NCBI GenBank assembly: GCA_965153355.1
Contig: OZ231126.1
Coordinates: 32,612,001-32,676,000 of the forward strand
Length of the DNA stretch: 64,000 nt
Source of the DNA: Flaccisagitta enflata
Taxonomy: Eukaryota
Direction: 5' to 3'
Position 1 is the first letter of the stretch. The number at the start of each line of letters is the position of its first letter. Positions 1-64,000 of this stretch are shown piece after piece. The translations under genes were made by a program, and so were the position numbers. Below the pieces are notes generated by a model. That model worked only from the letters and a program-made list of their open reading frames with translations, was not told the origin of the DNA and ran no database searches.

Positions 1-962
1 AAGTAGAAATATCCTTCGTGAGATCAGATCAGATCTCGCTCTCTTATGCTGGTTCAGTTTTCATGATTTTTCTACAAGTGGTACACTGGTACAATACCCC
101 TCACTATACCCAAAATCAACATGGCCAGATACATGGCACCCCATTTGCAGACGGCTGGGCAAGGTCAGGATAGCAAAACATCACATTTCGAAAAGGTTAC
201 TGGCGGACCAACCGACAGACCGACCGACAGACCGACCAGGACTGGTCCAGACCCAACCCGGACCTGACCAGACCTGTTCTAGATTTTAGTATCCGATACT
301 AAAGATATGTAAGAGGGCCTTGTGAGCCCTCGGTACGCGCATCTGTTCTGATAAGCCAGAGAGACCTGATTTGAGGACTCAGAGGGCCCCTAAGGTGACG
401 ATCGGTGGGAGGCGGGGTTATGGAAACAAGGCCCTTGGCCCACGGGTAATAAAAGAAAACCAAGTAGCAAGTAGTCCACCATGGGCGCGCGTGCATCGTT
501 CGGCTCATGTACATAATGATTAATGAAATTCAGCGGAAATCCGATTTAACGGCCTTAAAGCGACTGGGGAATTTCCGTTGTTAAATCAGAATGTTGTTTA
601 ATCAAATCTCCTATTTTGAATATTTTGCTTGAAAAATTATTTTAAGGAAAATCAAACAATGGTGGTGAATGAATTGCACTGTGTAGACATTTGTGCAATT
701 GGCAAACAAAGCAACAGATTAACAGATATAGCCTCTGATAGGCTTGTTTTGATATATTCTCCTATCCACGCTGGGAAACTGATCCCCCCCCCCCCCTGTG
801 AAAGTGCAGGCTTCTTTAGCATTAACCAGTAATGGCGACTATCGCCAACCAGAAAAAATCGTAAGAGTTGTTTTTGTTCTTCTCAGTTTCTTCTCACTCC
901 TCATTTCATTTTTCTTCTCTCGCTTTCATTTCTTTTCTTTTCTCTCTTTCATTATCTTTTCA

Positions 963-2902
<1,940 letters not shown>

Positions 2903-3188
2903 CGTCAGAAGTCAATGTGCGCAACATATTGCCAACATTTTTCCTGCTACATACGGCCCAAAATCATTGATGAAAAATATTGATCTTTGGAAAAAATGTG
3001 GAAAAAGTGAAAAAAGGATTCAAAAATCCATAATGCCTAAAATATTGGTTCGACAGCGCTCTGCCTCTTTCCAGAAGGTGTAAAAAAGTTCCCTCTTTCA
3101 CCCTGTACCAAATTGAACCATAGCCTTGAGCGAGCCTAGTCGTGCCTCAACTTTCTCAAATTGGCTCATGCAAAAAAAGGAAACATTA

Positions 3189-3417
3189 CTATCTAGCTCA
3201 TAAATATACGGACACCTGAAAATGAGCATCAAGTTTAGAAAGATGCTGCGCCTAAGCATATTAAGCTACTGACTCCAGATTGGTTGTATTTGAAAGTTTT
3301 TAAATAACTTTTCAAAATGGGCCCAATCTAGTGTTAAGAACTCAATTTGATTATGCGTAACACCTTTCCAAAGTTGATGCTTCTATTCAAGTGTCTGTAT
3401 ATTTATGAGCTAGATGG
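3189..3417. mobile_element. Small MITE related to 15450-16058
   Basis: Inverted arms CTATCTAGCTCATAAATATACGGACAC / GTGTCTGTATATTTATGAGCTAGATGG. Confidence 0.65.
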
Positions 3418-3672
3418 TGATTCCTAACTTGGGACTCAAAAAATAAAAATGAAATGTTTCTTCTATTTTTTTCTTAATAAAATTTTTCAAACACCATCAG
3501 AAAAATTTCTCAATGGTAACTTAACAAGCCCGACCGGGCAACGATGCGTCCAGGCCGTGTCTCTGTATATATTGATCATGTGACATAAATGGAGAGACAG
3601 ATGGACGAACAGACAGGTGAAACGACTTAGTAGTAAAGGAGGCAAGACATATAAATCATTTGTTTCAGTATA

Positions 3673-4473
3673 GGTCATTTCCACAATAAACCGGCCCAGC
3701 TGAAATTCATGATGTAACAGGCAAAAATATTGTTTTTATCAAGCTAATCCTTTTTTTTATGATAGAAGCTGTTGTAACACATTACTTGGGATTCAGTGCC
3801 TAGCTGATATCCTTCATACTTAAAATTTTGATAGGCTATCTAGCAAAGAATAGGCCAAAATCACCCCCTTTTTTATGTCACGCTGATGTCACATTTAAAA
3901 CCACATTGAAAAAGATATGAAAAAATCGTTAAGCCTACCCAACTATGGGTCATTTTTATTTAATTGCAATCCCTAAAGAAGAACTAATGATTTATGGCGA
4001 CCAATTGTTGTTAACTATGGAAAAATTTCACTTTTAGTTGATGTATCTAAAATGATGATTTATTTGATTTTGATATATAGTAGTATACTATACTGTAAAT
4101 GACAATATCTTAAATATTATGGAAATTTTCTTTTTTCCCCCTTTAGTATAGACATAACCCATGTTACATGCAAAATTTCAGACCTTAATGTCAATTCTAG
4201 CCAGAGATATTGATTTTTGAAGAGAGTGACGGAAAATGTTAATACCCTGTTACTCTAATGTTACTCTGATTACGATGAAAACTAACATAGTTGAACACAT
4301 TTTAAGTATTGGAATATTTTTTCTTGTATGATCTGAAAGAGTATCAAATTCTGAGCATAGGGCTCAAATTTTAAGCTCATAGGTGCAACCATTATGAAAT
4401 TTTGACATTTTTATCAATGTTAACGAATTCAGTCGCCTTATTTCCGCCAGTCTAGTTTATTGTGGAAACTGCC
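3673..4473. mobile_element. Old MITE inside a reverse family A element
   Basis: Imperfect TIR GGTCATTTCCACAATAAAC / GTTTATTGTGGAAACTGCC with TATA on both flanks. Confidence 0.55.
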
Positions 4474-4926
4474 TATAGGATCTCACCGTGGCCAAAAACA
4501 GCCGAGAAAAGTGGTGTTTGTACTTGCGTGACAGACATACCAACGGATGGACAAACGGACTGATGGACCGATGGACCAGCGGACCGGCGGACAGACCGAC
4601 GGACAGACCCTCTTAAAGAGATACGTTCCTGACGGACGCATTTAAAAAGTATGAATCTAGTTTTCATGTAATTGACCGCTTTGTTACTGTCAGAATGTGT
4701 TGATAATAAACAATTATCAATCTAGTTAATAGTTATCAGTTTGTAATGTGTATGTATCAGTATGTTTCTGTCATATCTTGACAAATAAAAGGATCAATCA
4801 CATTCATGAATAGATATTACATACAAAATGCATAAACTATTTAGCTAGGTAATGAATAATCCAACAGTTGCTAAATCCGATAAAGTTGCTAAATGTGATA
4901 AAGTAGTAGTCCACTGTATGATTTTT

Positions 4927-5250
4927 TCACGCTAGAAAACGTAGAATGACACAAGTTTGTAAACAAGCATCTCCTCGGTGATCACTTGTTCGAACCCCGA
5001 GTAGGCGCTTTAATCTCCGTTCTGGTGGAACTAACAAATATTTCTGATTTTTTCGCCACGCTCTAACTTTTCTGAATATTTTTGTTTCTTTAAAGGCGCT
5101 ACAGTTCCAAACAAAGAGGTAATGCGTGTTTCCCATGAATAAGGGTGAATAATAAGCTCAACGCTAGAGATGTTTTCGTCGATTATAAAAGAGCTGCTTT
5201 TTCTCAGCGCCTGGTCTCAATTTCTGTTGTAAGAAAACCAAGAATTCACG
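4927..5250 (-). pseudogene. Possible decayed LINE ORF2 C-terminal fragment
   Basis: EIETRR...THYLFVWNCSAFKE..LLG loosely resembles the IETGR...HFLxxCxxY pattern of L2/Crack-like LINE ends. Heavily degenerate. Confidence 0.25.
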
Positions 5251-5507
5251 AAAAATGTAAATCTTCTTCTATTCATCTTCTTGTTCTTGTTATTCTTGTT
5301 CTTGTTCTTGTTCTTCTTCTTCTTCTTCTTCTTCTTCTTCTTCTTCTTCTTCTTCTTCTTCTTCTTCTTCTCCTTCTTCTTCTTCTTCTTCTTCCTTCTC
5401 ATATTTTTTTCTTCTTCTTCTTCTTCTTTTTCTTCTTCTTCTTCTACTTCTTCTTCTTCTTCTTCTTCTCCTTCTTCTTCTTCTTCTTCTTCTTCTTCTA
5501 CTTCTTC

Positions 5508-6647
5508 TTTTTGGGCAGCGGCCCCAAAGGGCCGATGTCCTGTATAGCTGTAGGACACAGGGGTGAATTTCTATACGTCCGTCCTTCTGTCCTTCCGTCC
5601 GTCCTTCCATCTCCCCCCCAAGCTTTCCAAGCCTCAAATTCCCATCGGATAACATGGGAAATTGTCAAAATGCAAACTTCCCATGGAATAACATGGAAAG
5701 TTTTCAAAAATGCAAGAACATGCATGTATCCCACATGTGTCTGACAGCCAATCCAGGGTTAGAATGACAGTACACCGGATTTTTCTGTAGTTTTGCTATG
5801 CTCATCTGTGTACAATACAAGAACAATTGAGTTGGAAATCTTCCCTGGAGGGGTTTTTGAAAAAAAATCGATTTTTGGCCCACAGGAAAGGTGGTGGTAA
5901 TGCAGATTCTTGTGAGTTGTATTAACTCATTTCTTGATTCCATATTGTTATTCTATGCAAAATTTCCTTTTATTTGATAGGTCACACTATACGGTTTAAT
6001 ACAGAAATAAAGTTTTCATTTTTTGAGCCACCGTTTTTTTTTGCAACGGTGACCCAAAAAATGAAAATTTAAGTTTTTTGCAAAAGTATAGAGTGCGACC
6101 TATCAAATGAAATAAAATTTTGCATAGAATAACAATATGGAATCAAGAAATGAGTTAATACAACTCACAAGAATCTGCATTACCACCACCTTTCCTGTGG
6201 GCGAAAAATCGATTTTTTTTCAAAAAACCCTCCAGGGAAGATTTCCAACTAGATTGTTCTTGTATTGTACACAGATGAGCATAGCAAAACTACAGAAAAA
6301 CCCAGTGTACTGTCATTCTCACCCTGGATTGGCTGTCAGACACATGTGTCCCATTGAATAACATGGAAAATTGATGAAAACTAAGAAAAATGTAAAATTC
6401 CAATTGAATAACATGGCAAATTGACAAGAAATTTTTAAAAAATGCAAAATTCCCAATGAATATTATGGAAAATTGCTACTAAGGCCTCAAATATGCCCTC
6501 TCAGGACGTATGGAAATTCACCCCTGTGTCCTACAGGATATCAGCTCTTTGGGGCCGCTGCCCTGCTCTCACTCCACTTCTTCAGCCAATCACTCCAAGC
6601 AGGGCATCGGGTACCGCTGACCATGTGCGATCCTTGGATGACTTGTT
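5508..6647 (+). mobile_element. Helentron-like family B copy inserted in a (CTT)n tract
   Basis: TTTTTGGGCAGCGGCCCCAAAGGG start, (GTCC)n, internal repeats, inverted GGGCCGCTGCCC, end ...GGATGACTTGTT. Confidence 0.7.
5732..6348. mobile_element. CMC-type foldback MITE (617 bp, near-perfect palindrome)
   Basis: CACATGTGTCTGACAGCC / GGCTGTCAGACACATGTG ends, about 300-bp arms, 3-bp TSD TCC (5729-5731, 6349-6351). Confidence 0.88.
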
Positions 6648-7090
6648 CTTCTACTTCTTCTTCTCTTATTATATTTAGCCCACGTAAACGTAGTTTTGAC
6701 TCTGGGATAGCTTTGTCTTGTAGAAATCTCTGATTGTCTGACGATGTTAGACGCAAAGGAAATTTAGGCGTAGATTGAAAAAAGGGCGTGACGATGGTCT
6801 CTTTGATGTGGTAAAAATTTCAACAATCTGAGAGGGGAAGAAATGAAAGGGAAATTGGGCATTAAAGGATGGTCAACCAATGCATGAAAACAACATGAGA
6901 TCAGGATAGACATGGACAGAAACAGCCAATAACAACATGTACATTTTATACAGAGGCCATGAAGCTAGATCCGTACACTGCCCCCGCCCTGCCCATCCCA
7001 CTAAATTCACCCATGTCACCCCAATAATCAGTTGACCGGACAGACGATAAAAACAGACGATAAAATGATAAAAAACAGACAATAAACAAT

Positions 7091-7722
7091 AACAGGTCGC
7101 CCAAGGGCAATATGTGGTCAGCGATACCCGTTGCCCTGCTTTGAGTGATTGTGAATTGGAGTGAGGGGAAGCAGGGCAGCGGCCCCGAAGGGGACGAAGT
7201 CCTGTAGAACACAGGGGGACTTTCGTTCGTCCTACCTGAAGAAGTGGATGAGATGCTATAGAGGGCTGACTGAAGGCATTCAAGAGCCTAAACTGAGGTC
7301 TAAGAAGACTGATACAAGCCCTGAGAATGCCGATTGGAAGCTTAAGAGGGCTGACTTGAGGCTTGCGAGAGCTGGATTAAGGCTTGAAAGGCCAGAGGAC
7401 TGATTTGAAGCCTGGAAGCAATAAATTGAGGTTTAGATGGCTGATTTGAGGCCTGAGAGGCCTAATTTGAGGCATGAGAGGCCAGGTTTGAGGCCTGAGA
7501 TTTGGATTTGAGGCCTGAGAAGCCAGATTTGAGGCCTGAGAGGCCAGATTTGAGGCCTGAGAGGCCAGATTTGAGGCCTGTTCAGGCTGGATTTGAGACC
7601 TGAGAGGCTGGATTTGAGGCTTGAGAGGCCTGATGTGAGGCCTGAGGGGTCTGACAAAGGGGGGGGACTAACGGACGAACGGACGGATGGACGGACGAAA
7701 GAAAGTCCCCCTGTGTTCTAGA
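7091..7722 (-). mobile_element. Helentron-like family B copy (partial), same subfamily as 42417-43253
   Basis: Shares unique internal sequence and the 21-bp GAGAGGCCAGATTTGAGGCCT array. Confidence 0.7.
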
Positions 7723-8509
7723 ATTGAAGATTTTTCAGCTTCATTCTAACTAGTCTGTAAACAGTTTCAGAAACGGTCTCCGGTATCTAATATGAGTCAG
7801 ATGTCCGTTCATTTGTCTCTGAAAATAGAAGAATGAGAGACTTATGAAAGACATGAAATTGCAAGGGCGCACATCATGAAAATCAAGCAAAATATCAAAC
7901 GTTCCATTAAGAAGTGATGCCATATCAATGTATACGCAATTAAAAATCAAAGCATAGAACATACGACGATGAAAATGTAGAGAGAAAAATACGTGAGAAT
8001 ACGTAATTCCAATTTTAATAAAAGAGCAAGGCGAGATGGTTCAGAACCAGCGCGCCATATGGAGAGAAATGAAAAATGGCTAAAAACAAATGGCATCGAA
8101 TTGGAAAGAAAGAGGAAAGAGACAATCACTCCAAAGATCATCAGCACTCGCATACTTAAATAAAACACACATTTCCACACTCTGCCCCATTTTTGCAATT
8201 TCATGAATTTCAAAAATCCGACATTTAGTTTCTGGTCGTAGGAAACTCTACATAAAAACCCATACTATCACGCTGAAAAAAATTTTATGATAATTAAACT
8301 ACAGCCCTCGCCCCTCTCCTGCGCCTCCGCCTCTTACATCCCCACCCCCCTACAGAAGGAGATCGACGAGCGACATGGCGACGAATGTTTCCCCCCCCCC
8401 CCCGTCCGGAAGGGGGGGACGAAACCAAGCGAAGTGATCAATCCAACGATGACGGGCGGAGACGAGTACGGAGACGAGGAAGATGAGGCGCCTGTTCTGT
8501 TAAAAAGTT

Positions 8510-9223
8510 AATAGTCGCAAAAGCGTTAGATGGTCAGCGGTACCCGTTGCCCCTATGAGAGTGTGTGGGTGTGTGGTGGTTAGAGGGGCAGCGGCCCCAA
8601 AGGGGCCGATGACCTATGCTGTTTTTATTTGAGCCTCAAGGCTGGGATTAGGGTCTGGAGGCTGTAATTGGGGCCTTGAGACTGGGATTTGAGCCTTGAG
8701 GCTGGGATTTGAGCTTTGAGGCTGGGATTTGAGGCTTGACACTAGGATTTGGGCCTTAAGACTAGGATTTGAGACTCAAGGCTGGAATTTGAGCCTCAAG
8801 GCTGGGAATTGAGCCAAGAGGCTGGGATTTGAGCCTCAAGGCTGGGATTTGAGCCAAGAGGCTGGGATTTGGGCCTCAAGGCTGGGATTTGGGCCTCGAG
8901 GCTGGGATTTGAGCCTCAAGACTGGGGTTGGAGCCCCAGGCTGGGATTTGAGCCTCAAGACTGGGATTTGAGTCCAAGGCTGGGATTTGATCCTCAAGAC
9001 TGGGATTTGAGCCTCGAGACTGGGATTTGAGCCTCGAGACTGGGATTTGAGCCTCGAGACTGGGATTTGAGCCTCGAGGCTAGGATTTGAGCCTTGAAGC
9101 TAGGATTTGGGTCCCAAGGCCGGGGGGGGGGGACGCAGAAGGAGAAGAAGGTGAAGGAGAAGGAGAAATTTCCCCTGTGTGAAAGCATAGGTCATCGGCC
9201 CCTTCGGGGCTGCTGCCCAAAAA
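8510..9223 (-). mobile_element. Helentron-like family B copy with 21-bp array
   Basis: AATAGTCGCAAAAGCGTTAGATGG end, subterminal inverted repeats, GCTGGGATTTGAGCCTCAAG array. Confidence 0.7.
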
Positions 9224-9274
9224 GGGGAGGGGGGGGGGAAGGGGGAACGGGCCTAGGAGCACCTCTAGACTGGG

Positions 9275-9642
9275 ATTTAACATCGAGGTGGAAAAAGATA
9301 AGTGGAGGGCAAACTAAAATGTACAAATATACGAACCTATTTGTAAACAACATGCTGAAAAGACAATGTCAAATACAAGAAAAACATACATGTTCCTAAG
9401 AACACAAAACAAGAATAAAATAATAAATTACTATCCAAACTACATTAAAACCGAATCTGAAAGAAAAAGATTAGGTAAGATTCATGGGAACGACCACGTC
9501 ACCTGCACCATTTCCCAAAGGAAATATGCGGACCATATCGGAAGCTCTAACAGCTCGTCAATTCGTGGGCAAAAGACGAAGATGAAACGATCAAAATGGA
9601 CACCGCGATGATGGGCAGATGGCGTCATCGTCTGTAGGAATA
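9275..9642 (-). mobile_element. Candidate 3' LTR (partial) of the BEL/Pao element
   Basis: Non-coding unique sequence starting right after the PPT-like tract. It begins TA rather than TG, no second LTR is present for comparison, and the distal end is obscured by a repeat insertion. Confidence 0.35.
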
Positions 9643-9652
9643 TTCCCCCCTC
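9643..9652 (-). other. Candidate polypurine tract of the BEL/Pao element
   Basis: Minus strand GAGGGGGGAA about 320 bp after the ORF stop, directly followed by TATTCC (TGTTCC would be a canonical LTR start). Confidence 0.5.
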
Positions 9653-9971
9653 GCAGGGAGAAGGAAAAAAGAGAAAAGGGGGGCAGATGGATTAGTACAG
9701 TTCTTATCATATGCAGATTCAATCATAATAACAAGAAATAAACACACCATCTCTTCCATGAAACTTACGCGGGCGTTTTTCGCCAGGCCCTGGGGTGGAT
9801 AAGAATCCCATGCCCCGGGTCGCGCCCCCGACAATGCCGGCCTGTCCATTGAGGGATGAGCATTGCGGTGAAATTGACGACTCAGCGAGATGGTGGCGCT
9901 CTCCATGTCGCGTTACGTTGATGATAATTAATAGGAAGGGTAACTGTGGACGTGGCACCATGTTGACAGCT

Positions 9972-10909
9972 TTATTGCGGCGGCTGCTGTTGGTTATGCT
10001 GCTGCTGCTGCTGGCGGCCTGGATTCCAAGGACGCCTTTTAGGTTTTGGCGGCGCCTTGGGAGTGTCTTTTGCGCTTTGAGCAGTCGATGAGACGGAAGG
10101 CCGATTTTCGTTTTCTGCTGAAGCTGTCGATGTCGACAAAGCTGTGGGGGTCACTGGAGCCAGAAGGGCACGAGGATCTTGCTGTATGCAGAGGACGTGC
10201 TTGAAGGCTGCTGCCGTCGACGCCTTCTGCGCAAATCCCGTCGCCTCCTTAGCCTTTGCGTCCGCCACTTGCTTCGCCTTCTCCAACTTCTTCTCCAGAT
10301 CTGCGACTCGCATATCGCTCTTGACCTTTGCATCTGACGCAATCATCGCTTTGCATCTCGTCTCCATGACTTCCGTCTGAATCCGCGACGCTTCCGCCAT
10401 GTCCCAAACAGCACAGGCACATTCAACTCGCTGAGCGTTGCTGAATGATTTGTAAAAGGTGGCTGGGAGGTAACTTGCAAGTCTTGACAACTGACGTTTG
10501 GAGGTGCTCTTTCCAGTTGCCGAACACAGGCGGAGCAGATGCTCGTCGATGCAAAGTCCAGTCTCGGGGTCAAGAACCGTCGACAAAGAGTTTGGCCATT
10601 CCAACTTCTGTTGCTGATAAACTGGTGGTCCTTTCGACTGTTGTTGAGACGTCGCAGAACCCCTGGCGACCGCCGGAGGCTGGATATCACCAATTGGATT
10701 TTTCCCTTGCGCTGCTGCTGCTTCTGGCCGCTGTTTAAGCTCCTTTGTCTTCTTTGACGCGGGCGCCGTTGAAGACGCAGTTGCTCCCCCGCTACCTGAA
10801 GCTGATGCCGCTGCGCTGGGGACCTCCTGCTGCTGAGGAGGCTGTTGTTGCTTCTTTTTATTATTGTTTTTGCCTTTGCCTTTGCTTTTGGAATTGGCCG
10901 TGGCTTGAA

Positions 10910-10940
<31 letters not shown>

Positions 10941-11430
10941 TTGTTGCCATTGGTGCTGCTGATGTTGTTGCTGCTGCTTTGGCTGCTGGAGTTGCTGCTG
11001 CTGCTGCTGATGTTGTTTTTGCCGTTGCTGCTGCTGATGTTGTTGCTGCTGCTTTGGCTGTTGTTGTTGCTGCTGCTGCTGGTGTTGCTGCTGCTGCTGT
11101 TGATGTTGCAACGGGTCGAGTCCCGTTTGCTTTTTCTCTTGTCGACACCTTTTTGGGTTGGGAGCTACATCTTGAGGATCCGGCGGCTGCTGATTTGGGG
11201 GATGAACCAAAGCCGGACGCGTTTGACGAGCTGCTGCTGCGTTGGTGGAAGTTGCCGCCGGTGGGTTTGCGGTTGCAGCAGACGATGGAGTTGTCGTCAA
11301 ATTCTTCTTCGACGCTTGGACCACATGTCGAGCCTCCTTGTAATTCTCCCTTTTCGTTTTTTGTCTTCCTTGTCTGCGTTCTAGGGTATCAAACCCTAAC
11401 CCACACTGAGTAGCCGACGAACGCATTTCC
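9972..11430 (-). CDS. 3' part of the split 726-aa accessory ORF (Q/A-rich linker, Cys-containing core, predicted coiled coil)
   Basis: 484-codon open frame. Removing 11435-18236 plus one TSD gives TGC TGC AAC AAG GAG AAG GAA ATG CGT (CCNKEKEMR), in frame with the upstream part. Confidence 0.75.
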
Positions 11431-12438
11431 TTCTCACACTGTTCCCATACAGCGACTTAATCAGACTTGAGTGTCTGGGTTGGTGATTGATAGGGAAGTG
11501 TTCTCCAATATCATGGGAACATCAGCCACTATCTGGTAAGTTTTTTGGAAAGCAAAATTTTCGTAAAACACCCCTTGCTGCCTGGAAGGAAAACCGGTCA
11601 GGTGGTGGCTTTTTTATTTTCATAGTTTACCTTGTTTCGTTCATAACTTTGGAACGGATTGATCAAAATACCTGGGATTGGACTCGTTTGCAAGATATTT
11701 TGAAGTAAATTACGAAAAATATATCAAAAATGGGTTGTCACCTTGCAAAAGCTCGCTTGAGGCTGTCGAATGAGACCTAAATGGTAAGAATTGTCAAAAA
11801 TGACAAACCATGATTTTTTATGTCAAACGCATGAGTCGTACCTCGCTGCTCTATAAATGATCCGGGATGACTTATCATAAACTAAGTTGAGGATTTAGGA
11901 CCCAAAGGGCCCACCAACAGAGCTCTCAGGGCCCGAAATTAAAACAAAAATGCTTAAATCAATCTAAATATTCAATATTGACATTCGTGTTTATTCCTTA
12001 AGTGCGCCAACGCACCTCTATCTGAAGCTTTGTCTCTTGGTTGGTTAATGATTGACTGGTTGATTGGTCAGTTGGTTGGTCGGTTGGTTGGTTGGTTGGT
12101 CAGTTGGTTGTCAATGGCTGGTGAACTGGAACCTCGGAGGCATTATTCCCATGAATGATTCAACAAGCCCATCCCGGCAACTCGATGCGTCATCTTTGTG
12201 AATTTTGAAAAAGGCGTGACAAACATACGGGCTGATGGATCAACTGACAGATGGACAAACCCTCCTATAGGGATAAGATGATGCATCTAAAAACCAATGG
12301 TATCTTAAGAATCATGTTGCTTATATTCTAGGCGGTGATTCAATCCTGGGGAGAGAAGTTATCAAATGAGACGCGATAAAGCATTTGCCATCACTTTTAG
12401 CTATTTTTTTTTTAGTCGCGTGTTACGCGACTCTACAC

Positions 12439-12790
12439 TACGCATGTCAGGGTGCCAAAAACGGGCGCAATTGGCTTTCCCCCCGCCATCATCTTTTTCC
12501 TTTGCAGAAGTCCTGTCAAACAAGCCATCGCGCAACCTTTATTTCGATCAGGAACCATCGTTAGGGTTTGGTTGAAGTTTCTATTGGATTAGCATTAGAA
12601 TTGATACTTTTATTATGCAAATTTTGCCTCATCCATAGATTACTATGGACACTTCATGGTCTACCTAACGATGGTTCCCGATTGATTTGAAAGTCGCGCA
12701 ATGGCTCATTTGATAGCATTTAAACAAAGAAAACAGATGAGGGTGGGGGGAAAGCCAGTTTTTGCCGATTGCGGCACTCTGACATGCGTA
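12439..12790. mobile_element. hAT-type MITE
   Basis: TIRs TACGCATGTCAG / CTGACATGCGTA, loosely palindromic body, 8-bp TSD CTCTACAC (12431-12438, 12791-12798). Confidence 0.85.
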
Positions 12791-12804
12791 CTCTACACCC
12801 CGCT

Positions 12805-15108
12805 GTATCTGGGCTCCTAACGCTAGTGAATCCTCTTTCCTCGCGCTTCAGCACATCCAGAACCAGGCCCTGCGCATCGCCACTGGCTGCCACTCCATCA
12901 CCTCCATTGATCACCTCCACAACGAAGCCGAAGTTATGCCTGTTGCACCTCACATCGAAATGCTTAACCAACAATTCCTAGTCAACGCCTTGAAGCCCTC
13001 TCATCCTTCGCACGCCATTGTCACGGCGCCTTACGGTCCACGCAAGATGAAGGCTACCCTTCATTCAAAATATGCTTCCTCCATCAATCAACATCTGTCC
13101 AACGGCTCTACTGACCCTGCCCAGTATTCTTCCACCCTCAAAAACATCCATACTTCTGCGGTCGCCACTTCCATCAACCGTCGCGTCTCGGCGTTAATTC
13201 TCTCCTCAGCACACGCCCACTGCCTGTATCTCCATCTGAGCGGAGGCTGTCGAGGCCACAGCGCACGACTCTGTCGCAACTGAGGTCCGGTCACTGCCGG
13301 CTTATGCAAGATTATCGCGTCCGTCAGACATTCTGTTATGCCCCCATATTTATAGGGGAAGGCCGGTTCGCGATTAAATTGGTACTTTATTGTATAAAAA
13401 AACAATTTCAGGTCTTGTTAAGGATTTTCTATCTCCCCTGGAATAGCGGTTTTGGTTTTACTATCATGGGTAATAGGTAGTTGTTGGGAAAATGTCCAAA
13501 TTTGGTCACTTTGGCCTCAAATTTAGGCCACTTCACCTTTGAAATCGAACCTAAAATCCATGAGATTATTAAACTAGAGCTCAAGAGCTAACCAGTGGTG
13601 CAATCCGCATGTTTTTATCTTTATTTTTTTAGATTTTCGAGAGTTTTAAAGATGGGGCTTGAGAGGACTTTTTTGCAGCATGAAATCTGGGGGTAATTTG
13701 GACATTTTTCACATTTTTCACTATACCGCAGCTTTGGATAGACCAATCTTTAAAAAATTGGTGACCAAATTGAAGAGTTTTTGATGCTTTAACTGATTCT
13801 GGAAAAATTTTGGATCGATATGGCCTCCAAAGAATTTTATTCACTCTCAAAGCAGGTGAAAAAAATCAAATTTTGATGTCATTTAGGTTATTTTTCATTG
13901 AAAAATTATGCCACTTCCAAACTGAAAATTGACTTTTAATTCATGAGCAAATTAAACAACAGCTCAAGAGCTAATTAGTGGTGCAATCAGAATATTTCTA
14001 TGTTTACTTGTTCAGATTTTAGAGTCTTTCAAAGATGAAGGGGTATGAGGATCATTTTTGTCATTATACCCTTTAAACTTTGAAGTTTTGTCAAATCTAG
14101 ACGCAGAATTGTTTTGACATGCCGATTGCACCACTGATTAGCTCTTGAGCTGTAGTTTGATTTGCTCATGAATTTTAAGTCAATTTTCAGTTTGGAAGTG
14201 GCATAATTTTTCAATGAAAAATAACCTAAATGACACAAAAATTTTGTTTTTTTCACCTGCTTTGAGAGTAAATAAAATTTTTCTGAGGCCATATCGATCC
14301 AAAATTTTTCCAGAATCAGTTAGAGCATCAAAAACTCTTCAATTTGGTCACCAATTTTTTAAAGATTGGTCTATCCAAAGCTGCGGTATAGTGAAAAATG
14401 TGAAAAATGTCCAAATTACCCCCAGATTTCATGCTGCAAAAAAGTCCTCTCAATCTTTAAAACTCTCTCAAATCTAAACAAAGAAAGATAAAAACATCCG
14501 GATTGCACCACTGGTTAGCTCTTGAGCTCTAGTTTGATAATCTCATGGATTTTAGGTTCGATTTCAAAGGCAAAGTGGCCTCAATTTGAAGCCAAAGTGA
14601 CTAAATTTGGTCATTTTCCCAACAACTTCCTATTACCCATGATAGTAAAACCAAAACCGTTACTCCAGGGAAGGTAGAAAATCCTTAACAAGACCTGAAA
14701 TTGCTTTTTAATACAATAAAGTACCAATTTAATCGCGAACCGGCCTTCCCCTATGAATATGGGGGCATAACAGAACGTCTGGCGTCCGTGTTGGGCAGTC
14801 CACTACTGACGTTTGCCCGGTCTGCAACTCTCAGCCCCACACGGTGTCTCACCTCTTTGATTGTGCTGCCGCTCCGACTACATTAACTGTAAAAGATCTT
14901 TGGCTTAACCCTGTTGCTGTCTGCGACTTCCTATCTTCGCTGCCGCCTTTCGCCTCTCTCCAATCTCCGGTGACGCCACCTTCTCCTTCTCCTCCTCCGT
15001 CCCCTCCACCTCTTCCTCCTCTTCCCCCTTGTCCCCCGCCTGAGCCGCCACCATGATCTATTCGTTTAAGCTTTCTACGCAACTTCGTTGCCCGGGGCCA
15101 CAACAACA
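12805..15108 (+). mobile_element. 5'-truncated I-group (Ingi/Vingi-like) LINE 3' end, interrupted by a hAT foldback element
   Basis: Encodes IWAPNAS..LQHIQNQALRIATGCHSITSIDHLHNEAEVMPV..., then LSQLRSGHCRLMQDYRVR|VGQSTTDVCPVCNSQPHTVSHLFDC..DLWLNP (post-RT region plus CCHC finger). Frameshift near 13185, (AAC)n tail, TSD ACACCCCGCT (12795-12804, 15109-15118). Confidence 0.85.
13325..14781. mobile_element. hAT-type foldback element, almost fully palindromic (1457 bp)
   Basis: CAGACATTCTGTTATGCCCCC / GGGGGCATAACAGAACGTCTG ends, about 700-bp inverted arms, 8-bp TSD GCGTCCGT (13317-13324, 14782-14789). Confidence 0.92.
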
Positions 15109-15160
15109 ACACCCCGCTATGTCCGCCCGTTGGTTGGTCGGTTGGTTGGTCATTCCCCTT

Positions 15161-16515
15161 ATGGGCAGCGGCCAAGGGGCCGATAACCTATACTTTCACA
15201 GATATAGGTAATTTTCTTCGCCTTCTTCTCCTTCTCCTTCTTCGCACCCCCCCCCTCAAAGCCCAGCCTCGAGGCCCAAAATCCAGTCTTGAGGCCCAAA
15301 TTCCAGTCTCGAGGCCCAAATCTCAGTCTCGAGGCCCAAATCCCAGCCTCAAGGCCTAAATCCTAGCCTCGAGGCCCAAGTCCTAGCCTGGAGGCCCAGA
15401 TTCCAGCCTTGAGGCTAAATTTCAACCTGGAGGTCCAAATCCCAGCTTACTATCTTGGAAATAAATATACGGACACCTAACCATCATTATAGCAGCTACC
15501 CTGCAACAACTACTTCAAAAATGAAAGAAGATCAACAAACAATGACAAAATATCTTTCATTCAAGTCCAAGCAAAGGTCAGTAGCTCAAACTGTTTTCAT
15601 TTGACAGCGTTTTAAAGAGAAACTGCCATTTTACCAAAATCGTATTTTGAGGTTTTCAGTTCAAATCTTCAAAGGACAACCTATGTTGAAAGAGCTCAAA
15701 TCTAAACGGATTGACCAAAATCATTTTGCTTGACCTTGTTAGATCAGATCTTTTACAAATTTTTTGACTGTTAAAAAAATTGAAGGCTGCAGTTAAACAT
15801 ATTGCGCTCAAATTATTTAATATCAATACAAAACCAAACAGATTATATGATTTTTATGGTGCTTGTTGAGAAATTAAGGATACACTGATTAAGGTTGAAA
15901 AATCGTAAACCAATCCCATAGAAACTCAAAACAGAAGCAGGTCATAGATCAAAATACCATGAAATGACTAAAAATTAATTCATTTGAACATACATCTCAT
16001 TCAGTGTGTGATAAAACTGACTTTTCTCCAGCTGTCCGTATATTTATTTCCAAGATAGTAGAGGGCAAGGTCCCAGCCTTGAGGCTAGGATTTGGGCCTA
16101 GAGGCTGGGATTTGGGCTTTGAGGCTGGGATTTTGGCCTTGAGGCAGGGATTTGGGCCTAGAGACTGGAATTTGGGCCTCAAGGCTGGGCTGGGGGGGGG
16201 TGGAGGAGGAGGAGAAGGAGGGCCAAAATCAGGCCTGAGACTGTAGAATTGAGGCTCTGGTGGCCAGGGGGGGGACGGACGGAAGGACGGACAGATGGAC
16301 AGACGTCTCAAATCCCCCCGTGTCCTACAGGACATCGGCCCTTTGCTTTGGGGCCGCTGCCCAAAAAGGAGGAGAAAATTCCCCATATGTGTGAAAGCAT
16401 ATGTCAACAACCCCTTTGGGGCCGCGGCCCTGCTTCCACTTCACTTTCAAGCCCAAACTTAGGCAGGGCACAGGTACCGCTGAGGCGCTGACCATCTAAC
16501 GCTTTTGCGACTATT
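15161..16515 (+). mobile_element. Helentron-like family B copy or copies with 21-bp internal array and nested MITE
   Basis: GGGCAGCGGCC subterminal inverted repeats, GAGGCCCAAATCCCAGCCTC-type array, 3' end CTGACCATCTAACGCTTTTGCGACTATT. Confidence 0.6.
15450..16058. mobile_element. TA-flanked MITE (Tc1/mariner-type)
   Basis: Perfect TIR CTATCTTGGAAATAAATATACGGACA flanked by TA. A related TIR bounds 3189-3417. Confidence 0.75.
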
Positions 16516-16834
16516 ACTTTATGGTCTCATCACTGCATCTGCCTGAATCTCCTTTCAACCTCCGCAGCCCTGTCCCTACCAGCTCCCGCGCACCCTACTC
16601 ATTTTAATGTTACTGAATTTTTACCCATCTGCTCAATTTCTTTGAGCAAATGCTCAAACAAAAGGTGAGCCATGGGAATGATCGGTAACTTTAAATCTAA
16701 CCAAGCACGTTTAAAATCAGCAATTTATCTTCTGTAATGAATGAAAGAATGAATAGATGATTTGAATGAATAACTGAATAAATTAGTAAATGAATGAATG
16801 ATCAAACAAATGAATGAATGAATGAATGAATGTA

Positions 16835-17436
16835 ACCATAGCCAAAAAAAAAAAGTAGACGCTCAATTCTTATCATTTAATTGAAAACCAGTCACACTTT
16901 TTACTTGAAATCTATGAGCTTTTTAAAGAGCTTCAAAAACTCTGCAAATCTAGACCAAGCAGAAATTTGTGACTCAAGTCGTTTAGAAATGACATAAGAT
17001 TGAAGTTCAACACTCATTTTTCAAAATGCCAAAAAGAGCAGATTTCATCATCTGTGAACAAAGCATTATTTTACTTACTTTTTCTGTAGAAGGAAGTAAT
17101 GAAATAAATGGAATAAAATTTAAGGTAAAAATGAAGTATTTTTAATTCTCTACAAGATGAAACCAAGCAAAATTCTTGATTCCGCTTCGTTTAAAGGCTG
17201 TATTAATTCAAAGTTGGTTACTCTAAAAACATTTCTAAACATATTCGAGATTTTTGAGTAGTTGTCTTTAGAATATCATAACTTCTAAAATTTTGAAGCT
17301 AGAATGTTCAGAAAGAGCTCAAATGAAAGATCTTTCGAAGCTCTTTAAAACCGTCATAGATTTTAAGGGTTTACCATCTTTAGTTACCAAGCAATCAACA
17401 ATCAAAACATTGCGTCTACTTTTTTTTTGCCATGGT
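16835..17436. mobile_element. TA-flanked MITE (ACCATRGC termini)
   Basis: TIR ACCATAGCCAAAA..GTAGACGC / GCGTCTAC..TTTGCCATGGT with TA TSD. The empty site GAATGTATAAAACATG is preserved in the adjacent tandem duplicate near 17621. Confidence 0.8.
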
Positions 17437-17723
17437 TATAAAACATGATTACAAAGGAGAAAGGAATATTGATTAAGAGTGTTTTCTGAGATCTTATGCA
17501 GACATGACTGACAGATCGAAATGCAAACTGACCAACAAATGGACAGACAAACTGACAGCCTAACCATGAATGAATGAATAAATGAAATGAATAAATGAAT
17601 AAATGAATGAACGAATGAATGAATGTATAAAACATGATAACAAAGGAGAAAGGAATATTTATTGAGAGTGTTTTTAGAGATCCTTTGAAAACATGACTGA
17701 CAGATTGAAATGCAAACTGACCA

Positions 17724-17762
<39 letters not shown>

Positions 17763-18236
17763 AACTGACAAACTGACAGGCTGACCAAAAGACAAGCCAA
17801 TGGACTGGATTCCAATTAGATACGCAAGGACTTAATGATTTGGGGAGGTAAAAAAAATAAAGACACAGATTTCAGTCAGTTACAAGCATTTGGCCTGTGT
17901 TGGGACTCCCTTACAGACTCTCAAAGGGGCTGATATCTCTCATGATGGATTTTTTCATAAAATATAACCAAATATCTTCAAATCGAGACCATCTCCAAGT
18001 ATTTTGGCCAATTTGTTTAAAAATTATTCTTGAAACAAGGTAAGCTTTCCGTTGTATGGATACCACCACCTGACCTGTTTTTGTTCTTGATGATAGAAGG
18101 CATTTCACGAAAAGTTTGCTTTAAAAAAAACTTACCAAATAGTGAGAGATGTTCCCCACACACCACTGAACACTTCTCCGCCGATCAGTACCGCAGACAC
18201 TCAAGTCTGATTAAATCGCTATATGGGAACAGCGTG

Positions 18237-18958
18237 TTCTCCTTGTTGCAGCACAAATTAAGTTTGGAGAAGGCTTTGAAGATCAACGACTCAGACTCAT
18301 CCGCTTGGTCTTTGCGATGGTAGAACCAGCATGCTTGCTTCCGCTGGATCCTGACCTCTGGGGAGTCTTCATCCACATCTGGGTCGACGGGCGTCTCCTC
18401 CTTTTCCTCCACTGTCACCTCCACATCCATCCCCTCCTCCTCCCTTCGCACCTCCTCCCCATCAACCTTTAAGCCGTTGTCTCCGCCCCCGCTGCGATGA
18501 TCTGCAGCTTTCAATCTCTCCTGGAGAAGGGCTCTCGCCTCCGGAGGAGCCGGTCCACCAAATCCAGGGGTAAAGATTCGGCGAGGGGGCGACGGAAGGA
18601 TGGACGATCCCAACGACGAATTGGCGATGGAAACATCGTCGACGGGCCGCTTCAACTTCACACTCCGATGACCCACTCCCGCGGTGGTTTTCGTCGTGAT
18701 GACGATGGGAGGGAGAGTGGAAGAAGAAGGGGCGTCGGCCGGCTGTTGGTGATTTGCCGACGCATCGTCTTTGTTGAGGTTGAGGTCGCCGCTGAAGGCA
18801 GCTTGCATCGCCGCCTCCACCTCGTCCTCAAGCGACGCCGCAGAATACGTCTCAAAGTCTTCATCCCGTTCTGGTGTTGTCATCAGGCCGGCGATATCGA
18901 AAGAACCGTCGGCCGTCGACGCATCCATCTCGGCTTGGAGACGCTGCTCGCGCGACAT
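18237..18958 (-). CDS. 5' part (codons 1-240) of a split 726-aa accessory ORF downstream of BEL/Pao pol
   Basis: ATG at 18958 in context GTCAAG-ATG with an in-frame TGA shortly upstream. The frame is open to the TTCT TSD at 18237-18240. The track's last 17 aa (NTLFPYS...) come from the inserted TIR. Confidence 0.75.
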
Positions 18959-19325
18959 CTTGACTCCGACAAATCGACTTCAAGATGATGACTGACGTAT
19001 AGATGGAATTTCGACGTCAGCGGAAGCTTTCGAAAGTTGTTTTGAACGTATGAACTGTGTTTGCACAGAAGCAATTGAGAAATAGCATGATATCTACATG
19101 TAGACAAAGCAGTGAAACAATGTTTGAATTTTTACATGAAAATGAACATCACAAATTTGCCAATATGAGGAAAGAGTTGAATGCATGGATGAATAGAACC
19201 AAACATGAAGTCGTACATCTCTTTATGTCAGTTAAAAACAAACAGAGCAACAAACATTCACATCTATAGTTACTAATAGACAGGCCCATGCGCCTAAATC
19301 TCTCTCTCTCAAAACTTAGAGTTTT

Positions 19326-19910
19326 TTATGAGTCCATCTCCAGTCGCACAATCTTCGTGCGATCCCTCGTGACAATTCTTCCGTTGGCGCGGCGTACGTG
19401 CGCCCTCCAGACATGGGGCGACGTCCCTTCCACGTCGACGACTCTCCCCAGGCTCCAATCATGTCTGGGCACAGCCTCGTTGACGATGATTACAAGATCA
19501 TCAACCGCAAAGTCTTTCTCAGATTTGGTCCATTTACTTCTCGCATGAAGGAGACTCAAATATTCACAACGCCATTTTTAGTCGCGGACACGCCACTCTA
19601 CACCTTGCCGTGTTGGTCGGTATGTCGGTAGGTCCGTCGGTCCGTCGGTCCGTCACATTTCTGAATTCCGGGTGGTTTTTGCATTACTGCTCCTGCCCAA
19701 CCGTCCGCGACTGGATTGCCGTGTATCCGGCCTTGTTTCCAAAAAGCATCCACTCGAGATTGTGCGCGCTTCCATTGGACATGTGCCGACTCTGCGTCGA
19801 AGTTGACGCCGTGCTGCAACAGATCTATAGGAGCGTCACCGGAAGTAGATGGCAATTGGATGTGATTTGGCGTTAGCGCCGAGGGATCGCTTGGATCATC
19901 ACTCAGATAA
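19326..19910 (-). pseudogene. pol: BEL/Pao LTR-retrotransposon pol C-terminus (integrase 3' end, DUF5641-like), 5'-truncated and split by a small Helentron-like insertion
   Basis: The minus strand reads YLSDDPSDPSALTPNH...QWKRAQSRVDAFWK | (insertion about 19576-19737) | WRCEYLSLLHARSKWTKSEKDFAVDDLVIIVNEAVPRHDWSLGRVVDV...GRIVTRDRTKIVRLE*. This matches the characteristic BEL/Pao LTPxH...FWxxWxxEYL...RxKW...DLV...WxLGRV pattern. Confidence 0.9.
19576..19737 (+). mobile_element. Short complete Helentron/HINE-like family A element
   Basis: TTTTAGTCGCGGACACGCCACT hairpin, GTCY/GTCGG microsatellite, end GCCGTGTATCCGGCCTTGTT. Inserted in a T-run of pol with no distinct TSD. Confidence 0.75.
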
Positions 19911-20126
19911 ATAGTCACAAATTTGGCTTTTTTTTTCGATGGTGCCACCAACCCCTTAAAGGGGGGATCACTAATATTGCTCCTGGGAAGGTAGAATTGG
20001 GAAAAAAGGCTCAAACTTCTCAAAGTACACATAAAAAGTAAACTTTTCACCGATGCCATTCTTTCTAGGACGAAAAAAAAGTTTTATTGTCCCATCTAGT
20101 GGTTAGGGTTGATAAGTAGTTATGGA

Positions 20127-20162
<36 letters not shown>

Positions 20163-20179
20163 AAGAAATATAGAAAGAA

Positions 20180-22899
20180 GACAAGTGACGCGGGGTCACA
20201 ACATAATTGCGGACAGGTGGGCGGGGGCATCCAACCCTGATCCACACCCCAGCTCCCACCCCATACACAAACATACACAAAAACTAACCAAAACACTTGT
20301 TCTTCCACTTTTTGACTTGATCATTAGGACCGACGGACTAACGGACGGATAAAGTCTCTTACAGAGTTGCGTGTCCGCAACTAAAAATAGCAGCCCAAAG
20401 GCAGTAAGTGGTAGGTGGTACCCTTGCCCTGCTTGTGTAGTGTGTGATTTAAGTTGAGGGGGAGCAGGGCAGCGGCCCAAAAGGGGACGAAGTCTTGTAG
20501 AACACAGGGGGAATCTGTCCGTCCTTCCGTCCGTCCGTCCGTCTGTTTGTCCCCCCCGCATCACCCTCAGGGCTTTGTCTCCTTTGAGGCCTATTCTGAC
20601 CCAAATTCTGCCAAACAGCCCAAATCCAAGCAATATGGCCCAAATCTCAGCAAAATGGCCCAAATCCAAGCGTAATGGCCCAATTTCAAGCAAAATGGTT
20701 AAAATCTGTTCAGAATCTAGGTATCAGAGGCTACAATACAGGTCTAAGGGGCCAAAATGATGGACTTAGGGCTAGAATTGGGGTTTTCTGGCCACATTTG
20801 GGCCATTTTGCTTGAGATTGGGCCAATATGCTTGGATTTGAGCCATTTTGCTCAGATTTGGGCCATATTGCTTGGACTTGGGCTATTTGGCAGAATAGGC
20901 CCCAAAGGAGACGAAGCCCTGAGGGTGAAGCGGGGGGGATGGATGTATGGATGGACAGATTTCCCCTGTATTCTACAGGACTTTGTACCCTTTGGGGCCG
21001 CTGCCCAAAAAATGAAATGAATTGTTCATGTTATTTCAATTGCAATTGATATAACATGGAAACAGGTCGCCCAAGGGCAATATGTGGTCAGCGATACCCG
21101 TTGCCCTGCTTTGCATGATTGTGAAATAGAGTAAGCATGATTGCATGATTGCATGATTGCATGATTGTGAAATAGAGGAAGCAGGGCAGTGGTCCTGAAG
21201 GGGACAAAGTCCTGTAGAACATAGGGGGACTTTTGGGCAGCGGCCCCAAAGGGGACGAAGTCCTGTAGAACACATGGAGGCTTTTGTTTGTCTGTCTGTC
21301 CATTTGTCCGTCCGTCCATTCGTCCCCTCATCAGGCCCCTCAAATCTAGCCTTTCAGGCCTCAAATCCTGCCTCTCCGGCCCCAATTCCAGCCCTTCCGG
21401 CCTCAAATCCAGCCACTCAGGCCTCAATTCTTGCCTCTCAGGCCTCAAATCCAACCTCTCGGGCCTCAAACCTGGCCTCTCAAGCCTCAAATTTGGCCTT
21501 TCAGGCCTCAAATCAGCCATCTAAGCCGGAATTTATTGCTCTTAGGCTTTAAATCAGTCCTCTGAATGGGCAGCGGCTTCGACGGGGACAATGTCCTGTA
21601 GAACACAGGGGGACTTTTATTGTTTGTCTGTCTGTGTGTGCGTGCATGTGTCCCCCCCCCCCTTGAGACTCAAATCTCAGCCTCAAAGCTCAAACCCCAG
21701 CCTCGAGGCTCAAACCCCAGCCTCGAGGCTCAAACCCCAGCATTCGGGTGTGTCAATATGCAAAAGGTTTTTTGATGAGATCATCAACATCAGACAGCAT
21801 AAGATATTAAATTCAAAGACCTTTAGCATTTTGATTTCATCAAATTTCATTTATCTTTCATTTTTTTCAAAACCCCTATTTAGACGCTAATTTGTATATT
21901 GCTGTGTTGATGATTTTCTATCAGTATCATTGTTACTGAACTTAATCAGATTCAACACATAAATATCTTGGTGCTAATTCAACAAAGTAATGGTTGTTTA
22001 TTTATCACCAAAGTTGTATAAAGAGATAATAACCAATCTTTTCTGTAGAAGTTATGTGTCTTATTTTCACCAAAACTGGAAGTATATATATTTTTGACTA
22101 TCTTTTCTTGCGCTAAAAAAATGGAAGATGATGGAAATTTGAAAAAATAAAAACGCTAAAGATTTTAGAATTCTTTTGTTTACACTCCCTGATGTCGATG
22201 ATCTAATCAATCATACTTTTGCATATTGACACACCCGACCCCAGCATCAAGGCTCAAATCCCAGCCCCAAGCCCAAATCACATCCTCGAGGCAAAAATCC
22301 TAACCTGGAGGCTCAAATCCCAGCCTCAAGGCTCAAATCCCAGCCTCAAGGCTCAAATTCCAGACTTGAGGCTCAAATTCCAGCCTTGAGGCTCAAATTC
22401 CAGCCTCGAGGTTCAAATCCCAGCCTTGAGGCTCAAATCCCAGCCTCAGGGCTCAAATTCAAGCCTCAAGACTCAAATCCCATTATTTAGCCATGGGGCC
22501 CATGAAGAAAATAACAGGTCGCCCAAGGACAGCTATACCCGTTGCCCTGCTTTGTGTGATTGTGAAATGGAGTGAGAGGAAGTAGGGCAGCGGCCCCAAA
22601 GAGAAGGAAGTCCTATAGAACACGGGGAATTTTGTTCGTGATTCCGTCCGTCCATCCGTCCATCCCCCCCAGAGAACAAATGATTTCAGGCCTGAGAGGG
22701 CAGAATTCAGGCCTAAGAGGGCAGATTCAAGGCCTGAGAGGGCAGATTTTAGGCCTGAGAGGATAAATTTCAGGCCTGAGAGGGCAGATTTCAGGCCTGA
22801 GAGGGCTTGGGAGGACAAACAAACGGACGGACAGAATTACAAACAATAGTCCCCCTGAGTTCTACAGGACTTCGTCCCCTTCTGGGCCGCTGCCCAAAA
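20180..22899. mobile_element. Cluster of stacked family A/B Helentron-like elements
   Basis: Repeated GGGCAGCGGCCCC..TGTAGAACACAGGGG boxes, 21-bp arrays in both orientations, AACAGGTCGCCCAAGG ends at about 21061 and 22512. Confidence 0.65.
21744..22238. mobile_element. Mutator-type MITE
   Basis: TIR TCGGGTGTGTCAATATGCAAAAG / CTTTTGCATATTGACACACCCGA, 9-bp TSD CCCCAGCAT (21735-21743, 22239-22247). Confidence 0.88.
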
Positions 22900-23205
22900 G
22901 TGATTTAGTTAAGGGACAATAAGAAAATATCACCACCCAACCCCTAACTTATCAAAAGATGAGGGTCTTTGGAGCTCTCTAATCCTCTCTATGATTTTTA
23001 ATCCGGATCCATCACAACTCTCCTTCAACCTTCCTTAAACTTAGGTTATGGAAACACAAAAAATAATGCCTCAAGTCGGCCTGTAAACCACTCAGGCGCC
23101 CCGCGAACGGCGCTCATTCAGGCGTTCTTTTTTTCGACATTTGACGCGTTTGCGCCTTCGGTGATTTCCGGCCAACTCAATTATTTCTTAGGGATCAACG
23201 CCAAG

Positions 23206-23256
<51 letters not shown>

Positions 23257-23294
23257 AGGGAGACAGATAGACAGAAAGCCAGTCATATAGACAG

Positions 23295-23427
<133 letters not shown>

Positions 23428-24844
23428 AAAGATTCCTTGCTCGGTCCTCCTTTTCGCCCATTACATTTCTTTAAAATTCTCCTGGTGCTCACGCAAAAGC
23501 TGCTGCTGACGTGCTGCTGCCCACGTGCTGCTGCTGACGGGGAGGAGGTGGCGGGAGAGAGGATGAGGCATGTCCAATCCTAGTAGCGCTGTCGTCGCTG
23601 ACGCCGCGCGCGTGCTCGTGGCTTTGGCATCGAATCAGCCGCTGCCTTTGAAATTGCTGCCGCGACGGCTGCGCAATTTTAGCTGCGGACATGCAACTCT
23701 ATGAGAGGCTTTGTTCGTCGGTTTATCCGTTGGTCCATCGGTCGATGAGCAGGAGCTGAAAAGTGGGAAAACAAGCGTTCAAGATGCTTGTGTGAGTGTT
23801 GGGGTGTGGATTGGGTGTGGATGGGGGTTGGATGCCCCTGCCCAGGCTTTGTCCGTTGGTCCATCTGTTGGTCCATCTGTCTGTGAGCACATGTTGAAAA
23901 GTGGGAAAATAAGCGTTCTAGATGCTTGTGTGAGTGTTGGGGAGGGGATTGGGGGTGGATGAGGATTGGATGCCCCTGCCCACCCGTCCGCTACGATATT
24001 GTGACCCCGTGTCATTTGTTTTCGAATTTTCCTTTCCTACTTACAGTTACACTGAAGATATGGATACTTGTAGAATTTTTACAAGAATGAATCTGTGTCC
24101 AACGTTTATTTTTGCAAAAGTGCAAATGAAACAAGGCCGTATACACGAGAGGACAATCGCGGACGGTTGGGCACGGGCAGTAAAGCAAAAACCGCTCGCA
24201 ATTCAAAAATGTGACCTACCGACCTACCGACCTACTGACCAACACGGCAAGGTGTAGAGTCGCGTGTCCGCGACTAAAAATTATGTCTATCATGAATTTT
24301 TCAACAAGTGTGCAGTCACTGTAAAACAAAAACTGTTTCGGTAGTTAAATTCAGTACTTGAAGGATAACAATTAATGCATGAATGCAGTTTTTCTTTTAA
24401 AAACATTCACATAAAAGACATTTTTCAATTGTTTTTCATGATTTTTCACATACATTAAAAGATTGATCCAATTAAGATAAAAAGGTGCAGAAACAATTTA
24501 CTAACGACAGTGATGACCAAAATGAAGATCTAACATAGGACACATAGAAAAGCATTTCACACATACATAATGATTGTATTTGGACACAAATATCAACGAA
24601 TGGTGAAAATTAATATCCGAAAATTTTCGATCCGTACTCGAATCTTCTTCAGTCGGAAAAGAAATAAGGGAAAAGAGACAGAGCAAAGGAAATATGGAAA
24701 TATGGAAGAAAGAAAGAAGAAGAAGGAAGGAAATAAAAGAGACAATAGATAATGGAGAAGAGAGAGAGGGATATTTGTGTCCAAATACAATTATTATGCC
24801 TCAAGCTCAACGACTCAACTTTCACCTTAAATCACACATACATA

Positions 24845-25268
24845 CACTCTTTTTTTTTATAAGAACGTCATTTTTTTTCCAAAGGCTTCATGATCTTATT
24901 TTCAAGGCAAAATAAACTCTTCAACGTTCTTACAGTGTTCTTAATCCTAGATACTATATAAACTATAGATTACCTTACAATATACTATTATTCAATTATA
25001 CTAAATATATTTCTGTTAAATACTGTTAAAACAAATATCAATCATTAAAGTAGGGATATTTTTATGATATTTATTTAAAAACTATAGAATATCATTTTAA
25101 TTATGCAAAAATTCAAGTGTTTTCTTAATGTTCTTTAAAGATTATTGTAAGCAAAATTTTTTTCTCAAGATTTGAAGACTTTGTATGTTTTTAGGATGTT
25201 CTTAATTTTGGGGTCATTCAAAGCCTTGATGTTCTTATAAACTAGGTTCTTATAATAAAAAAAGAGTG
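24845..25268. mobile_element. TA-flanked MITE
   Basis: TA-CACTCTTTTT..ATAAGAAC / GTTCTTATA..AAAAAGAGTG-TA. A partial second copy lies at about 48841-48990. Confidence 0.75.
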
Positions 25269-26064
25269 TAGAAATGATTACCGATGTATTTTAGCCTCTA
25301 AATTACGGAAAAAAACAACCATCGGAATGATGGACCAACAAACCAACCAATGATCCAACTGAGTGACAAAGTGATTCAAGGGCCGTTTCTAGTCAAAGTC
25401 GATCGCGTTTTGAACTGGCCACTCGGTCGCTCGCTATGTCCGTTCGCTCGCACCGCTCACTCTGCTCACTTGCTCCGCAGCACTCTGCTTCACTACAATC
25501 CGTTCACGGCCCACTCACTCGTAAGACAGTTGAAATTCTTGAATATGTGTTCACGCTGTTATCGCGTTTTACTGGAACAAACGCGTTTTTGGCGCTCACT
25601 AGAAACACACCCTTATGATGTTGCGTAGCACTCATCATTAAAAACAAGGCCGGATACACGGCAATCCAGTGGCGGACGGTTGGGCAGGAGCAGTAATGCA
25701 AAAACCGCTCATAATTAAAGAATGTGATGGATGGACGGACCGACGGACCGACCGACCTACCGACCGACCGACACGGCAAGGTGTAGAGTCGCGTGTCCGC
25801 GACTAAAAATGAAATTGAAAAGTTATTCTATAATTTTGAGAAAAAGAAAAACTATAAAGAACGACTTGGTTCCGGTTCTGTACCAACACCAGGTTCCACT
25901 TTCGATTTCAACGTACGATACAGCGTCGTGGACGTGCTGATGCTGCTGCTGCTGCTGCTGTTATCACTGCCCTCTATTTCCTCCTTCTTCCTCCTTTCTT
26001 CCTCTTCCTCCGTTTTCTCCTCCTCGTCGTCCTCCCGCCAGCGCCTAGAGTTCTATACATCTTC

Positions 26065-26122
<58 letters not shown>

Positions 26123-26859
26123 CTCTCTTTCTGGAATTCGCTAACATTAAACGTGGAATTATCTCATGTTACAACTCTTTTAGTTCGTTTTTTTACGTGA
26201 TTTTTCTACCTTCTGTTGGATTACAATTAATTGAGCGGCCCTTCATCGCCATTTCCATTTTTTGTGACATGTTTTTTCATCGCGGTCGTTTTCATCATTT
26301 TTTCTTGTCACTCTGGATTACTTTATCGACTAATGCAATGATAATCTGGACCCACCTCATTCACGGATTAACGCCATATGATTCGGATCATGTGTATCTA
26401 AGATTTTTTTCTATCTTGGATAGTTTTGCCCAACTTCTTTTTCAACAACGATAAAACGAGTGGAGTAAATTTAACCGGTTTTACCCAATATCAACCAATC
26501 AAATGTACGCACCTAGAGTTTCAAAATTCAGGACCATAGATTTTGGTGCAACTGCATAAGGCAAATTGCCTGTGCTGTAAAACTGACGAACGGATGTCGC
26601 TTTTCAGTGTGATTTTTAATTGCGGACGCGCAACTCTAGAAGAGGCTTTGTCCGTCCGTGAGCACGAGTAAAAAAGTGTTTTAGAAGCTTCTTGTGTATG
26701 TGTGTGTGTGAAAGGCGTGGGGTGTGGACGGGGGTTGGACGCTCCCTCCCACCCACCCGCAACAATATTGTGACCCCGCGTGACTTGTTATATTGCGAAT
26801 CTGTTGTGAACTTGGTGTCTGTCAGTCTGTCTCTCTGTCTCTCTCTGTCTCTCTCTGTC

Positions 26860-27086
<227 letters not shown>

Positions 27087-27722
27087 TCCAGAAAAAAGCT
27101 GAAAAAAAGAAATAGGAAAAATGGAGGAGATAACTTGAAAAAAACTTAGCAACGTGGAATTATGTATTCCTTGTGCATGCAAAACGGTAATCGACTTTCT
27201 GAAGCGGAGGATGCACGAACAAAGAAGCGCCATTTGTTGAAACAACCATCATGCTCTCTCAATCATTGATCTCAATGATTTCACCCCGGCATTAGAAAGA
27301 GCGGTAATAGAAAGTGCGGCATTAAAAAGTGCAGCAATAGATGCTATGATTTCAACCCGCCGGTAAAGTAAGTTTGGAGTGATATTTTACAAACAAAAGT
27401 TGAATTATGTAAAAACTGTTAAAATACACATGCTTTGATGTTTACCAGCTAGTTTAAGAAAAAATTTGTAAACAAGAGCATGATGATGGCAAAATATAGT
27501 GAAAATAGTTTTTTAGGAATTGTTTTAGCTGTTTTTTGGTTCTAATCTGTAAAACATTTGTCCAAACAAAGAGAAAAAGGTGAAAGAATTTATGCAGCAA
27601 CTGAAGCCCCACTTTTCATACAGTAGATGTCGTCTAGACTTGGAAATACGGGGGAGCGCATAACCTGAGCATCAGTACAGTAAGGGGACTGATATTTTAC
27701 AACTGTAATGTATAGACCCTAA

Positions 27723-28019
27723 GGGGTTGACGATGGGGTATGGCATCCCCCTACGGCTTAACTTGCAAAAAAAACTTTAAGTATAAAACATTGGAATCAA
27801 TCACTTTTATGGTAAAATTTCAGCTTCATCCATTTGCTACAATTGCAAAACCAGCTTGGGATTCGAACCTGGAACCTGGAAACTGATCAGGTTGAACTTG
27901 AAATCAACTGAGTTAACCACTAAACCAATTCTGGCAGCTGTTTAAGAGGAGCAAATTTGATTTTGTATATTCAAAAAAATTTTCTATCCACAGAGCTGCC
28001 ATACCCCATCGTCAACCCT
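27723..28019. mobile_element. Nested MITE carrying a tRNA-like cassette
   Basis: TIR GGGTTGACGATGGGGTATGGCA / TGCCATACCCCATCGTCAACCC. TSD not clear. Confidence 0.75.
27850..27935 (-). ncRNA. tRNA-derived Pol III-type cassette (pseudo-tRNA)
   Basis: Minus strand GCCAGAATTGGTTTAGTGGTTAA (A box) ... GGTTCGAATCCC (B box) ... CTGG followed by TTTT. Confidence 0.55.
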
Positions 28020-28808
28020 ATAAGATATGAGCATAATTCACACATAGTTTCATCTCGTTGACACAAATGATATTTAGGATATGAGGGCCCCCGTATTTCC
28101 AAGTATAGACGACATCTACTGTATATTTTTTCTACTTTTGGAAACTATCAAAAGACATTTTTGTCTTTTATTTGTAGCAAATGCACCAAAAAAACCACAT
28201 TTCACTAGTTCTGGAGTCTTGACAATTGTTTTTCATCATCATAATCATCATTATCATTAGAGATTGACCTAAAATCCGGAATCTGAGTCTTTGTGAATTT
28301 TCCAATTTCTCTTTTATTGCGGCCGGTCTAAAGGGACTAACGGCATGAGCTTGAGCTCTAATTAATCAGCTTGAATTTGGTCCCGAAAGATACCTTGGCG
28401 TATGCACATAGCTCTGTTTATCTCATTGACCAAGATTTTGAGCTTCTTAGGGGCCCCTTAGGGCCCCCAAAAAGCCCTTAATGAGGATTTAAAAAAAAAA
28501 GTGGGGTGCAATCGATAGGAAATTGTTTGTTTCGCGTAGATCCAAAATCATGTATCTTTACTTTTTTTCAAAAAATTTGGACTCAGTTGAAATTCACTGT
28601 CAGCCATATTTTAGAAGATAGTTTAAAGATTCTCCTGGAATTTTTTCAGCTTGATATGGTTCAAACAAATGCTCATAACTTATAAAGTACTTGAGCCAGA
28701 ACCTTGAAATTTGAAACGTGCAATATTGAAAGTGCTGAGCAGGTACATGCAAAAGATTGAGCTACTGACTGACCGAGGAAAACTTTTGAGTCTAAGTCTA
28801 TCAACATT

Positions 28809-28903
<95 letters not shown>

Positions 28904-29060
28904 TATTACATCATCAATCCTCCTGTCAATTCTCTTTGGTCGTCATCCTTTGGATCCGAGAAGTTTGCGCTTGCAAATCCAAATTTGGACTCGACAAAAA
29001 ATTCTGACATTCTGTCTAGTAGCTTATCAACCCCCTCCCCTATGTATACCATCTTAATTC

Positions 29061-31568
29061 CCTTCCCATGCTCCTGAATCATCACCTCCACCGCCTCCTC
29101 AAGATCATTTCCTTCCCATGCTCCTGAATCATCACCCCCGCTGCCTCCTCAAGATCATTTCCTTCCCATGCTCCTGATTCATCACCCCCGCTTCCTCCTC
29201 AAGATCATTTCCTTCCCATGCTCCTGAATTATCACCCCTGCTGCCTCCTCAAGATCATTTCCTTCCTATGATCCTGAATCATCACCCCACTGCCTCCTCA
29301 GGATCATTTCCTTCCATTGCTCCTGAATCATCACCCCTGCTGCCTCCTCAAGATCATTTCCTTCCCATGCTCCTGAATCATCACCCCCGCTGCCTCCTCA
29401 AGATCATTTCCTTCCCATGCTCCTGAATCATCATCCCCGCTGCCTCTTCAAGATCATTTCCTTCCCAGGCTCCTGAATCATCACCCCTGCTCCCTCCTCA
29501 AGATCATTTCTTTCCCATGCTCCTGAATTATCACCCCCGCTGCCTCCTCAAGATCATTTCCTCCCCATGCTCCTGAATCATCACCCCTGCTGCCTCCTCA
29601 AGATCATTTCCTTCCCATGCTCCTGAATCATCACCCCCGCTGCCTCCTCAAGATCATTTCCCCCCATGCTCCTGCATCATCACCCCCGCTGCCTCCTCAG
29701 GATCATTTCCTTCCCATGCTCCTGTATCATCACCCCCGCTGCCTCCTCAAAATCATTTCCTTCCCATGCTCCTGAATCATCACCCCCACTCCCTCCTCAA
29801 GATCATTTCCTTCCCACGCTCCTGAATCATCACCCCCCACTGCCTCCTCAAGATCATTGCCTTCCCATGCTCCTGAATCATAACCCCCCCCGCTCTCTCC
29901 TCAAGATCATTTCCCCCCATGCTCCTGCATCATCACCCCCGCTGCCTCCTCAAAATCATTTCCTTCCCATGCTCCTGCATCATCATCCCTGCTGCCTCTT
30001 CAAGATCATTTCCTCCCCATGCTCCTGAATCATCACCCCTGTTCCCTCCTCAAGATCATTTCTTTCCCATGCTCCTGAATCATCACCCCCGCTGCCTCCT
30101 CAAGATCATTTCCTTCCCATGCTCCTGAATCATCACCCCCGCTGCCTCCTCAAGATCATTTCCTTCCCATGCTCCTGAATCATCACCCCCGCTGCCTCCT
30201 CAAGATCATTTCCTTCCCATGCTCCTGAATCATCACCCCCGCTGCCTCCTCAAGATCATTTCCTTCCCATGCTCCTGAATCATCACCCCCGCTGCCTCCT
30301 CAAGATCATTTCCTTCCCATGCTCCTGAATCATCACCCCCGCTGCCTCCTCAAGATCATTTCCTTCCCATGCTCCTGAATCATCACCCCCGCTGCCTCCT
30401 CAACATCATTTCCTTCCCATGCTCCTGAATCATCACCCCGCTGCCTCCTCAAGATCATTTCCTTCCCATGCTCCTGAATCATCACCCCCGCTGCCTCCTC
30501 AAGATCATTTCCTTCCCATGCTCCTGAATCATCACCCCCGCAGCCTCCTCAAGATCATTTCCTTCCCATGCTCCTGAATCATCACCCCCGCTGCCTCCTC
30601 AAGATCATTTCCTTCCCATGCTCCTGAATCATCACCCCCGCTGCCTCCTCAAGATCATTTCCTTCCCATGCTCCTGAATCATCACCCCCGCTGCCTCCTC
30701 AAGATCATTTCCTTCCCATGCTCCTGAATCATCACCCCCGCTGCCTCCTCAAGATCATTTCCTTCCAATGCTCCTGAATCATCACCCCTGCTGCCTCCTC
30801 AAGATCATTTCCTTCTCATGCTCCTGAATCATCACCCCCGCTGCCTCCTCAAGATCATTTCCTTCCAATGCTCCTGAATCATCACCCCCGCTGCCTCCTC
30901 AAGATCATTTCCTTCCCATGCTCCTGAATCATCACCCCCGCTGCCTCCTCAAGATCATTTCCTTCCCATGCTCCTGAATCATCACCCCCGCTGCCTCCTC
31001 AAGATCATTTCCTTCCAATGCTCCTGAATCATCACCCCCGCTTCCTCCTCAAGATCATTTTCTTCCCATGCTCCTGAATCATCACCCCCGCAGCCTCCTC
31101 AAGATCATTTCCTTCCCATGCTCCTGAATCATCACCCCCGCTGCCTCCTCAAGATCATTTCCTTCCAATGCTCCTGAATCATCACCCCCGCTGCCTCCTC
31201 AAGATCATTTCCTTCTCATGCTCCTGAATCATCACCCCCGCTGCCTCCTCAAGATTATTTCCTTCCAATGCTCCTGAATTATCACCCCCGCTGCCTCCTC
31301 AAGATCATTTCCTTCCCATGCTCCTGAATTATCACCCCCGCTGCCTCCTCAAGATCATTTTCTCCCCATGCTCCTGAATCATCACCCCCGCAGCCTCCTC
31401 AAGATCATTTCCTTCCCATGCTCCTGAATCATCACCCCCGCTGCCTCCTCAAGATCATTTCCTTCCCATGCTCCTGAATCATCACCCCCGCTGCCTCCTC
31501 AAGATCATTTCCTTCCCATGCTCCTGAATCATCACCCCCGCTGCCTCCTCAAGATCATTTCCTTCCCA
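29061..31568. repeat. Tandem satellite, 50-bp unit, about 50 copies
   Basis: Unit CCTTCCCATGCTCCTGAATCATCACCCCCGCTGCCTCCTCAAGATCATTT repeated head to tail without spacers. Confidence 0.98.
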
Positions 31569-32567
31569 CTTAACCACCTCTTTTGCCTCGACCATCAACC
31601 ATTGAGTTCCCCTTTTGTAATTGTATATACCTGCAACTCGACGTCGACACCCTTTTTTCAACAAGCCCGGATACACGGCAATCAAGTCGCAGACGGTTGG
31701 GCAGGAGCAGTAATAAGAAAACTGTGCGCGATGTTTCGGACGGACGGACGGATGAACCGAGGTACTGACACGCCATGGTGTCCTTGACTAAAAATGATTT
31801 TAACGACACCTTGAGGATTTCCTTCTCCTCCTTCACTCCACGTCAACCCTATGAGTTCACCATCTTATTACATAACCATTCTTGTTTAAAAATTACCACC
31901 ATTATGGGTCTCTTCTCCATCCTCCTTCACTACATGCACCATAACCATATGTTAGTTTCCCATTTCTTTTCTCCTCTACCGTCTGTTAATTTGTCTTCCT
32001 CGACATCCACACCACCACTTGTCATTTATTCGTTCTCGTTCATCATGTTATTGACACTTTTCCCGATGAAGGCGACGTCCCCGTTTCGCCGCCGGCAGAA
32101 GAAGTTGGGGTTGAACATCATAAAATAGTGCAAAAGCAAAAATATGATCGACATCTTTCTTTTCTGTGCGTTTTTTTTAACGCTGACGTTACCATAATTC
32201 GGTTATTGATTTGTACCCGACACTTTGCCTTTGTTCATGCTCGATCCATATTCCTACGTGCTCAAAAGAACGTCCGTATGTCTTTGTATGGAACCCTGCC
32301 CTTCAGTCTGTCAGGCAGGCGTTTTACTTTAGTCCCGGCGCACATTTCATGTCCATCACGCCTCCTCCGAAATCCCGCGGATGACACGATCGGGTCTGTT
32401 TTCCATCTCTTTTATTTCCATCCGTAGTGATGCACACTATATCTTGAGTTTTATTCTTTATGATGTTTCCTCTCGTTCGGTCTCTGTTGACACCGTTCTT
32501 CCCTCAGAAGCGACTTAATGACCCGCGGTTTCCTCATCACAGCCCATGCCCAAATATTTGACTGACC

Positions 32568-33130
32568 TTTTTGGGCAGCGGCACCAAAGGGGTCGGTGAT
32601 CTATGCTTTCACTTATGGGGAATTTTCTCCTACTTCTGCTTTTTCTCCTGCCCCTCCCCCTGACTCAAATCCTAGCCTCAAGGCTTAAATCCCATTCTCA
32701 AGGCCCAAATCCCAATCTTGAGGCCCAAATCCCAGCCTGAAGGCTCAAATCCCTGCCACGAGGCCCAAATCTTATCCTCTAGGCCCAAATCCCATCCTTG
32801 GAGCTTAAATCTCAGCCTCGAGGCCCAAATCTCAGTCTTTAGGCTCTGATTTAAGCCCTCAGGCCCAAATCTCAGCCTCCAGGCCCAAATCCCAGCTTCC
32901 ACGCCCAGATTCCAGTGTGGAGGCCTAATTTCCAGCCTTGAGGCTTAACTCCCAATCTTGAGGGGGACGGTGAAGGCTAAGAAGAAGAAGGAAAAAATTC
33001 CCCATATGTGTGAATTCATAGGTCATCAACCCCTTTAAGGCCGTTGTCCTGCTACAACCCTCAGTTTCAAGCACAGCATGCTTAGGCAGGGCACAGGTGC
33101 CACACACCATCTAACCCTTTTGCGACTATG
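32568..33130 (+). mobile_element. Helentron-like family B copy
   Basis: TTTTTGGGCAGCGGC start, 21-bp array, inverted subterminal box, end CCATCTAACCCTTTTGCGACTAT. Confidence 0.7.
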
Positions 33131-33949
33131 GCTCATTACCCCTGCCCAGTGCCCACCTGCCAGCGACTAGGGAGGCAGAGTACTCGGCCTTGTTTTTCTG
33201 TCCTACCCAATTTCCACGACCCTTCTTCTTCGATCAAGTTCGTCTTTCTGTTACATTTCAGTCTGCACCCTTGTGAACATTCCTCACCCTCTCTCACCTC
33301 CACTCTCCGACCAAACTTCCGCATCTCTACTCCCCTCCTTTTCACGTCTCATTACTTCCGTACGACAGAGGTGGGTGTGAGCTCGAGAGCACGCAAGCGC
33401 GTAAGGCCAACCGTTTTGTGAAAGAGACAATATGTAAAACGGATCGAAAAAAAAAAAGTAAGAAAAGAATAAGTAACGCGGGGTAACACTAACGTTGCGG
33501 ACGGGTGGGCAACCAGCCCCCATCCTCTCCCTGACACACGCGCCCTTATAACCATGGTATCTCAAAACTGCCTTTTCACACTTTTCAACCCTAGGGTCAG
33601 GGACGTCAGCGTCAGGGACCAACCAATTGACCGACCGACAGAAGGAGGGAAGGACAAAGCGTCTTATAGAGTCCGCGACTAAAAGTACTATCAAGGCCAG
33701 ATGTAAGCGGTGGCCGCGGTTGGCTGACCCGGGCACGGGTGAAAATGGCTAGTGATCCGAAACAGGGATGTGTAAAGTTGAGTTGACTTAATTTCTCTCA
33801 TCTCCACCAACCCCCTCCCTTTTGCCTTTGATTTTCTTCCCCGCGACGCGTCCCCGCGACGTGTCCCCGCGACGTGAATTTTCTCCCCAATAGAGCAATA
33901 AAACCTTACATTTTTGGCTCAATTAGCATAAAGTTGTGTTGTACTAATT

Positions 33950-34568
33950 ATGACGGCGAGCATCTGAAGGCAAGATTTAGTGTGTCAACTGGGGTCAAAA
34001 TAGAAAATTTCATAATAATAGAAGTGAAAAATGATATTTAAAAAAATCATTGTAGCATATTATGGTAAATATTTAATTGCAAAATTTGCATTCAAATTGT
34101 ACATAAGAGCAAGTTCTGATACCAATAACTAAATATATTCGTGACACTTTTTTTCAAAATTTTATATTTGTTCACTGACAGGAGGCTTTTCAAAATTATA
34201 ACTTTGCATAGAACATGAAAGAATTCAAAAATGAAGAACATAGCCGCCTTCCAAAATTGATTACAGAGGCGGCTATGTTTTTGAAAATGCAAAATTCTTT
34301 TGCATTTGTGAGTCTTACAATTTTGACACCAGCAATTGCATAAAAAGTGTAAGCAAAATTTCATTAAAAACCCTTTTTTCTTTGCTTTGCTTATGAGAAT
34401 TGTTGATTTTAAGGTTCATTTGAGGTCAGCATATGACAAAGACATACACAGAGTGTGTTTCTGGAGACAATTTATCTCTTGAAAATGTTTTTGACATCAT
34501 TATCATTCAAGTATAATTGAAAAAAATGAGACGAAACACTGATTGTGGCATCAAATGCTCGCCGTCTT
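33950..34568. mobile_element. Old MITE
   Basis: Inverted ends GACGGCGAGCAT / ATGCTCGCCGTC around an AT-rich body. Confidence 0.55.
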
Positions 34569-35248
34569 ATATTTGATGTTTTAGAACTACCAAAAGTATG
34601 AACTTTTTAAAAAATTGTTTCTTTTTTCCCCCCTTTGCCCTCCCGAAACGATATACATCCTTGATCAAAAAAAAAAAGAAAAAAGAAAAGGCTGTAGCAA
34701 GAGCCACGGCCCAAGGGGTGAACAGTCGTACATTACATTATTACTGTTTGGAAATGAAAACGCAAGCGCCTGACTTGCTCAAAATACAGCAAATCTTGTC
34801 TTGACTTGACAAAGAAGATACTGCTGGTCGTCTTTTAATTCGTCATAAAGACGAAGTGACGTTTTATCGAACATACTGACGATATGTTAAGCTGGGCCGG
34901 ATACATGATCCATCTTGCTACATCATCTAACACTCAACAGTATGTAATGGCATCGTTTCATGAGAACACGCGATGTAAAGACTAAAGTTCAAGTTGAACG
35001 AAGCGTTGAGTGAATTTGTTCCGTCGAATGAATTTCATCCGTTGAGTTAATTCCTTCCTACGATCTAAAATCTATGTGGCCTGAAGCTGAAGCGGTGAAT
35101 CTCTGCGGGGAATTCTTAACTTTTTCCGTTCTCGACTGACTGCTGACCTCAGCGCGACGCTAGAGATATTCCTACGACGGACACCAATAAATCAATCGTC
35201 CCCATTTATCTATTTCTCTCTCTGTCTCAGATCTCTCTCTCTGTGTCT

Positions 35249-35331
<83 letters not shown>

Positions 35332-35472
35332 TGTCTCTGTCTCTCTCTCTCTCTCTCTCTCGGTCAGTCTGTCTGTCTGTTGCCCTTATTTCTGTTTGTC
35401 GGTCTGAGTGTCTTCCCACTATTGTTGTTGTTGTGAGTAATTTAACGATGTGCGTCGACGTTATTGTTGCAG

Positions 35473-35570
<98 letters not shown>

Positions 35571-36827
35571 CACATTGGCGTTAGTGTTGGCTTTATCGCT
35601 GTTGTTGTAGTTTTGTTCAGATTGTTGTGGTTGTTTTGAAACCAAAAGCCTAATCATCAGCGTCCTCAAACGGACATTGATTATCAACAAACAAAATAAA
35701 AGTGATTAGAATTCCCAGCCACAACAGCAAACTTGTTTTGTTTGAAATTGGCGAGGTACACATGAGCAAAAGAATGAGTACTTGAAAACTACAAAAGCTC
35801 CAAACATTCATTTTCAACCTTTGTGGTGCTTTTAGCAGCGCAAAAATTGCTTTCCAATAAGAAAAAAAAAAAGAAGCAAAAGGAAAAGAAGTAGCAGGCC
35901 ATTTAGTCTTTTCATGTGCCGCTTTACAAATGAGGAATAACAGTGCCGCGTCCCCATGATTATTCCTCTTTGATCACGTGTACACGACTGTATAACCCGT
36001 TATATATTTCGGTTAGTCATTCCGTCCATGTGTCGAAAAGCCCATCCATCCGTCTGTAACACTTGGGAATTTTTGACGTTTTTTTCACTTTTCTTGCCGA
36101 AATTCTTTTTCATTTGATTAAATTATTTCATCAGTGCCCACCCTTCCTCTACACTCAACAGTCTCAACAGTTACGCTCCTTTAGACATGTCTATGTCCTC
36201 CCTTTCACACTTTTCAGCTGCGCCACCTTTCTCTACAACCGGTTGGTTGGTTGGTTGGTTGGTGTATCTGTTGGTCACGCAAACCTTTGACGATCCACCC
36301 GGCGCACCTATTGGTCTACTTGGTCTTGTTTTTATGAGTTTTGTCCATGTTTAAGTCGCTCGCAGTTTCGAAGCAGGCTTTAGAATATGAAAATCAAATT
36401 ATAGACGAAATTTACAGACCTTTTGTCCAGCATCCCATGAAACTCTCCCTAATTGCCCGCTTCCCACTTAGCCGTGTTAAAACATGTTTCAATATTTTTT
36501 CTCGCGTTGATACCGTCGCGGATTTCGCGCCTTTTTCCTTTATTTTGGTCATAATTAAATCCATTCTTTGCGAAAAAGGAGTGTTCCTGCATTTCTATTT
36601 ATTCGGTTTTGTTATTGGCTGTAGAATTCTTTTTCATATCTTCTTCTCTGCATGTTTTCTTCTCTTTGTCTTCATTTACTGCCTCTACTTTCTGGAGTTT
36701 TATCTTCTTTTACTTCCATTCAATTTTTTCTTTCAATAACTTGGACTCTTTTTTTTTGGTAATCATCTGTCATTTCTCTTCCTTCCCTCTCCTCTCTCTT
36801 TTCCCCCATTTTCTCCCTCTTTTTCTC

Positions 36828-36999
36828 TTTTTAGTTGCGGACACGCAACTCTATAAGAGGCTTTGTCCGTCCGTCGGTCCGTCCGTCGGTCCGTCCGTCC
36901 GTCCGTTGGTCCGTAACCATCGAGTGGAAAAGTGGAAAAACGCGCATATCCGCCCCTGCCCACCTGTCCGCAACTGATGGCCGTGTATCCGGCCTTGTT
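36828..36999 (+). mobile_element. Short complete family A element (representative of about 20 copies in the window)
   Basis: TTTTTAGTTGCGGACACGCAACTCTATAAGAGG, (GTCC)n, end GGCCGTGTATCCGGCCTTGTT. Other copies at about 1166, 2325, 2536, 23678, 24129, 25641, 26613, 31659, 33469, 42024, 50162, 50417, 52051 and 54536. Confidence 0.75.
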
Positions 37000-38625
37000 C
37001 TTCTGTCTTAGCGCTCAATCTCTCCGACTATTTCTTCCACTCTTAGTTCTTCTCATTTCCCGTACTTCTCCTCTTTTTGGAAGCAACAATCTATCTTTTT
37101 TGTCCGACCCAAAGTCAATGATTACGTTAGTGTCTGCCTTTTTCTTTCTCTATCGATTGCCTCATGTCTGAGTCAGAAGACAAACGGAAATCCGTACACA
37201 TTTAATATACTCCAAATCATTTTAATGACTAGTCAGACCAGCAAAATGGCCATTTCTAACATTTAGTCAATGATTACTGATCAGCCCAAATTACAGAATA
37301 ACATAAATTACCACGGATTTGGCTCCAACTGATTTTTTTGACAAATTTGGAAAGAAGATAGGTGGCTGGCCAGTGGCCATTGATCAACTTGACGTCCAGT
37401 ATTGTTTTGTCCACTGTGTGTCCAATATCTATGTCTTTCTAAGTATTATCCCTGTGCATGACCGTCAAACCTTTAGGTCGGAAGCTCTTCCTATCTCATA
37501 ACTCGCCTTTTAAACAAGCCCTCGATTTTCCTAAACTTGGAAATATGAAACAGAAACCACCCTTTGCAGAGTTCCGCTGGCAAATATGGAAGGCACGCAT
37601 CTTGACCATTATGATATTGTGTGAGATAACAAATCGAGGAAGTCGTACCAACGACTGAAGGGCGATTGACGCTCCAGGAAACGGTTTCTAAAAAGCTATA
37701 GGAACCCCTAAGCGAACAGCGAGATCGTTTATCAACATGCAATGAGAAATTGTTCTTGGATGGTGCGACTGTTCGTGTGCGACTGTTCGGGTGTATTTAT
37801 TAATATTTTATTTTCATCTAATCATTATCATGAGGGAGCGTAGGAAAGACTATTCATTTATCTAGTTATCTTCCGGTTTTTTCCAAATTTCAATTTAGCC
37901 CCTAATTTGTTGCGCCATTGATTTTGCATTATAACCAGGAGATAATACATTTCAAACCATTTGATTATGGATATTTCAATGCTGATTCTATCTACAAATA
38001 GGAAAAATCTTTTGTTTTCTTCTTTAGAAATGACAAGGCTACCCGTGCTCACCCGCACGCGGCTTGGGTAGCCGTGTATCCGGCCTTGTATACACAAACA
38101 ACACTTCAATCTAAACGATTGATAGAACTTCACATATGGGGTATCCGTACATATATTTGATAAGATAAAACCACTAATTGTCAATCATTTCAGGCTTTTT
38201 AGCAAAGAAGGGGAAAACAGAGAGATTAAGTAGGGAAAGAAACAGAGGACAAACGGTTTTGTATGGGATAACAGCTAATAACAGGTGTTAAGTTCCAATC
38301 AGCTCAAAAGAAATTTCGATCCGATGAGCTGCCAATTTCAACCCTCAAGGTCATAGGTTAAGCATCGCACACGTACACACAACTTCATTAAATTTGCATA
38401 ACTGGTACTTCCAAATCAAGAAGACATCTATTTAAGTAGAAGAGTATGCTTTGAATCAGAGCAATCGTATGAGTCTCTTTTTCACTCCCCCATTTCAAAT
38501 TGAGGCCATGGATGAGCGCACGACACGGTCTAGTACGCACAAAGGGGCGGAAGCGCTGGCAGAAGCGGTAGCGGAAGTCTTTCCTCTGACTTGTCCCTCA
38601 GTCTCTCCTCCTAGTGGCCCTCCAG

Positions 38626-41600
38626 TAGAGGGGGTCATAGCGTGATGTTTTTGGAAAATCATCAAAGAACTCCGGATTCTGAGGGTTTATTAAATGAATA
38701 AAAGAGGGAAAAAAATTTTGAGCCCATAAGTATTGAGGAATAATCTTCCAAAATGCGTCAAAGTTGAGGTGTCAAACCCGCAAAAATTGGGAAAATTGCA
38801 AAAATCGCAAAAATTACATGTTTTTTTAAATGGGACAATGAACCTTTTTTGTTCTAGAAAGGTTGGCATTGAAAAGTTTACTTTTTATGGCTAGTTTGAG
38901 ATAAAAAAAGGTTTGGGTCTTATTCCCAAATCTCCATACCCAGGAGGGATTCTACTGACCCCCCTTTTAGGGGTGTGCGGCACTGTCAAAAAAAGGCCAA
39001 ATTTGTGACTTTTTACCTTGTAATCTTTTACTTTTTCTCAACAGATTGGTAAAAAACCTTGGAGCAGGTCTTGTTTCAAGGACATTTAATAATAAAACAT
39101 GAAATAAAAAGAATTCGCAGGCAAGGGCCCCTCTGGGGTCCTCCAGGGGTCCGTAGAGGGCCATCAAATAGCCAAAATAGCTAGAAATAGCCAAAAAATG
39201 AGTTTTTTGGTAATGTTTTTTTCAAATGTAATTGAGGATGAAATAGTACCCGTCAGTGGAGGAAAACAAACAAACAAAAGTAAGGAGCCCCTTTGACACC
39301 CATCTAAGGGGCCCCAAAAGATGTAAAATGGGCAAAAATAACCAATTTCTTCATATTTTTTTTAATTTTTTGGTCCCCTTTAGTAATATAACGCCTAATT
39401 ATCTATTCAGCTACCTTCATCAACTAGAGCAGAACTAAGTAAGAATAAATGTAAAGGCTGAGGACCCCTAAGGGGCCCACTCAGAGGGCACCCAAAATAA
39501 TCAAAATGACCAAAATCTTGACATTTCAATGCTATTTTTCTCTGTCAATCCATTCACCAACACAACGTTTATAGGACAATTATTGCATCCAGTCATTTAT
39601 TCATTCATTCATTCATTCATTCATTCATTCAATATTCATTCATTCATTTCAGTGTTGAACTAATTGAGTTTCATAGAGGCTGATGATCAATGATTCGACA
39701 TAGTGCATTTGTTTCTCCATTTCAAAACCCCCCTTCAGCCACAAATCATGCCAGAGAGGTCCCAAACCAGCCTTTTTAATCTGATTTGAAGTCAAAGTTT
39801 GCTCTTAAATCATAATTTACCCTGCTTGAACATAATATCAGCCTCCTTAGACCTGAATCAGTCCTTGCAAGCCTTAGATTGGCCTTCACTGGCCTTATAT
39901 TGGCTTTCTGAGACTTCAGAGCCTCAAATTTTGCCAGAGAGGCCTCAATCAGCCTCTTCAAGCCTAATTTGAAGGCCAAGAGTGGTCAAGAACGTTCTTT
40001 CAGCATTTTTTAGCCATCAGTTAGCCACTGAGACCTCAAATCAGCTCTCTTAAGTAACAAATCAACCCTCTAAGGTTTAAATCAGCACTCTCAGGCCTCC
40101 GGTCTGAATACAGCCAACTGAAGCCTTGTATTATCCCTTTCAGACTTCCAATCAGCTCTCCTTTGCCCTTGACATCAAATTAGCCCTCTGGAGATATACA
40201 TCAACCATCAACTCTTAAATCAGCCTTTCATGCCTCAAATCAACACTTTCAGACTTCAAATAATCCCTCTCTGACCTCAAATCAGCATTCTCAAGTCATA
40301 AATCAGCCTAATCAGCCTGATCATGACTGATGAGAATTTTGTAGATTCAACATGTCAAGCATATGATGGCTTCATACAGCAAAGGCTAAAGAAAAGAAAG
40401 GAATCTGGTAACTGAGGCAAGGGCAGCAGGCAGGGAGGAAATATGATGTAAATGCATATTAAACTCTGGAAATACTGAAACTCAGGGAATACTGAAAATC
40501 AGTGTATTTGTCAGAAAAAAGAAAGCAAGATTTCAAGTAATGATTTTGGATACTGAAATATTGTTAATTTGTTATTCATCACAGAATTTGAGAGTTAAGA
40601 AAGAAACACAAAACACAAACTCCTGTTTTCTGTGTATGTTCAATGTGCAGTAGCCGATATTAAATTCTGCAGTGTGGCAGTTTCCATGATTTGGACCTCC
40701 ATGGTTGTAGTTTTTGTTCTGATGAGGTTCAGCGCCAGCTGTAAGTGTTCATTTGAGATCCTTAAGGCTGAAACGGCTGATTTATCGCCTGCAGGGTCTG
40801 ACATTTTTCTCTTATGGGCTACTTTGAAGTTTACTAGGGCCAAGTAAAGCTGGTTTGGGGTTGTAGAGGCTTTAGAAGATGGAAGCTGAATGGAGAATCA
40901 GGCATTGAATTATAGAAGGGGACCAAAAATTGTAAAGTTTTTGAGTTTTTGGTCAGTTTTTCCAAATCTACGTCATTTGGGGCCCCCAGATGGGTCCCAG
41001 AGGAGCCCCTGACCTAACCTTTTGTTTTCCGACACCAAATTTCAGTATCTTGTTACAAAATCTTTCTCCTGAAATACATCTGAGAAACCATCAACAAAAA
41101 ACTTTTTTTTTGGCTATTTTCAGTTATTTTGGCCATTTGGTGGCCCTCTACAAACTCCTGGAGGAACCTGGAGGTGCCCTTGCCTGAGAATTTTCTTCAT
41201 TTCATATTCTACTACTAAATGACCTTGGAACAAGACCAGCCCAAGGTTTTTTACCAATCTGTGGAGAAAAAGTAAAGAAAACAAGGTAAACAGTTACAAA
41301 TTTGGCCTTTTCTCGATAGAGCCACACACTTCTAAAATGGGGCGCTCAGCAGAATTGCTCCTGGGTATGGAGATTTGGGAAATAAGGCACAAACTTTTTT
41401 TTATCTTAAACTAGACATAAAAGTAATCTTTTCACTAATGCCAATTTTTTCTAAGTAAAAAAAAAGTTTTATTGTCCCATCTAGAAAAACATGTAATTTT
41501 GGCAATTTTGGCAATTTTCGCAGGTTTGACACCTCAACTTTGACGCATTTTGGAAGATTATTCCTCAATACCTATGGGCTCAAATTTTTTTTCCCTGTTT

Positions 41601-41675
41601 TATACATTTAATAAACCCTCAGAATCCAGAGTTCTGTGATGATTTTCCAAAAACATCACTCTATGACCCCCTCTA
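38626..41675. mobile_element. hAT-type long-TIR element (3050 bp), non-autonomous
   Basis: TAGAGGGGGTCATAG / CTATGACCCCCTCTA ends, about 700-bp inverted arms, 8-bp TSD CCCTCCAG (38618-38625, 41676-41683). Confidence 0.92.
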
Positions 41676-42416
41676 CCCTCCAGTTTATTCTCATATATGT
41701 TCCTTAGTCTTTGTAGTGTGTCCCTCAGTCATTCCTTTTTTTTCATGATCATCACAGCCTCACACTTTCCTTCTTCTTTGAATCGCTCACACAATTTCGG
41801 CCATGTATTCTTAATGCAGGGGTGTATATAATTGATTGGCTTTTTGGGGAAGAAAATCATAGGTTTTGTTACGCCATGCGGTGCGTCGCAGGGAAGAAAG
41901 TCAAAGGCAGGGGAAAAAAAAAAAAGCCACTCATTTATAGATTTAAACAATGTTAGATTGTGTTATATTCATCAAATATCACCTTTTGTAACTATCAAAA
42001 ATGTTAAATGTTCAAAATATGTCTTTTTAGTTGCGGACAAGCAACTCTATAAGAGGCTTAGTCCACCCATCCATCGATCCTTCTGTCCATCCGTCCATCC
42101 ATCTGTCCGTCTGTCTGTCCATCCGTCCGTCCATCCATTCATCTGTCCATCCATCCATCCATCTATCTGTCCGTCCGTCCATCCGTCCATCCGTCCATCC
42201 GTCCATCCGTCCGTCCGTCTGTCCGTCCGTCTGTCCATCCGTCCGTCCATAGAGGTGATCAAGTTGAAAAGTGGAGAAAACAAGTGTTTTGGATATTTTT
42301 TGTGTATGTTTGTGTGTGTGGGGTTGGACTTGGGGTGAGGATCGGGGTTGGATGCCCCTGCCCACCTATCCGCGACAATATTGTGATCTTTCGTCGCTTG
42401 TTTCTTCTTTTCTAGC

Positions 42417-43253
42417 TTTTGGGCAGCGGCCCCGAAGGGAACGAAGTCCTGTAGAACACAGGGGGACTTTCATTCGTTCGTCCATTCCTCCGTTTGTTTG
42501 TTCGTCCCCCCCTCTTATCAGGCCTCAAATCTGGCCTCTCAGGCCTCAAATCTGGCCTCTCAGGCCTCAAATCTGGCCTCTCATGCCTCAAATCTGGCCT
42601 CTCATGCCTCAAATCTGGCCTCTCAGGCCTCAAATCTAGCCTCTCAGGCCTCAAATCCAACCTCTCAAGCTTCAAATTTGGCCTCTCAGGCCTCAAATCT
42701 AGCCTCTCAGGCCTCAAATCCAACCTCTCAAGCTTCAAATCTGGCCTCTCAGGCCTCAAATCTGGCCTCTCAGGCCTCAAATCCAACCTCTAAGGCCTCA
42801 AACCTTATCTCCCAAGCCTCAAATTAAGCCTCTGAGGCCTCAAATCCAAATTCTCAGGACTCAAACCAGGCCTCTCAGGCCTCTCAGGCCTCAAATCAGC
42901 CATCTAAGCCTCAATTTATTGCTCTCAGGCTTCAAATCAATCCTCTGACCTTTCAAGCTAGCTCTCTCAGGTCTCAAGTCAGCCCTCTCAAGCTTCCAAT
43001 TGCATTCTCAGGCCTTACATCAGCCTTCTTAGACCTCAGTTTAGGCTCTTGAAGGCCTTCAGTCAGCCCTCTACAGTATAACTGTATAATATCTCATCCA
43101 CTTCTTCAGGCAGGACAAACGAAAGTCCCCTGTGTTCTACAGGACTTTGTCCCCTTCGGGGCCGCTGCCCTGGTTCCCCTCACTCCAACTCACAATACCT
43201 CAAAGCAGGGCAACGGGTATCGCTGTCCACATATTGCCCTTAGGCGACCTGTT
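42417..43253 (+). mobile_element. Complete Helentron-like family B copy
   Basis: Subterminal inverted boxes, TCAGGCCTCAAATCTGGCCTC array, end CCCTTAGGCGACCTGTT. Confidence 0.75.
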
Positions 43254-43421
43254 GATTTTCTTCCCATCTTCAAACCTTCTGATTCTATTGCCCCCCACGG
43301 GGGGGGGGTGTGGATACTCAAGCTTATACACGCCTGTGTTAATGAGCTGCACAGATGGTAAAGATTCAGCGCAAATTTTTTTAAATAAGTCGTCTTATAG
43401 ATATGACAGTGACAAGAAATA

Positions 43422-44028
43422 ACCATGGCAAAGAAAAAAAAGACAGTAATTTCAATATACTCCTACGCACTCATTTTTTTGATCTGCTTAAAATCCTTTT
43501 AGGGAGTAATAGTTAATCAAATTACCTACTCAGCAAAAAAATCAGAACTCAAAAAAGTTAATTTCTGCGCCCGTAGCATCATTTTTTGGGAAAAAACATC
43601 AGAAACTAAAGAAGGGAAAAAACTCATACAACATATTTACAACTTTTAGAAAATTCATTTTGACAACTTTTACAAAAATTGATGTTACAGGTACAAAAAT
43701 GAACTTTTTTGAGTTCTGATTTTTTTGCTGAGTCACAAAATCAACATACTATAAGCGCCTGAGAAGATTTTTGAGGCTGCTTAAAAAAAAAAGCTTGCAG
43801 TTACAATTGTATGTCAAGTGAAAATCATATGCCATTGGCAAATCATCATTTGACAAATTATGCAAAAATTGTCGCTACAGCCACAAAAATCAACTTTTTT
43901 GAGTTCTGATTTTTTTGCTGAATCACAAATTTGTCATACTACTACCACCTAAAAGGATTTGAAGATATTCCAAAAAATGGGCTTGTAGTGCCTTTGAAAA
44001 TCACTGTCTTATTTATTTTTGCCATAGT
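43422..44028. mobile_element. TA-flanked MITE with termini like 16835-17436
   Basis: TA-ACCATGGCAAAG / TTTTGCCATAGT-TA, internal inverted CTCAGCAAAAAAATCAGAACTCAAAAAAGTT motifs. Confidence 0.7.
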
Positions 44029-44260
44029 TAAACACCAAAATGTATATGCCTGTATACTAAATACTTGTGCCTCAGACTTTCCTCTAAGTTCTTCCACAGT
44101 CTCTCCTCTTGCTTGCTCCTCAGTCTTTCCCTCTATTCACCATTTTGACAGTCATCGTTTCGGCCTCGGGTTGTATTCCATAAGAAAACTTCAGCTCCGG
44201 TTTCCTTTCTTTCTCTCCGTTTTCCTTTCCTTCTTTTCACAACTATGTATGCATGTGAAA

Positions 44261-47020
<2,760 letters not shown>

Positions 47021-47130
47021 AGTGACAGACTGACTGTCATTCAAGCAGACCGACTGAAAGAGGTACATAGTCATAGAACTGAAGGACGAGGGCGAGAATG
47101 TGTAAAAGCGAAAAAAAGCACTTGGAGGAA

Positions 47131-47696
47131 AACTAGTCATCCAAGGATCGCACTTGGTCAGCGGTACCCGATGCCCTGCTTGGGGTGATCAAGTGAAGTA
47201 GTGGAGTGAGAGCAGGGCAGCGGCCCCAAAGGGCCAATGTCCTGTAGGACACAGGGGGGAATTTCCAGACGTCCTAAGGGGGAATATAGCAGGCCTAAGA
47301 GGTAATTGAGGCGGGTTTTTAGGTCTGGGGGAAGATTTATGCCTGAAGATTAGATTTGAGGTCTGGGGCAGATTTGAGGCCTGGAGGGCTGATTTGGGGC
47401 CTGGAATGCTGATTTGAGGTCTGGAGAGCGGATTTGAGGCCTGGAGAGCTGATTTGATGCCTTGAGAGCTGATTTGAGGCCTGGAGAGCTGATTTGAGGC
47501 CCGGAGAGCTGATTTGAGGCCTGGAGGGCTAATTTGAGGGCTTAGATGGCCTAAATCAGGCCTGAGAGTGAGGATTTGAGGCCTCGATGGCCAACCAGGG
47601 GGGGGACGGACGGAAGGACGGACGGATGGACGGACGTCTGGAAATTCCCCCCTGTGTCCTACAGGACATCGGCCCTTTGGGGTCGCTGCCCAAAAA
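47131..47696 (-). mobile_element. Complete Helentron-like family B copy
   Basis: Same boxes as 5508-6647 in reverse, GCTGATTTGAGGCCTGGAGA array. Confidence 0.75.
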
Positions 47697-48631
47697 GGAT
47701 CTCCTGAAGATTGAATCCGACCTGGAAGATGGAGGAAATTTAAGGTAGAATGAAGGGGAAAAAAGAATGAGAAACTAGGGCAAAAGAATCGTGGATGGAG
47801 CCAAAAAGAAATGCCTGTATGAATCTATTTCATAAATCATAAGTAACATTCTTTTCCTGAATCTCTTTATAGCTTTTGAGACGAATTGCTATGAAATGAA
47901 CGACTTAAAGAATCATATTTGAACCAATAACATGAGCCATTTTGACAAGAATAACCCACTCTCCGCAATTGATATCTGCTTGTTAAACGCCTTTGTCAGT
48001 CGTCCACTCTATCTGTGATGTCCGATACCCTGCTGCTATAAAATTTATCCTCTTGCAATTATGAAAGAATGAAAATGAGAGAGATGTACGTGGAAAAACA
48101 GATTCACAGTTGCCAGTTAATGGGAGAGGATGAGGCAAGTGTTAAACGGAAGAAATGGAAATGAATTGGATCATTTTTTTTCTTTATTTACTCAAGCTTC
48201 TGCCTTGGACGACGGAAATATCAGCGGTGAAATCGCAACAAAAGACCTTCGTGTTAAGATGGAAGCACATACGAACATACACATTTACACATTCCCGTAT
48301 CTAACTAAAACACGCAAACTCACCTAAGCACGTACACGTCATCAATTCCATTAATACACGCCAGCAGGCTACACGGACTCGCACAACCACACGCACACGC
48401 ACACGCACGCACGGACTTATTAATGAAGTTCCGACATTCGAAACTATGTTCATAAAAAATGAACGAAGTTCCGACGTCGGAACTTCGTTAAAAAATGAAC
48501 AACAGCTTCTCATTTGACTGTCGGAACTGTGTGAAGTGAATACTACAAGAAACTCAATTTGATCATCTAAGCAAACTTATAAACACTCGCAGTGCATTTC
48601 ATTGTCTTGTTCTGTTCTCTGTTGATTTCGA

Positions 48632-48718
<87 letters not shown>

Positions 48719-49215
48719 ATTTATATCTCGCTTTCTCTCTCACCTCTAAAGAATTGAAATATGACTGATTACAGTCTAAATCACGCTCAGTGAGCAACAA
48801 ATCAATATCAACATCTTTCAATCTCTAAATCCCAAAAGCTTACACTTTTTTTAAAAGAACATCATTTTTTTTCAAAGGCTTCATGTTCTTATTTTCAAGG
48901 CCAAATGAAGCCTTTAATGTTCTAAGAACGCTCTTGATTCAAAGTACTATATAAACTATAAAAAAACCTAGAGTGTAGTTCAATTATACTAAATATACTT
49001 CAGGAGCGGAATAGCAATAAAACATCGTATTTTGTTTTTGTTACAGATGGACAGACCGACTGACATAGCAAGTTCAAGATCAAGAGTCGCGAGTCCGCGA
49101 CTAAAAACGAGAGGGGAGAGGGACAATGAGATGATCATGACAATGAATGGACATGCAAGGACATGGTTACAGACAGGCAGACAAATAGACGGAGTAGACA
49201 GACAGACAGACAGGC

Positions 49216-49332
<117 letters not shown>

Positions 49333-49771
49333 TTGTCATTTAAACAAAGTATGAAAGTATGAAAGTGATTGAGTTCACATAGTTTAGACAGAGACGTTGA
49401 GGGGGAATGCACGTAGTTCCGACGTCGGAACTATGTGTATTTACAACAAACACATGGATTTCTGACCTGCACTGTCGTAACTACGTGGTTGCCCCCACGC
49501 ACGCGCATCCACAGACGTACAGATCTCAAGGATTCTAGACAAGGCGTGAAAGACAGGTTGAAAGAAAGTGGGTCAAAAGAACGCGCATGACTGGCTCGTC
49601 TGGTCTGCTCATATATCCGCGAATTTGCACCAACTCTCACGCGCATCATGAGCATGATGCACAAGCAAACACAATCGAATCACTCCGCACGGTGATCCAT
49701 ATAAAACTGTACGACGGACAGATGGACCGTCGGATGAACCTTCTTATAGATAGGCATGGAAGCATGTAAGA

Positions 49772-50022
<251 letters not shown>

Positions 50023-50298
50023 TTTTGCATAATGCATGAGGGTAAGTTCTATGATAATCGGATAATTTAACTATTCAAGGTTAAGTTTTTTCCCGTCTTT
50101 TTATTCATTGAAATAGCTAGGGATAACCCTTCGAGATATGATTATATTACTGAATAAGAAGTTTTTAGTTGCGGACAAGCAACGCTATAGGAGGCTTTGT
50201 CTTTCGGTCCGTCGGTCCGTCGGTCCAATGGTAATGATTGAGGCGAAGAGTGGAAAAAAGAGCATTTTGGATACTTTTCAGGCATGTGTATGTGTGGA

Positions 50299-50890
50299 TC
50301 AGGTGTGTCAATTACGGGTAATGACTGAGTTTGAGACCATAACGCTGACTCAAGGTGGGGCTATTGTTTTTAAAACGACCGCCGTCTTCCTTTTTTCCAA
50401 AATTCCATGGGCAACCGTTTTTAGTCGCGGACACGCGACTCAACACCTTGCCGTGTCAGTTGGTCGGTATGTCGGTAGGTCCGTCCGTCCGTCACATTTT
50501 TTAATTCCGAGCGGTTTTCGCAATATGGCTCCTGCCCAACCGTCTGCGACTGGATTGCCGTGTATCCGGCCTTGTTGATTTTGATTAACCAAAAAAGACC
50601 GTTTTACTTTTTCATTGAATTTGATATGTTTAACCCAGACACTTTTCTGTGAAGTTTTAAAGAGGATAGCAGCACTTAAAAGTAATTGGAACGCCTACTA
50701 TAACAAGGCAAAGGATGAAAAGTTGATAGTATGATTAGAACATTATGCAAATTAGGGGCAAAACAGGGTTTTTGGAAAAAAAAAACGTGAGATGAAAGAA
50801 ATTTGAAAAAAGATAACCAGTAAAGGCATTAAAATGATGTCCTAGCGTCATGTTCTAAGGGATTAATGTTTTGCATATTGACACACCTGA
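50299..50890. mobile_element. Mutator-type MITE, related to 21744-22238
   Basis: TCAGGTGTGTCAAT / ATTGACACACCTGA, 9-bp TSD ATGTGTGGA (50290-50298, 50891-50899). It sits in a family A element and contains another (about 50417-50576). Confidence 0.85.
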
Positions 50891-53505
50891 ATGTGTGGAG
50901 GATGGCGATTGGGGTGTGGATGGGGGTTGGACGCCCCTGCCCACCCGTCCGCAACACTATTGTGACCCCGCGTCACTTGTCAAGTTGCTCGCTACGTGAA
51001 TCCAAACTGTACCGTTGGTCTGTTCGTCTGTCTCTTTTCCGGCTTTTTGCCCCAATGAGTAATGACCTTTTCTATCACTACCCATCCGCACGCGACTGCA
51101 GGGGTAGCTGTTTGTCCAGTCGGGTTTTCATGGATCACCATACTACAGAAATCTTAGTACAGATCATTCGAAGAACCTCTTATTAAAAACACCGTCAATG
51201 GAATGCCCAGCCCTGATCGTCGAACACGCGTGATTAATGTAGACGATGAATGTGGTTGCCATGAATCGAGAGCCTAACGACCATGACGTCGTGAATCTGA
51301 ATCATCAGCTGATCACATGACAGCCGGCAGAAGCAGGACATGATATAATATGCAATCTGGGTTCCGCGCGTCCGCGGTTAGGTGAACGTGTGAGGGACGC
51401 TGATTGTCATCAAGTTCGACATTCATCATGGATTTTGAAAGCCGTTTTTTGAGGTCGATCATTTTGGTCATGCTCTGGAGGACTGTGGGCGGTCTGGCCG
51501 TTGGAAGAATAGTCGTAAACGTAGGGTTTCATTAAAAACAAGGACAAAAACAAAACAAAAACAAAAACAAATTGAAAAGAACGCTTTGGTTGCATGCGAT
51601 GGTTTTTGAAGGGGCAGGGTCAGCAATGCAAAAAAGGAAAACCTAAGAATTCTGTGTTATCAAATGGCAAAAAAACCTGTCGAGCAACACTAAGAGAACC
51701 CTAATGTGATGGATAAGGCTAACCAAGCATTTGCTCAGGATCATTATTGAAAAAAAACAACTACTAAGGCCGAAAAGCAAGGTGTTCGGACTGACCGATA
51801 GATGGATCGACAGACATAGTGGGCGTCTAAAAATGTGATGGCTGGACGCATCGACAAACCGACAGACTGACAGACCACCAGACCGCGACTGACTGACACA
51901 GCGATTTTTCAAGACCGCGACTAATAAGTACAAGATCAAAAAGCGTATCCATGATCATTTCAAGGGTCATTCCAACGGTGGATTGGACACAAGGCGTTGG
52001 TTGCAGCGACGAATTTCGTTCTCCGCAGCAGTGGTCTTCTTTTATTTCCCTTTTAAGTTGCGGACACGCAAAAGGAAAAAGAAGCTTTGTCCATCCGTCG
52101 GTCCGTCCATTCCATTCAAAATGTGCGTTTCAGATAGCGTTTTAGATACTTTTTGCGTATGCTTGTGTGTGTGTGGGGGGGGGGTGGTTTATGTGTACAT
52201 GCATACCCGTCCGCAACGATATTGTGACCCCGCGTCTCTTGTTGTGCTAACGCGGTTTGATGGACTTTTTATTCCAAGAACACGCCCACTTCCAAGCTCA
52301 TCCTCATGGAAGTAAAAAAAAAACTGCTTTTGGTTAAAAACAAGCCCAACAGGCCAACAGTCGCGTGCTTCGTTACTGACAACAACACAACTTTATACAC
52401 TACACCTTCATACTACAACTTCATACTACAACTTCATACTGCAACTTCATACTACAACTTCATACTACAACTTTATACAACAACTACATACTACAACTTC
52501 ATACTACACCAGACGCTCATATTTTGTAAACCTTCCGAGAGGCAAAAAATTTTCCCTATAAATTTCCGACACTGATGTCACAGGCCTGGTGATTCTAGAT
52601 CAGCAAGCAGCGCCACTTCTCAAAAGTGGACAATGATATGGGCAGGTCGGAGAAGAAGAAGAAGAAGAAGAAGAAGAAGAAGAAGAAGAAGAAGAAGAAG
52701 AAGAAGAAGAAGAAGAAGAAGAAGAAGAAGAAGAAGATGAAAAATGAGGAGAAGGAGGAAGAGGAGGAAAGGGGGAAGGAATAGATAATAGGAATAAAAA
52801 GGCGTTTGATGTCAGCAATGATATAATTTGCATATCGCAGTTTTAAGACGTTTGGTCCATTGTTATTTCGTTGATTCGGATTCCTGTCAATCGAAGTTGA
52901 AGATCTTACAAAAACTGATTTTTTTTGTTTGTCAATGTAAAAAAGAAAACCTAATGCGCATGTAAAAGATATCCATATTGACATGTTGTTCATGTAGCCC
53001 TCCGCAAGTAAGATTTATATTGATGATTAATACAGTGAAAAAACGCGTATCCCCCAGAAACATTTTCCCTCGATAATCGCGTTTTCTACCACTGGCGTGA
53101 GCAGCTCAGCGTCCGGAGGCATGTAAGCGTGCGTGGGCGCCTCTGGTACCAACTTGGCTACTAACCTTCCAGCTCTAGCTACTAAATGGGGTACCTTAGC
53201 CACCAGATTAGGCATCTGGAATCTAGCTACTTTTTTAGCTACTTTTAGGATAAAGATTTAGCTACATTTAGCTACTAATGAAGGCAGGTTGCACAACATA
53301 AAAATTTTTGTTCATTGGCTAGTATTTAGGCCTAAGAAGGTTATTCAAAGTCTGAAAGAGCTAAAATCTGATTAAAGAGCTAATTTAAGGCCTAAGAGTA
53401 TAAGTTCAAAGCATAATAAAGCTTATTCAAAGTCTAATATTGGCTTGAAATACCTTGTTTGGGCGGAAAAGAGCGCAATTAAAGTTCTGAAGTGCTGAAC
53501 TGGTA

Positions 53506-54067
53506 CAGTAGATCTCGTCCAGACTTGAGATACTGGGGCAAGCATTATAGAAGAATAAATGAAACTGAGGGGCTGATAATTTACTTATAAACTAATGAAA
53601 GAATGATTTATTCTCTATGACACTCGGTTGCCATGGAAACACATTTCTAAGTAATATCATTAAAATATCAATATTTTGACATATCTTTTTAAGGAACATT
53701 GCTTAAAATCAAATTTGCTACAACTTTCCTACATTATGATCTGTAAGAATATTGTTTGTTTGGTTGTTGCTAGAGAGCGTATCCATGTGTGACAACCCCT
53801 AGCAACCGTTAAATGAGCAACATTTTAAAAGAATGTACGGTGGGAAAGTTGTAAAAAATTTGATTTTAAGCAATGTTCCCTCAAAAAATTTCTCAAAATG
53901 TTGTTATTTTAGCGTAAATACATGGAAATACATTTCCATGCCAACCAACTATCATAATCAATAAAGCATTGTTTTATCAATTTATATTCCAAATATCAAT
54001 CCCCTAGCTTGATTTGTTTTCCTATAATGCTTGCCCTCATTATCTCAAGTCTAGACAAGATCTACTG
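53506..54067. mobile_element. Tc1/mariner-type foldback MITE
   Basis: TA-CAGTAGATCTCGTCCAGACTTGAGATA / TATCTCAAGTCTAGACAAGATCTACTG-TA, palindromic body. Confidence 0.85.
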
Positions 54068-54971
54068 TAGCATTTCTGCAAGAGCATATTTCAAACCAAA
54101 AACAAATTATTTTGAGCCTGATATTGAGCCAAATATAAAGCCTGACAGAGCTGATTTAGGAATTAGGTTCTATGATATTTTGATTCAAGATGTTTCTATT
54201 ACAAAGATACCATGGACAGGTAAACGCAGGAAAATTCGCCCTCGTATTTAAGAGATATCGGCTCTATACTGCTGCTATCTAAAATACAGAGTGGTATAGT
54301 TTAACCCTTCAATGGATGCCTAGCGACCTACAAGTTTTGGTTGTTAAAGGATTTCTACGATTATCATTTGACAGAGTAGAGACAAAACAAAGCCAGATAC
54401 ACGGTACCAGAGTTGCATGGCTGGGCAGGGGCAGTAAAGCAAAAACTGCTCGCAATGCAGGATTGTGATGGATGGACCAACCAACCTGCTGACCTACTGA
54501 CCCACACAGCAAGGTGTAATCACATATCCAAAACTAACAAGGCCGGATACACGGCCAATACCAGTCGCGGACGGGTGGGCAGGGGCGGAAATGCATGTTT
54601 TACCCACTTTTCGACTCGTGTTCACGGACGGACCGACCGACCGACCAACCGACCGACGGACGGACGGACAAAGCCTCTTATAGAGTCGCTTGTCCGCGAC
54701 TAAAAATATGCAGGGATCAAAATTTCTTATCCTATAGCAGTGGATTTCCATTACACTTGGATTCAGTAGCTGGGTGCCAACCATTTGATTAACAGAGGGA
54801 CAGACTAACCAGGGGAGTAATCCATACTTGTAACTCAGATTTAGACAAAGGTCAACAGTATTTTATTACCTTAAAGATTGAAAGAATAATGGTCCAGAAT
54901 GAAAGAATTAATGTTTTTATCCTCAATTTTAACTTATTTTCCCCATCTAGAATATACAATAAGTCTAGCTA

Positions 54972-55409
54972 CAGTACGATGGGAGCAATGAGGACCTCAG
55001 ATGGAGGGTCATTTCCTGCTGCACTATCTCAATGAAGTAGCTTGAAGTGAGGTTTTTCTGAAAGCTGATGGGCAAGAGCTTTGAGTGAATATAGTTTCAT
55101 ACCTCTAGCTGTAAATCTTGACCAAAAAGAAAAAAGGTGCAACACCTCCTTGGGATCGAACCTGTAACCCTAAAGGGAAACAATTACTTCATTCAAGTTC
55201 AGTACTCTACCAACAGAGCTATCACACCACATGCAAAGAAGAGCATTCAATTCTCAGATTTGTTTTAAATCACTTGATTTGGAATTTTATGTTCACTCAA
55301 TGCCTAAGACCATCAGCTTTCAGAAAAATTAAAGCTTTAAGTTCTTCCTTCAAACAATAAGAATATAGAAGGCCCTCTTTGTGCTGCCCTTATTGCTCCC
55401 ACCGTACTG
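54972..55409. mobile_element. Tc1/mariner-type MITE carrying a tRNA-like cassette
   Basis: TA-CAGTACGATGGGAGCAATGAGG / CCTTATTGCTCCCACCGTACTG-TA. Confidence 0.8.
55136..55228 (-). ncRNA. tRNA-derived Pol III-type cassette (pseudo-tRNA)
   Basis: Minus strand GGTGTGA-TAGCTCTGTTGGTAGAGT (A box/D arm) ... GGTTCGATCCC (B box) ... TTGCACC followed by a T-run. The ends can pair as a 7-bp acceptor-like stem. Confidence 0.6.
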
Positions 55410-55574
55410 TACTAATTTGGAATGTACGAACAATTTTTTAGCTACCATCTGGAAGGCTGGAGCACTCCATCTGGAATTTTGAGCCAAGGCCAGGTTGGCT
55501 TCAGAGGTGGGCGCACTTGCAGTTTCTCTTGACCAATCGAGGTCCAACCAAGTAATCCGGGTTGTTGAAGAAAG

Positions 55575-56163
55575 AACTCGGCTCTGCGGGAACAAAGCTT
55601 GAAAATTTACATACAAGTATTTAAAGTTATGTAGATCATTATCATGATAGGTGCAGATCAAAAAAAAATTGAGCACCTATCTTAAAAATTACTAAAAATT
55701 TTCAAAATCATGCCATCGCCAAGCTGCTAGAGTGAGGGCAATGAAATTTTATGAGCTAAAAATTATATAATTTGTACATATGCACACCAAATTTCAGCTC
55801 TCTAGCTTTATTAGAAGCAGAGATATAGCCAATTTACTTTTGTATATAAAAACTGCATTTTTTTGGAAAACGGGTATTTTTGAAAAAAATACACCCAAAA
55901 GTGAATCGGCTATATCTCTGCTTCTGATAAAGCTAGAGAGCTGAAATTTGGTATGGACATGTATAAAACACATATTTTTTTGCTCCTGAAATTTTATTGC
56001 CCTGAGGCAGACGGTTTGGCGGTGGCATGGTTTTGAAAATTTTAGATGAATTTTTAGGATAGGTGCTCAAATTTTTTTGAACTGCACCTATCATTATCAT
56101 GATCTACACAACTTTAAATACTTGTATGCATATTTTCAAGCTTTGTTCCGGAAAAGCCGAGTT
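55575..56163. mobile_element. Foldback MITE
   Basis: About 290-bp inverted arms (AACTCGGC..AACAAAGCTTGAAAAT / ATTTTCAAGCTTTGTT..GCCGAGTT). Exact ends unclear. Confidence 0.8.
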
Positions 56164-56919
56164 TGCTCAATTTCATGCATCAACAGACTGGACTGAAGTG
56201 GTTGTCTGTAATATGACGGATGTGACTGGAGATTGGGAAGGCTGGTTGTATGTTTGGGTTTGTGAAAATTAGCGTGAGTGTGCTTTAATTAAAGATTTGC
56301 CCTTTTGGGGAAAAAAACAGTGCACCGGACTGACTGTTTGAGCATGGTATCTATTTGGATAAAACCCCTTGCACGGAAGTTAGTATAAAGTTTTGTTTTC
56401 TTGTTGTCTGGACCTTCCTTGCAATGTCCAATGAAAATGATATAAACTAATGAGAAGAACCTTTAAAAATGATTTTCTCAAGTTAGGGCAACTATGAAAA
56501 ATCTTCTCTGTGGGAGAAATGTTTTGAGATCCGGCCGTTTATCCAATGATGATCGCATGTAACTATAAAAGTGCTGAAATACCCTGAAGGGGAAGGGGGC
56601 TTCACCTCACCGCTGATCCCCACCTTTAAGTCATGTTGGCAGCGTTTGGGGTAAATTTTCGCCTCGGCAGAGAAGAAGCATCATGATACCTGCTGTTGTC
56701 ATTAGTCTTTCAGCGACCCATAGTGGTAATAAGTTGCAAAATGACACACTGAATTAAATTTCCAAAAAATTATTCCGTTCTATCGAAAAATCACCTTTTC
56801 TCTTTTCCTTAATTTTTTTCTTCGCTCTTTCCCCCTTTCCTCTTCCAAGTTCTTCCGACAAATGTTTTCACCTTCTAAGAAGCGGCGCTTCCTGCTTCTC
56901 CAAATTATGAAGGCCTGAG

Positions 56920-58420
56920 TCTACAACTTCATACTACAACTACATGCTACAACTGCATACAACAACTATACAACACATACTTCCACTACATACATCCACT
57001 ACATACTTCAACTACATACTTCAACTACATACTACAACTACATACTACAACTACATACTACAACTACATACTACAACTACATACTACAACAACATACTAC
57101 AACAACATACTACACCTACATAGTACAACTACATAGTACAACTACATACTACAACTATATACTACAACTACATACTACAACTACATACTACAACTACATA
57201 CTACAACTACATACTACAACTACATACTACAACTACATACTACAACTACATACTACAACTACATACTACAACTACATACTACAACTTCATACTACAACTA
57301 TGAACTACAACTATATACTACGACTACAACTACATACATACTCCTTCATACTACCGTATGATTTTTCACGTTTGAAATATTCTGTGACGACATTACACAA
57401 AGAGTAATAGAGATAATTCAATTCTGTAAAAAGTTTGTAAAAGTTAATGATGATGGACTTTTTTAGAAAAATCCATACCTTTCTACAAATGAGGAAATAT
57501 TAATCAAAATCAGTAAAAAACACTATGATTTTAAATTCCTGGCTGAACAGTTTTTTGTTAAGTTGCTCATATTTCTAAAGGGATTGAGCTAAAGGTACCA
57601 GATTGGTCTCAAATTCAACCTAATTTACCATGGTTTTAGGAAATACAAAGAGGGAAATTTTTCTTTAATGATACATCACAAGGAACTTGAAAACTATTGG
57701 TTTCTCCACAAAAATTTTGATGAAAAGTTGGTTCACAGTCCAAAAATCAATCTGAAATATCAAAAAAGCATTTCAACTCAAGCTTTCCCGAGAACTACTT
57801 CAAAATACCTTTCATTTGAGACCAATCTGGTATCTGTAGCTCAATTTGTTTAGAAATGAGAGCAATTTAAAGGAAAACAGTTCAAATGACAATTTTTTGC
57901 AAAGAAACAATCTAAATATGATAGCACCTAGTTCTGTACTCTTTCCAAGGATCAAATTTTTGTAAAAAATTCCTGGGAGTTACAATCCACAAAATGCATC
58001 AACATTATCTTTCAGGAACTTTTTTCAGAATTCAATTATCTCTATTAATTTTTTGGTTACGTCGTCATAGAATATTTCAAACGAGAAAAATCATACTGTA
58101 CATACAAACTACATTCATACTAAATGCACACTTCTACGTACAACATGCTACAACTTCATACCACATAACTTCATACTGCATTACTTCATACTACAACTTC
58201 ATACTACATACATACTACTACATACATACTACTACATACATACATACTACATACATACATACATACATACATACATACATACATACATACATACTACTAC
58301 ATACATACTACTACTTCATACTACATACTTCATACTACATACTTCATACTACATACTGCATACTACATACTAAATGCTACAACTTAATACTACATACATA
58401 CTTCTTCATACTACAAACTA
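56920..58420. repeat. 13-bp minisatellite (ACTACAACTACAT)n, interrupted by a MITE
   Basis: Direct reading. The same unit occurs at 52400-52510. Confidence 0.9.
57354..58098. mobile_element. TA-flanked MITE
   Basis: TA-CCGTATGATTTTTCACGTTTGAAATATTCT / AGAATATTTCAAACGAGAAAAATCATACTG-TA. Confidence 0.85.
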
Positions 58421-60864
58421 GATACCAGGTACCCAAAAATAATGTCCGTCCAATAAAACCAAAAAATTATGTCTGTCCACTAAAACAAAAAAAAAATGTC
58501 TGGCCAATAAAAGATTAACAAAATACCCAAAAACACCTAGAAATACCCAAAAAATACCCAAAAATACCTAGAAATACCCAATAATACTGAAAAATACCTA
58601 AAAGTACCCAAAAATATCTGAAAGTATCCTAAACATAATAATATAATAACATATTAACATAATAACATATTTACATGATAACATGATAACAATACTACAT
58701 AACATAATTTCCTAAAAGTACTTTAAAGTACCCCACATTATCACGTTATCACATAGATAATCACACAGGCTAACAGTTGCGTGCTCTGCTTTACAAAAAC
58801 ACACACAACTATGTACATATTCCTTTCTTCCTTCCTTCCCCCTTCTTCCTATCCTTTCTTCCATCCTCCCTCCTTTCTATCCTATCTTACATTCAACAAC
58901 ATAATTTCCACAATGTTCCACAATGTACCATATTGTTTCACAATGTCCCACAATGTGCCACAATGCTCCAAAATGTTCCACAATGTTCCACAATGTCCCA
59001 CAATGTTTCTTAAATATCAATACATCAATACATCAATACATTCTAAAGATACCCAAAAATACCTAAAAATACATAAGAATAGCTATCCAATATGTAAAAA
59101 TACCCAAAATACCCAAAAATACCCGTGAACACCAAAAAATACCTAAAAAAACCAAAGATACCCAAAAATACCTAAAAACACCCAAAGATACCCAAAATTA
59201 CCCAAAAATACCCCCAAATTACTCAAAAATGCCTAAAAGTCCCCCAAAATATCTGAAAGTACCCTAAAGTACCCTAAGTACCTAGAACAATTTAAGTACC
59301 CTAAAATACCCTAAAGCACCCTGAAATACCCTAGAGTACCTTAAATTACCCTAAATAACCTTAAAAAGTCATAATTTAAAAAATGTGACGGACGGATGGA
59401 CGGACCTACCGACCTACCGACCTACCAACCAACCGACACGGTAAGGTGTAGAGTCGCGTACACGCGACTAAAAAGAATCACTCTCATAAATCAGAGGAGA
59501 CGCCGAGTGCAGTCGTCGTTCGCAGAATTAAGTAATGCGACAACGCAATTGTCAGTCTTGTCTAACGGGGCAGTCTGGGTAGGATTCGACCCACTCAGGT
59601 GGAGGCAAATATTCTGTCAGAACTACCCACCATCGTTTTCACATCTTTCTGTTGGTCGAGCGATTGGACGTACGGTCAATTAAAAGTAAAGATAGTGGGA
59701 GCATCGATACATATTATACAATCAATACAAAGATGAGTGAAAATGCACTGGAGCGACTTATGCTGCGCCGAGTGAACAGTAACATCGCCTCATTAAGCAG
59801 CATCTATGTAGAAATTCTCTCGGGAGTCGTTTTATTGGAAAAAAGTCAAATTACGTAATTCGACTTTTTGAAATGTAGGGGAGAAATAAAGTTTTCCATT
59901 TTCGGTTTGGGGCAATTTTAGAAAGTTGAGCATCTTTTGGGCTGGGAGTATAAATTTTTTGATATTTATGGCTAAGAAAGAGCTAATTTTTCTCTTTCAA
60001 ATGGCGCCAACTAGAAGTCTTTATGATCAATAGTTTTGGCGTTATGAATTTTTAGATCTTTTTTTTTTTGCATTTCTGCAAAAATCTATATTTTCCATTC
60101 TTCCCTAATTTCGGCCCTATGTAATAATAGAGTAAAGTTGTTACGCAAATTTACTAGAACTTTTATGACGCTACCTTTGACATTTTTATTAGCTTGAGAG
60201 AGAGGGAGAGAGAGAGAGAGACACACACACACACACACACACACTCACACACACAAACAGCAAGAAAGAGAGTGACACACACATACAGCGAGAGAGAGAG
60301 AGAAAGAGAGAGAGTTGGGTGCTTCACATAGCAAAAGTTGGGAGTATCCCTTCACCCTACTTAGGTAATGTGGAGGAGCAAAAATTGTGAAGATGACCAT
60401 TTTCTTTTTTCAAAATTCCTTCATCTTCCATTTTTGTTTGGGCCTTAAAGTTTCCACTGATTTCTCAGAATTCAGCAAAATCCTGTGTAGTTTTGTTACA
60501 AATAGGCCAATTATTTATTTTAAAAAATCATAATGTATGTAAAAATAAATTAAAATATCAGAACATAAGTTATGAAAGAGCAAATGAAAAGGCAGAATTG
60601 CAATTCTATGAAGAGTAGAAAATTATGAAAGCTGATTCAAACAATGTCAGCATATTGTTTTATCCCACTGCATTATGCAAATTAGGTCCTCAAAAGCATT
60701 TTTCTAAAAAACGGATGATAAAACAAAAATGGTAAGGGTCCTAAAATTAGTCACTCCATTAGGTAAAAAGAAAATAGCCAACTTTATATGCAAGCACAGA
60801 GAAGACACACACAGAAAAGAAATTTTGAAGATTTACACATAGAAAGATGAGAGAGGGAGAGAGG

Positions 60865-60902
<38 letters not shown>

Positions 60903-62033
60903 GAGAGACAGAGAAACAAGAAACAGAAAGCAGAAGAAGACACACACACTCCTCACACACACACACACACACAGAAACACAGACAGAGAAAGAATAGACA
61001 CTTGTAGATGGAATAGTAAGGCAGTCAATAAGAAAGCATGAGATGCACTCACAGAAGAACATGCTTTGCAAAAAAAAAAAAAACTCCCATTTACGACTTT
61101 TTTCCCGTCGGCGATTAGCCGCCTTTATTGGTAAATAGATTCAATACAAATAGCGTGGAAAAAACAGATAAGGAAGAAGGAGATGAAGAAGAAGAAGAAG
61201 AAGAAGAAGAAGAAGAAGAAGAAAAAGAAGAAGAAGAAGAAGAAGAAGAAGAAGAAGAAGAAGAAGAAGAAGAAGAAGAAGAAGAAGAAGAAGAAGAAGA
61301 AGAAGAAGAAGAAGAAGAAGAAGAAGAAGAAGAGGAAGAGGAAGAGAAAGAGGAAGAAGGAGAAGAAGATGAAAAAAAAACCAAAACAAAAAGAAGATGT
61401 AAAAGAAGAAGTAGAGATGGAAACAGAGACCGGGTGAGGGAGGAAAAGGCATATGACAATTGACAATGGATATAGAAAAAAAAAGAGGTCATTTTGTTGG
61501 GCAATGGAGCGAGGTGATTTGTTTATTTCCGGCGGGCGAAAAAAAAAGACCCGCCTCAAAAAAGAACCGGATATGTTTGCAATGCGGCCGAAACCGAGAT
61601 CCAGCCAAAGAGGAATTAAATGGCAACACGCCGAAGGAGGAGGGGGGGGTGCAAGAGGGGGAGGAAGAAGAGGGGATAATGGTAGCGGGGAAGGGCGAAG
61701 TAAGCACTAAAGCAGGGAATTTGGGAAGAAGTCTTATTTTGAACTGTAGAGTCCAAAATTAAGGGGTGCCAGGATGAATTTAAGGGAACTCAGAAACGAG
61801 ACAAATGAGCAAATTCTGAATAGCCTGTAGGGGAATTCTGACGGCCGGTAGACAGGGCATTGATCTGGAAGTAGAAGAGACTTGGCCCTCACGCCGTGAT
61901 CATTGAAAAAATTGAAAAGCTCCAAAAAATGTGGAAGTGGGAAAAAGGGCAAATAATGCGTAACTGTATTTGACAAAAAGTTTACGTCTAGCCTGGTTTA
62001 TAGCCCAGGTTTCATTGTTCATGGGCGCTGATA

Positions 62034-62210
62034 CAGTTGAACCCCGCTCCAAAGGACCCGCCACCAACAGAATTCCGCCTATAACAGATACAAATACATG
62101 GTCCCTTCAAGTTGATTTCTTTTGTTTCCTTTGTTGACAATAACAGAAGTCCGCCTATAACAGAAGAAAACTGTTGGTCCCCTGAAATCCGTTAGAGCGG
62201 GGTTCAACTG
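62034..62210. mobile_element. pogo/Tigger-like MITE
   Basis: TA-CAGTTGAACCCCGCTC / GAGCGGGGTTCAACTG-TA. Confidence 0.85.
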
Positions 62211-62607
62211 TAGTTTTTTTTTTTGTTTTGCTGTAGATTGAATGATTGGATTAGGTTTTTGAATATCTGATGCACATAAAAAGCTGCAGAAGTTATCGCA
62301 GTGAACTATTGAATGATGTGGGAGAAAGAGAAAAAGGCATGAAGCCGGAGTCAAAGTGGCGGTGAACTGAGGAGGCAGAGAGGGAACTGGGAACTGGTGG
62401 AAAATATATCCATTGTTCCCGGTTTGAGCGGAAACTGGCATAAAGGCGTCCTCTTGCGTCGGGAGTCGGATTCTCGCCGCCTGGATTTCCTCTATCCTTC
62501 CGGACTCTGGTACCTCCTCTTATTGTTTCTTTCCATTCACTTCTGACTCGGTCTGTTTTGTTCTTCTGTCTTGCTGATGGTCTTTCTAACTGTACATAGT
62601 ATATCCC

Positions 62608-64000
62608 TTTTTAGTCACGTGCACGGGACTCTACACCTTGCCGTGTCGGTCGGTAGGTCGGTAGGTCGGTCGGTCGGTTGGTAGGTCACGTTTTTAAAAT
62701 TATGACTTTTTAAGGTTTTTTAAGGTACTCTAGGGTATTTCTGGGTACTTTAGGGTACTTCAGGGTATTTTAGGGTACTTAAGTTATTTTAGGTACTTAA
62801 GGTATTTTAGGGTACTTTCATATATTTTTGGGTACTTTTGGGTATTTTTATATTGTTGAGTATGTATGGGTATTTTTAGGTGTTTTTGGTATTTTTTAGT
62901 ATATTCGAATATTTTGAGTATTTTTTGTATATCAGGTATTTTTAGGTATTTGTATTTTGTCAACTTTGGACACTCGTTATTGGTTCAGAATATCTTTTTC
63001 AGATGATTTGAAAGTATAGAAGTTGTAGTATGTTATGTAGTAACGGTGGTCAAAAAAGTGACTAACAGATTTTTTTCAATAAGGTTGAAATTTTTTTATG
63101 AAATATTTTAAAAATAAAATAAAATGTATTTAAAAATTTATTTTTTTAGTTTTGTAAAACAGATAATTATATAAATACAAAAAAATAAAATGTTTGCATC
63201 AATCAGTTATAACATAAATAATCAGTGGTTTTTAAGAAACAAATATGTTTATTAGGTACTGTCTGAAATAGATACAATTATTTATAAGACTCCAAGCTTT
63301 TGTTCAAGAGATTTGGGTAAAAAAGAAATGGATGTTTTTTAGAAGTATCTTTTGTTTTGGTATATGTTTGTATTCTTATAATTTTTCTTAGATTTTTATT
63401 TAGTTTTTGAGTCGTACTTACATATAGATAGTAAATCTATAAAAAGATTTTAATTTTTTTAAAGAAAATTTTTGGTAAAAATCAAAGCGGTCCAAAATTA
63501 AAATCAGTTTATTGTAAATGATTCAAATGGGCTAAAAAATGCCAAAAATTATACACAATGAAAAAAATTTGCCCCTGCACCATATCTTAATTAGCAAAGA
63601 AAATTTTACCCTTAATATTTTTTTACAAAGATATGAGAAATGAAATACTTTTTTTTGGACCACCCATATGTTGTAGTAATGTGAATTTTCAGAGATAGCG
63701 TATAGCATGTAGGCATGGGTATGTAAGTATGTGGCAAGGGCATATGGCATGCATGGGCACGTGGCAGGGCATGTGAGTATGTATGGGCATGTGCAAGTAT
63801 GTGAGTAATAAAGATATAAGTAAGTATGTATATGGGTGGTATGTGGGCACAAAAGTATGTAAGTATGTAAGTATGGGCAATAAGTATGGGTGGTGTGAGT
63901 ATGTATGGGAGTATGTACATGATGTGGCATGTGGCATATGTATGGGTAAGTATGTGGCACAGCACATATGTGGCATGTGCAGTGTGGCATGGGTACGGGC
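62608..64000 (+). mobile_element. Long family A variant with GGGTATTTT-type and GGCATGT-type internal arrays, running off the window
   Basis: The head (62608-62820) is an inverted match to 59270-59473. Confidence 0.6.

Follow-up and report, generated by a model that had tools for sequence, protein, structure and literature searches.

What is encoded by a third open reading frame (ORF3) that lies between pol and the 3' end of a BEL/Pao retrotransposon, yet has none of the features of an envelope protein? In the element described here, a conserved third gene for an orphan protein sits where related elements have an envelope gene or nothing. We are highly confident that this gene exists, is linked to the element, is conserved and does not encode an envelope protein. 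The complete reading, in which a dead BEL/Pao fragment preserves a genuine ORF3 gene whose product would work as an accessory factor, is likely as a whole, and its mechanistic part is considerably more tentative.

Structure of the element in the window

The window, by which we mean the whole stretch of 64,000 nucleotides that was analysed, contains what is left of a BEL/Pao LTR retrotransposon: a dead 3' fragment, truncated and twice interrupted. The 5' truncation lies at 19906 and only residues 1166-1305 of pol are found, that is, the last 140 of about 1305. The upstream pol fragment (19727-19906, minus strand) corresponds to residues 1166-1225 of P0062, a 1305-aa BEL/Pao pol, with 87% identity (tblastn), and is located after the integrase core. 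The C-terminus of pol lies at 19326-19577 on the minus strand, where the stop codon occupies 19326-19328. It shares 90% identity with residues 1223-1305 of P0062 and matches DUF5641 in Pfam (E 4.3e-15, 56 bits, the cut-off being 23.1). In P0062, the full-length and 90%-identical relative, Pfam matches were observed for DUF5641 and also for Peptidase_A17 (E 7e-28), Integrase_H2C2 (E 7e-08) and rve (E 6.5e-05, where 23.6 bits is below the curated cut-off of 32.6), and the last three regions are absent from the window copy. The DUF5641 match and the pol domains of P0062 bear out the assignment to BEL/Pao made in the initial annotation, and most of the features it described were found in the sequence where it had placed them. 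The gag gene is absent from the window, and no further pieces of pol or ORF3 were found in it by tblastn. The surroundings of the truncated element were observed to be a mosaic of nested repeats.

The two pieces of pol are separated by a 158-bp insert (19578-19735), which is SINE/MITE-like and very high in copy number, its word depth being in the millions. Its edges carry a duplication of about 9 bp, the alignments of the flanking pol have an overlap of 3 residues on either side, and the insert-free joint 19577>19736 was found in five contigs of X1 and two of X2. The pol stop is followed by a spacer of 367 bp (18959-19325, minus strand), read directly from the sequence, and then by the ORF3 start codon at 18958-18956, so that the spacing first proposed for the two genes holds. 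The first part of ORF3 (18239-18958, minus strand) contains 240 codons from the ATG and encodes an N-terminus that is acidic and disordered as well as a helical block that is conserved. The second part (9975-11432, minus strand) contains 486 codons and ends at the stop codon 9972-9974, and the two pieces together give the 726-aa product that had been reconstructed earlier.

The two parts of ORF3 are interrupted by a 6.8-kb insertion (11435-18236) with terminal inverted repeats of about 270 bp that are 73% identical. AGAA is found on both flanks (18237-18240 and 11431-11434), and contigs of X2 depart from the window sequence at 18237. Nested repeats lie inside it, together with an ORF fragment that resembles a non-LTR RT. 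A transposase was not recognised, and three inner ORFs were without a significant Pfam match. With its inverted-repeat ends and AGAA flanks, 11435-18236 is an insertion and not an intron between the halves of ORF3. Joining the two pieces is justified since both sides of the break align collinearly with uninterrupted relatives of 673-710 aa, for example P0002 (692 aa).

The 3' untranslated stretch (9643-9971, minus strand) ends in the purine run GAGGGGGGAA at 9643-9652, which is a possible polypurine tract. The PPT-like run noted before is therefore present, but 306 purine or pyrimidine runs of at least 10 nt occur in the window and no LTR was verified behind this one; a second LTR copy was not found within the window. 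RNA reads, which had been suggested as a check on the element, were sampled from run X4, of which 6% was used (about 12 million reads), and fell only on the 158-bp insert. At a likeness of at least 80%, essentially no reads were observed on pol, the spacer and ORF3, with one bin reaching a depth of 0.6.

Conservation of ORF3

The first part of ORF3 is 72% identical to residues 3-242 of P0002, while the second part is 67% identical to residues 432-679 of the same protein and 73% identical to P0001. All the relatives are environmental or assembly records. P0002 heads a cluster of 92 members, P0127 (710 aa) one of 87 and P0022 (703 aa) one of 81, and a further relative, P0059, has 673 aa. Full-length proteins make up 12 of the 15 listed members of the P0002 cluster and 9 of the 15 listed for P0022. 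The frame is open in at least three subfamilies which are 37-47% identical in ORF3 and 77% identical in pol, and conserved blocks are located at both ends and in the middle of the protein. At E 0.001 or less, 23 proteins were found among 1.84 billion representatives and, because none of them exceeds 703 aa, fused forms of ORF3 are not seen. A hand count from 40 of 343 rows of differences against other copies placed the 21 differences listed within 18239-18958 mostly at third codon positions (11 third, 7 first and 3 second), a spread that may be a weak hint of constraint. Judged by its sequence conservation, ORF3 is not a chance ORF but a true gene that selection maintains in the element.

The protein has no match in Pfam, the PDB, fold searches or the Atlas, in agreement with its earlier description as uncharacterised. 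The window ORF3 halves had no Pfam hit with an E of 1 or less, and P0022 gave only noise (E 0.3 or more). The sequence profile search against the PDB also returned noise only (E 2.8), neither the PDB nor BFVD yielded a Foldseek match at E 0.001 or less, and the ESM Atlas had no usable match. In VIA-align, the best hits (Z 6.7 at most) were generic long helices only.

ORF3 could be a passenger without a role in the life cycle, whether it was taken up from a host genome or arose de novo. That Pfam, PDB, Foldseek, Atlas and VIA-align assign it no function would agree with this, as would its largely low-complexity sequence, its fast evolution compared to pol and the lack of RNA reads on it in the sampled run. 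However, a frame of about 2.1 kb that is open across subfamilies with its conserved blocks, together with the full length of most listed copies, speaks against a passenger, and no host-gene relative was found among the 1.84 billion representatives. We consider this explanation unlikely and favour a gene that serves the element.

Architecture of the ORF3 protein

The ORF3 product is soluble and mostly disordered. Its N-terminal 200 residues are acidic (pI 4.3-4.75), as the initial annotation had noted, and the remainder is strongly basic with a pI of about 10 or more. The second part contains, in order, a basic helix, a basic block (PxDxxPNPKR), a Q-rich low-complexity tract, a C-terminal helical domain and a basic tail. 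The linker is variable and rich in Q, A, S and K. The C-terminal module is conserved and is predicted to form two short helices and one 78-residue helix, after which comes the basic tail; a C-terminal tail is present in 12 of 13 sequences. AlphaFold pLDDT values are above 90 for the C-terminal helices only and about 86 for one basic helix. Of the coiled coil once suggested for the tail, the long helix is confidently predicted but the heptad pattern is no better than in shuffled sequences, of which 712-1626 out of 2000 did at least as well. The two proposed Cys-containing cores were observed not to be conserved: QACWFY is replaced by QARWYY or QARWWY in relatives and RVECACAVW by RVEAARQVL.

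Matching against the leucine-type NES consensus revealed an NES-like motif, IFKAFSKLNL, inside the conserved helical block of the first part. The pattern (hydrophobic-x3-hydrophobic-x2-hydrophobic-x-hydrophobic, of the LFKEFAKLSV type) occurs in the same place in all ten sequences compared and is the only one, or one of two such, in each protein, although it is short and common. In addition, an NLS-like basic block of the PRDxTPNPKRRRR type, also a short and common pattern, was found in 10 of 11 sequences. It is solely these conserved NLS-like and NES-like patterns that suggest a nuclear role, and nothing in the analysis points to the anti-silencing factor which the initial annotation had also raised.

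Foamy viruses carry the 3' accessory genes Tas/Bel1 and Bet downstream of the structural genes, with an internal promoter, and their activator has an acidic activation region. By analogy, ORF3 may be compared to these genes as a 3' gene past pol with an acidic N-terminus; it differs in showing no homology to them, in having an internal promoter that is only putative and in belonging to a BEL/Pao element of an invertebrate-type genome, not to a retrovirus. ORF3 might then be a Tas/Bel1- or Tax-like transactivator of the element's own promoter, made from an internal promoter in the spacer. The spacer contains a (GA)n run, the motif TGACGTCG at 19012-19019 and TCAGT at 18991-18995, 35 nt before the ATG, and we take the two motifs as a candidate CRE-like site and a candidate initiator respectively. 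The acidic N-terminal 200 residues, the Q-rich tract, the basic region and the NLS-like block would all suit such a protein. Against it, the promoter motifs are short, no RNA starts at the spacer were seen in the X4 sample, the P0022 and P0059 subfamilies lack the Q-rich tract, and no DNA-binding domain was recognised by Pfam, the PDB profile search or VIA-align. A transactivator of this kind is improbable, and the preferred reading remains a broader accessory factor.

Linkage of ORF3 to pol

Outside the window, linkage was judged from matching lengths of contigs in the ORF3 and pol member lists, not from contig sequences. Contigs of equal length were found for P0009 and P0086 (11668, both given as 2 contigs), P0048 and P0100 (9828), P0055 and P0102 (8491), and P0129 and P0103 (8792). 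These four exact coincidences are confined to two pairings: P0062-type pol goes with P0002-type ORF3, and P0064-type pol with P0022-type ORF3. The four other ORF3/pol pairings that were checked showed none. The cluster sizes of ORF3 and pol are similar (92 vs 118 and 81 vs 113), and the two genes diverge in proportion, both between the subfamilies and between the window copy and its relatives, where pol is 90% and ORF3 67-73% identical. The spacer, unique within the window, is as repeated as pol and ORF3 in two DNA runs, with a word depth in the thousands. No contig piece bridging 19195-19306, from spacer to pol, was found among the pieces listed. On this indirect evidence, ORF3 and pol relatives share contigs, in favour of the proposed tie between ORF3 and the BEL pol. 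With the frame open in at least three subfamilies, the third gene is considered real, conserved and linked to the element.

The related contig L002 contains a gag end with three Cys/His knuckle-like motifs (3-617) and the pol protease directly downstream; this gag piece has no Pfam match. Because a zinc-knuckle gag is located upstream of pol in this contig, ORF3 is not the gag. The refuting conditions named in the initial annotation, as far as they were run, thus came out in its favour. The layout of the family is gag with zinc knuckles, an in-frame stop, pol, about 370 bp, ORF3 of 673-726 aa, about 320 bp and the putative 3' end. That ORF3 belongs instead to a different element, as its gag or ORF1, and only happens to adjoin the pol fragment is very unlikely: the copy is truncated amid nested repeats and lacks a verified LTR, but the contig coincidences pair ORF3 with pol by subfamily, the family has its own gag, no pol or other retroelement domain follows ORF3, and Pfam and Foldseek gave no gag or capsid match.

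Absence of envelope features

Kyte-Doolittle hydropathy of five sequences revealed no signal-peptide-like N-terminus and no transmembrane-like hydrophobic stretch, as the initial annotation had stated. The highest 19-residue mean was 0.48-1.17 in all five and the first 20 residues are hydrophilic (mean -0.57 to -0.93). The proteins are very basic and hydrophilic overall (GRAVY -0.7 to -1.3). Since there is no hydrophobic segment, ORF3 does not encode an envelope protein. Pfam, the PDB profile search, Foldseek against PDB and BFVD, and VIA-align wide gave no match to a viral fusogen, be it class I F-like, class III gB-like or phlebovirus-like; in VIA-align wide the EIAV gp45 helix (Z 6.5) was tied with dozens of unrelated coiled coils.

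The available excerpts describe the third ORFs of roo, Tas/Cer-type and mosquito BEL elements as viral-type envelope or fusion glycoproteins, those of mosquito BEL being gB/Chuviridae-like (PMC3118150, PMC13524379). These elements have the same pol superfamily and a third ORF between pol and the 3' end, whereas ORF3 is without a signal peptide, a transmembrane segment or similarity to fusogens. A degenerate or unconventional envelope or fusion protein, to which the shared position in those excerpts and the long helix might point, is highly improbable for a protein that is largely disordered, very basic and hydrophilic, without any segment mean above 1.17 and without a fold or sequence match to any fusogen.

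Possible function and comparison with other elements

Non-envelope extra genes have been described in other retroelements. In the portions of the reports available, the rotifer elements Juno, Vesta and TelKA of bdelloids carry ORF3 types that include a GDSL esterase and a DEDDy exonuclease (PMC5408684), and plant Ty3/gypsy and Ty1/copia elements carry aORFs (PMC7264820). As far as these portions go, such ORFs are, like ORF3, lineage-restricted additions to gag and pol which are often located downstream of pol and often have no assigned function (PMC5408684, PMC7264820). They differ in that the superfamily here is BEL/Pao and ORF3 has no enzymatic domain. No sequence relationship of ORF3 to the rotifer or plant ORFs was detected among the protein representatives or in Pfam.

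We tentatively propose that ORF3 is an accessory factor which would shuttle between nucleus and cytoplasm and act on the element's own RNA or transcription, a function suggested by its sequence patterns. It may be expressed from a subgenomic RNA that is either spliced or internally promoted. Functionally, it would be comparable to Rev/Rex of complex retroviruses or to CERV of the C. elegans element Cer1. According to the excerpts available, CERV is an accessory protein that is specific to its lineage and evolves fast. It carries one candidate NLS and one candidate NES as well as a helical element for oligomerisation, is nuclear and is required to export unspliced genomic RNA (PMC10309623). ORF3 has conserved NLS-like and NES-like patterns, which are possibly analogous, and a long predicted helix. 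In the same excerpts, CERV arises from five spliced exons that overlap gag, and its M and G domains are globular (PMC10309623), whereas ORF3 is a single 3' ORF for a mostly disordered protein. No sequence or fold similarity of ORF3 to CERV or Rev/Rex was found.

It is conceivable, at slightly lower confidence than the shuttling function itself, that this family represents a complex BEL/Pao retroelement with its own shuttling gene for RNA export or activation, evolved independently of Rev/Rex and CERV. If so, no non-envelope accessory gene would have been described in Belpaoviridae before ORF3, and the family would offer a tractable case of convergent retroelement factors for RNA export or transactivation.

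Structure of the window copy

The BEL/Pao copy in this window is a relic in which pol is truncated and split by a 158-bp repeat, and in which the third reading frame (ORF3) is split by a 6.8-kb transposon. The C-terminus of pol is represented by an 83-residue peptide on the minus strand (19326-19577) that matches Pfam DUF5641 (E 4.3e-15), the closing domain of BEL/Pao pol proteins. The peptide shares 90% identity with residues 1223-1305 of P0062, a pol of 1305 aa out of public assemblies in which the domains Peptidase_A17 (Pao retrotransposon peptidase), Integrase_H2C2, rve and DUF5641 were recognised. A second pol piece (19727-19906, minus strand) corresponds to P0062 residues 1166-1225 with 87% identity, and the two pieces are split by a SINE/MITE-like insert of 158 bp (19578-19735). 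The joint from 19577 to 19736, where this insert is absent, was found in five contigs of sequencing run X1 and two of run X2. No further pol pieces were found elsewhere within the window and therefore the element is a 3' fragment truncated at 19906.

Pieces similar to the 158-bp repeat are located at 24129-24243, 25642-25756, 31659-31773 and 54383-54497. Its copy number is extreme: word depth in the DNA runs is 7-15 million, compared with thousands for the BEL element. RNA reads lie on it about 200 deep in both orientations, and it is the sole RNA-covered part of the stretch that was examined.

On the minus strand the pol stop (19326-19328) is followed 367 bp further on by the ATG of ORF3 (18958-18956), which bears out the initial annotation, where the stop was placed at 19326 and the frame about 370 bp later. 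ORF3 is found in two parts on this strand, the first with 240 codons from the ATG (18239-18958) and the second with 486 codons (9975-11432) and a stop at 9972-9974. The 6.8-kb block within it (11435-18236) is an inserted terminal-inverted-repeat element with inverted-repeat ends of about 270 bp (73% identity) and AGAA on both flanks. An intron reading of this gap was rejected since the inverted-repeat ends point to a transposon insertion. Residues 3-242 of the ORF3 relative P0002 (692 aa) are 72% identical to the first part and residues 432-679 are 67% identical to the second, and in the family alignment the residues flanking the break pair with adjacent residues of the relatives. Uninterrupted relatives that align to both parts show the two to be one gene; the length of 726 aa first proposed for the joined frame is correct (240 + 486 codons, with the relatives collinear over the break).

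About 320 bp past the ORF3 stop there is a purine run, GAGGGGGGAA, at 9643-9652. The PPT-like tract that had been noted here is present as a purine run and is a putative polypurine tract; 306 purine- or pyrimidine-type runs of this kind occur in the window. No LTR copy for comparison was found within the window.

The 6.8-kb element ends in CACGCTG.../...CAGTGTG, and the 'CAC...' ends with short target duplications may point to a CACTA/Chapaev-type affiliation. No transposase was recognised in it (11435-18236). Its contents are nested repeats and a fragment of a non-LTR RT-like ORF (12783-13480, plus strand), and a near-perfect palindrome of 1.46 kb at 13322-14784 matches itself in reverse complement with 90% identity. 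The same end of the element also turned up elsewhere in run X3, a marine metagenome (record 17).

Several other repeats were noticed in the window. A unit present in four copies (8580-9300, 15228-16220, 22235-22482 and 32566-32963) consists of a 20-bp satellite of the CTCAAATCCCAGCCTCGAGG type between inverted copies of an end containing GGCCGATGACCTATGC, and one copy of this satellite unit directly follows what is presumed to be the 3' end of the BEL fragment. Tandem repeats with a 50-bp period form a long array at 29007-31400, in a region of strong C over G (GC skew -0.44 to -0.57). An inverted repeat pair of about 560 bp with 84% identity is formed by 7088-7720 and 42452-43257 and holds 21-bp tandem units (repeat family D10).

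Conservation of ORF3

Full-length forms of ORF3, from 673 to 710 aa, were found in at least three subfamilies that share only 37-47% identity, and the family alignment shows conserved blocks at both termini and in the middle. Judged from these alignments, an open frame of about 2.1 kb does not survive so much divergence by chance. Copies of the same cluster differ very little, with a median of 8 of 692 residues for one ORF3 cluster and 16 of 703 for the second, and 12/15 and 9/15 of the listed cluster members are full-length. From this similarity and the mostly full-length copies, the ORF3-bearing families are young and were probably active recently. The first part of the window ORF3 shows 21 differences from other copies, with 11 at third, 7 at first and 3 at second codon positions by our own count among the 40 of 343 differences listed; this tally may be taken as a weak hint of constraint.

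Linkage of ORF3 to pol

Four indirect lines of evidence for linkage agree: shared contig sizes, similar cluster sizes, proportional divergence and equal repetition. In the first, ORF3 and pol were matched via the sizes of the contigs bearing their cluster members. Equal contig sizes were observed for P0009 (ORF3) and P0086 (pol) at 11668, each on '2 contigs', for P0048 (ORF3) and P0100 (pol) at 9828, for P0055 (ORF3) and P0102 (pol) at 8491, and for P0129 (P0022-type ORF3) and P0103 (P0064-type pol) at 8792. The first three matches join P0002-type ORF3 only with P0062-type pol, and the P0022 type is joined only with the P0064 type. No size matches were found in the four other ORF3-pol pairings that were checked, and we estimate the expected chance matches at about 0.02 per pairing (about 15 listed sizes per list, 0.6-14.7 kb). 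The ORF3 clusters have 92 and 81 members compared with 118 and 113 for pol. In two DNA runs from a single organism, word depths in the thousands were observed alike for ORF3, the pol tail and the spacer. Contig pieces were listed that run from ORF3 into the spacer up to 19187-19194 and others that run from 19307-19308 into pol, and none of them bridges the span 19195-19306, where a (GA)n run is located.

Identity between subfamilies is 77% for pol and 37-47% for ORF3, and the window copy is 90% identical to its nearest relatives in pol and 67-73% in ORF3. On this indirect evidence, ORF3 is a third, conserved gene linked to the element.

When metagenomes were scanned with pol P0107, two contigs of about 1.1 kb were the only result. 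One of these records, L002 (1165 bp), matches the beginning of P0064-type pol at 93% identity. Immediately before the pol protease it holds the last part of an ORF in which three Cys/His knuckle motifs of the CxxC...H...C type occur. The family therefore has a normal gag in its usual position, and ORF3 is a third gene; a reading of ORF3 as gag was ruled out on the same ground. In L002 pol continues in the frame of gag after one stop codon (618-620), which suggests that pol is expressed by stop-codon readthrough rather than frameshifting. A second stop of this copy lies inside the protease region (1005-1007). A P0022 scan of metagenome contigs gave no ORF3 relative, and scans of viral contigs with P0002 and P0022 gave nothing.

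Properties of the predicted protein

A hydrophobic N-terminus or a 19-residue hydropathy mean above 1.17 was absent in all five ORF3 sequences, and on sequence grounds ORF3 is not an envelope glycoprotein. The first 200 residues have a pI of 4.3-4.75 while the remainder has a pI of 9.9-11.2. With the family alignment, AlphaFold2 gave a mean pLDDT of 49 for the whole protein, where the only confident parts are a basic helix (P0022 residues 254-285, pLDDT about 86) and a C-terminal module. When folded alone, this module had about 115 residues with a pLDDT above 90, forming two short helices and one helix of 78 residues. Heptad periodicity of the 78-residue helix was not above shuffles and it is therefore called a long helix and not a proven coiled coil; the coiled-coil-like tail of the initial annotation stands as a predicted helix. 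Overall, the product is soluble, mostly disordered, acidic and then basic, with a long C-terminal helix.

The conserved N-terminal motif is MSRxQRLxAE...GSxDL. A block of the type LFKEFAKLSV or VFKAFSKLNI shows the pattern hydrophobic-x3-hydrophobic-x2-hydrophobic-x-hydrophobic in 10/10 sequences, and it is the only such pattern or one of two in each protein. Ten of 11 sequences share a proline/basic block (PRDxTPNPKRRRR type), and 12 of 13 share a basic tail, KDAPK...RTRPWN. The Q-rich tract is specific to the window and the P0002/P0001 subfamilies. The two Cys-containing cores singled out earlier did not hold up, as their Cys residues are not conserved, and a zinc-finger reading of these segments was rejected because Cys is replaced by R or A in the relatives.

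No Pfam family was found at E <=1 for the two window halves, and the relatives gave noise only. A PDB sequence profile search gave nothing beyond noise, Foldseek gave no match at E <=0.001 (PDB with the full model, BFVD with the C-terminal domain) and ESM Atlas gave no usable match. The C-terminal domain had only generic long-helix matches (VIA-align Z <=6.7, BFVD E >=0.5). At E <=0.001 only 23 relatives of ORF3 were found among 1.84 billion representatives, none longer than 703 aa, and a profile search added only extra members of the same subfamilies. The initial observation holds with the corrections given here, and the core of its interpretation is supported, namely that a BEL/Pao lineage carries a non-envelope accessory gene that is so far uncharacterised.

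Possible function and expression

The first conserved hydrophobic block presumably matches the leucine-type class of nuclear export signals, and we take the basic block to match classical import signals. Together with the basic helix and a possible oligomerisation helix, these blocks would be the parts of an RNA-export adaptor. A 3' gene also needs a subgenomic RNA for its expression, and if this RNA were spliced the element would face the very problem that export adaptors solve. By analogy, ORF3 might tentatively be regarded as an RNA-export adaptor of the Rev/Rex or CERV kind, which is the likeliest of the functions considered.

The single RNA run examined was polyA-selected and came from the study that also gave the DNA data; in the 6% of it that was covered, essentially no element reads were found at >=80% likeness, with one bin at a depth of 0.6. 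ORF3 may be expressed, but this run gives no support for it. That ORF3 is a functionless passenger appears unlikely, its frame being full-length in several divergent subfamilies. A role as transactivator, to which the acidic and Q-rich regions and possible promoter motifs ahead of the ATG (TGACGTCG at 19012-19019 and TCAGT at 18991-18995) point, seems more doubtful still. The TCAGT motif sits 35 nt before the ATG on the minus strand. The two motifs resemble a CRE site and an arthropod-type initiator, and an internal promoter for ORF3 would therefore be possible.

Comparison with known elements and significance

Extra ORFs other than envelope genes are well known from further groups of LTR retrotransposons, among them the aORFs of plants. 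The ORF3s of rotifer LTR elements include a GDSL esterase and a DEDDy exonuclease, as outlined in PMC5408684. The third ORFs of BEL/Pao elements are described only as envelope genes captured from viruses in the accounts of PMC3118150 and PMC13524379. No literature report of a non-envelope third ORF in BEL/Pao was found, an absence that is provisional since the slash name 'BEL/Pao' is not searchable as one word and elements in uncovered supplements, including that of PMC3118150, may hold some unnoticed. The CERV protein of Cer1 is outlined as lineage-specific, fast-evolving, nuclear and required for the export of unspliced genomic RNA (PMC10309623). ORF3 is likewise lineage-specific and fast-evolving, and it carries a parts list predicted from sequence (NES-like, NLS-like, basic helix and possible oligomerisation helix) that is similar to those of Rev/Rex and CERV.

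ORF3 adds an element-encoded case of a conserved and mostly disordered protein in which short motifs are conserved, a kind of protein that viruses employ to take over host machinery. Should the motifs act as export and import signals, the element would provide an independent way to test why retroelements require helpers for RNA export. Otherwise ORF3 would be one more unexplained extra ORF, many of which are known in plants and rotifers. It offers a clean case spanning several subfamilies. Third genes mark the step from a simple retrotransposon to a virus-like or 'complex' retroelement, and an orphan of about 700 aa that is non-membrane and open through deep divergence, in a family with hundreds of young copies, suggests that regulatory or adaptor genes, too, can be taken up by the BEL/Pao superfamily.

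What the first reader, a model, noticed from the sequence alone, without database searches (positions are those of the whole stretch)
9972..18958. Two separate ORFs are one gene split by a 6.8-kb insertion
Seen: excising 11435-18236 and one TTCT copy yields ...TGC TGC AAC AAG GAG AAG GAA ATG CGT..., joining 240 + 2 + 484 codons with no stop or frameshift. The junction falls inside a complex, non-repetitive segment. An ORF caller cannot see this. The TIRs, the TSD and the restored frame all point to the same junction.
Basis: seen in the sequence. Interest (0 to 1): 0.75.

Follow-up and report, generated by a model that had tools for sequence, protein, structure and literature searches.

The report
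Transposon insertion splitting one reading frame
A 6.8-kb jumping-gene copy has landed inside a 726-codon gene of unknown function in a repeat-rich marine eukaryote, cutting it into two apparent genes; this is a real but ordinary event.

Summary
Window 11435-18236 (6,802 bp) is bounded by terminal inverted repeats: 40 of the first 43 bases are identical, and imperfect similarity runs to about 286 bp. It is flanked by a perfect 4-bp duplication, TTCT. Removing the element plus one TTCT copy gives a 726-codon minus-strand frame. Keeping both copies or removing both shifts the frame.

Relatives give independent support. All 6 relatives that cover the junction are contiguous there with the same spacing. 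One reads the same residues across the junction as the restored window.

No canonical splice sites fit any of the five equivalent cut positions, so it is not an ordinary intron. The insert has no transposase. It carries other repeats, including a reverse-transcriptase fragment. The CAC...GTG termini and 4-bp duplication fit a non-autonomous Chapaev/CMC-type DNA transposon, but the superfamily cannot be proven.

The split gene has no known domain and is mostly predicted disordered. It looks multi-copy in the source organism and lies 370 bp downstream of a BEL/Pao-type pol tail. This may therefore be a repeat nested in a repeat. I found no empty allele in reads. Interest is low to moderate.

The parts
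18239..18958 (-). N-terminal half of the split ORF (240 codons, starting at the ATG at 18958). Bases 18238-18237 are the first two bases of codon 241.
   Evidence: Translation. It aligns to residues 1-242 of P0004 at 73% identity. Four relatives begin at the same Met: P0004, P0005, P0016 and P0006.
18237..18240 (.). Right copy of the 4-bp target-site duplication TTCT
11435..18236 (.). Inserted element of 6,802 bp. It is a non-autonomous TIR DNA transposon with termini 5'-CACAC...GCGTG-3', filled with other repeats.
   Evidence: TIRs. No long ORF. None of the 18 longest internal frames has a Pfam match better than E = 0.066. A 713-nt contig in run X2 matches 18030-18237 with 1 mismatch; no further piece of it was listed (table 8).
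17951..18236 (.). Right terminal inverted repeat (core 18168-18236)
   Evidence: (I13, I14, I11).
11435..11719 (.). Left terminal inverted repeat (core 11435-11503)
   Evidence: (I13, I14, I11).
11431..11434 (.). Left copy of the 4-bp target-site duplication TTCT
9972..11430 (-). C-terminal half of the split ORF. It holds the last base of codon 241, codon 242, then 484 codons from the internal Met at 11426 to the stop at 9972-9974.
   Evidence: Translation. It aligns to P0004 residues 243-692 at 73% identity. The Met is conserved as M or L inside relatives.
12783..13283 (+). Reverse-transcriptase (non-LTR type) C-terminal fragment nested in the insert
   Evidence: 3 relatives (E 5e-26 to 4e-14), all with precomputed PF00078. 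There was no direct Pfam hit.
13322..14784 (.). 1.46-kb near-perfect palindrome inside the insert
   Evidence: I1 (335 nt, 95%) and I2 (332 nt, 93%). Summed read depth is very high.
15448..16060 (.). TA-flanked small element with 31-nt inverted ends (97%), nested between two inverted arms of a 20-bp satellite (15155-15446 and 16075-16221)
   Evidence: (I20, D1, D4, I3). A joint from 15447 to 16059, skipping 611 bases, is seen in 7 contigs of X1 and 1 of X3 (table 5).
19329..19577 (-). C-terminal tail of a BEL/Pao-type pol (DUF5641). It is on the same strand, and its stop lies 370 bp upstream of the ORF's ATG.
   Evidence: PF18701, E 4.3e-15, profile positions 16-94 of 94. Sequence.

Best explanation
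A non-autonomous cut-and-paste DNA transposon has inserted into codon 241 of a single-exon, 726-codon minus-strand ORF (18958 to 9972). The element is 6,802 bp, with long imperfect TIRs, termini 5'-CAC...GTG-3' and no transposase of its own.

Mechanism (inferred from established knowledge of DDE transposases): a transposase supplied in trans by an autonomous relative made a 4-bp staggered cut at TTCT. Repair of the gaps duplicated TTCT on both sides.

Consequences (read from the sequence): the upstream half now runs 17 codons into the right TIR and stops. The downstream half happens to begin at a conserved internal Met two codons after the junction, so an ORF caller reports two genes.

The element is most likely of the Chapaev branch of the CMC (CACTA/Mirage/Chapaev) superfamily. 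I put about 55% on that sub-claim, on the basis of TSD length and termini only. Its interior is mostly other repeats.

The interrupted ORF belongs to a lineage-restricted, domain-less, largely disordered protein family with a confident C-terminal helical domain. It appears to be multi-copy in the source organism.
For: Shown:
- TIRs and TSD at the stated coordinates.
- Only removal of the element plus one TSD copy restores a 726-aa frame.
- 6 of 6 relatives that cover the junction are contiguous with identical spacing. P0008 and P0015 read K-E-M at the restored positions.
- Both halves are equally diverged from P0004, at 73% each.
- No transposase: none of the 18 largest internal frames has a Pfam match better than E = 0.066.
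- Nested repeats: an RT fragment, a palindrome, a satellite and a TA-flanked small element.
- The element family exists elsewhere. An X2 contig matches the right end with 207 of 208 letters identical up to 18237, and no further piece of it was listed. Summed depth over the TIR bins is in the tens of thousands, against about 100-140 for single exact contigs.

Against: No read or contig with the empty site was shown. One search listed no joint from 11434 to 18241, but 773 further joints were not displayed, and the DNA runs are very short Logan contigs.

No autonomous partner and no second full copy were found, so the superfamily assignment rests on 4 + 3 + 3 bases. A 4-bp TSD is also reported for Sola2 (PMC3627910, passage read).

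One relative, P0016, loses similarity about 5 residues before the junction and ends 15 residues later. It neither supports nor contradicts contiguity.

I cannot prove that they are genomic rather than transcript-derived.
Confidence: 0.93

Rival explanations
1. A refinement rather than a strict rival. The split ORF is not a unique host gene but one copy of a multi-copy, repeat-borne ORF, for example an accessory 3' ORF of a BEL/Pao-like LTR retrotransposon. On this reading the event is a transposon nested in another repeat, with no consequence for the host.
For: - A DUF5641 pol tail lies on the same strand, ending 370 bp upstream of the ATG.
- Summed depth over the gene bins in DNA run X1 is about 2,000-9,000, against about 100-140 for single exact contigs. 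Variant letters are carried by up to 7 different contigs at one position, for example 10260.
- Many fragmentary or degenerate relatives at 60-87% identity have unrelated tails: P0008, P0011, P0016, P0023.
- The ORF is intronless.
- The window's copy has Cys or His (TGC/TGT/CAT codons) at 5 positions where relatives have Arg, as expected from CpG decay.
Against: - No other pol domain was found among 66 frames of at least 55 aa in 18959-25500, and no LTR-like direct repeat of the 3' flank was found in the window.
- The tool states that depth from Logan contigs is not a copy number.
- Relatives could be orthologues from related species in mixed samples.
- The ORF has its own conserved start and stop.
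- CpG observed/expected in the two halves is 0.82 and 1.03, so they are not strongly decayed.
Confidence: 0.5
3. The 6.8-kb segment is an intron, possibly a transposon-derived 'introner'. On this reading the gene is intact at the RNA level.
For: Relatives would look contiguous if they came from transcripts.
Against: Because of the 4-bp repeat, the cut can be placed at five equivalent positions. On the coding strand the excised segment would then begin and end with AG..TG, GA..GA, AA..AG, AC..GA or CA..AA. None of these is GT..AG, GC..AG or AT..AC (read).

The nearest internal GT and AG would leave 14 extra bases and shift the frame.

TIRs plus a TSD explain the boundaries fully.
Confidence: 0.02
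4. Two unrelated ORFs lie by chance beside an insertion, or the segment is an assembly artefact.
For: None beyond the 1-in-3 chance of frame agreement.
Against: Both halves align collinearly to single relatives. The restored residues match P0008 and P0015. Precise TIR/TSD boundaries are not expected from misassembly.
Confidence: 0.01

Closest known systems
Chapaev elements of the CMC (CACTA-Mirage-Chapaev) superfamily, filed under EnSpm/CACTA in Repbase
   Same: A 4-bp target-site duplication and 5'-CAC...GTG-3' termini. Both are given as hallmarks in PMC4079192 (passage read). It is a TIR-bounded, cut-and-paste type element found in an animal-like genome.
   Different: This copy has no transposase, so the defining DDE domain is untested. 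The TIRs are long (about 69 nt well conserved, about 286 nt detectable). At 6.8 kb the element is unusually large for a non-autonomous copy, because it is packed with other repeats.
Sola2 DNA transposons
   Same: 4-bp TSD (PMC3627910, passage read).
   Different: The Sola2 examples described there have 12-21-bp TIRs and AT-only TSDs (AWWT, ATAT). Here the TSD is TTCT and the termini are CAC/GTG.
Transib / RAG-like transposons (features recalled, not from a call)
   Different: Transib makes 5-bp duplications (recalled). Here the duplication is exactly 4 bp and cannot be extended.
Classical transposon-disrupted genes (textbook cases, recalled)
   Same: TIR element plus TSD inside a coding exon, and precise in-silico excision restores the frame.
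   Different: Here no phenotype or empty allele is known, and the interrupted ORF may itself belong to a repeat.

Membership tests
Class II TIR (cut-and-paste) DNA transposon, non-autonomous copy | Terminal inverted repeats at both ends | tested here: met
   Arms of 69 nt are 83% complementary, with 40 of the first 43 identical. Similarity extends to 286 columns at 71%. The core occurs only at these two sites, and none of 100 shuffles gave a match.
Class II TIR (cut-and-paste) DNA transposon, non-autonomous copy | Target-site duplication directly flanking the TIRs | tested here: met
   TTCT at 11431-11434 and 18237-18240. It cannot be extended.
Class II TIR (cut-and-paste) DNA transposon, non-autonomous copy | The empty target is restored when the element and one TSD copy are removed | tested here: met
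   A 726-aa frame appears only under this model. 6 of 6 junction-covering relatives have the same spacing.
Class II TIR (cut-and-paste) DNA transposon, non-autonomous copy | Other copies at other sites in the genome | tested here: inconclusive
   One 713-nt X2 contig matches 18030-18237 with 207 of 208 letters identical, and no further piece of it was listed. Summed depth over the TIR bins is high. No whole genome is held. JGI metagenomes have no match to a 21-nt TIR core.
Chapaev / CMC superfamily | 3- to 4-bp TSD | tested here: met
   4 bp. The criterion comes from the PMC4079192 passage.
Chapaev / CMC superfamily | Termini 5'-CAC ... GTG-3' | tested here: met
   CACACTG... at 11435 and ...CAGCGTG at 18236.
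Chapaev / CMC superfamily | CMC-type DDE transposase, in this copy or in an autonomous partner with the same termini | not testable with these tools
   This copy has no transposase. No genome of the organism is held in which to look for a partner.
Transib / RAG-like | 5-bp TSD (recalled criterion) | tested here: not met
   The TSD is 4 bp. The fifth bases differ on the two sides.
Spliceosomal intron / introner | GT-AG (or GC-AG, AT-AC) boundaries that give the in-frame junction | tested here: not met
   None of the five equivalent cut positions has canonical dinucleotides (read).
BEL/Pao LTR retrotransposon (as carrier of the split ORF) | pol with RT, RNase H and integrase upstream, and LTRs flanking the unit | tested here: not met
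   Only the DUF5641 tail is present (E 4.3e-15). No other pol domain was found among 66 frames in 18959-25500. No LTR-like repeat of the 3' flank is present in the window. A truncated element is not excluded.

The most novel reading that the evidence does not exclude
The interrupted ORF may represent an undescribed, intronless, multi-copy protein family of marine animals. It has an acidic N-terminus, a poly-Q middle and a confident C-terminal helical domain. On this reading it travels as an accessory gene downstream of pol in BEL/Pao-like retrotransposons. The 6.8-kb Chapaev-like element that hit it would belong to a family still mobile in the population, since a near-identical end occurs at another site in a marine sample.
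Probability: 0.2. Interest if true: 0.4.

Novelty: new member of a known kind. Interest (0 to 1): 0.25.

Why it matters
For annotation, the two called ORFs (257 and 484 aa) should be merged and flagged as one transposon-disrupted 726-codon gene or pseudogene. The 6.8-kb block should be masked as a composite repeat.

The locus gives a clean, base-exact example of insertion by a CAC...GTG / 4-bp-TSD element. It can seed a search for the family and its autonomous partner in this genome.

Biologically it is an ordinary event in a repeat-rich eukaryotic genome. It opens no long-standing question.

Tried and rejected
- **Empty site in the window's own genome:** no genome is held (error).
- **Reads (runs X1, X3, X7, X2):** no joint from 11434 to 18241 appeared among the 15 joints shown, and 773 were not shown. 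The DNA runs are very short Logan contigs dominated by repeats, so this leaves the question open.
- **RNA:** no RNA holder was listed. The one RNA run laid (X7, about 6% of it read) put almost nothing on the gene. This gives no conclusion on expression.
- **JGI metagenome contigs:**
  - P0004 gave 617 pattern matches but no confirmed relative
  - a 21-nt TIR core gave 0 matches
- **Function of the protein:**
  - Pfam: 0 families for both halves at E <= 1
  - ESM Atlas: no usable hit
  - PDB profile search: best E 0.22
  - AlphaFold model of P0004 from 23 rows: mean pLDDT 60, with only residues about 490-625 confident, consisting of a short hairpin, helices and an 86-residue helix
  - Foldseek against PDB: none of 137 rows at E <= 0.001
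- **Earlier notes of this scan:** nothing by place or by sequence.
- **Yuan & Wessler 2011 (PMC3093488):** not held. Its table of TSDs and termini was not seen.
- **Longer fused forms of the N-half (421-2000 aa):** only P0004 was found, with no pol fusion.
Full report
**1. The observation**

The window behaves as eukaryotic DNA. No prokaryotic genome is held for it, it has few long frames, and it is full of interspersed repeats.

On the + strand the left flank ends ...TTCC TTCT at 11434 and the element starts CACACTGTTCCC at 11435. The element ends ...GGGAACAGCGTG at 18236 and the right flank starts TTCT CCTTG at 18237.

The ends are inverted repeats:
- Arms of 69 nt are 83% complementary (I13), 57 of 69 identical, with 40 of the first 43 identical.
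- Further blocks follow (I14, 54 nt at 85%; I11, 96 nt at 72%). Together they align over 286 columns at 71%.
- A 39-nt core occurs only at these two places in the window. None of 100 shuffles gave any match.

TTCT abuts both ends and cannot be extended to five bases.

**2. The frame**

On the minus strand, 18958..18239 is an open 240-codon stretch beginning with ATG. 11426..9972 is a 484-codon ORF.

I excised in silico under three models:
- Element only: the frame breaks after 255 aa.
- Element plus one TTCT: a 726-aa ORF.
- Element plus both TTCT: the frame breaks after 250 aa.

The two halves are the longest and third-longest stop-to-stop frames of the whole window (494 and 264 codons).

**3. 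Independent evidence from relatives**

A word-indexed search with the C-half found 2 proteins among 5,887 candidates. P0003 (427 aa) covers the C-half only. P0004 (692 aa) aligns end to end with both halves at 73% identity each.

A full HMMER scan of 1.84 billion representatives with P0004 gave 23 hits at E <= 1e-3, 17 at <= 1e-10 and 7 at <= 1e-30. I aligned 19 of these 23 with P0001-P0004. I left out P0024-P0027, the weakest four.

Relatives that cover the junction are P0004, P0005 (703 aa, 42% identity), P0007, P0008, P0015 and P0023. All 6 of 6 run straight through it, with exactly three residues between the CCNKE-like motif and the RSS-like motif. In the window those three are K and E (the two restored codons) and the Met at 11426. 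P0008 and P0015 read K-E-M there, P0004 reads K-E-L, and P0005 reads T-L-M.

The 'start' of the downstream ORF is therefore a conserved internal residue.

P0016 loses similarity about five residues before the junction and ends soon after. P0008 diverges about 30 residues after it. Both look like broken copies and say nothing about the junction itself.

**4. Not an intron**

Because of the 4-bp repeat, the cut can be placed at five equivalent positions. On the coding strand the removed segment would begin and end with AG..TG, GA..GA, AA..AG, AC..GA or CA..AA. None of these is canonical (read). The nearest internal GT and AG would leave 14 extra bases and shift the frame.

**5. What the insert is**

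It has no long ORF. None of its 18 largest frames has a Pfam hit better than E = 0.066. It is therefore non-autonomous.

Between the TIR arms it holds other repeats:
- A reverse-transcriptase C-terminal fragment at 12783-13283. Its 3 relatives all carry PF00078.
- A 1.46-kb palindrome at 13322-14784, 93-95%.
- Two inverted arms of a 20-bp satellite that recurs at 8627-9226, 22240-22482 and 32566-32963.
- Between those arms, a TA-flanked small element with 31-nt inverted ends. Its 'empty' form is seen as a joint skipping 611 bases in 7 X1 contigs and 1 X3 contig.

Summed read depth over these inner parts reaches 10^5 to 10^6, against about 100-140 for single exact contigs. The tool warns that this is not a copy number.

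One 713-nt contig of a marine-metagenome run matches 18030-18237 with 207 of 208 letters identical, and no further piece of it was listed. This suggests the same element end sits at another site (table 8).

**6. Classification**

[quoted passage not shown] Both are met here.

Repbase classifies non-autonomous elements by exactly such terminal and TSD features (PMC4455052, passage read).

Sola2 also makes 4-bp TSDs (PMC3627910, passage read), but with short TIRs and AT-only targets. Transib, as I recall it, makes 5-bp TSDs, which is not met here.

Without a transposase the assignment to Chapaev/CMC is a best guess, at about 55%.

**7. What the split ORF is**

No function could be assigned:
- No Pfam family.
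- No Atlas neighbour.
- No PDB sequence match; the best E is 0.22.
- The AlphaFold model of P0004 is mostly low-confidence (mean pLDDT 60). One confident C-terminal unit, about residues 490-625, consists of a small hairpin, short helices and an 86-residue helix.
- Foldseek found nothing at E <= 0.001.

The junction lies in a low-confidence stretch (residues 236-254).

The family looks multi-copy:
- Variant letters at single positions are carried by several contigs of one DNA run.
- Summed depth over the gene is 10-60 times that of single exact contigs.
- Many relatives are fragments with unrelated tails.

The tail of a BEL/Pao-type pol (DUF5641, E 4.3e-15) lies on the same strand and ends 370 bp upstream of the ATG. 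No further pol domains were found among 66 frames in 18959-25500, and no LTR-like repeat was found.

The window's copy has Cys or His at five positions where relatives have Arg, with codons TGC, TGT or CAT. This is compatible with CpG decay. CpG observed/expected in the halves is still 0.82 and 1.03.

I therefore give about even odds that this is a transposon nested in another repeat rather than a hit on a unique host gene.

**8. What stays open**

No empty site was seen in reads (most joints were not displayed). Expression could not be judged. No copies were found in JGI metagenomes. The supplements and the Yuan & Wessler table were not seen.

**9. Verdict**

The phenomenon is a textbook TIR-transposon insertion into an ORF in a repeat-dense genome. 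It is a new member of a known kind, useful for annotation and as a seed for describing the element family, and of low to moderate wider interest.

Noticed in passing
window 19329-19577 (-): The last 83 codons of a BEL/Pao-type pol (DUF5641, E 4.3e-15). It is cut off at its 5' side where a ~170-bp interspersed repeat begins. It ends 370 bp upstream of the split ORF's ATG, on the same strand.
   Followed up: partly
window 19572-19738: A ~170-bp repeat, possibly SINE-like, with at least 7 further copies in the window at 70-89% identity (25642-25811, 50415-50576, 24128-24281, 54536-54707, 36828-36999, 62605-62693, 59381-59474).
   Followed up: no
window 8627-9226, 15155-15446, 16075-16221, 22240-22482, 32566-32963: Arrays of a 20-bp satellite unit recur in both orientations. 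Summed read depth over them is the highest in the region, in the millions.
   Followed up: no
window 15448-16060: A TA-flanked ~610-bp element with 31-nt inverted ends (97%). Contigs of two DNA runs join 15447 to 16059 without it, so other copies of its host repeat lack it. It looks like a Tc1/mariner-type MITE, but that label is recalled and untested.
   Followed up: partly
window 13322-14784: A 1.46-kb palindrome with two arm pairs of ~335 nt (93-95% complementary) around a 125-nt centre, at very high read depth.
   Followed up: no
window 12783-13283 (+): An open 166-codon frame related to proteins with a reverse-transcriptase domain (PF00078). It is a dead retroelement fragment inside the insert.
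   Followed up: yes
window 26616-27248 (-): A frame matching the PFF1_TM vacuolar/ER metalloprotease transmembrane domain exactly at Pfam's cut-off (32.3 bits, E 9e-8). It is possibly an exon of a real host gene.
   Followed up: no
window 20467-21006: A ~540-bp region that aligns to its own reverse complement at 72%.
   Followed up: no
window 9972-11426 and 18239-18958 (-): The window's copy has Cys (TGC/TGT) at four positions and His (CAT) at one where relatives have Arg. This is the pattern expected from CpG deamination in an unconstrained or methylated copy.
   Followed up: partly
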